In this document: one piece after another, positions 1 to 32,764 of the stretch
Numbering within the stretch: the first letter of the stretch is position 1
Layout: the number at the start of each line of letters is the position of its first letter
NCBI GenBank assembly: GCA_964611555.1
Contig: CAZTAI010000002.1
Coordinates: 1-32,764, forward strand
From: an uncultured Chloroflexota bacterium
GTDB taxonomy: Bacteria > Chloroflexota > Limnocylindria > P2-11E
DNA: 32,764 nt
Reading direction: 5' to 3'
Translations under genes and position numbers: made by a program
The notes under the pieces: model-generated
Seen by the model: only the letters and a program-made list of their open reading frames with translations
Told to the model about the DNA's origin: nothing
Database searches by the model: none

Positions 1-346
1 GGCGATGGAGGATCCGCCAGATCCCCGACGGGCTGAGCTCGATGTCGTGATAGCGATTGAGGTACATCGCGATCTTGTGCGGCCCGAAGTGGTAGGTCTG
101 CCGCAGGTAGATGATCTTGCCGACCACCTCGTCGCGAGTGGCCGTCGGTCTCACGTGCGGTCTCGAGGACCGGTCTCGTAGGGCGTCGAGGCCGCCTTCC
201 TCGTAGCGTCGGAGCCACTTGTAGTAGACCTGCCGGCTGATCCCCTAGTAGCGGCATGTCTTCGAGACGTTGCCGGTCAGCTCCTGGGCATGGCGGATGA
301 TCGCCAGTCGGTGCGCGGCGTGCCGGTCCCTCTCACGCTGGGTCAT
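1..346 (-). pseudogene. IS481-family DDE transposase, 5' part (N-terminal HTH region); gene runs off the window edge; in-frame TAG at codon 34
   Basis: Manual minus-strand translation from ATG 344-346, with AGGAGG 4 nt upstream. It reads MTQRERDRHAAHRLAIIRHAQELTGNVSKTCRY*GISRQVYYKWLRRYEEGGLDALRDRSSRPHVRPTATRDEVVGKIIYLRQTYHFGPHKIAMYLNRYHDIELSPSGIWRILHR. The stretches GISRQ.YYKW.RRY...G...L.DRSRRP and YLRQ.YHFGP.KIA are the typical N-terminus of IS481-type transposases. The stop is cta at 245-247 on the + strand. The gene is absent from the ORF track because this stop splits it. Confidence 0.75.
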
Positions 347-408
347 CGGTCCTCCTCTCGGCGAGTGGACCCGATGTGTACACCATGTCCGTCAGTTCTT
401 TACCTAGG
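1..408 (-). mobile_element. One end of an IS481-family insertion sequence (boundary tentative)
   Basis: The transposase start lies at 346. CCTAGG at 403-408 contains CTAG, the known preferred target and duplication site of IS481 (NCTAGN), 57 nt upstream of the ATG. The other end lies outside the window, so no inverted-repeat pair can be compared. Confidence 0.4.
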
Positions 409-569
409 TATGTTTGACCGTTCATGAACCAGGTCCGCGCCGGCCTCGTGACTCCGTCGATCCGTTGGGACGCAAGTGCCCCCAGCGTGACCTCGGAGAC
501 GGCGTCGGCGCGATACTCGCCTGCAAGGACCCGAGCCTCGCCCAGCGCCTGCGGCCCTTAGTGCGACCA

Positions 570-1634
570 TCACTGCTCGACTGTTCCGTCACGGGCGATT
601 CTCGCGACGCCCTCGCCCTCGTAGGCGACTGCCACGAGCCGCGTGTCGACGGTCTGGCCGGGACCGAGGACGAGGGCGGACCCGTTCTTGACGGCGTTGG
701 CCGTCCCTGCCGGCGGCCACCCTGCGAACGGTTCGAGCGCGACGTTGTACGTTCGGCCGTACCAGGGGTAATCGTTGTGACCGCCGTATACCTGCCACAT
801 CCAGAGGCACGGAAAGACGCCGACGTCCCAGCTCATCCCGAAGCCCACCGAGAGCCGACGGTTTGTGATTCCGTACCAGCCTTCCGACAGCCCCCAGAAC
901 GACAGGACGTCGACGGACCTCGTGTCACGAGATCGCACCAGGGTCACGTCCTCCAAGCTCCCCGAGCGACGGTTCATGACCAGTGGATATCCGTGATCGC
1001 CCGGTTCCCACAGGCCGTTTGCGTGGTACGCGAGAACGCGGGTCGAATCCGCCGGTGCGTGGAGAATGCAGCTGTCGTCGAGGAACGGTTCCCCAAGGGC
1101 CGGATGGTGACCCCACATGACAGCGTACGGGTCGACGGAGTCGTTCGTCAGCCGCTCGTCCAGGACAAGCGCGGCGCGACCGCGCGTCAGGGTCATACGG
1201 CGCTCGAGGGTGAGTGGGCTGCGGTAGAGGCGCGTGCGCACGTGAAGCGTCACCTCGTCGGGCGAGTCCTCGACGATCGACGCCTCGAATGGCAGCAGCG
1301 AGACCTCGCCGTGGAGACCCTGGTAGGTCCCAAGGTAGGTCTCCGACGCCCATCCGGCCGACGGGAGCACCTCCTGCCAGCCACCGTAGTAATAGTCATG
1401 GAATGCCCCCTCCGGGAGCGCGCTGGTCGCGACGAAGGGGCGCCGAAGGGGGATCGGCGACTGCCACATGACGTCCAGATCACGGGGCTTGTACGTGAAC
1501 TCAAAGATGTCCGCGCCCTTGTCGAGAAGCACGCCGACCCGCAGTAGCTCGTTCTCGAGGAACGCGACCCGCATGCCCCGATACGTGTAGTCGAGCGAGA
1601 CCCGACAAGCCGTCTTGCGTCCGTGTGTGTACAT
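570..1634 (-). CDS. Aldose 1-epimerase-like / DUF4432-type protein (galactose-mutarotase fold)
   Basis: 354-aa ORF with GGAGG 4 nt upstream of ATG 1632-1634. It is the last gene of the sugar ABC operon. The sequence (GGWQEVLPSAGW, LHGEVSLLPF, VMWGHHPALG, YNVALEPF) reads like mutarotase-like proteins that often terminate sugar-transport operons. The family call is from memory, not from a search. Confidence 0.65.
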   Translation of the reverse strand: MYTHGRKTACRVSLDYTYRGMRVAFLENELLRVGVLLDKGADIFEFTYKPRDLDVMWQSPIPLRRPFVATSALPEGAFHDYYYGGWQEVLPSAGWASETYLGTYQGLHGEVSLLPFEASIVEDSPDEVTLHVRTRLYRSPLTLERRMTLTRGRAALVLDERLTNDSVDPYAVMWGHHPALGEPFLDDSCILHAPADSTRVLAYHANGLWEPGDHGYPLVMNRRSGSLEDVTLVRSRDTRSVDVLSFWGLSEGWYGITNRRLSVGFGMSWDVGVFPCLWMWQVYGGHNDYPWYGRTYNVALEPFAGWPPAGTANAVKNGSALVLGPGQTVDTRLVAVAYEGEGVARIARDGTVEQ

Positions 1635-1662
1635 GTCGCCTCCGCTTCGGCTGGTTCGCAGT

Positions 1663-2706
1663 TTAGTCGGGCCGTTCTGTCACACCTGAGCCGTCGGCCG
1701 TCCCTGGCTGCGTGCCGGAGAGCCCAGCCGCGGGCGGTCGCCGCAGGAGGCGACCGGTGAGCCTCGTCATCTCACCCCGCCACGAGTCGAACCCGACCGC
1801 GAGCGCGATGATCACGCCGAGCGTGATCAGCTGCCACGAGGTCGGAACCGCGTTGAGGTTGAGGCCGTTCTGCACGACCACGATGGTCAGCGCCCCGATG
1901 AGGGTCGCGAGGACGTTGCCGGATCCGCCTGCGAGGCTCGCCCCACCGATGACCGCGGCGCCGATCGCCTGCAGCTCCATCCCCTGCCCGTAGTTCGGCG
2001 AGCCGGAGTCGAGCCGAGCCGCCATCAGGACGCTCGCGATTCCGGCGGTCGTCCCCGCCAGCGTGAAGGCGACCATCCGCACGCGCCGTACGTTGATGCC
2101 GGAGTACCGGGCTGCGGACTCATTCCCCCCCACGGCGTAGATCGCCCGTCCGGGCGCGGTGTGATTGAGGAAGACGTAGGCGAGCGCGAAGCAGCCGAGA
2201 ACATAGAAGATTGGCAGCGGGATCTCGAGGAAGGTGCCGTAGAAGATGAGCTCGAGATCGGGCGACACCGAGAAGATCGGGGCCCCGTTGTTGTAGAGGA
2301 ACGACCAGCCCTTGAAGACACTCAGGGTGGCCAGCGTGACGATGAAGGAAGGGATGCGGCCGTAGGCGACCAGGAGTCCGTTGATCGCGCCGAGGCCCGA
2401 GCCGATCAGGATCGTCAGGACGATCGCGAGAGCGAGAGGCAGATGGCTCTCCGTGATCAACAGAGCCATCAGCATCGTCAGCAGCGCGATCATCGAGCCC
2501 GGAGACAGATCGATCCCTCCAGTCAGGATGACGATCGTCGACCCGATCGCCATGATCGCGACGATGGTGACCTGGAGCGCGACGTTCTGGAGGTTCTGGG
2601 TGTCGAGGAAGCGGTCGGTCGTGAGACTCACCACCGCGGACGCGAGGAGCAGGGCAGCGAGCGGCGCGATGAGCGACGCAGGGAGCAACCGCCGAAGCGA
2701 GTTCAT
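1663..2706 (-). CDS. Sugar ABC transporter permease (RbsC/AraH-type, CUT2 class)
   Basis: 347-aa polytopic hydrophobic ORF with typical RbsC-like strings (GGIDLSPGSMIAL, VAYGRIPSFIVTLATL, AVGGNESAARYSGINV). ATGA overlap with the upstream ATPase gene at 2703-2706. Confidence 0.9.
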   Translation of the reverse strand: MNSLRRLLPASLIAPLAALLLASAVVSLTTDRFLDTQNLQNVALQVTIVAIMAIGSTIVILTGGIDLSPGSMIALLTMLMALLITESHLPLALAIVLTILIGSGLGAINGLLVAYGRIPSFIVTLATLSVFKGWSFLYNNGAPIFSVSPDLELIFYGTFLEIPLPIFYVLGCFALAYVFLNHTAPGRAIYAVGGNESAARYSGINVRRVRMVAFTLAGTTAGIASVLMAARLDSGSPNYGQGMELQAIGAAVIGGASLAGGSGNVLATLIGALTIVVVQNGLNLNAVPTSWQLITLGVIIALAVGFDSWRGEMTRLTGRLLRRPPAAGLSGTQPGTADGSGVTERPD

Positions 2707-4205
2707 GCCGCGGATCCCGACGCCAGGGCGATGAGTGAGACGTCCGTCAGGCGGTTTGCCGGCTCGATCGCGACGATCCGGCCGTCCCGCACGATCCCGA
2801 CCCGATCGCTCATTGCGAGCAGCTCCGGGTAGTCGGAGCTGATCAGAAGAATGGCCACACCCTGCGAGGTCAGCGCGTTCATCAGGCGGTAGACCTCGAT
2901 CTTGGCGCCGATGTCGATCCCTCGAGTGGGCTCGTCAAGGATCAACAGCGTCGAGCCCGAATGGACCCAGCGGGCGATCACGCACTTCTGCTGGTTACCC
3001 CCCGACAAGAGCTCAACGCTCATCGTCTCCGCGGCGGGGGTGATTCGGAGCCTGCGCAGGTACTCGCGGCCTATCCTGCGCTCCCGTTCGTGGCTCAGGA
3101 ACGGGCCCTGGAGCAGCGCACTCATCCTTGAGACGGTGATGTTCGGAATCCCGGTGAAGTTGAAGAAGAGGCCGTCAGCCTTGCGGTCCTCGGTCACCAG
3201 GCCGACACCGGCGGCGATCGCATCCCGGGGGGACCGGAAACGCACGCTTGTGCCGTTCAATCGGATCGTCCCCGCCGTGACCGGATCGACGCCGAACAAC
3301 GCTCGCGCGATCTCCGTCCGGCCTGACCCGATCATCCCGCCGAGCCCGAATACTTCTCCGCGTCGAACCGAGAACGTGGCCCCGTTCACACCGCCGGCGC
3401 TACCGAGGTCATGCACCTCGAGGAGCGGCTCGTCCGAGGCGTGAGGCTCCTTCGGAAAGTGCTCCTTCAGCTCCTCGCCGAGCATCAGTCGGACGACACC
3501 GCCGAGATCGAACTGCGAGGACGGCCCGGTCGCGACCAGCCGACCGTCCTTGAAGACCGTAATCCGGTCGGTCTGGTCGAGGAACTCCCTGAGCCGATGC
3601 GAGATGTAGACGACCGCCGTCCCGCGCGCCGCGAGCCGGTGGACGAGGTCGTGAAGACGGTCGACCTCGGGGAGGTCGAGGGCGGCGGTCGGCTCGTCGA
3701 GAATGAGGAGCCTCGCCTCGGTGGACACGGCCTTGGCGATCTCGACGAGCTGCTGCTCCGCCACGGACAGGGAACCGACCAGCGCGTCCGGGTCGACCTT
3801 GATGCCGAGCCCATCGAGGAGCTCGACGGCGCGGCGCCGCATCGTGTGCCAGTCGACGCGAACGCCACTTCGCGGCAGGCGACCCAGGAAGACGTTCTCC
3901 GCGACCGACAAGCTCCTGACGAGCGAGAACTCCTGGTAGATCACTGACACTCCGTGGCGTCGGGCCGCCATGGGATCCTGCAGGCGGACCGGGGCGCCGT
4001 CGAGGAGGATCTCGCCCGAGTCCGGTTGGTAGACCCCGGCAAGGATCTTGGCGAATGTCGACTTCCCGCTACCGTTCTCTCCGATCAGGGCATGGATCTC
4101 CCCAGCGTAGATGTCGAGGGAGACGTCATCGAGCGCGCGCACGCCCGGAAACGTCTTCGACAGGTTTCGGACCGCCCACGGCGGCCCGAAACCAGCCTCG
4201 CTCAC
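2703..4205 (-). CDS. Sugar ABC transporter ATP-binding protein with tandem ATPase domains (RbsA/MglA-type)
   Basis: 500 aa. Walker A GENGSGKST, signature LSVAEQQLVEIAKA, Walker B LLILDEPTAAL, and a second degenerate cassette (LSGGNQQK, LLILDEPTRGID). GTG start at 4203-4205 with GGGAGG 6 nt upstream. Confidence 0.92.
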   Translation of the reverse strand: MSEAGFGPPWAVRNLSKTFPGVRALDDVSLDIYAGEIHALIGENGSGKSTFAKILAGVYQPDSGEILLDGAPVRLQDPMAARRHGVSVIYQEFSLVRSLSVAENVFLGRLPRSGVRVDWHTMRRRAVELLDGLGIKVDPDALVGSLSVAEQQLVEIAKAVSTEARLLILDEPTAALDLPEVDRLHDLVHRLAARGTAVVYISHRLREFLDQTDRITVFKDGRLVATGPSSQFDLGGVVRLMLGEELKEHFPKEPHASDEPLLEVHDLGSAGGVNGATFSVRRGEVFGLGGMIGSGRTEIARALFGVDPVTAGTIRLNGTSVRFRSPRDAIAAGVGLVTEDRKADGLFFNFTGIPNITVSRMSALLQGPFLSHERERRIGREYLRRLRITPAAETMSVELLSGGNQQKCVIARWVHSGSTLLILDEPTRGIDIGAKIEVYRLMNALTSQGVAILLISSDYPELLAMSDRVGIVRDGRIVAIEPANRLTDVSLIALASGSAA

Positions 4206-4227
4206 GGAACGCCTCCCGCCTGAACGA

Positions 4228-5340
4228 TCAGGGGCAGGTGTAGGTCTTCTGCGGCTTCGGGAACAGCTTCTCGGGATGGCACAGGATGCTCGCCGCGTTC
4301 TTCACGTCGACGATCCTTGTCGGCGTCTCCACGTAGCCGCCCCCGAACTTGCCGTTCAGGCAGTCGACGGTCACCTGCAGCGCCTGCTCGCCCATCACGA
4401 ACGGGGTCGTGTCCACGGTGGCAATCACCTCGCCTGCCGCGATCGGCTCGAGTCCGGCGTTCGTGTCTCCATCGTTGCCGTACAGGACGAGGCCGGTCTT
4501 GCCAAGCGCTTTGGCCGCCTTCGCGGCTCCCGAGATCATGTAGTCGTTCGCCGCGAACACCACCTCGATGTCCGGGTGGGCCGTGAGCATGTCCGTGGCG
4601 GCCTTGTTGCCGCCGTCCACGTTCCACTGGCCGTCGACGCTCGCCACGACGGTGAAGCTCGCGTTGCCCTCGATCGCGTCGAGGAAGCCGCCGACTCGCT
4701 CTGTCGAGTGGTACCCGGGCTGACCCTCGATGATGCCGACGTTCACCGCTTTGCCGGCCAGCGCCGCGATCGCGTACTCGCCCAGCTTCTTCGTTCCGGC
4801 GCGCTGCTTGTACCCGACGACGCCCTGGACGGCCGTTGGGAACTTGGCGATGTCGGAGTTGACGATGACGATCGCGATGCCCTGATCGACGGCCCGCTTG
4901 ACGAGTGGCCCTGCAGCGCCCTCGTCGTGGGTCGACAGGATGATTGCATCGACCTTCTGGCTGATCACATCCTGGATCATGCCCATCTGACCGTTGATGT
5001 CGGCCCCGCTCTGGGGGGCGAGCATGAAGGTCTCGGCGCCGAGCGTCGCGGCGTGCGACTTGATCCCCTCGCCGATCGCCATGTAGTACGGGAATTCGGT
5101 GGCGGGCGGCATGTAGGCGATCCTGGGCTTCGCCCCGGCCTTGTAGGTCAGGCCGGAACACGGTGCCTGCGACCCCTCTGCGAGCGGAGCGGGGGCCGCG
5201 TACGCGACGGCCGCGCCCCCGGCGCTCGCAGACGGGCTGGCCGGCGCGCCAGCGCCCGTACAGGCCGCCGCCCCTAGCGCGGCCGCGATCGATGCTGCAA
5301 TCAGCTGGCGCCACCCGGCGCGCCTCACCCGGACGTCCAT
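4228..5340 (-). CDS. Sugar ABC transporter substrate-binding lipoprotein (RbsB-like periplasmic-binding fold)
   Basis: 370 aa. N-terminal signal with a lipobox-like AAAC. The body resembles ribose/monosaccharide binding proteins (VDAIILSTHD, IVIVNSDI, VVFAANDYM). AAGGAGAGGAG lies upstream of ATG 5338-5340. Confidence 0.85.
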   Translation of the reverse strand: MDVRVRRAGWRQLIAASIAAALGAAACTGAGAPASPSASAGGAAVAYAAPAPLAEGSQAPCSGLTYKAGAKPRIAYMPPATEFPYYMAIGEGIKSHAATLGAETFMLAPQSGADINGQMGMIQDVISQKVDAIILSTHDEGAAGPLVKRAVDQGIAIVIVNSDIAKFPTAVQGVVGYKQRAGTKKLGEYAIAALAGKAVNVGIIEGQPGYHSTERVGGFLDAIEGNASFTVVASVDGQWNVDGGNKAATDMLTAHPDIEVVFAANDYMISGAAKAAKALGKTGLVLYGNDGDTNAGLEPIAAGEVIATVDTTPFVMGEQALQVTVDCLNGKFGGGYVETPTRIVDVKNAASILCHPEKLFPKPQKTYTCP

Positions 5341-5392
5341 CGTTCTACTCCTCTCCTTTTCCGTCCTGCACTGCGTCGGTGTGGCCGGCGGC

Positions 5393-6274
5393 CTACTCCG
5401 ACCAGGTCTCGAGCTGCGCCGTCATTCCGTTGTCGACGAACACGAGCGATCCGGTCATGTACGAGGCATCAGGGCTAGCCAGGAAGACCGCCACGCGCGC
5501 GATCTCTTCCGGCCGGCCGAGCCGACCGAGCAGCTGGCGCCCCTCGACCTGACGACGAGCGGCGTCGGGGTCCGGCGACCCGGCGAAGATCCCCCGGATC
5601 AACGGCGTGTCGACCCAGCCAGGGCAGATCGCATTGACCCGGACCCCCTCCTTCGCGAGGTCGATCGCGGCCGCGCGCGTGAGCGCGGCGACGCCTCCTT
5701 TCGACGCGGCGTAGGGGGCGGTACCCCCAACGTTCTGGACCGAATGAACCGACGCGATATTGACGATCGAGCCGTTCGTCGATCGAGCGAGGTGCGGCGC
5801 CGCGTGCTTGATGCCGAGGAACGGCCCGCGCAGGTTGACGGCGAGGGCACGGTCGAACTCCTCGACCGACGCCTCGGTGACCGATCGGTAGATGCCAACC
5901 GCCGCGTTGTTGATCAGCGTGTCGAGACCACCGAAGCTGGTCACCGCAGTCTCGATCGCTCTGATCACGGCATCCTCACGTGACACATCACAGTGCACGA
6001 AGATCGCCTGCCCACCCAACTCACGGAGCCCTCGCTCGGCAGCCTTGCCCCCGTCGTCGTCGACGTCCGCGAGGACCACAGCGGCTCCTTCGCGAACGAA
6101 CTCCTGGGCGATCGCCTGGCCTATCCCGACGGCCCCCCCGGTGACGAGTGCGACGCGGTCCTGAAGACGAATCGGGTACCTCCTTCTCGACTCAGATGGC
6201 TTGTGCGAGGGCACCCGGTACGTATCCCAGCCCCATGGAGACGCGATCGGCGTGGCTCCGTACGAGTGGGGCAA
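5393..6274 (-). CDS. Classical short-chain dehydrogenase/reductase (SDR)
   Basis: Rossmann motif VTGGAVGIG, NNAA, and the catalytic S...YAASK motif. Coordinates are the maximal ORF, which starts at TTG 6272-6274, has no SD and overlaps the upstream iclR by 83 nt. A shorter start at ATT 6170-6172 behind a perfect AAGGAGG is discussed in the findings. Confidence 0.85.
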   Translation of the reverse strand: MPHSYGATPIASPWGWDTYRVPSHKPSESRRRYPIRLQDRVALVTGGAVGIGQAIAQEFVREGAAVVLADVDDDGGKAAERGLRELGGQAIFVHCDVSREDAVIRAIETAVTSFGGLDTLINNAAVGIYRSVTEASVEEFDRALAVNLRGPFLGIKHAAPHLARSTNGSIVNIASVHSVQNVGGTAPYAASKGGVAALTRAAAIDLAKEGVRVNAICPGWVDTPLIRGIFAGSPDPDAARRQVEGRQLLGRLGRPEEIARVAVFLASPDASYMTGSLVFVDNGMTAQLETWSE

Positions 6275-7013
6275 GGGCTGTCATTCGTTCGCGGCTCATC
6301 CGGGTCGCCGGCGCCGTGAGACTCATCGCCGCGATCACGGCACCGGCGTGGTCACGGATGGGGGAGGCGACGCAGCGGATCTCCGGCTCGTGCTCGCCGT
6401 CGTCGGTGGCGTAGCCCCGCTCGCGGATGAGCTCGAGATCGCGTTCCAGGGCGTCGATGGTCGTGATCGTCGTCCGGGTGAACTCCCGGAGTCCTCGCGC
6501 CTGGATGACCTGTCGCAAGCTCTCGGCAGGCAGGTACGCGAGGAGCGCCTTGCCCACTGCTGTGCAGTGCGCCGGGGCACGCTTGCCGACGGCCGAGTAC
6601 ATCCGGATCGTCTGGGCGGACTCGACCTTGTCGATATAGACCACCTCCCCCTCATCGAGGATCCCGAGATGGACCGTTTCGTCCGTCTCCCGGGAGAGCT
6701 GGCGGATCTCGGGGAGCGCCTCGGGCCGCACGTCAAGGCTGCGAGCCACCTCGTTCGACAGCTCGAAGAGCTTCAGGCCGGCTCGGTACTCCTTTGTGGC
6801 GGGGTCCTGAGCCACGAGGCCGTGGTCGATCAGGGTGCTCAGGAGCCGGTGTGCGGTGGGCCGCACGAGTCCGGCCTGCGCCGCCGCCTGGCCGAGGGTG
6901 ATGGGGCGACCGGAGCGGCACACGAGCTCGAGCAGCGAGAGCGCCCGTGAAACGGCCTGGACCGGAGATGCCCCTTCGGACCAGCCATTACGCATCGTGG
7001 AATGCGATGTCAT
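6192..7013 (-). CDS. IclR-family transcriptional regulator (KdgR-like)
   Basis: 273 aa. N-terminal wHTH (VSRALSLLELV...ITLGQAAAQAGLVRPTAHRLLSTL) and a C-terminal IclR effector domain (VHLGILDEGEVVYIDKVES, PAHCTAVGKALLA, GYATDDGEHEPEIRCVASPI). Alternative start at Met7 (ATG 6993-6995). Confidence 0.9.
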   Translation of the reverse strand: MTSHSTMRNGWSEGASPVQAVSRALSLLELVCRSGRPITLGQAAAQAGLVRPTAHRLLSTLIDHGLVAQDPATKEYRAGLKLFELSNEVARSLDVRPEALPEIRQLSRETDETVHLGILDEGEVVYIDKVESAQTIRMYSAVGKRAPAHCTAVGKALLAYLPAESLRQVIQARGLREFTRTTITTIDALERDLELIRERGYATDDGEHEPEIRCVASPIRDHAGAVIAAMSLTAPATRMSRERMTALAPLVRSHADRVSMGLGYVPGALAQAI

Positions 7014-7064
7014 CCTGGCGGAGTAATATCACGTCCAGATGGTCCCATACAAGATCATTTTACG

Positions 7065-7094
7065 TTGACACTCGGGACCGAACCACCCTAGGGT
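7065..7094 (+). promoter_or_regulatory. Candidate sigma-A type promoter for the RraA-family/kdgK/amidohydrolase/eda operon
   Basis: TTGACA (7065-7070), 18-nt spacer, TAGGGT (7089-7094, fits TAnnnT), about 40 nt upstream of ATG 7135. It sits in the relatively AT-rich divergent intergenic region 7014-7134. Confidence 0.45.
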
Positions 7095-7134
7095 TCAGTA
7101 TGGCGTTCCACGATACGAAATCGTAGAGGACCTG

Positions 7135-7809
7135 ATGCGGCGGATCATCAACCAGGCCGAGCGACCCGACCCCGCCGTCCTCGATGGCTACCGCGAACTC
7201 CTGGCTCGCTACAGCCCGAGCTGCATCGTGAGCGATGTGATGGAGCGAGCTCGAACGCTTCACAGCGCCATCAAGCCGATCGCAAGGACGCGATTCGTCG
7301 GGAGTGCGTTGACCGTCCGCCTCTACCCCGGGGATCTCGTCGACTGCCTCGCGGCGCTCGAAGTGGCCGAGCCTGGAGATGTCATCGTGGTCGACGCCGC
7401 GGGCGAGACAGAGACCTCGGTCTGGGGCGGCTTGATGGCCGGCCTCTGCCTCAAGAAGGGCGTCGCCGGGGCGGTGGTCGACGGCGCGATCCGCGACGTG
7501 GACGAGATCCGCGACCTCGGCTTCGCGATCTTCTCGAGGGCTATCGTGCCGCGATCGACCCACTCCCCGTATTCCTTGCGCCTGGAACCCATCGAGATCA
7601 ACGTCCCCATCAGCTGTGGGGGGACGATCGTCGAGCCGGGGGATGTCATCCTCGCCGACGAGATCGGGGTGGTCGCCGTGCCGAGCGGCGAGGCGAAGGA
7701 CGTGCTCGAGCTGGCCATCGCGCAGGCAGAGCGCGAGGAAGCCACGCGCCGCCTGATCGCGGAGGGGAGATCAGTCGACGAGCTACTGGCCGAGTTCGGT
7801 CGGCTCTAG
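7135..7809 (+). CDS. RraA-family protein (RraA / HMG-CHA aldolase / oxaloacetate decarboxylase fold)
   Basis: 224 aa. Family-typical core VWGGLMAGLCLKKGVAGAVVDGAIRDVDEIRDLGFAIFSR followed by GDVILADEIGVVAVP. Confidence 0.8.
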   Translation: MRRIINQAERPDPAVLDGYRELLARYSPSCIVSDVMERARTLHSAIKPIARTRFVGSALTVRLYPGDLVDCLAALEVAEPGDVIVVDAAGETETSVWGGLMAGLCLKKGVAGAVVDGAIRDVDEIRDLGFAIFSRAIVPRSTHSPYSLRLEPIEINVPISCGGTIVEPGDVILADEIGVVAVPSGEAKDVLELAIAQAEREEATRRLIAEGRSVDELLAEFGRL

Positions 7810-7838
7810 GAAAACCCGCCGCAACGCGGAGAACACGC

Positions 7839-8804
7839 ATGACCGAACCGGGACTGGACCTGGTGGCCATCGGCGAGACGATGGTCCGTCTCATGGCCGA
7901 GCCCGGCACGACGCTCGAGCGCGCGTCGAGCCTTCGAGTCGAGGTCGCGGGCGCGGAGTCAAATGTCGCCATCGGCCTGGCCCGGCTCGGCCACCGCACC
8001 GCCTGGATGTCGCGACTGCCCGGCACCGCCCTCGGCAGGCTGGTCGCGAACCGCATCCGGGAGCACGGTGTCGATGTCTCCCGGATCAGGTGGGCCGATG
8101 GCGACGAGCGGGTCGGGCTCTACTTCTGGGAGGATGAAACTCCGCCGAGGGCCGGACGCGTGCTGTACGACCGCACCGGATCCGCCTTCTCAGTCGCCCG
8201 GCCGGATGACATCGACTGGGACTTTGCGCGGCTCGCGAGGCGGATGCACCTCACAGGGATCAGCGCCGCGCTTGGCCCCTCCGTGCGGCAGCTCCTTGAA
8301 CGGGCCGTTACAGTCGCCGAGGAGTCCCACATCGACGTGGTGTTCGACGTCAACTATCGCGCGGCGCTCTGGACCGCCTCCGAAGCGGCAGAGGTCGTGG
8401 CGCGGATCGTCCCGCACGCCGCGATCGTCTTCTGCTCGAGTCGGGACGCCGCCGCGTTGTTCGGTATGGACGTTCCACCAGAGGACCAGGCCATCGGCTT
8501 GGCCGAGCGATTCGACACACCGCTCGTCGTGGTGACCTGCGGGACTGACGGTGCGGTCGCGTGGGACGGGTCGCTTCACCGAGCCGCCGCCATCCCCACA
8601 GTGATCGTGGATCCGGTCGGACGAGGCGACGCCTTCGTTGCGGGCTTCATCCACGGCCTGGACGGCGGCGACGTCGACCACGCGCTCCGCTGTGGCGTCG
8701 CCCTTGCAGCGCTCAAGCAGACATATCGCGGTGACGTGTCGTGGGCGACACGCGGCGACCTCGAGGCAGTCGTGCGGAACGAGGCGGTTCGGATCGAGCG
8801 ATAG
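7839..8804 (+). CDS. kdgK: PfkB-family sugar kinase, 2-dehydro-3-deoxygluconokinase-like
   Basis: 321 aa. N-terminal GAESNVAIGLARLGH and C-terminal DPVGRGDAFVAGFI (PfkB signature 2), as in KdgK proteins. Located next to eda. Confidence 0.75.
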   Translation: MTEPGLDLVAIGETMVRLMAEPGTTLERASSLRVEVAGAESNVAIGLARLGHRTAWMSRLPGTALGRLVANRIREHGVDVSRIRWADGDERVGLYFWEDETPPRAGRVLYDRTGSAFSVARPDDIDWDFARLARRMHLTGISAALGPSVRQLLERAVTVAEESHIDVVFDVNYRAALWTASEAAEVVARIVPHAAIVFCSSRDAAALFGMDVPPEDQAIGLAERFDTPLVVVTCGTDGAVAWDGSLHRAAAIPTVIVDPVGRGDAFVAGFIHGLDGGDVDHALRCGVALAALKQTYRGDVSWATRGDLEAVVRNEAVRIER

Positions 8805-8852
8805 CGTGCACACGGGCGCGTCCAGGACACAGGAAGGGAGTAGAGGGAACAG

Positions 8853-9605
8853 ATGATGCGGATCATTGACGCTCATCACCACCTTGGCCGCGGCTGCGTG
8901 TTCGACGGCTGGACGGCGACGCCGGACGAGATCCGGTCGGCACAGGACCGGAACGCGGTCGCCGCCACGATCGTCCAGCCCTGGCCCGGCGCGCTGCCCG
9001 ACGCGAGATCGGTTCACGACGACATCGCTAAGTTCGCGAGCGACCAACCCGGCCGAGTGTTCGGGATGGCCAGTGTGAATCCCCACTACGGGACCGAGGC
9101 CGCGGCTCTCGAGATCCGTCGCTGCGTCCGCGAGCTCGGGTTCGTCGCCGTCAAGTGCCATACCATCGGGCACGCGCTGAACCCCAATGGTGCCGACGCC
9201 CAGGTGATCTTCGAGACCGCGCTGGACCTCGGCGTCCCAGTGATGGTCCACATCGCGTCCTTCGGCATCCCCCTGTCGGCCCCCGGGCACCTGATTCCGC
9301 TCGCCAAGCGTTATCCCGATCTGACCATCATCGCCGCGCACATGGGCGCCGCAAGCTTGAGTGGCGATGTCGTGTGGATCGCCGAAGAGCATCCGAATAT
9401 CGTTCTCGAGACCTCGTGGGCGATGGGCCCCGACATCGCCTGGGCCGTCCAGACCCTCGGTGCTGACCGGGTGATGATCGGGACGGATCACCCCATGAAC
9501 GTTGCGGTCGAGATCGCGAAGATCAGAGAGCTTCCACTGACCGACGAGGACAAGGCGCTCGTCCTGGGCGGGACCGCAGAGCGGGTCTTCCGGCTGGCCG
9601 TGTAG
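8853..9605 (+). CDS. Amidohydrolase-2 family metal-dependent TIM-barrel hydrolase (lactonase-like)
   Basis: 250 aa. IIDAHHHLG at the N-terminus, a later HM...(AAHMG) and a terminal GTDHP, which is the Amidohydro_2 (PF04909-type) metal-ligand pattern. Confidence 0.8.
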   Translation: MMRIIDAHHHLGRGCVFDGWTATPDEIRSAQDRNAVAATIVQPWPGALPDARSVHDDIAKFASDQPGRVFGMASVNPHYGTEAAALEIRRCVRELGFVAVKCHTIGHALNPNGADAQVIFETALDLGVPVMVHIASFGIPLSAPGHLIPLAKRYPDLTIIAAHMGAASLSGDVVWIAEEHPNIVLETSWAMGPDIAWAVQTLGADRVMIGTDHPMNVAVEIAKIRELPLTDEDKALVLGGTAERVFRLAV

Positions 9606-9724
9606 GAATTGCCGTCAGCACCGGCTTGCGGCGGCGTGACGTTCGGGCGGCCGAGGACCGCCCGCCTGAGAGTGATACATCATGGATGACGAGCCGCCGA
9701 GGACCGAGGACGAGGTGACCGTTC

Positions 9725-10372
9725 ATGGGTGACCAGCCGCCCAGGCCGCCGATCCCTGAGCAGATCAGCTCCAGCGGCGTGATTGCGATCGCTCGCGGTC
9801 TCGGGCCTGAAGCGCTTCCTTCTGTCGCCGACGCACTGGCGGAGGCCGGCGTTCGGGCTGTCGAGGTGACCCTCAACAGCTCAGGCGCGTTCGCAGCCAT
9901 CGAGGCACTTGCGCGCGATCTCGGCGTCCGACTGCTCGTTGGGGCCGGTACCGTTCTGACCGTCGACTCAGCGGCGCGCGCCGTGGACGCCGGTGCACGC
10001 TTCCTCGTGATGCCGCACGTGGACGTCGACCTCGTTCGCTGGGCGGCAATGCGGGGGATCGCCGCATTTCCCGGGGCCTTCAGCCCGACCGAGATCCTCC
10101 GTGGATGGTCCGCCGGGGCCACGGCCGTGAAGCTCTTCCCGGCGTCTGCCGTGGGACCGACGTTCGTCCGCGACCTTCGGGGTCCATTCCCTCAGATCCC
10201 GCTCATCCCGACCGGCGGCGTGACTGTGGAGTCTGCTCCCTTGTTCATCCGGGCCGGCGCGGTTGCGGTCGGCGTCGGAAGCTGGCTCACCGGACCCGAT
10301 GAGGCGGCGGTCGTGCGGGCTCGGGCGCGATCGCTCATCGAGGCCGTCCGGCTCGCGCTCGAGGAACGCTGA
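9725..10372 (+). CDS. eda: 2-dehydro-3-deoxyphosphogluconate / 4-hydroxy-2-oxoglutarate aldolase
   Basis: 215 aa. AIARG...AGVRAVEVTLNS...GAGTVLT...PG..SPTE...GATAVKLFPA...IPTGGV...AVGVGSWL is the KDPG/KHG aldolase pattern, including the Schiff-base lysine context VKLFPA. Confidence 0.85.
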   Translation: MGDQPPRPPIPEQISSSGVIAIARGLGPEALPSVADALAEAGVRAVEVTLNSSGAFAAIEALARDLGVRLLVGAGTVLTVDSAARAVDAGARFLVMPHVDVDLVRWAAMRGIAAFPGAFSPTEILRGWSAGATAVKLFPASAVGPTFVRDLRGPFPQIPLIPTGGVTVESAPLFIRAGAVAVGVGSWLTGPDEAAVVRARARSLIEAVRLALEER

Positions 10373-10503
10373 TCCGCCCAGGCGCGCGGACCTCGGAGTC
10401 TGTTGGAAGGACCTTGCAAGGCCGGTCGCGAGCCGCGGAGGCGTGCCCGTCCCGCGGGGTGCGATATGGCCACGGCGTGAGATGGACTCGGGCTCGCCCA
10501 CAC

Positions 10504-10638
10504 GGGCACCTGAGTCATCCCGGTTTCGGGATGGGCACCTGATTCGTTTTCGCATGGGCACCTGACTCACCTGATCTTTGGGCACCTGATTCTGGACGCC
10601 CGAATGAATGAGCATCTGATTATTTCGAGCACACCTAA
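10504..10638. repeat. Iterated direct repeats: 4 perfect copies of GGGCACCTGA(N)TC plus 2 degenerate copies
   Basis: Perfect 10-mers at 10504-10513, 10533-10542, 10556-10565 and 10580-10589. Degenerate copies are GAGCATCTGA at 10610-10619 and GAGCACACCTAA at 10627-10638. Start-to-start spacing is 29, 23, 24, 30 and 17 nt. The positions were cross-checked against ORF-track codon arithmetic. Confidence 0.85.
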
Positions 10639-10754
10639 CATTTCGCCGAGGGGTCGACCTGTTCCTCGGCGCGAAGGCCGCCGAGGCCGCCTCGCCCAAG
10701 ACGATCACCTGGTACCGGATGATCCTCGAGCGGGCCCACCCGCAGGCCCGTGTC
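10620..10754 (+). pseudogene. Relic of a tyrosine recombinase/integrase N-terminus (SAM-like domain fragment)
   Basis: The frame continuous with ORF 10719..10991 reads TFRRGVDLFLGAKAAEAASPKTITWYRMILERA. The pattern FL.AK.AE..SPKTI.WYR..L.RF is typical of the N-terminal domain of phage-type integrases. No start codon or catalytic domain follows; the frame runs into (GAG)9 and unrelated sequence. Confidence 0.45.
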
Positions 10755-10781
10755 GAGGAGGAGGAGGAGGAGGAGGAGGAG
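10755..10781. repeat. (GAG)9 trinucleotide microsatellite
   Basis: Nine uninterrupted GAG units. They read as E9 in ORF 10719..10991, G9 in ORF 10604..10867 and S-rich on the minus strand. Position derived from codon arithmetic. Confidence 0.95.
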
Positions 10782-10895
10782 GATCGCCCTGTCGCGCACG
10801 GTTGCGAGCCCGAGCAGCCCGCAGATGCGCTAAGGACCGCCTCCGCGAGCTCGAACCTCCAACGTGATCGTCTCCCCCTTCTCCATGCCCGAGAA

Positions 10896-10939
10896 GGTGA
10901 CAAATGCACTGGCCGCTTAGCGGGTGACAGATTCACTGG
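10896..10939 (+). repeat. Two 17-bp direct repeats GGTGACA(A/G)AT(G/T)CACTGG
   Basis: GGTGACAAATGCACTGG at 10896-10912 and GGTGACAGATTCACTGG at 10923-10939 (15/17 identical, 27-nt register). They lie at or overlap the most upstream possible start of the second iclR gene. Confidence 0.7.
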
Positions 10940-11868
10940 GCGTCCACAGAGACCTCCTCGACTCGTTGACAGGTGGGCGGCCCGTCCGTAGGCTGGATGA
11001 AATGGACGTCCGTTTCAATACCGATACACGTGACGGCTCCGCCACGGGAGCCGCGAAGACCCTGGTCAAGGCGCTCCGGATCCTCGGCAGCGTGGCCGCC
11101 CACCCCGAAGGACTCACGCTCTCCGACCTAAGCCGCATCTGCCGGTTGCCGAAACCAACGGCGCACCGGGTCCTCGGCGTGCTCGTTCAGGGCGGGATGC
11201 TGCGGCTCGAGGCTGACGGAGGCTACCGGCTCGGACCCGAGTGCTTGGTACTCGGTACCGCCTTTCTCGAGAACCTTGATCTCCGCGACCGGGCGCGGGA
11301 TATCCTCTCCGACCTCGTGGGCCGGACCGGCGAGACCTGCCATCTCGGCGTGCTTGACGGCAAGCGCGTCGTCTACATCGAGAAGGTCGAGAGCCCGCAT
11401 CCGATCCGTATGGCCTCTCGGGTGGGACGGACGAACCCGGCGCACTCGACGGGCATCGGTAAGGCCATGCTCGCCTTCTCGCCTGAGGAGCGGGTCGAGG
11501 CCATCATCGCTGCCGGACTCGAGCAACGGACACCCCGGACGATCACCGATCCCAGCCGCTTTCGGAGCGAGCTGGCCATGGTAGCCAAGCGTGGTTACGC
11601 GATCGACGATATCGAGAACGAGGAAGCAATCCGCTGCATCGCCGCACCTGTGTTCGACCACGAACACGCGGTCGTAGCCGGCATCAGCATCGCTGGCCCC
11701 GAGTACCGGCTGTCGCTCGGCCGGCTCGTCGAGATGGCCGACGACGTGCGCGAGGCGGCGCGGGAGCTGTCGAGGCGAGTTGGCTGTCCGGATGATGGCT
11801 CCGCGCCATGGGGCTCGCCGCGCCCTGCGCGGGGCGAGATCCTCGCCGGATCACAACGGCGGTGCTGA
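10924..11868 (+). CDS. IclR-family transcriptional regulator
   Basis: wHTH (LVKALRILGSVAAHPEGLTLSDLSRICRLPKPTAHRVLGVL) plus effector domain (CHLGVLDGKRVVYIEKVES, PAHSTGIGKAMLA, GYAIDDIENEEAIRCIAAPV). The start is uncertain: GTG 10924 has no SD, and ATG 11002 (Met27) is equally possible. Confidence 0.88.
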   Translation: MTDSLGVHRDLLDSLTGGRPVRRLDEMDVRFNTDTRDGSATGAAKTLVKALRILGSVAAHPEGLTLSDLSRICRLPKPTAHRVLGVLVQGGMLRLEADGGYRLGPECLVLGTAFLENLDLRDRARDILSDLVGRTGETCHLGVLDGKRVVYIEKVESPHPIRMASRVGRTNPAHSTGIGKAMLAFSPEERVEAIIAAGLEQRTPRTITDPSRFRSELAMVAKRGYAIDDIENEEAIRCIAAPVFDHEHAVVAGISIAGPEYRLSLGRLVEMADDVREAARELSRRVGCPDDGSAPWGSPRPARGEILAGSQRRC

Positions 11869-11885
11869 CCCATCCTGACCCATGA

Positions 11886-12304
11886 TCGACGACGGCTGAC
11901 GTCGTCGCCGCTCAAGAGTCGGGAGCCACCTTCTGCGTCTCCCCGCACACGGATCCCGAGGATTGTGCGCTCGACCGTCGCGGCGGGCCTCCTGGCGATT
12001 CCTGGCGCGTTCACCGCCGGCGAGGTCGTGGCAGCCTGTCGGGCGGGGGCCGGCATGGTCCAAACTCGTCCCCAGCGACCCGGCGGGAGCGGCGTACCTC
12101 CGCGCGCTCCGCGATCCGCTGCCGGATGTGCCCTTCATCCCCACAGGTGGCATCCGCATCGATGCGGTGCCCGACTACCTGGCAGCAGGGGCCGTCGCCG
12201 TCGGGCTCGGCTCGAGCCTCGTGTCGGCGGAGGCGTCGCTCGAGGCGATCGGAGAACGAGCCGGCCGCGCCGTCGCCCTCGCCGGAGAGGCCCACGTCGC
12301 CTAA
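11886..12304 (+). pseudogene. eda paralog remnant: N-terminally truncated and carrying two 1-nt frameshifts
   Basis: Three frames join into T.DVVAAQESGATFCVSPHTDPE | IVRSTVAAGLLAIPGAFTAGEVVAACRAGAGMV | KLVPSDPAGAAYLRALRDPLPDVPFIPTGGIRIDAVPDYLAAGAVAVGLGSSLV. This aligns by eye with residues about 85-200 of the intact Eda at 9725-10372. The frame changes at about 11961 and about 12061, and the stop is at 12302-12304. The first ~85 codons are absent. Confidence 0.75.
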
Positions 12305-12323
12305 AGCGACCCACGCTTCGACC

Positions 12324-12367
12324 TTGACAGCAGTGTTCGCGACGCTAGACTTCTGCCAAGATTGGCA
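12324..12367 (+). promoter_or_regulatory. Candidate promoter plus perfect palindromic operator upstream of the CUT1 transporter operon
   Basis: TTGACA (12324-12329), 16-nt spacer, TAGACT (12346-12351). It is followed immediately by the palindrome TGCCAA-GA-TTGGCA (12354-12367), which overlaps the expected transcription start. Confidence 0.5.
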
Positions 12368-12511
12368 AGGTGTTCCAGTCCCGACCAATCGGCTCTCCGA
12401 CTCTGACGCGACAACATCGCCCGTACCGTTCGCGGGAGCACGACTGGATCCTTGGCGGTGCCGGACCGGGCCGGGCCGTCCGGACACGCTGAGGAGCGAG
12501 AGGAGGAAGAG

Positions 12512-13912
12512 GTGGCTACGATGGACGAGCGGGAGCTATACGACCAGGCGCTCGCCGGGCGGCTGAGCCGCCGCGAGGTGCTCCAACGCGGCCTCGCACT
12601 GGGGTTGTCCTATCCGGCGATCGCGATCCTCGTCGCGGCCTGCGGAGTGCAGGCGCCCGGTGGATCGCCAGCCGGGTCGCCTCCCGGCAGCGGGAAGGCA
12701 AGCGTGATCCAGCTGGACTTCGCCGTCTGGAGCTACAGCATCGAAACGGTCCTTGAGAATATCAAGGCCTGGGAGGCGGAGAACCCGGGTACCACCGTCA
12801 AGCTGACGGACTACCCGTGGAACGCCTACCGCGAGACGATGGTCCAGCGTTTCACCTCGAACACGGGGACCGACATCCTCTATAACGGTGGCGACTGGCT
12901 GCCCGAGTTCGCCAAGGCGGGGTGGGTCGTGCCCATCGAGGACAAGCTCGACTTCGCCAAGTACCGGGATCAGATCGTCGGCTACGCCCTGGCCGACATG
13001 ACCTACAACGGCAAGGTGTACGGGCTGCCGTACTACGCCGACATCGTTTCGTTCATCTGGAATCCCACGGTCGCGAAGAAATACGGCGTTGACCGGGCCC
13101 CTGGGACCTGGGAGGAGGTGGCCGAGATGGCCACATCCATGCAGGGCAAGGGCCTCGACAAGCCGATCATCTGGGAGTTCGCGCAGACGCTGCCGACGAG
13201 CCTCGAGACGTTCACGGCCATGGTCATGAGTCGTGGCGGCGAACTCTTCGATGAGAACTACGACCCCATCTTCGAGGATTCCAGCAGCCCGGGCTTCCAG
13301 CAGCTTCAGTTCATGGCTGATTCGGTCAAGAACGGCTTCGCCGTCATCTCCCCACACGAAACGGAAGTCGCCAAGGCGATGAACACCGGCCAGAACGTGT
13401 TCACCGTGCTGTACAACTACAACCTGGCAGCAATGAACAACAAGGGCACGTCGCCCCTGGCCGGGCAATTCGAGCTGGCGATGATGCCGGGCAAGACTCA
13501 CGAAACGCTCGGCTTCGCCAAGTTCTACAACATGACCAAGATGGCTGTGGACCGCGGTGCCGACGCTACGAAGGCGGCGGCGCGCTTCATCGAGAGTTTC
13601 GGCGGGGCGCCCGAGGGGGAGTACACGGTGGCCAAGCGCTGGGCCGTGGAGAAGGGGCTCGGCTTCGGCCAGCTGCCGCTGTTCGATGATGCAGACGTTC
13701 AGAAGTCGTACGCGACCTGGGTCGACGTGGCCAAGCTCAAGGAGCAGGAGAAGACTGCCCGGGCGAAGCGCCAGACGGTCTGGACCGGCATCTGGGGCGA
13801 AGCTATGCGGTTGGAGATGGGCAAGGCTCTCGTCGGAGAAGTGACTGTCGCCGATGCCCTCAAGGCCGCCGCCGACAAGGCGCGTGCACTGAAGCAGCAA
13901 TACGGCGCCTGA
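12512..13912 (+). CDS. ABC transporter extracellular solute-binding lipoprotein, family 1 (CUT1 sugar type), TAT-like signal
   Basis: Twin-arginine motif LSRREVLQRGLALGL followed by the lipobox-like LVAAC. The body is typical of sugar SBP family 1 (AWEAENPGTTVKL, YNGKVYGLPYYAD). GTG 12512 sits behind GGAGGA; ATG 12521 is an alternative. The track ORF starts at 12452. Confidence 0.88.
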   Translation: MATMDERELYDQALAGRLSRREVLQRGLALGLSYPAIAILVAACGVQAPGGSPAGSPPGSGKASVIQLDFAVWSYSIETVLENIKAWEAENPGTTVKLTDYPWNAYRETMVQRFTSNTGTDILYNGGDWLPEFAKAGWVVPIEDKLDFAKYRDQIVGYALADMTYNGKVYGLPYYADIVSFIWNPTVAKKYGVDRAPGTWEEVAEMATSMQGKGLDKPIIWEFAQTLPTSLETFTAMVMSRGGELFDENYDPIFEDSSSPGFQQLQFMADSVKNGFAVISPHETEVAKAMNTGQNVFTVLYNYNLAAMNNKGTSPLAGQFELAMMPGKTHETLGFAKFYNMTKMAVDRGADATKAAARFIESFGGAPEGEYTVAKRWAVEKGLGFGQLPLFDDADVQKSYATWVDVAKLKEQEKTARAKRQTVWTGIWGEAMRLEMGKALVGEVTVADALKAAADKARALKQQYGA

Positions 13913-13945
13913 CCGCAGGGCCGATTCGAGCGAGGGGCGGACGCC

Positions 13946-14890
13946 TTGCCCCTGGCGGAGAACCAGTCCCGCCCCGGTCCTGCATGGCGCCGCCGCCGCG
14001 TCGGCCGATGGACGACTGAAAGGCGGAACGCGTGGTTCCTTGTCGCGCCCGCCCTCGCTCTCGTCGGGCTGTTCACGGTCTACCCGCTGGGTCACGCTCT
14101 GTGGACCAGTTTCCAGATTTCCTCGCCGCTCCTGCCGCCGTCGTTCGTCGGCCTCGGGAACTACGGGGAGGTTGTTGCGAGCGGCTACTTTCTGAAGGCC
14201 TTTCAGGTGACCACGGGCTTCACGCTCGTGACCGTCGTGCTGACGACCGTGACGGCCCTCGGGGCCGCCTCGGTGCTCCGGGAGGCCTTCCCGGGAAGCC
14301 GGCTGTTGCGACCAGTGACGTTGCTCCCCTGGGCAGTCCCGCTCGTCGTCAGCGGCGTGATGTGGAGATGGGTCTTCAATCCGCAGTGGGGCGCGCTGAA
14401 TGCCATCCTCTACTCGGCCGGTTTGATCCGTGAGTACATCCCTTGGCTCAGCGACCCGGGTCTCGCCTTCGTTTCCGTCTCGATCGCTCACTCCTGGTCG
14501 CAGCTGCCGCTGGCGACCATCTTTCTCCTGGGAGCACTTCAGGCGATCCCGCGAGCTGAGTACGAGGCCGCGGCGATCGATGGCGCCGGCGTTCTGCAGC
14601 GGTTTCGCTATGTCACGATCCCGAACATCCGTACCATTCTCGTCCTCGTAGCGCTCTACCAGGTGCTCATTGGGCTCACGGCCTATGACATCACCTACTC
14701 GATGACGGCAGGCGGCCCCGGCACGGCCACGACTCTGATCAGTTACTTCACCTGGTCCGAGTCCTTCAAGCAGCTGAACTTCGGACACGGCGCCGCGCTT
14801 GCGGTGATGATCGCCGTCGTCTCCCTCGTGTTCATCGCGGGGATCCTGCGGGCGCTGCCGAGGGGCGCACTGTCCGAGGATCAGGCGTGA
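13946..14890 (+). CDS. Sugar ABC transporter permease (MalF/UgpA-like, BPD_transp_1)
   Basis: 314 aa with multiple TM segments and an EAA-like loop (AIPRAEYEAAAIDGAGVLQRFRYVTIP). TTG start at 13946 (start moderately uncertain). Confidence 0.9.
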   Translation: MPLAENQSRPGPAWRRRRVGRWTTERRNAWFLVAPALALVGLFTVYPLGHALWTSFQISSPLLPPSFVGLGNYGEVVASGYFLKAFQVTTGFTLVTVVLTTVTALGAASVLREAFPGSRLLRPVTLLPWAVPLVVSGVMWRWVFNPQWGALNAILYSAGLIREYIPWLSDPGLAFVSVSIAHSWSQLPLATIFLLGALQAIPRAEYEAAAIDGAGVLQRFRYVTIPNIRTILVLVALYQVLIGLTAYDITYSMTAGGPGTATTLISYFTWSESFKQLNFGHGAALAVMIAVVSLVFIAGILRALPRGALSEDQA

Positions 14891-15774
14891 GCCGGCGCAG
14901 CCCGCTCGCCTGGGTGCTGTTGTACGTGGGCGCGGGCCTGCTCGGGCTGTTCACGCTCGCGCCGATCGCCCTCAGCCTGATCGCGAGTGTGACGCCGGAT
15001 GCCGGCCTGCTCTCGTTCCCCCCGGACTGGTTCCGGTACGGCCTCACCACCGACAACTACAGGTACATCTTCACGGGCGAGATCCCGCAGTCGTTCATCG
15101 TCCGCGGCGACATCCGGAGCATGATCTCTGAAGAAATTCGCAATGTCCCCGGCGCTGTCGTGAACAGCTTCCGCGTCGCCCTCGTGGCCATGTTCCTCAA
15201 CGTGGTGTTCGGTTCGATGGCCGCCTACGCCATCGCCCGGCTCCGCTGGCGTGGCCGAAACGCCGTCTTCAACTTCCTGTTGGGCAGCCGGCTCATCCCG
15301 GCCGTGGCACTCGCGCTGCCCTACTACGCCATCGTCCAGGGCCTCCGGCTGCTCGATAACCCGCTCTCGCTGATGCTGATCTACACCGTGCTTGCGTTGC
15401 CCTTGACGATCCTGCTGTTGACGGCGACGTTCCTTCGGATCCCCAGGGCGATCGAGGAGTCCGCCCAGCTCGACGGGCTAGGGCCGTTCCAGGTCCTGCT
15501 CCGGATCACGGTGCCGCTCGCCGCGCCGGGTGTCGTGGGCACGGCGCTCTTCGCCTTCATGCTCTCGTACAGCGAGTTCCTGTTCGCTCTCCTGCTGGCG
15601 ACGCGCCAGGAGACCCGGACTCTTCCGGTGAGCCTGGCCAGCGTCTCGGTGAACCCGGACGTGTCGGTCGGCCTTCTGCATGCAGCCATCGTCATCGGGA
15701 TCCTCCCGACGCTCCTTCTGGCGGTGCCCATCTGGCGGTTCATGGTCCAGGGGCTCTCCGAAGGGGCCGGGTAG
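14887..15774 (+). CDS. Sugar ABC transporter permease (MalG/UgpE-like, BPD_transp_1)
   Basis: 295 aa. EAA loop (IPRAIEESAQLDGLGPFQVLLRITVP). GTGA overlap with the preceding permease at 14887-14890. Confidence 0.9.
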   Translation: MSRRSPLAWVLLYVGAGLLGLFTLAPIALSLIASVTPDAGLLSFPPDWFRYGLTTDNYRYIFTGEIPQSFIVRGDIRSMISEEIRNVPGAVVNSFRVALVAMFLNVVFGSMAAYAIARLRWRGRNAVFNFLLGSRLIPAVALALPYYAIVQGLRLLDNPLSLMLIYTVLALPLTILLLTATFLRIPRAIEESAQLDGLGPFQVLLRITVPLAAPGVVGTALFAFMLSYSEFLFALLLATRQETRTLPVSLASVSVNPDVSVGLLHAAIVIGILPTLLLAVPIWRFMVQGLSEGAG

Positions 15775-15789
15775 CCGCGGCCTGGATCG

Positions 15790-16839
15790 GTGGACGCCGT
15801 CCGCCTTGGCCTGATCGGCGCGGGCGCCATGGGTCGTCTCCACGCCTCGGTCATCCGCGACTTGCCTGATGCGGAGCTGTTGGCCGTTGCGGAACCCGAT
15901 GCCCGCGCGATTGACCTCATCCGGACCATCGTCCCGGATGCGCGCACCTACGACGACCATGCAGCAATGTTCCTGGATGAGTCGCTCGACGCCGTGGTCG
16001 TCGCGACCCCGGAGTCCCTCCATCGGGCGCCCGTGGAGGCCGCTGCTCGGCACGGCCTTCATGTGTTCGTGGAGAAACCGATGGCCCTTGACCCCGTCGA
16101 TTGCGACGCGATGCTCGAGGCCTGCGGCGCCGCCGGCGTCCGTTTCATGGTGGGCTACATCTTGCGGTTCGAGCCCGCCTACGCGGCACTCCACGCGGCG
16201 GTCGAGGCCGGCCGGTTCGGACGCCCGGTCGCCATGTACGCACGACGCTGCGCGACGATCCAGGAGGCGCGCCGGCTCGGCGGACGAGTGTCGGCCCTCG
16301 AGTACATCGGTGTGCACGACATCGATCAGGTGCTCTGGCACCATGCCGCACCCGTCCGTCGCGTGAGCGCCCGCGCCGCGCGCGGGCGCGTCTGGGAGGA
16401 GCTCGGGACGCCCGACACCATCTGGACGACGATCGAGTTCGAGGATGGGGCGACCGCCGTCACCGAGGCCGGCTGGGCACTTCCAGAAGGGTGGGGCGGG
16501 TGGGCCCCACCGCCGGGCTGGGCGCCCTTCGGTGACGTACGCTTCGACCTGACCGGCACCGCGGGGTTCGGTTCGATCGACCTGCGTCAGATGAACCTGG
16601 TCGGGATCGACGATCATGGCTGGATGTTCCCGGAGACGCGACATTGGCCGCTGGTGGCGGGTGGTGTCGGCGGGGCGCTTCGAGCGGAGGTCGAGCACTT
16701 CGTGCGTTGCGTCCGCACCGGTCAGCGACCGCTGGTCGACGGCGACCAGGGCCGGGAGGTGACGCGCCTCCTCGCTATGGCCAGGCGGTCGCTGGCCGAA
16801 GACCGGGACGTCGCGTATCGGGAGTTGCTCGCATGGTGA
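15790..16839 (+). CDS. Gfo/Idh/MocA-family NAD(P)-dependent oxidoreductase (copy A)
   Basis: 349 aa. N-terminal Rossmann LGLIGAGAMG, the family EKP motif (VFVEKPMA), VGYILRFEP. Confidence 0.88.
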   Translation: MDAVRLGLIGAGAMGRLHASVIRDLPDAELLAVAEPDARAIDLIRTIVPDARTYDDHAAMFLDESLDAVVVATPESLHRAPVEAAARHGLHVFVEKPMALDPVDCDAMLEACGAAGVRFMVGYILRFEPAYAALHAAVEAGRFGRPVAMYARRCATIQEARRLGGRVSALEYIGVHDIDQVLWHHAAPVRRVSARAARGRVWEELGTPDTIWTTIEFEDGATAVTEAGWALPEGWGGWAPPPGWAPFGDVRFDLTGTAGFGSIDLRQMNLVGIDDHGWMFPETRHWPLVAGGVGGALRAEVEHFVRCVRTGQRPLVDGDQGREVTRLLAMARRSLAEDRDVAYRELLAW

Positions 16840-17612
16840 GCTACCGTTGGGCTGAGCTGACCTGGCCGGAGATCGCCGCCGCCGTCGAGCGCGACCCGGT
16901 AGTCATCGTGCCTCTTGGATCGATCGAGCAACACGGGCCGCACCTCCCGCTATCCACAGATACGGACATCGGCCTCGCGCTCGCCGACGCGGCCGCCAAG
17001 ATGGCCGATGGCCGCCGCATCCCTGTCATGGTCACGCCGCCGGTCTGGACGGGCTACTCGCCGCACCACATGGACTTCCCGGGCACCATCACCCTTGAGC
17101 CCGAGACCTTCATGGCCGTCGTCGGCGACGTCGCCGGGAGCCTGTACCGCCACGGTGTTCGGCATCTCCTGCTGCTGAACAGCCACGGCGGGAACATCTG
17201 GCTTGCCAAGGCGGCCGCCGACCGGATCGCCGTCCAAACTGGCCGGTCACCGATCGTCTGCACGTACTGGCATCTCATCGCCAACGAGGCGCAGGCTGGC
17301 CGCCGCTCACCACCCGGTGGGATGGGCCACGCCTGCGAGCTGGAGACCTCCCTGCAGCTCCGGCTCGATCCGGCACGGGTCCGGACCGACCGGCTGGCGC
17401 CGAGCGTCATCCCGCCCACGAGCCCCTACCACCACGTGGAGATGTTCGCGGCGAACCGCGTCGCGCTCTATAAGCCATTCAAGGAGTACTCGCCCTCGGG
17501 GGTCATCGGCGACCCGACACTCGCCACCCCCGAGCTGGGCGAACGGATCTTCCAAGCAACAGTGGAGGCGATCGTCGATGTCTGCGCCGAGATCCACCGT
17601 GGCCGCCTCTGA
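16833..17612 (+). CDS. Creatininase-superfamily metal-dependent hydrolase (copy A)
   Basis: 259 aa from ATG 16833, with an ATGGTGA overlap on the upstream stop. The track ORF starts at 16644, but the upstream part is Arg/Gly-rich antisense-like sequence. Family motifs are GSIEQHGPHLPLSTDTD, NSHGGN and GHACELETS, so the metal and catalytic positions are retained. Confidence 0.88.
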   Translation: MVSYRWAELTWPEIAAAVERDPVVIVPLGSIEQHGPHLPLSTDTDIGLALADAAAKMADGRRIPVMVTPPVWTGYSPHHMDFPGTITLEPETFMAVVGDVAGSLYRHGVRHLLLLNSHGGNIWLAKAAADRIAVQTGRSPIVCTYWHLIANEAQAGRRSPPGGMGHACELETSLQLRLDPARVRTDRLAPSVIPPTSPYHHVEMFAANRVALYKPFKEYSPSGVIGDPTLATPELGERIFQATVEAIVDVCAEIHRGRL

Positions 17613-19077
17613 GCCGGCCGGCGCCGGCCGGAGCATCCCGCATCTCAAGCACTTCATCGCCGGGCAGTGGGTTGAGAGCGGGTCGGGCAGGACCTTCCCG
17701 GCCTTCAACCCCGCCACGGGCGAGATCATCGCCCACCTGGCCGAGGGGGACCGCGAGGACGCCGACCGGGCGATCGGCGCGGCGAATCGAGCGCGCGACA
17801 CGATGCGCAGGATGAGCACCTGGGACCGCTCGCGTCTCTGCCGCCGCATCGCCGACGTCATGGAGACCCACCGCGACGAGCTGGCCCACTGGCTGAGCCT
17901 CGACCAGGGCAAGCCCCTGCACGGCGAAGCGCGCGCCGAGGTTGCCGCCGCCATCACCGGCTTCCAGGAGGCGGCCGAGCAGGTCAAGTGGCTCGAGAGC
18001 CAGGTCATCCCGGTCGAGGATCCCGCCAAGCGGGTTCTCACGTTCCGTCAAGCTCGCGGGGTCTACGCCGTGATCACGCCCTGGAACTTCCCGCTCAACA
18101 TCCCGATCGAGTATCTCGGGCCAGGGCTGGCGACCGGCAACGCCATCGTCTGGGCGCCGGCGCCGACGACGTCGGTCATCGCCATCAAGCTGGCCGAGAT
18201 GCTCCAGGAAGCGGACCTGCCGGCCGGTGCGGTCAACGTCGTGACGGGGCCGGGACCGATCGTGGGTGACCAGATCGTCGCGAGCCGCGGCACGGACGCC
18301 GTGGGTTTTACGGGCTCGAGCGCGACCGGAGAGGCCGTCGCCCGTCGGGCCGCCGGGAAACCCGTCCTGATGGAGCTCGGTGGCAACGGTCCGACGATCA
18401 TCTGCGACGACGCCGACCTCGAGCGAGCCGCCCAGGCGACAGCCTTCGGCGCCTTCTTCAACGCCGGCCAGGTCTGCTCGGCAGCCGGGCGCGTCCTCGT
18501 CCCCGAGCGGCTCCAGGAGCCCTTCGCCGAGCTCCTCGCCGGACACGCCCGTGAGATCCGCCTCGGAGACCCCTTCGACGAGGCCACGACCATGGGCCCG
18601 CTGAACAATCCGGCGGTTGCGGAGAAGGTCGACCGTCACCTCAGGGATGGCCTCGAGCTGGGCGCTCGGGTCGTTGCAGGCGGCGGGCGGGCATCCGGGC
18701 TCGGATCGGACCTCTTCTATCACCCTACGGTCCTCGTCGAGGTTCCGCCCGAGAGCGCGCTGGGCCGCGAGGAGACATTCGGGCCGGTCGCCCCGATCAT
18801 CCCGTTCCGGGACGACGACGATGCGATGCGGATCGCCAACGGCGGCGAGCTGGGCCTGGTCGCAGCCGTCTTCACCTCGAACATGAAACGCGCCTGGTGG
18901 TTCGCCGAGAATCTCCGGGCCGGGCTCGTCAACATCAACGAGCACTCGAACTACTGGGAGCTGCACATTCCCTTCGGTGGCGTCGCAGGGAAACGGAGTG
19001 GCGTGGGCCGCGTCGGTGGCAAGCACGCGCTGATGGAGATGACCGATCTGCGCACCGTGGCCTTCGACCTGCGCTGA
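17578..19077 (+). CDS. Aldehyde dehydrogenase family protein (copy A)
   Basis: 499 aa from ATG 17578, with GGAGG 9 nt upstream; GTG 17599 is an alternative. The track ORF starts at 17203 inside the previous gene. Motifs: ITPWNFPL, FTGSSATG, MELGGNGP, NAGQVCSAAGR (catalytic Cys) and PFGGVAGKRSG. Confidence 0.9.
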   Translation: MSAPRSTVAASEPAGAGRSIPHLKHFIAGQWVESGSGRTFPAFNPATGEIIAHLAEGDREDADRAIGAANRARDTMRRMSTWDRSRLCRRIADVMETHRDELAHWLSLDQGKPLHGEARAEVAAAITGFQEAAEQVKWLESQVIPVEDPAKRVLTFRQARGVYAVITPWNFPLNIPIEYLGPGLATGNAIVWAPAPTTSVIAIKLAEMLQEADLPAGAVNVVTGPGPIVGDQIVASRGTDAVGFTGSSATGEAVARRAAGKPVLMELGGNGPTIICDDADLERAAQATAFGAFFNAGQVCSAAGRVLVPERLQEPFAELLAGHAREIRLGDPFDEATTMGPLNNPAVAEKVDRHLRDGLELGARVVAGGGRASGLGSDLFYHPTVLVEVPPESALGREETFGPVAPIIPFRDDDDAMRIANGGELGLVAAVFTSNMKRAWWFAENLRAGLVNINEHSNYWELHIPFGGVAGKRSGVGRVGGKHALMEMTDLRTVAFDLR

Positions 19078-19145
19078 GGATCCAGACAAGGCGCAGACCG
19101 CCCGGTCGACCGGCCGAGATCCTGTCGCTGCCCGAAGTCGGTCAT

Positions 19146-19164
19146 CCCCGCGCTCGCCGCGGGG
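19146..19164 (+). terminator. GC hairpin downstream of ALDH copy A (possible weak/I-shaped terminator)
   Basis: CCCCGCG-ctcgc-CGCGGGG: a perfect 7-bp stem with a 5-nt loop, 69 nt after the stop at 19077. No U-tract follows, and a gene with its own SD starts at 19183. Confidence 0.3.
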
Positions 19165-19182
19165 TCACGTTGAGGAGAATTC

Positions 19183-19497
19183 TTGAGCAAGGAGGCCGTC
19201 TTCACCCCCAACGCCCCTCGCCCGGTGGCCTCGTACTCACAGGCCGTCCGCAAGGCCAACATCCTGGTCATGCCCGGCCAAGGAGGCTTCGACGCCACCA
19301 CCGACAAGCTGGTCGGTCCGGAGGTCGAGGAGCAGACCCGCCGGACCCTCCGCAACCTGCGACTCGTGGCGGGCAAGAACGGATCCCGGTCCAGCACCTG
19401 GCCCTCGATGAACCGTCCGACGTCCCGGGTGGCATCGCCCACGGAACCGATCGTCCCGATTGTTCAATGCATTTCTCCTGTGATCGCGTCCTGCTGA
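19183..19497 (+). pseudogene. RidA/YjgF/L-PSP family gene with the C-terminal half replaced (probably non-functional)
   Basis: TTG start behind GAGGAG. Residues 1 to about 62 (MSKEAVFTPNAPRPVASYSQAVRKANILVMPGQGGFDATTDKLVGPEVEEQTRRTLRNLRLV) match the RidA family pattern. From about 19370 the frame reads unrelated Ser/Pro-rich sequence. No other frame restores the conserved C-terminal half. The ORF tail overlaps the convergent M81 gene by 34 nt. Confidence 0.55.
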
Positions 19498-21035
19498 GCT
19501 GCCGCCGTCGATGCCAGCCTCGGATCGAGGGTTATCAGGCCGCCAGGAAACGACTCGTCGAGCGGATAGATTGGTCGCCGGACGTTGCGGTACTGGAAGC
19601 GCCTGGGGTCGGGATTGGTAATGCCCGGGGTATCGACCTCGATGATCGACCCGGCCACACGTTCGATGACCTCGAATCTGTGGCGAAAGACCGCCGCGGA
19701 CTGGACGACGACGATCCGCTTCTCGCGGGGCTCCACCCCGTAGCGCCGGAAGTACTCGGGACCGATCTGGCTCGTGGGATGTTGGGTAAGGATGACGTCC
19801 GTCGCGCCGCATCGGACGACGGCGACACGTCCCGGGTCGGCGAAGAGGTCCGTCCCGGATTCTGCTCGTTCGGCCAGGAATTGGACCCGCCCGCCGATCT
19901 GGCATGGGTCGCCGTTCGAAGGCTCGAAATGTCCGCCGACAGCCAGGTCGATCCTGGCACCGACCCCGGCCTCAATACAGGCGGCGACCGCCGCCGGATC
20001 TCGAATGAACAGCGCAGCGTCCGGCCAATCGTGAGCGATGAACTCTGTCAGTATCGCAGTCCCGTCTCCGGGGCTGCCACCCGCGGCGTTATTGCCCTCG
20101 TCGGCCAGCACCACGGGCCAGGCCTCAGTCCTGAGGGCGCGCTCCACGGCCTCGGCCGGCGGGGTCATCACGAGAGACGTGTCAAAACCCCGCCGAAGTC
20201 GCCAGGCGAGCTCCGCCAGTTCGTTGGCATAGTCGGCCGCCAGCTCAGGCGCACCATCCGTGTGGACGAGGATCGATATGCCCGCCTCGGGGACGTCGGC
20301 GTCGCCGAATCCGGCATTGATCGAGATGTTCACTACCCGCGGGTCGCGTTCGAGCTCAGCTGCCCGTTGCGACAGCCAGAACAGGGGCGGCTTGATGAGC
20401 GCAAGCGGCGCCTCGGTGAGGCTCATGAGCCCACCCTTGAGGAGGATCGGCGGTCTGCGGATGGCGGCCGTCGAATGGATCTCGGCCCGGAGCAGGCGAG
20501 CGATCACGGAGGCCGCCTCAACACCCCGCTCCACCATGTCGAGGTGCGGGGTCGTCTTGTAGGCGATCGCGACATCGGCGAAGTCGAGCCATCGCGGACC
20601 GACGTTGCCATGGGCATCGTTGACAGTGACGATCGGACGGTCAGGGCCGACTGCCGCCCGGATACGACGGAGCAACTCGGTCTCTGGATCGGCGAATGTC
20701 TCGCTCGCCCCCGCCCCGTGGAGGTGGAGGAGAACCGCATCCGGATGCGACGCCCGAATCGACGTCTCCAATTGCTCGGCCGCCCACTCAAATGCGTCCT
20801 TCGTGATGATGCCCGTGAACGGCCCCGCGGAGGCGAAGAACGCCGGCACGACGTCGAGCCCTTGGTCGCGGAGCCCCGAGGCGAAGCCGCTCAGAACAGG
20901 CTGTGCTCCGTCGAAGGCTTCGTCCATCTCGCCGATCCAGGTGCGCCCGGGCCGCTCTTCAAAGGACGACCGTGAGGTCGGCAGCGGATTGAAGGTGTTC
21001 GTTTCGTGCCAGAGCCCCCCGACGGCCACCCGCAT
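19464..21035 (-). CDS. M81-family metallopeptidase (MlrC-like)
   Basis: 523 aa. The N-terminus MRVAVGGLWHETNTFNP is characteristic of the MlrC/M81 N-terminal domain. The length fits the two-domain architecture. Last gene of the minus-strand operon. Confidence 0.82.
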   Translation of the reverse strand: MRVAVGGLWHETNTFNPLPTSRSSFEERPGRTWIGEMDEAFDGAQPVLSGFASGLRDQGLDVVPAFFASAGPFTGIITKDAFEWAAEQLETSIRASHPDAVLLHLHGAGASETFADPETELLRRIRAAVGPDRPIVTVNDAHGNVGPRWLDFADVAIAYKTTPHLDMVERGVEAASVIARLLRAEIHSTAAIRRPPILLKGGLMSLTEAPLALIKPPLFWLSQRAAELERDPRVVNISINAGFGDADVPEAGISILVHTDGAPELAADYANELAELAWRLRRGFDTSLVMTPPAEAVERALRTEAWPVVLADEGNNAAGGSPGDGTAILTEFIAHDWPDAALFIRDPAAVAACIEAGVGARIDLAVGGHFEPSNGDPCQIGGRVQFLAERAESGTDLFADPGRVAVVRCGATDVILTQHPTSQIGPEYFRRYGVEPREKRIVVVQSAAVFRHRFEVIERVAGSIIEVDTPGITNPDPRRFQYRNVRRPIYPLDESFPGGLITLDPRLASTAAAQQDAITGEMH

Positions 21036-21038
21036 CGG

Positions 21039-22355
21039 TCAGCCGGGAACGGGCGTCGCGGTGCGGCGCAGCGCAGCGGCGACCCGTTCGATCGTGGTCT
21101 CGATGTCCGCGTCCGTATGGGCCGTCGACACGTACCACATGCCTCGCTGGAGGCAGAGAATGCCGTCGTAGAGGACGGCCTCGGCGAATCGCCCGTATGC
21201 GGCCCCGTCAACCTTGATGAAGTCGCGGTAGTCCCGTAGGGGACGATCGCTGCCGAAGCTGACCGTGAACGCCGGACCGATGCCGTCCGCCGTCGCCTCG
21301 ATCCCGGCCGAACGGGCCGCGTCGAGGATCCCATCGCGGAGTCGATCCCCGAGCCGGCTCAGCCGCTCGTAGACCGCCCCGCCGTCGGCACTGAGTTCGG
21401 CCAGCGTCGCATTTGCCGCGGCGAGGGCTATCGGACTGCCGTTGAACGTTCCCGCGTGGATCACCTCGCGGGTGGCGACGAGCTCCATGATCGAGCGCTT
21501 GCCGGCCACGGCGCTGATGGGGAAACCTCCGCCCAGTGCCTTCCCGAAGATTGCCAGGTCGGGCACCACCCCGAACCGCTCCTGGGCGCCTCCGAGGGCG
21601 ACCCGGAAGCCGGTGATCACTTCATCGAAGATGAGGGCCACCCCGTACCGATCGCACAGAGAACGCAGTCCCTCGAGATATCCGGGCAGTGGTGTGATCC
21701 CGCCCGAGTTGCACATGACGGGCTCGGTCAGGATCGCTGCGATCTCTCCGGATCGCGCGCGCAGGACCTGCTCGACGAGCTCGAGGTCGTTCCACGGCAG
21801 GACGATCGCCTCCTGAACCGCCGAATCGAGCTGCCCCCGACCCATCGGCACGGGCGTGGGCTGGTCTCGTGGTCCAAGCTGGTCCTCTGTTCCCCGGTAG
21901 CTGACGAGGACGTTGTCAAGCCAGCCGTGATAGTGGCCCTCGAACTTGATGAAGCGCCGACGCCCGGTTACGGCGCGGGCGAGCCTGAGCGCGACCTGGA
22001 CGGCTTCGGTCCCGGTAGTGCTGAAAACGACCAGGTCGGCACAGGCAACAAGTTCGTGGATTCGTTCGGCAACCTGCGGCTCCAACTCGTGCTGAGCGCC
22101 GTATGCCTGGCCCCGTGCGAGCTGCTGAGAGACGGCTTCGAGGACTCGCGGGTGGCTGTGACCGAGGATCGTCGGGCCGAATGCCAGCGTGTAGTCGATG
22201 AATTCGTTTCCGTCGACATCGACTAGACGCGAGCCGAAACCACGGTCGAAGTACAGGGGCAGCGGCTTGGCGTCGGCGCGCATCATCGTGCTCACGCCCC
22301 CGGCAAGATGGCGGCGCGCACGCTCGTAGAGGACGCGTGATCGCTCGAAGTTCAC
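21039..22355 (-). CDS. Class-III (PLP-dependent) aminotransferase, glutamate-1-semialdehyde aminomutase-like
   Basis: 438 aa. LAGGVST...R, FIDY..AFGP.ILGH, STTGTEAVQVALRLARAVTGR, FEGHYHGW, LIFDEVITGFR and the PLP-lysine context FGKALGGG. GTGA overlap with the upstream ALDH at 22352-22355. Confidence 0.9.
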   Translation of the reverse strand: MNFERSRVLYERARRHLAGGVSTMMRADAKPLPLYFDRGFGSRLVDVDGNEFIDYTLAFGPTILGHSHPRVLEAVSQQLARGQAYGAQHELEPQVAERIHELVACADLVVFSTTGTEAVQVALRLARAVTGRRRFIKFEGHYHGWLDNVLVSYRGTEDQLGPRDQPTPVPMGRGQLDSAVQEAIVLPWNDLELVEQVLRARSGEIAAILTEPVMCNSGGITPLPGYLEGLRSLCDRYGVALIFDEVITGFRVALGGAQERFGVVPDLAIFGKALGGGFPISAVAGKRSIMELVATREVIHAGTFNGSPIALAAANATLAELSADGGAVYERLSRLGDRLRDGILDAARSAGIEATADGIGPAFTVSFGSDRPLRDYRDFIKVDGAAYGRFAEAVLYDGILCLQRGMWYVSTAHTDADIETTIERVAAALRRTATPVPG

Positions 22356-23842
22356 AGCGTCGTCTCCACTCTGGGCTCGACGTCAATGACGATGGTCTTG
22401 AGCTGGCTGAGCTCCTGGATCGTGAAGCGCCCTCCGAGTCTGCCGAGCCCGCTGCGCTTGCCCGCATAGCCTCCGAATGGCGTGTGGGGCTGCCAGTAAG
22501 TGGGGCACTCGTTCACGTTGACGATGCCGCTCTGCAAGCGCTCCGCGTAGTAGTAGGCTCGGGCGAGATCGCGCGTGAAGATGGCCGAGACGAGCCCAAG
22601 CTCGCCCGCGTTCGCGAGCTCGATCGCCTGTTCATCGGTGCTGAACGTCAGGACGGGTGCGACCGGACCGAAGGTCTCGTACTCGCTGATGAGCATCTCG
22701 GGAGTCACCTCGTCGATCACTGTCGGTTCGTAGTAGAGCGTCGTCGGGAAGCCCGGCGCGCGGCGGCCGCCAGCCAGGATCCTTGCTCCCCGGCTCACTG
22801 CGTCTTGAAGGTGATCGTCGACCTTGCGCGCGGTCGCCTCGTTGTTGAGCGGGCCCATGGTCGAGGCCGGATCGAGCGAAGGCCCGAGGTGCACCCGCGC
22901 TGCACGCTCGACCAGTCCTTGGACGAACGCGTCATGGACTGACTCGTGAACCAGGATCCGCTCGGTCGAATCACAGATCTGTCCGGCGTTAGAGAAACAG
23001 CCGAAGGCAACCCGATCGATCGCGCGGTCGAGGTCCGCGTCTGCCGCGACGATCGCCGGGCCGTTGCCCCCGAGCTCGAGCAGGAGCTTCCGAGTGCCCG
23101 CCTGAGCCGCGATCGCCTCGCCCGTGGACGAGCTTCCGGTCGCCCCGATGGCCGTCACCGTCCGGTCCTTCGTGAGCTCGCGCGCGATGACTGCGCCTGC
23201 GCCGAGGACGAGGTTGATGACACCCGCCGGGAGGCCGGCGTCGATCGCGCACTCCAGGAGGCGGACGGCGATGATCGGTGTGTTGCGCGCCGGCTTCCAG
23301 ACGACCGTATTACCCGCGGCGAGGTTGGCGGCAAGGTACTCGGACGGGATCGCGAGGGGGAAGTTCCAGGGGGTGATCACACCGACCACTCCGAGGGGCT
23401 CCCGGACCACGTAGATCCGCTTGGCAGGATCGAGCGACGGCAGGGCCTCGCCGCTCAGACGCTTCACATCTTCGGCGGCGTCGTGGAACATCTCCGCCGC
23501 GACGCTCACTTCATCGCGCGCCTCCGCCAGCGGCTTGCCCTGCTCGCTCGAGAGGTCCGCCGCCATACTTTCCCGCCGGCGCATCAGCTCGTCTCCGATC
23601 GCATGGCAGAGACGCGCACGCTCGGCAATCGACGATCGCCGATAGGTGTGCGAAGCAGTGCCGGCCGCGACGATGGCCTGCCGGACGTCGCCCGGGGTGG
23701 CCGCGCGGGCCCGGGCCAGGAGCTCGCCCGTGGCCGGGCTTTGCACCGGGAACTCCTCCCCATGAGCGGCGGTCCACCGGCCACCGGTCCAGGGCCGCAG
23801 GGTGAGGGTTCCGGGCGCGCGGGGCGGGGTCTGGATGTTCAT
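22352..23842 (-). CDS. Aldehyde dehydrogenase family protein (copy B)
   Basis: 496 aa. ITPWNFPL, ATGSSSTG, LELGGNGP, NAGQICDSTER (catalytic Cys) and PFGGYAGKRSG. Clearly a paralog of 17578-19077. ATGA overlap with iclR at 23839-23842. Confidence 0.9.
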   Translation of the reverse strand: MNIQTPPRAPGTLTLRPWTGGRWTAAHGEEFPVQSPATGELLARARAATPGDVRQAIVAAGTASHTYRRSSIAERARLCHAIGDELMRRRESMAADLSSEQGKPLAEARDEVSVAAEMFHDAAEDVKRLSGEALPSLDPAKRIYVVREPLGVVGVITPWNFPLAIPSEYLAANLAAGNTVVWKPARNTPIIAVRLLECAIDAGLPAGVINLVLGAGAVIARELTKDRTVTAIGATGSSSTGEAIAAQAGTRKLLLELGGNGPAIVAADADLDRAIDRVAFGCFSNAGQICDSTERILVHESVHDAFVQGLVERAARVHLGPSLDPASTMGPLNNEATARKVDDHLQDAVSRGARILAGGRRAPGFPTTLYYEPTVIDEVTPEMLISEYETFGPVAPVLTFSTDEQAIELANAGELGLVSAIFTRDLARAYYYAERLQSGIVNVNECPTYWQPHTPFGGYAGKRSGLGRLGGRFTIQELSQLKTIVIDVEPRVETTL

Positions 23843-24750
23843 CGAGCTGACTCCTGCTCATCTGACTCCCGGTCTGACGGGTGACCAATCCCGGGTCGTA
23901 GGTAGCCGAGCTGTTCGGAGACGAGCCGCGCCGCTTCCTGGGCCGCGCCTCCCAGCTCCGGCAGGCGCTCGAGCGTCATCCGGCTTGCGGGGCCAGAGAT
24001 GCTGATGCCGGCGACCACGTCGCCGCCGTGACTGAGCACGGAAGCGGCGACGCAGCGCGCTCCGGGTTCATTCTCCTCATCATCGGCCGCATACCCTCGC
24101 TCGCGCGCTGTCCGGAGCTCCGCGAGGAAACGCGCCTGATCGCCGATGGTTCGGGCCGTCTTTGGATGCAGCCCGAACCGCCGGATGTGGTCCACGACGA
24201 AGGCCTCGGACTCCGAGGCCAGCATCGCCTTGCCGAGCGCTGTCGAGTGCAGATCGTCCGTCGAGCCGACGCTTGCGGCCATGCGGAGGCTCTGGGGGCT
24301 CTCCAGAATGTCGATGTAGGCGATGCGCCCGTCGACTCGAACGGCCAGATTGACCGTTTCGCCGGACCGCTCCTGAAGCTGCTCGAGGAAGGGGCGCGCG
24401 ATCGCGCGGAGATCGAGCCCGGCCGAGACGCGGCCACTCAGGTGGATGAGCTTGAGGCCGAGCCCGTAGCGGCCGGTATCACGGTCGCGCTGAACGTACC
24501 CCCGCCGTTCCAGGTTCGTCAGGATTCGGAAGGCCGTGACCTTGTGCAGGCCAGCCAGGGCGGCCACCTCGCTCTGACCGAGGCTGGGCCGGTCGGCCAA
24601 CAGCTCGAGGACGTCGAGGGCACGACTCAGCGCCGCGATCTCGTAGGAGCGGCGATCGGCCGAATCCCTGGAACGGACGGCGGCACGCGACCGTGCGGCA
24701 GGACGCCCCGCCGAGCCTGTTCGAAGGTCGGTGCGTTCAGTGTCAATCAA
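23839..24750 (-). CDS. IclR-family transcriptional regulator embedded in the operon
   Basis: wHTH (LSRALDVLELLADRPSLGQSEVAALAGLHKVTAFRILTNL) plus effector domain (VNLAVRVDGRIAYIDILES, LHSTALGKAMLA, GYAADDEENEPGARCVAASV). Proposed start is TTG 24748-24750 with AAGGAGG 9 nt upstream, overlapping the creatininase stop (TTGATTGA). The track ORF extends to 24855 inside the upstream gene. Confidence 0.85.
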   Translation of the reverse strand: MIDTERTDLRTGSAGRPAARSRAAVRSRDSADRRSYEIAALSRALDVLELLADRPSLGQSEVAALAGLHKVTAFRILTNLERRGYVQRDRDTGRYGLGLKLIHLSGRVSAGLDLRAIARPFLEQLQERSGETVNLAVRVDGRIAYIDILESPQSLRMAASVGSTDDLHSTALGKAMLASESEAFVVDHIRRFGLHPKTARTIGDQARFLAELRTARERGYAADDEENEPGARCVAASVLSHGGDVVAGISISGPASRMTLERLPELGGAAQEAARLVSEQLGYLRPGIGHPSDRESDEQESAR

Positions 24751-25534
24751 CCTGTGTGCCCTCCTTGATTGGCAGTGGCAGGCCGCGGAACACGGCCAGA
24801 AAGTCGACAAGCCTTGAGGCGGACGTCTCGAGGATCCGCTCGCCGAGCTCGGCACTTGCGCTTGACGGGTCGCCGTAGATCCCGGACGGCGATTCGAGAC
24901 TCGGGTCGGGAGGCATCAGCGCGACGCCGGCGAATTCTGGAGGCAGAAGCGAACGAGCCGGCGATCCGGAGGGTGGATCGGCGAGGGCCGCGACGAGCTG
25001 CGGGCGAAGGGCGAGCTGGAGGGAGGTCTCGATTTCGCCGGCGTGGCCAATCCGTCCGCCGTCGGTCGTGCTCTCCCGCCTCATGACGTCCTCGGCGAAG
25101 CTCCAGTAGCTGGCCCCTGCCGCTCTGATCCCGCGGCTCGCAAGGCGGACGGTGACGTTGTGCATCACTCCGACGTTGCCGGCATGGCCGTTCAGGATCA
25201 TGACCCGGAGAAAGCCGTCCCGAGCAATGCTCATGCACACATCCCACAGCAGATTTTCGAGCGTCTGGGGCGCGAGAGCGATCGTGCCGCCGAAAGGCAT
25301 CCAGTACTCGGATACGCCCCACCAAACGCAGGGCGCGACAACGACTGGAAACGGGGCGGCTGCGGCTGCACGGAGTGCGACCGCTTCGACCGTATGGGAA
25401 TCCGTGTCGACGGGCAGGTGGGGACCGTGCTGCTCAACCGAACCGATCGGCACAACGACGACGGCGCCCTCGGTAGCAAGGGCCGCCAAGGCCTCCCGGG
25501 TCTGGGTCTGCCACTGAATGGCCCTAACTGGCAT
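24743..25534 (-). CDS. Creatininase-superfamily metal-dependent hydrolase (copy B)
   Basis: 263 aa from ATG 25532-25534, with an 11-nt overlap (ATGCCAGTTAG) on the upstream stop. Motifs: GSVEQHGPHLPVDTD, NGHAGN and GHAGEIETS. The track ORF extends to 25720 inside the upstream gene. Confidence 0.88.
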   Translation of the reverse strand: MPVRAIQWQTQTREALAALATEGAVVVVPIGSVEQHGPHLPVDTDSHTVEAVALRAAAAAPFPVVVAPCVWWGVSEYWMPFGGTIALAPQTLENLLWDVCMSIARDGFLRVMILNGHAGNVGVMHNVTVRLASRGIRAAGASYWSFAEDVMRRESTTDGGRIGHAGEIETSLQLALRPQLVAALADPPSGSPARSLLPPEFAGVALMPPDPSLESPSGIYGDPSSASAELGERILETSASRLVDFLAVFRGLPLPIKEGTQVD

Positions 25535-26564
25535 CTGCGACCTCGAATTCGGACAGGCGGATCGTTCGGCGCTCGGTTGCCGAACGCTCCATCGCGAGGG
25601 ACAGCCGGAGGGCTTCGATCCCATCCTGCAGGGTGATGATGGGCTGCACATCTCGGCGGATGCAGTCGAGGAAATGGCGAACCTCGTTCGCCAGGGCTCC
25701 ACCGGGTACTCCCCAAACATCCGTCCAGAAGGTCACATCCAGGGCGGGATGGAGCGCTGTCGAGGCCGACTCACTCCAGACCTCGAGCCCCGTCAGCCCC
25801 TGCTCGATCCGCAGCCATCCCTTGGCGCCGGTGACAGTCAACCCGCTCGTCGGCGCCCGCACGGCGGCCGGCGGGATGTGCCAGCCGAGCTCGGCCGAGG
25901 CCAGGACACCGTTGGCGAACTCGACCACGGCGACGTACAGGTCATCCACGTCGTAGCCGGCCTCGCGAAGCCTTCCCTCCCGCCGGGCGGCGTAGATCGT
26001 GGTCGCCTCGGCCGCCGCGAACCAACGAAGGATGTCGAGGTCGTGGACACCGTAGTAGAGGGGAATCGTCGTCCGCCCACGGAGAACGTCCTGGTCGAGG
26101 ATGTTGCCGACCCGCCGGCTCGAGATGCTGACGACCTCTCCAAGGTCGCCCGACTCAACGATCTGGCGTGCGGCGGCCCAGCGCGGCTCGAACCGGAGCA
26201 GGTGGCCGACCATCGCCAGGGCGCCGTGAGACGCAGCGGCCGCGGCGATCTCGGCGGCCGCTCCGAGCGAGTGCGCGACAGGTTTCTCGATGAGCACCGG
26301 CTTGCCTGCCTGGAGTGCAGCGACCGCCGCTTCCGTGTGCTGGTCCTCGGGTGTGCACACGAACACGGCGTCGACCTGAGGAGATGCAGCGAGCTCCGTG
26401 GCTTCCCCGAAGATCACTGCTCCCGTCGCCTGCGCCACCTCCGCAGCCACCTCCGACCGAACGTCGCAGACAGCCCGGAGCTCGACGCCTTCGAGCCGGC
26501 TCAGAACGTGGACGTATCGACGTCCCATGAAGCCGAGACCGATGACCCCGACGCGGATGTTCAC
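25524..26564 (-). CDS. Gfo/Idh/MocA-family NAD(P)-dependent oxidoreductase (copy B)
   Basis: 346 aa from GTG 26562-26564, with a GTGA overlap on the upstream ATPase stop. Motifs: [18 protein letters not shown] and VGHLLRFEP. The track ORF extends to 26735. Confidence 0.88.
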
Positions 26565-27616
26565 CGGACGGCACCCACCACGGAGGACCTCGCCGTCGGG
26601 CCCATCTGAGCCAGGGTCCGTTCGTGCATCTGGGCCGCCTCTGCCCTCGTGGCGTTTGGACCCGCGAGTGCATAGTGGCAGGCGGCCATGTGGCCAGGGA
26701 TCCACTCCCTGAGGGCCGGCCTGTCCGTCCGGCAACGCGCCTGCGCGATCGGGCAGCGGGGGTGGAACTTGCAGCCCGGGGGTGGGTTGCCCGGATCCGG
26801 CGGCTCCCCTTCAAGCTTGACCGGAGTCTGGCCATTCGTGCGCAGCGACGGCACGGCGGAGAGGAGCGCCCGGGTGTACGGGTGCAGGGCGCGGCTGTAA
26901 ACCTCGTCGGCCGAACCGATCTCGACGATCTCACCGAGGTACATCACCGCGATCCGGTGGCTCATGTACTTCACGACCCCGAGGTCGTGCGAGACGAACA
27001 GATAGGTCAGCCCGTGTCGTTCCTGGAGATCCTTGAGAAGGTTGAGGATCTGGGCCTGGACCGAGACGTCGAGCGACGAGACCGCCTCATCGGCGACCAG
27101 GAGGGACGGCTCGACCGATAGCGCCCGCGCAATCCCGATTCGCTGACGCTGGCCGCCACTGAACTGGTAGGGGAACCGGGAAGCCGTTTCGGGCTTGAGG
27201 CCGACGTCGTCGAGCAAGCGCGCCACACGCTCGTGGACCAGGCGACGATCGCCGATTCGGTGGATGAGCAGGGGGTCCGCGACGATGTCGCGCACGCGCA
27301 TCCGAGGTGGAAGCGAGGTATATGGGTCCTGGAAGACGATCTGGGCCCTCCGCCGCAATCGACCGGCGCTCCGCTCGTTGAGGAGTTCGCCGCCGAAGAA
27401 GACCTCCCCGCTGGTGAGCGGCTCCAGGAAGAGAAGCGTCTTAGCCAGGGTCGACTTCCCGGAGCCGCTCTCGCCCACGAGTCCGAGCGTCTCCCCTTCA
27501 TCGATCGTGAACGAGACGCCATCCACGGCCCGGACGACACGGGGGGCGCGTCCGAACAAGCCCGGACGAGTCACAAACTGCTTGGTCAGGTTCCGGACCT
27601 CGACCAGCGGCGCCAT
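26561..27616 (-). CDS. Dipeptide/oligopeptide-type ABC transporter ATP-binding protein (DppF/OppF-like)
   Basis: 351 aa from ATG 27614-27616, 1 nt after the upstream stop. Motifs: [39 protein letters not shown] and the C-terminal oligopeptide-ABC domain ([17 protein letters not shown]). Confidence 0.9.
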
Positions 27617-27617
27617 G

Positions 27618-29570
27618 TCAGGCGACCTCGACCGCGGCCGGGGCGCGCAAATGGCAGGCGGACTCATGGTTTGGACCCACCACGAACCGCGGCGGATTCA
27701 CCTCGCGACAGACCGCCATGACGAACGGGCAGCGCGCTGCGAACGGACATCCCGAAGGAACCGCTGCGGGGTCGGGCGGATCGCCCGGGATGGCCCGGAG
27801 GCGTGCGCCTGCGGGCACTTCCGCGCGGGGCACCGAACTGAGGAGCGCTTCCGTGTAGGGGTGCTGTGGGTTGTGGATCACCGCGTCGGGCGGGCCGATC
27901 TCGGCCACCTGGCCGGCGTACATGACGACGATGACGTCGGCGAACTGAGCCACGAGGGCGATGTCGTGGGTGATGAGGATGATGCTCGTGCCGTAGTCCC
28001 GCTTGATCGCTTCGAGTCGGCCCAGGATCTCCGCCTGGGTGGTGACGTCGAGGGCGGTCGTTGGCTCGTCGGCGATCAACAGATCGGGTCTCGGTGCCAT
28101 CGCCAGGGCGATCATCGCCCGCTGGTTCATTCCGCCGCTCAGCTGGAACGAATAGGCCCGCAGGACGCGCTCGGGATCGCCGATCCCGACGTCGAGCAGC
28201 GAATTCCGAGCGGTCGTGCGCACCGATGCCCCGGTCGGACCGCGATGGCGACGGAGGGTTTCCCTGAGCTGGGATCCGATCGTCATGACAGGATTGAGCG
28301 CGGCTGTCGGGTTCTGGGGGATCATCCCGATCCGCTTGCCTCTGAGCGATGCCATCTCGCGATTGCCGATCCGGGTGACGTCGCGGCCGTCGAACAGGAT
28401 TTGACCGGAGGTGACGCGCCCGGGAGAGTCCAGAAGCTGGATGATCGACAGGCCAGTGACGGACTTGCCGGACCCGCTCTCCCCGACGATCCCGAGCGCC
28501 TCACCCCGAGCGAGATCGAAGCTCACCCCACGGACGGCGCGGACGACCCGGTCCTCCAGAGGGAACTCGGTCGTCAGGTCGCGGACCCGCAGGAGAGGCG
28601 CCGCGTCGCCGCTCTCAGACTGGACGGGGCTTTGGAGCGGGAAGCGCCGGAAGCCGGTCCGAGCGAGCTTGGGGTCGAACAGGTCTGCCAGACCATCGGC
28701 CGTGAGATTGATGCTCAGGACGGTCAAGAGGATCGCCAAGCCGGGGAGGATCGGCAGCCAGGGGGTGACGATCATGAACTGCTTGCCCTCGGCGAGGATC
28801 GAGCCCCACGACGGGGTGGGTGGTGCCAGACCGAGCCCGAGGAAGCTCAGCATCGACTCGATGATCACGAGGAACCCAATGTCGAGCAGCGCGATCACGG
28901 GCACGATCTGCCAGACATTGGGCAGGATGTAGCGCAGGACGCGTCGCGGCGCGGACGCACCGACTGCCCGCGCGGCGGTGACGTAGTCCTTCCCCTTCTC
29001 GGCGAGGACGCGGCTGCGGACGACCCGCGCATAGATGATCCAGCTGGGGATGCCGAGCACGAGAATGAGATGAAGGAGGGTGCGATTCGGCGACGTACCG
29101 AGGATAGCAATCGCAAGGAGCACGAACGGGAACGCCAGTTGGACGTCGCCGAGGCGCATGAGGACCGTGTCGACACGCCCCCCGAGAAAGCCGCTGACGA
29201 GGCCGATCGCGAGGCCCAGCAACGACCCCAGCAGGGCGGCGAGCGAACTGATCAGGAGCGAGTTGCGAGCACCATGGAGCAGCCGGCTTGCGACATCGCG
29301 ACCGAGGGCGTCGGTGCCGAGGAAATGGTCCGGGCTGGCGCCCGCGACCCAGATCGGCGGCCGCAGGCCGATCGCAGTGTTCTGTTCGAACGGATCGTGC
29401 GGCCACAGGACCGGGCCGACGCTCGCTCCGGTCAGCACGACCACGACCCCGATGAGACCGAGGACGGACGCCGGGCGACGACGCAGCACGCGGACCGCGC
29501 CACGCCAGCCGGCCACGCGTGCAATCGGAGCGACCGGGGCGGCCTCAGGGTGGACGACCGCGTCGAGCAC
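27618..29570 (-). CDS. Fused Dpp/Opp-type ABC permease (DppC-like, aa 1 to about 302) and ATPase (DppD-like, aa about 326-650)
   Basis: 650-aa single ORF. The permease part reads [24 protein letters not shown] and ends [13 protein letters not shown] linker of about 25 aa follows. The ATPase part has [46 protein letters not shown] and GCPFAARCP. Confidence 0.88.
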
Positions 29571-29575
29571 TGGGC

Positions 29576-30493
29576 TCAGTACCGGATTCGCGGATCGAGC
29601 GCCGCATAGACGAGATCGACCACGAAGTTCACCAACACGAACACGAGGGCGACGGTGAGCACCGCGCCCTGGATCATCGGAAAGTCACGACTCTGGATCG
29701 ATTCGAGGGTCAGCTTGCCGATCCCGGGCCAGTTGAAGATGGACTCGACGACGTAGGCTCCCCCGAGCACGAACCCGGCCTGCAGTCCTATCAGCGTGAT
29801 CAACGGGACCGCGGCGACCTTGAGGACATGGGAGAAGATCACCTGACGCTCGGACAGGCCGCGCGCCCGGGCAGCCCGCACGAAGTCCTCACCTAGCGAC
29901 TCGAGGAACGACTGGCGAACCGCACGGATGAGAAGTGGCGTCAGCGTGATCGCCAGCGTCGCGACTGGGAGGATCAGGCTCTGGGGCCCAACGAAGTCGA
30001 TCGCCGGCAGGACACGGAGCTGGATCGCGAAGAAGAGCACGAGAACGACCCCGAGCCAGAAGCTCGGTGTCGACTGGCCCACAGCCACGAAGACCAGGAT
30101 CACCCGGTCGAGCAAGCTGTTCGGTCGGAGTGCGGCCGCGATGCCAGCGATCAGGCCGATGATCGACGCGACGGCCATCGTGACCGCGCCAAGCAAGAGC
30201 GTGTTCGGGAGAGCCGCGACGAGCGACTCGAGCACCGGGCGACCGCCTCGAAACGACGTCCCGAAGTCGCCTGTGGCGAGCCCCAGCACGTAGTTCTGGT
30301 ACTGGACGAGGATCGGCTTGTCCGTACCGATCCGCTCGCGGACCTGCTGGATGATCAACTCGGGCGTGCCCGGAGGCTCGAGCAGGCGCGCGGGGTCGCC
30401 TGCCGTCAAGCGCAGAACGAAGAAAGTCAGTGTGACGACGCCGACGACAACGAGCGCCATCTGGGCGCTGCGGCGGAGGACATACCACGCCAT
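29576..30493 (-). CDS. Dpp/Opp-type ABC transporter permease (DppB-like)
   Basis: 305 aa. The N-terminus MAWYVLRRSAQMALVVVGVVTLTFFVLRLTAGDP is the DppB/OppB hallmark. EAA loop: EDFVRAARARGLSERQV. Confidence 0.9.
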   Translation of the reverse strand: MAWYVLRRSAQMALVVVGVVTLTFFVLRLTAGDPARLLEPPGTPELIIQQVRERIGTDKPILVQYQNYVLGLATGDFGTSFRGGRPVLESLVAALPNTLLLGAVTMAVASIIGLIAGIAAALRPNSLLDRVILVFVAVGQSTPSFWLGVVLVLFFAIQLRVLPAIDFVGPQSLILPVATLAITLTPLLIRAVRQSFLESLGEDFVRAARARGLSERQVIFSHVLKVAAVPLITLIGLQAGFVLGGAYVVESIFNWPGIGKLTLESIQSRDFPMIQGAVLTVALVFVLVNFVVDLVYAALDPRIRY

Positions 30494-30571
30494 ATGTCGA
30501 GCCTCTATTCAGCGCCGGCCCATCGCGGCGATGCCCTCGGGTCCCCTTAGCTCAGGGACGCACTGAGACCA

Positions 30572-32233
30572 TCAACCCCCCAGCCGGGCCGGATAGAAGT
30601 GCGTGGCGAAGGTCGGCAAAACTCGGAGACCCTGGAGCTTCTTGTTGTGGGCAATCGTGAAATCACTGTTGTAGAGCGGAATGTGGGGGATCTTCTGCCA
30701 CAGGTATTTCTGGAGTTCAGAGTAGATCGCGGCCCGCTTTGAATCATCGGCCGCCGCCACCCCCATTTCGATCAGTTCGTCGACTTTTGGATCCCCATCG
30801 CCCCACGGTCCCGGTGTGTGGAGCAGGAAGTGGACCGCCGAATCGGGATCACCGTCGCTGCTCCAGCTCAGGTGGTATGCCTTGCCGGTTCCTGTCGTAC
30901 TGAAGATGTCACCGACAACACCGGCCACGTCGGTAAGGACGATCTTCGGCTTGAGGCCGACCTTCTGCATGCTGTCGGCGATCGCCTCGATGACCTCCTT
31001 GCCTCGCGGCAGGAAACCCGTGGCCCCCCACAGCTCGAACTCCGGCCCGCCGTCGGGCATCCCGGCTGCCTGGAGGGCGGCTTTTGCCTTCGCCTCGTCG
31101 AAGGTGTAGGCGGGCTGCTGTGGCTCGTGGAACCGGGTGAGCTCGGGCAGGAAGCTTGTGGCGATCTTGCTCTCGCCCTGCACGAGATCGCGCACCAGCG
31201 CCTCCCGGTCGATCGACCAGGCGACGGCTTCGCGAAACTTCGGATTGTCGAATGGCGCCCCGCGTCCGGGCTTGATCCACAGGTTCACGTTCTCGATCCC
31301 GGTCGTCGAGAGTAGCGCCAGGTCAGGCGATCCGCCGATGACCTGGAGATGTTCGGGCGGGACCCGGTCGATCACGTGTGCCTGGCCGGCGAGAAGTGCG
31401 CTGAGTCGCGTCTGCGGGTCCTGGATGAACTCCCAGATCAACTCCTTGATGGCCGGCGCTCCACGCCAGTAGCCGGTGAAGGCCTCCATCGTCTTGCGGT
31501 CCTTCTCGTCCTTTGCGACACGGAAGGGCCCGGTGCCGTTCGGCTTCGTCTTGATCTGGTCTTCGCCCTTGGCGATGTCAGCCGCCGAATAGATGTAGGC
31601 CAACCGGGCCAGCTGTCCGAGGAGCGGCGCATAGGGATCCTTCGACTTGAGGCGGACCGTCATCGGGTTGACGATCTCGACGGTCGTGGGCGTCCAACCC
31701 TCGGAGAGCACCGTCTTGGTGTCCGTCGCGCCCGAGGCGAGCTCGATCGAAGCCTTGACGTCCTCGGCGCTGAAGTCCTTGCCGTCGTGGAACTTCACGC
31801 CCTCCTGGAGCTCGAACTCCCACGTAAGCAAGTCGATCTGCTTCCAGGACTTGGCCAGGCCCGGCGTGAACTGGCTGACGTCCTCGCTTTCGACCTCGAC
31901 CAGGTGGTCGAAGACCTGCTGCCCGATCCTGATCGCGATCTGGGCAGACGTCTGGTACATGTGCCAGTCGGCCCAGAAGGTCTCCGCCACCAAGAAGCGC
32001 ACACTGCCCGTTGGCTCAATCGGCGGTGGGGATCCGCCGGGGGAGGGCGAGGCACCGACGATCGCCGTCGCCGTGGGCGAAAGCGATGGCGTCTGAGCGC
32101 CGCAGGCCGCCAGGAATGCCGCGGCCCCTCCCGCAACACCTAGAAAGGCTGCGACCTGCATGAACTGCCGACGCGACAGTCTGCCGTCGTCGTATCTCTC
32201 AATAAGCGTCTGCAGCACGTCAGCCCGATCCAT
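30572..32233 (-). CDS. ABC transporter substrate-binding lipoprotein, family 5 (DppA/OppA-like), TAT-like signal
   Basis: 553 aa from ATG 32231-32233, with GAGGAGG 6 nt upstream. The RRQFMQVAAFLGVAGGAAAFLAAC signal has twin Arg and a lipobox Cys. The body is typical of SBP_bac_5. The track ORF extends to 32380 across the promoter. Confidence 0.88.
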   Translation of the reverse strand: MDRADVLQTLIERYDDGRLSRRQFMQVAAFLGVAGGAAAFLAACGAQTPSLSPTATAIVGASPSPGGSPPPIEPTGSVRFLVAETFWADWHMYQTSAQIAIRIGQQVFDHLVEVESEDVSQFTPGLAKSWKQIDLLTWEFELQEGVKFHDGKDFSAEDVKASIELASGATDTKTVLSEGWTPTTVEIVNPMTVRLKSKDPYAPLLGQLARLAYIYSAADIAKGEDQIKTKPNGTGPFRVAKDEKDRKTMEAFTGYWRGAPAIKELIWEFIQDPQTRLSALLAGQAHVIDRVPPEHLQVIGGSPDLALLSTTGIENVNLWIKPGRGAPFDNPKFREAVAWSIDREALVRDLVQGESKIATSFLPELTRFHEPQQPAYTFDEAKAKAALQAAGMPDGGPEFELWGATGFLPRGKEVIEAIADSMQKVGLKPKIVLTDVAGVVGDIFSTTGTGKAYHLSWSSDGDPDSAVHFLLHTPGPWGDGDPKVDELIEMGVAAADDSKRAAIYSELQKYLWQKIPHIPLYNSDFTIAHNKKLQGLRVLPTFATHFYPARLGG

Positions 32234-32253
32234 GGCTGGCCTCCTCGTCACAA

Positions 32254-32279
32254 GGTTTCGTGGGACGAAACCACGTTTC
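32254..32279 (-). promoter_or_regulatory. Overlapping palindromes in the leader of the Dpp-type operon (operator or RNA hairpin candidates)
   Basis: + strand GGTTTCGT-GGG-ACGAAACC at 32254-32272 (perfect 8-bp arms), overlapping GAAAC-CAC-GTTTC at 32267-32279. They lie between the predicted -10 box and the SD. Confidence 0.45.
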
Positions 32280-32300
32280 CAACCATTGCGACCAGCGCAA

Positions 32301-32328
32301 AATATACCGTCCAGGTGGGCACTGTCAA
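32301..32328 (-). promoter_or_regulatory. Near-consensus sigma-70/sigma-A promoter for the ten-gene minus-strand operon
   Basis: The minus strand reads TTGACA (32328-32323), 16-nt spacer, TATATT (32306-32301), about 68 nt upstream of ATG 32233. The -10 element sits in a locally AT-rich patch. Confidence 0.55.
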
Positions 32329-32764
32329 CGGGGTTCGGCGGGGCCTCTACCGCGCCGAATCGGCTGGCGATCTTCCGCATACGAGTGGAGCCTGAGTGGC
32401 AAAATCAAGTTGCACATGAGGAGACGCCTCGGGACATCGGACAGGACGTGGCAGTAGGAGGAGCCCCGCGACGGGCAAAGGCGCTGAACCGTGTGGATGC
32501 TGAGGCGCCTCTTTGCCAGCTCCGCAGCGGACCGGCTCGAGCAGTGGTGTCTGACGTTAGGGGCTCGCAGGATCTGCGTGGCCACCGTCGCTCACGTGGC
32601 CCTCAATAGCATCGGGATGGTCGGCCTGGCCTCGATCGTCTCGGCTATACGTGATTCCCGGACACGTTGTTGACGAACGAGAGCCTCGCTCCCCGCGCGC
32701 CCAAATCCGGTCAGGCGTGCGACCTCACTGTGCTCGGGGGTTGAACGGTGGCCATGGCCGAGCC

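Follow-up and report, generated by a model that had tools for sequence, protein, structure and literature searches.

A described system of relevance to the locus analysed here is the inositol route of the Thermotoga type, in which the creatininase-family enzyme IolN (3-dehydro-scyllo-inosose hydrolase, an NCBIfam equivalog) acts as a C-C hydrolase. To our knowledge, IolN is the only creatininase-family enzyme known to act after a Gfo/Idh/MocA dehydrogenase (Gfo), and its route requires no aldehyde dehydrogenase (ALDH). A preliminary description of a window of 32,764 nucleotides from an uncultured Chloroflexota bacterium (the whole stretch of DNA analysed) had referred to this route soundly, and had reported that Gfo, a creatininase-fold metal hydrolase (Cre) and ALDH occur twice within 15,790-26,564, in convergent operons, without a characterised pathway to account for the trio. 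Indeed, both cassettes were located there, all six core proteins match their respective Pfam families, and no description of the trio was found in the literature searched. The genes of cassette A, and those upstream of it, are as follows.

7839-8804, + strand: KDG/KDGal-kinase-like PfkB protein (Pfam; 291 bits on the KDG/KDGal kinase model, cut-off 440)
8853-9605, + strand: Amidohydro_2 protein (Pfam)
9725-10372, + strand: Eda aldolase (Pfam; passes TIGR01182, 169 bits vs. a cut-off of 156)
10924-11868, + strand: IclR-family regulator heading cassette A (Pfam IclR_C and HTH_IclR)
11889-12290 (end approximate), + strand: eda pseudogene, frameshifted remnant of cassette A's own KDPG-aldolase gene (match to L007 Eda)
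12452-13912, + strand: CUT1-type solute-binding protein (SBP; Pfam SBP_bac_1)
13946-14890 and 14887-15774, + strand: two CUT1 permeases (both Pfam BPD_transp_1)
15790-16839, + strand: oxidoreductase Gfo-A (Pfam GFO_IDH_MocA N- and C-terminal domains)
16833-17612, + strand: hydrolase Cre-A (Pfam Creatininase, 254 bits, full length)
17578-19077, + strand: ALDH-A, of the YWE.H.PFGG..G.RSG subfamily (Pfam Aldedh, 498 bits)

Cassette B is encoded on the opposite strand.

19464-21035, - strand: M81 (MlrC-like) metallopeptidase, last gene (Pfam DUF1485 and MlrC_C)
21039-22355, - strand: class-III aminotransferase, GSA-aminomutase-like (Pfam Aminotran_3)
22352-23842, - strand: ALDH-B (Pfam Aldedh, 495 bits)
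23839-24750 (longest ORF to 24855), - strand: IclR-family regulator (Pfam IclR_C and HTH_IclR)
24743-25534, - strand: hydrolase Cre-B (Pfam Creatininase, 200 bits)
25524-26564, - strand: oxidoreductase Gfo-B (Pfam GFO_IDH_MocA N- and C-terminal domains)
26561-32380, - strand: Dpp/Opp-type ABC importer (Pfam), comprising the next four features
26561-27667, - strand: DppF (Pfam)
27618-29570, - strand: fused DppC-DppD (Pfam)
29576-30493, - strand: DppB (Pfam)
30572-32380, - strand: SBP_bac_5 (Pfam)

Gene content and synteny could be observed directly. The order IclR–[KDG-kinase–Eda]–CUT1–Gfo–Cre–ALDH of cassette A is a unit recurring in related Chloroflexota MAGs, and cassette B is a recurrent ten-gene operon (SBP5–DppB–DppCD–DppF–Gfo–Cre–IclR–ALDH–transaminase–M81). 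The overlapping junctions and the two different importers noticed earlier were both borne out: ORFs overlap by 7 nt (Gfo-A/Cre-A) and 35 nt (Cre-A/ALDH-A) in cassette A, and by 11 nt (Gfo-B/Cre-B), 4 nt (IclR/ALDH) and 4 nt (ALDH/aminotransferase) in cassette B. The operons converge on a gap of 386 nt (19078-19463), in which a simple consensus scan detected no terminator-like site. The start of the cassette B IclR is more likely the in-frame TTG at 24750, which overlaps the Cre-B stop by 8 nt, than 24855; the syntenic regulators in L190 and L191 are 272-279 aa long and occupy the same position, so that this gene is not an insertion, contrary to what had been proposed. For ALDH-A, gene calls in close relatives use another possible start, some 21 nt further downstream. 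A second IclR, absent from the preliminary description, heads cassette A; it is 44% identical to that of cassette B and 74-95% identical to the regulator at the head of this operon in L001, L007 and L174, and its top NCBIfam models, BhcR and KdgR, do not reach their cut-offs.

The paralogues of the two cassettes share 31% identity (Gfo, E 1e-37), 38% (Cre, E 6e-38) and 48% (ALDH, E 4e-161) by BLASTP, and catalytic and metal-binding residues are retained in both copies. The motifs previously quoted are visible in these alignments, namely EKP, VG..LRFEP, GVHD.D and GGAL..EV.HF..C.R in Gfo, GS.EQHGPHLP..TD, N.H.GN and GH..E.ETS in Cre, and ITPWNFPL.IP.EYL, ELGGNGP, NAGQ.C and the YW..H.PFGG.AGKRSG tail in ALDH. 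When neighbourhoods were sampled around 160 other creatininase-family genes (31-44% identity), plus the A-clade relative L007 (87% identical), an ALDH of this subfamily adjoined the creatininase-family gene in only three loci (L007, L066 and L150). Therefore, two such arrangements inside 11 kb are not a chance pattern.

Cre adjoins ALDH, in many cases with ORFs that overlap, in the A clade (the window, L001, L002/3, L007 and L174/5), in the B clade (the window, L005, L006, L190, L191 and one JGI contig), and also in Rubrobacteraceae (L066), the metagenome contig L150, Rhizobium sp. ACO-34A (L182), Limnochordales (L171-173), Halobaculum magnesiiphilum (L183) and Haladaptatus (L185), so that the pair ranges from Chloroflexota to haloarchaea. 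All Cre-linked ALDHs share the tail YWE.H.P[FAV]GG..G..SG.GR.GG, and ALDH-A reaches no NCBIfam equivalog. Among five plasmid records with a subfamily ALDH at E<=1e-100, Cre is adjacent in three and 14 kb away in one. Co-inheritance is directly visible in the identity matrices of Cre and ALDH, which are correlated across nine non-redundant loci (Mantel r=0.69, p~0.002). Judged from these sequences, Cre and ALDH are functionally coupled; this coupling is frequent and not obligatory, since some ALDHs of the subfamily stand alone (Armatimonadota) or lie in an operon devoid of Cre (L176). Deep relationships are incongruent (ALDH-A is 61% identical to the Limnochordales ALDH, and Cre-A 31% to the Cre adjoining it), and the partners have evidently been re-assorted during evolution.

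The position of Gfo is less constant. Gfo-A scores best on the IolG model (142 bits, below the cut-off of 355) and matches PDB entry 3ezy (E 2.6e-24), and Gfo-B stays below the cut-offs of its best NCBIfam models, archaeal UDP-GlcNAc 3-dehydrogenase (166 bits, cut-off 450) and IolG (158 bits, cut-off 355). A GMC oxidoreductase occupies the Gfo slot in L150 and L182, and the Limnochordales, Halobaculum and Haladaptatus loci carry Cre and ALDH without Gfo; Gfo is thus not universal, the conserved core being the Cre–ALDH pair, and the fixed order Gfo, Cre, ALDH initially envisaged is not established. In L184 even Cre is replaced, by Amidohydro_1 (order Amidohydro_1-ALDH-FAH-?-GMC, with a CUT1 importer alongside). 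The combination of a CH-OH oxidoreductase, a metal hydrolase and an ALDH of the Cre-linked subfamily is, hence, a logic recurring with non-homologous parts.

Our best explanation, put forward tentatively and at slightly less than an even chance, is that each cassette is an inducible catabolic front end (both contain an IclR regulator) that would oxidise, hydrolyse and again oxidise an imported polyhydroxy, probably nitrogen-bearing solute, for instance an amide, a lactam or a compound of the amino-sugar type. Bond type, step order and substrate class are inferred, the first two from family chemistry and neighbouring genes. Gfo, often present though replaceable, would serve as a feeder step in which NAD+ is used to oxidise a CH-OH group, either secondary or on a ring; the binuclear-metal Cre would break a carbonyl-heteroatom bond (amide or lactam, possibly lactone) rather than a C-C bond; and ALDH would then turn the product, once opened or released, into a carboxylate at its aldehyde end. 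In cassette A, the product would proceed through a KDG/KDGal-type kinase and a KDPG-type aldolase to pyruvate and glyceraldehyde-3-phosphate. In cassette B, the Dpp-type importer would take up a peptide- or amino-acid-linked analogue, to be trimmed by the M81 peptidase, and the transaminase would yield an aldehyde or ketone from a primary amine.

The proposed exit of cassette A is suggested by its relatives, which carry IclR-PfkB-Eda directly within the operon; their PfkBs reach 274-333 bits with the KDG/KDGal-kinase model, while their aldolases pass the TIGR01182 eda cut-off. In the window, about 1.2 kb has been lost compared to L007, comprising the gene for the PfkB/KDG-kinase-like protein and the 5' part of eda, and the remnant matches residues 81-176 of L007 Eda in three different frames. 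The genes at 7839-10372 are possible surrogates for those lost. In L176, an ALDH (65% identical) and an SBP (55%) are joined to IclR-Eda-PfkB-YjgF. The link between the ALDH product and KDG kinase is incomplete, because Pfam revealed no dehydratase yielding a 2-keto-3-deoxy acid in cassette A or elsewhere in the window. The cassette A SBP is 81-90% identical to those of L001 and L007, and its PDB matches, all distant, are di- and oligosaccharide binders.

In cassette B, the SBP is nearest, among PDB entries, to GsiB/YliB, HbpA, DppA, AgaA and AccA, and its importer gene order, permease-ATPase fusion included, is that of L190 and L191. The aminotransferase approaches GntE (408 bits, cut-off 525) and the HemL subfamily (396 bits, cut-off 398), and its nearest PDB entries are GSAMs. 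The M81 protein matches microcystinase C (7ylq) and 3iuu, and its position is conserved in L190, L191 and the Halobaculum locus. Aminotransferase followed by M81 is a recurrent pair in its own right, e.g., in Microvirga. The B clade, L066, L182 and L183 are accompanied by transaminases of class III or V, by RidA, and by peptidases of the M81 or M20 type. More distant Cre genes in Cohnella, Natrinema and Haloprofundus neighbour MR_MLE, RidA, M81, a DHDPS-type aldolase or KdgK-Eda. Such companions (transaminases, RidA, M81/M20 peptidases, MR_MLE, and KDG kinase together with Eda) favour a substrate of the nitrogen-bearing or sugar-acid type over the plain cyclitol considered initially. Cassette A itself contains no nitrogen-handling gene, and its substrate may be a nitrogen-free sugar.

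A second alternative is that Cre cleaves a C-C bond, for which IolN provides a precedent, heteroatom-bond hydrolysis thus not being the sole one. Equivalents of P. putida E34, H36, D45, H120, E183 and H178 are invariant in both hydrolases (in Cre-A, ligands E32, H34, D43, H118 and E171, and catalytic H166), so that the five metal ligands are all kept, as had been stated, and with them the catalytic His. At the creatinine-binding positions Y121, E122, D155 and W174, in contrast, the residues are G/A, G, H/S and M/I. By its sequence, Cre is a competent metalloenzyme with a pocket differing from the creatinine-binding one. Neither hydrolase reaches the NCBIfam cut-offs of creatininase, MftE, IolN or ArfB (the latter gave no match with Cre-A), and neither belongs to a characterised orthologous group. 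IolN-like ring cleavage is unlikely, given the weak scores on its model (88 and 52 bits vs. 245), the absence of the IolM and IolO partners and a route that dispenses with ALDH.

The reading of the two cassettes as diverged duplicates, put forward in the preliminary description, is weakened by L174, which is 92% identical across cassette A and is followed by unrelated genes, with no cassette B beside it, and by the closer relatives that Cre-A and ALDH-A each have elsewhere (the Limnochordales ALDH shares 61% identity with ALDH-A, against 47-48% for ALDH-B). As part of the same explanation, and with the same not quite even confidence, cassettes A and B would be old, separately inherited versions of the module, juxtaposed here, rather than copies that arose by duplication in this genome. 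From that description, the joint action of the trio has gained support, while duplication, a universal Gfo and C-C opening have not: synteny of the full trio extends to independent contigs for each type (A in L001, L007 and L174/L175; B in L005, L006, L190 and L191), ALDH-B shares 61-64% identity with its counterparts in L005 and L006, and Cre-B orthologues (47-61% identity) are found in syntenic operons.

All the genes named in the preliminary description were confirmed by Pfam scans, which also placed at the head of the plus-strand operon an IclR regulator absent from that list. The two convergent operons, denoted here as cassette A and cassette B, each combine a Gfo/Idh/MocA oxidoreductase (Gfo), a creatininase-fold hydrolase (Cre) and an aldehyde dehydrogenase (ALDH), and are made of the following genes:

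10924-11868, plus strand: IclR regulator of cassette A
12452-13912, plus strand: CUT1 binding protein (SBP-A), followed by two permeases
15790-16839, plus strand: Gfo/Idh/MocA oxidoreductase (Gfo-A)
16833-17612, plus strand: creatininase-fold hydrolase (Cre-A; PF02633, 254 bits)
17578-19077, plus strand: aldehyde dehydrogenase (ALDH-A; PF00171, 498 bits)
32380-30572, minus strand: SBP_bac_5 binding protein (SBP-B), followed by DppB, a fused DppC-DppD and DppF
26564-25524, minus strand: Gfo oxidoreductase (Gfo-B)
25534-24743, minus strand: creatininase-fold hydrolase (Cre-B; 200 bits), with an IclR gene next to it
23842-22352, minus strand: aldehyde dehydrogenase (ALDH-B; 495 bits)
22355-21039, minus strand: class-III aminotransferase
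21035-19464, minus strand: M81/MlrC-like peptidase

Between the cassettes, the Gfo, Cre, ALDH and IclR pairs are 31%, 38%, 48% and 44% identical, respectively (E values from 1e-37 to 4e-161), and every shared motif quoted earlier was found in the A/B pairwise alignments. The nearest public relatives of the window are uncultured Chloroflexota, among them the 'Chloroflexota bacterium' MAG L007 (90-96% nucleotide identity) and a 'Candidatus Limnocylindrales' MAG. The DppC permease and DppD ATPase of cassette B form a single 650-aa fusion (27618-29570, minus strand), which recurs in the syntenic operons of three B-type relatives (L006, L190 and L191). The 33-kb window encodes three IclR regulators (10924-11868, 23839-24855 and 6192-7013); for all three, BhcR was the best NCBIfam model (207-223 bits, cut-off 350) and KdgR the next; no cut-off was reached, and these models were uninformative. 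PDB sequence searches with the Gfo, ALDH, SBP, transaminase and M81 proteins gave generic family matches only and no substrate clue; in them the cassette B transaminase was GSA-aminomutase-like, its nearest structures being GSAMs, with beta-transaminases further off.

Both hydrolases cover profile positions 1-238 of PF02633, for which the gathering cut-off is 31.3 bits, and their sequences leave no ambiguity about the fold. In an alignment of the two window copies with 23 relatives (25 sequences), whose register was checked against 1Q3K and 3A6E, the metal ligands E32, H34, D43, H118 and E171 and the catalytic H166 are invariant; they correspond to Glu34, His36, Asp45, His120, Glu183 and His178 of the P. 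putida creatininase. The claim that both copies keep the creatininase metal-ligand positions thus holds for the five ligands and extends to the catalytic His, and a loss of catalytic residues in one copy was looked for and not found, the Cre and ALDH motifs being intact. The window proteins therefore resemble the P. putida creatinine amidohydrolase (1J2T/1Q3K) in their full-length PF02633 fold, five metal ligands, His178 equivalent and Trp154, but differ from it in the pocket: Tyr121, Glu122, Asp155 and Trp174, which we take from the structural literature to be the creatinine-pocket residues, are replaced in Cre-A and Cre-B. The creatininase segment NGHYEN becomes NSHGGN in A and NGHAGN in B, YWD becomes YWH or YWS, and GWDIEHGG becomes GGMGHAC or GRIGHAG.

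The top named model for both hydrolases was MftE (TIGR03964; Cre-A 139.3 and Cre-B 125.9 bits, cut-off 172), while the creatininase model TIGR04448 (EC 3.5.2.10) gave 114.7 and 101.2 bits (cut-off 235), and the ArfB model NF033501 (archaeal FAPy deformylase) gave no match for Cre-A and 26 bits for Cre-B (cut-off 180). All NCBIfam equivalog scores lie below cut-off, which agrees with the view that neither hydrolase belongs to a known orthologous group. A creatinine function was rejected on the score, the replaced pocket residues and the lack of creatinase and sarcosine oxidase genes in the genomic context. The mycofactocin peptidyl-dipeptidase MftE belongs to the same superfamily of metal-dependent C-N hydrolases, but a mycofactocin function was discarded as well, both scores being below cut-off and no mftA-D or radical-SAM genes being found among the window ORFs. 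A riboflavin-type (ArfB) function was dropped on cut-offs and missing partner genes. As for the partners, Gfo-A and Gfo-B match PF01408, PF22725 and PF02894 and align at the EKP lysine motif, and both ALDHs keep, in the alignment, the catalytic Cys (NAGQxC), the general-base Glu (ELGG) and the Asn (PWNFP). The best NCBIfam model for ALDH-A is lactaldehyde dehydrogenase (400 bits, cut-off 650), with KGSA-dehydrogenase models close behind and also below cut-off, and that for ALDH-B is the SSADH subfamily (391 bits, cut-off 646).

The cassettes had been described as a diverged duplicate that is not recent. The pairs are indeed paralogous and diverged, but an origin by duplication in this genome is not sustained. 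A relative that is 92% identical across cassette A (L174) has unrelated genes at the place of cassette B, ALDH-A is closer to many ALDHs from other phyla (61-67% identity) than to ALDH-B (47-48%), and Cre-A is closer to Paenibacillus and Cohnella relatives (44-52%) than to Cre-B (38%). A recent tandem or inverted duplication is excluded by the 31-48% identities together with the relative lacking cassette B. From these comparisons, cassettes A and B most plausibly represent two ancient lineages of one type of module that lie side by side in this organism. A horizontal transfer of cassette B was also considered on composition and dropped; since both cassettes (66-70% G+C) match the window (64-70% throughout), composition is uninformative on this point.

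The expectation that the trio would be co-localised in related genomes was borne out, within two clades. An A-type operon, in the order IclR-[PfkB-Eda]-SBP1-permease-permease-Gfo-Cre-ALDH, is found in L001 (Cre 72% identical), L007 (87%) and L174/L175 (92%). All ten cassette B genes are syntenic in L190 and L191, with Cre about 51% identical, and the B-type operon is found in part in L005, L006 and one JGI contig. The IclR gene of cassette B, regarded at first as inserted, occupies the same position in L190 and L191, and this ten-gene synteny makes it an integral member of the operon. For the wider family, the background consisted of 160 Cre loci at 31-44% identity plus the 87%-identical L007, taken from the GTDB and metagenome matches listed, and thus does not enumerate the members of clades A and B; in it, the subfamily ALDH described next adjoins Cre in 3 of the 161 loci (L007, L066 and L150). 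Among the 161 loci listed, the trio arrangement is no general feature of the wider creatininase family.

The ALDHs of both cassettes fall in a distinct subfamily with the C-terminal signature YWE.H.P[FAV]GG..G..SG.GR.GG, and a creatininase-fold gene is a frequent neighbour of this subfamily across phyla and domains, as the following loci illustrate:

L171-173, Limnochordales: CUT1-ALDH, a convergent Cre, then Dpp
L182, Rhizobium sp. ACO-34A: Cre-ALDH-RidA-GMC
L150, metagenome contig: same type as L182
L066, Rubrobacteraceae: Gfo-AT-ALDH-permease-Cre-ALDH-M20
L183, Halobaculum magnesiiphilum: FAH-MR_MLE-Dpp, ALDH, Cre, class-III AT, M81, RidA, IclR
L185, Haladaptatus: ALDH beside a Cre fragment

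The Halobaculum locus amounts to the cassette B gene set without Gfo, and Cre-ALDH pairs lacking any Gfo occur in several lineages. Five plasmid records carry the subfamily ALDH (E<=1e-100); Cre is adjacent in three of the five and 14 kb away in another. The identity matrices of Cre and ALDH are correlated over nine non-redundant loci (Mantel r=0.69, p~0.002). In Sinorhizobium sp. RAC02 an Amidohydro_1 enzyme occupies the slot of Cre upstream of ALDH, followed by a GMC oxidoreductase and an FAH-family gene, so that this locus follows the same oxidoreductase, hydrolase and ALDH logic with non-homologous components. Members of the ALDH subfamily are also found alone or, as in locus L176, in an operon without Cre; the coupling is strong, not absolute.

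Information on where the route of cassette A leads came from its relatives. The PfkB of A-type relatives matches the KDG/KDGal kinase model best (274-333 bits, cut-off 440), their aldolase scores above the TIGR01182 eda cut-off, and L176 places IclR-Eda-PfkB-YjgF beside an ALDH of 65% and a binding protein of 55% identity. On the strength of the KDG/KDGal-kinase-like PfkB, the Eda of the relatives and the L176 linkage, the route of cassette A most likely ends in a 2-keto-3-deoxy-hexonate, which is then phosphorylated and split. In the window itself, the segment 11889-12290 (plus strand), which seems intergenic between the CUT1 binding protein and the IclR of cassette A, is what is left of a KDPG aldolase gene (eda), now frameshifted. 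Compared with L007, the window lacks about 1.2 kb, the KDG-kinase-like PfkB and the 5' end of eda being deleted, and L174, another close relative, has PfkB and no eda. The exit enzymes of cassette A appear to be decaying in the lineage of the window. Paralogues of PfkB and Eda lie 2-4 kb upstream, and apart from the remnant this Eda is the only one in the window. They form part of a separate sugar-acid-type locus (570-10372):

570-1634, minus strand: DUF4432 protein
1663-4205, minus strand: CUT2 ABC permease and double ATPase
4202-5314, minus strand: 370-aa ORF without family assignment, possibly a binding protein
5393-6274, minus strand: SDR
6192-7013, minus strand: third IclR regulator
7135-7809: RraA-like aldolase/decarboxylase
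after RraA, to 10372: KDG/KDGal-kinase-like PfkB, Amidohydro_2 and Eda

The nature of the substrate is suggested by the partner genes. Cassette B and other Cre-ALDH loci bring in transaminases, RidA imine deaminases and M81 or M20 peptidases, and more distant Cre genes are accompanied by MR_MLE, RidA, M81, a DHDPS-type aldolase or KdgK-Eda, which suggests a polyhydroxy compound with an amide, lactam or amino function. Because the known chemistry of the family is mostly C-N hydrolysis, the most economical assumption is that Cre would hydrolyse a carbonyl-heteroatom bond. ALDH would then act on an aldehyde made available after the Cre step, which in cassette B could arise by transamination of a primary amine. 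A more speculative and rather unlikely reading is that Cre and its dedicated ALDH define an undescribed pathway, conserved in Bacteria and Archaea, in which ring opening or deconjugation by Cre would directly expose an aldehyde, to be turned by ALDH into a KDG-type acid. As candidate reactions, a hemiaminal or glycosylamine could collapse once the amide is cleaved, or a 2-oxoaldehyde (e.g., 3-deoxyglucosone) could be released from an amino-sugar or Amadori-type compound. The resulting 2-keto-3-deoxy acid would feed KDG kinase and KDPG aldolase, and cassette B would be a peptide- or amino-acid-linked version of the same chemistry. Such a pathway could match an orphan activity, for example, a gene-less enzyme of pantothenate or glycated-peptide catabolism.

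It is possible, if rather unlikely, that the cassettes instead serve an oxidative sugar pathway (Weimberg/Dahms or De Ley-Doudoroff-like), with Gfo as an aldose 1-dehydrogenase, Cre as a lactonase of unusual fold and ALDH acting on alpha-ketoglutarate semialdehyde, glycolaldehyde, lactaldehyde or glyceraldehyde, the nitrogen-related neighbours being incidental. In known oxidative pentose pathways, the dehydrogenase, lactonase and ALDH share an operon (e.g., Caulobacter xylXABCD), and these pathways, together with the Haloferax Gfo6 route, resemble the cassettes in joining a sugar dehydrogenase (Gfo-type in haloarchaea), a ring hydrolase, an ALDH and an ABC importer. Gfo and GMC enzymes, which have in common the oxidation of a sugar C1 or ring hydroxyl, replace each other between loci; the A-type operons carry KDG/KDGal kinase and Eda; and the lactaldehyde- and KGSA-dehydrogenase resemblance of ALDH-A, although below cut-off throughout, is in keeping with the proposed substrates. 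The MR_MLE dehydratase-type and FAH-family genes found with Cre or ALDH in Halobaculum, Natrinema, Haloprofundus, Cohnella and Sinorhizobium RAC02 would also fit. However, the Cre fold differs from that of all known sugar lactonases and we know of no creatininase-family lactonase, while a canonical lactonase-type Amidohydro_2 gene is already present upstream. No aldonate dehydratase is encoded in either cassette or in the window, where Pfam scans of the ORFs found no dehydratase family, neither ILVD_EDD nor MR_MLE. Non-consecutive steps would not predict the tight Cre-ALDH coupling, and the frequent nitrogen-handling partners, above all the conserved ten-gene B operon with its Dpp importer, transaminase and M81 peptidase, are left without explanation.

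Just as unlikely is a non-sugar route for an amide, lactam or cyclic amidine, built like the catabolism of ectoine (Doe), lactams or pantothenate. Cre would open or cleave the amide, the primary amine would be transaminated to an aldehyde and ALDH would make the acid, with Gfo or GMC acting on a side-chain hydroxyl and possibly supplying the aldehyde where the transaminase is absent. C-N hydrolysis is the known chemistry of the creatininase family (creatinine, the MftA peptide, formamide), and the B clade and Halobaculum unite Cre, ALDH, class-III transaminase, peptidase and Dpp importer. The best model for ALDH-B is the SSADH subfamily; Rhizobium ACO-34A adds RidA, succinylglutamate-desuccinylase-like and Ser/Thr-dehydratase-like genes reminiscent of eutB and eutE; and a relative on S. 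meliloti pSymA combines a Dpp importer, an M55 peptidase, a hydantoinase/oxoprolinase, a KdgD-like gene and ALDH. Like the ectoine DoeABCD/EutABCDE and lactam systems, cassette B has a hydrolase, a deacylase or peptidase, a class-III transaminase, an ALDH, one regulator and an ABC importer. However, its hydrolase is creatininase-fold and not M24 (DoeA), its peptidase is M81 and not of the AstE/DoeB family, and it has an extra Gfo dehydrogenase and a Dpp-type importer. Neither the DoeA/EutD M24 hydrolase nor the DoeB/EutE deacetylase family was found by Pfam scans in the window, so that only the class-III transaminase and ALDH half of the ectoine-type logic is present. Moreover, cassette A and its relatives lie amid carbohydrate-type genes (CUT1, KDG kinase, Eda, RpiB, Dak, DeoC) and lack the transaminase, and we know of no Gfo/Idh/MocA enzyme that oxidises a primary alcohol.

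The scheme proposed in the preliminary description, oxidation followed by hydrolysis and a second oxidation, is reasonable in outline and is reinforced by the non-homologous replacements. In its strict form, where a ring hydroxyl of a cyclitol or aminocyclitol is oxidised by Gfo, the carbocycle is opened hydrolytically by Cre through an IolN-like C-C or retro-aldol-type cleavage and the aldehyde freed directly in this step passes to ALDH, it is improbable. Its cyclitol/IolN analogy is weak because of the low IolN scores, the single dehydrogenase, a Thermotoga route that needs no ALDH and the Cre-ALDH pairs without Gfo. In its favour, both clades retain the gene order Gfo-Cre-ALDH and the overlaps between ORFs, IolN is itself a creatininase-family hydrolase, and both Gfo proteins have IolG among their top NCBIfam models, the PDB entry closest to Gfo-A being 3ezy, which we take to be T. 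maritima TM0414. The inositol route of Thermotoga reportedly ends at KDG kinase and KDPG aldolase, as do the A-type relatives. It is not known to include an ALDH, transaminase or peptidase. The transaminase, RidA and peptidase partners would go unexplained, and the product of IolN is a keto-acid and not an aldehyde. The match to the IolN model NF041098 (Cre-A 88 and Cre-B 52.2 bits, cut-off 245) is weaker than that to the MftE and creatininase models, and the IolG scores (TIGR04380; Gfo-A 142.3 and Gfo-B 157.9 bits, cut-off 355) indicate that neither Gfo is an IolG equivalog. The Thermotoga maritima route (Rodionova et al. 2013, Environ Microbiol 15:2254) and its IolO step are attested in the citing papers PMC12632266 and PMC3750489. 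The IolG-IolM-IolN-IolO system and the cassettes are alike in encoding a Gfo/Idh/MocA dehydrogenase beside a creatininase-superfamily hydrolase; however, IolN splits a C-C bond of a diketone, which the single dehydrogenase present here cannot make. Neither an IolM-type second dehydrogenase, needed for the beta-diketone on which hydrolytic C-C cleavage depends, nor an IolO-type epimerase accompanies it, Pfam scans of all major ORFs having found no Zn-ADH-type or AP_endonuc_2-type gene in the cassettes or the window.

Finally, a chance clustering of three very common families without a shared pathway is already disfavoured and highly improbable: Gfo, ALDH and IclR are among the commonest families in soil-bacterium genomes and the window packs three IclR genes and three ABC systems into a dense catabolic island, but synteny is kept at 47-72% protein identity across phyla and domains, the overlapping ORFs suggest translational coupling, the ALDH subfamily is specific to these loci, and the pairing occurs in only 3 of the 161 other creatininase-family loci among the matches listed.

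The statement that no characterised pathway is known for this trio agrees with a full-text literature search, which found no description of the trio or of the creatininase family linked to these partners, some queries being swamped by unrelated 'MoCA' and 'IOLN' hits. All components come from well-known families and their organisation is the usual one for catabolic operons, which makes this an uncharacterised operon and no new category of system. To our knowledge, only four activities have been assigned in the creatininase superfamily, of which more than 5,800 relatives (E<=1e-10) turned up in one search, among 8,000 scored candidates. Within this large clade, two Cre sub-clades tied to a specific ALDH subfamily, a CH-OH oxidoreductase and dedicated importers, from soil Chloroflexota to haloarchaea, offer a bounded and experimentally tractable target for a new enzyme function and nutrient route. 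A sugar-like compound containing nitrogen is the likely substrate, and its use by uncultured bacteria that abound in soil and freshwater may be of ecological relevance. Since variants are present in the cultured Halobaculum magnesiiphilum, Rhizobium sp. ACO-34A and Sinorhizobium sp. RAC02, the question can be tested without culturing the source organism.

Several minor observations concern the surrounding genes. A GSA-aminomutase-like transaminase followed by M81 is a recurrent pair, found in the window (19464-22355, minus strand), in L183 (11430-14368) and in L188, a Microvirga lotononidis plasmid (12001-14794), where it is accompanied by two further M81 genes and IclR without Cre or ALDH; the two genes seem to form a sub-module that can be separated from the rest. 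Cohnella candidum (L004, 4065-5267) and a Natrinema gelatinilyticum plasmid (L179, 5807-6973) both encode a protein of some 390-400 aa that matches neither Pfam nor NCBIfam models, with 24% identity (E 8e-30) between the Bacillota and the haloarchaeal locus. In both it adjoins a CUT1 importer in a cluster with Cre and MR_MLE, and this family may belong to a related pathway. The ALDH-only relative L176 also carries, 7 kb further downstream (region 14797-16931), a creatininase-family gene of greater divergence, directly after Fer2_2 (small) and FAD_binding_5 (medium) subunits of xanthine-dehydrogenase/CO-dehydrogenase type, with no large subunit between; here the family has another kind of gene context. 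In Thermomicrobium roseum DSM 5159, a cultured organism of the Chloroflexota/Thermomicrobia lineage, the megaplasmid (L180, 7971-9670) carries a creatininase-family gene with 36-38% identity to each of the window copies. It overlaps the pyrroline-5-carboxylate-reductase-family gene downstream of it, in what looks like a recurring pairing.
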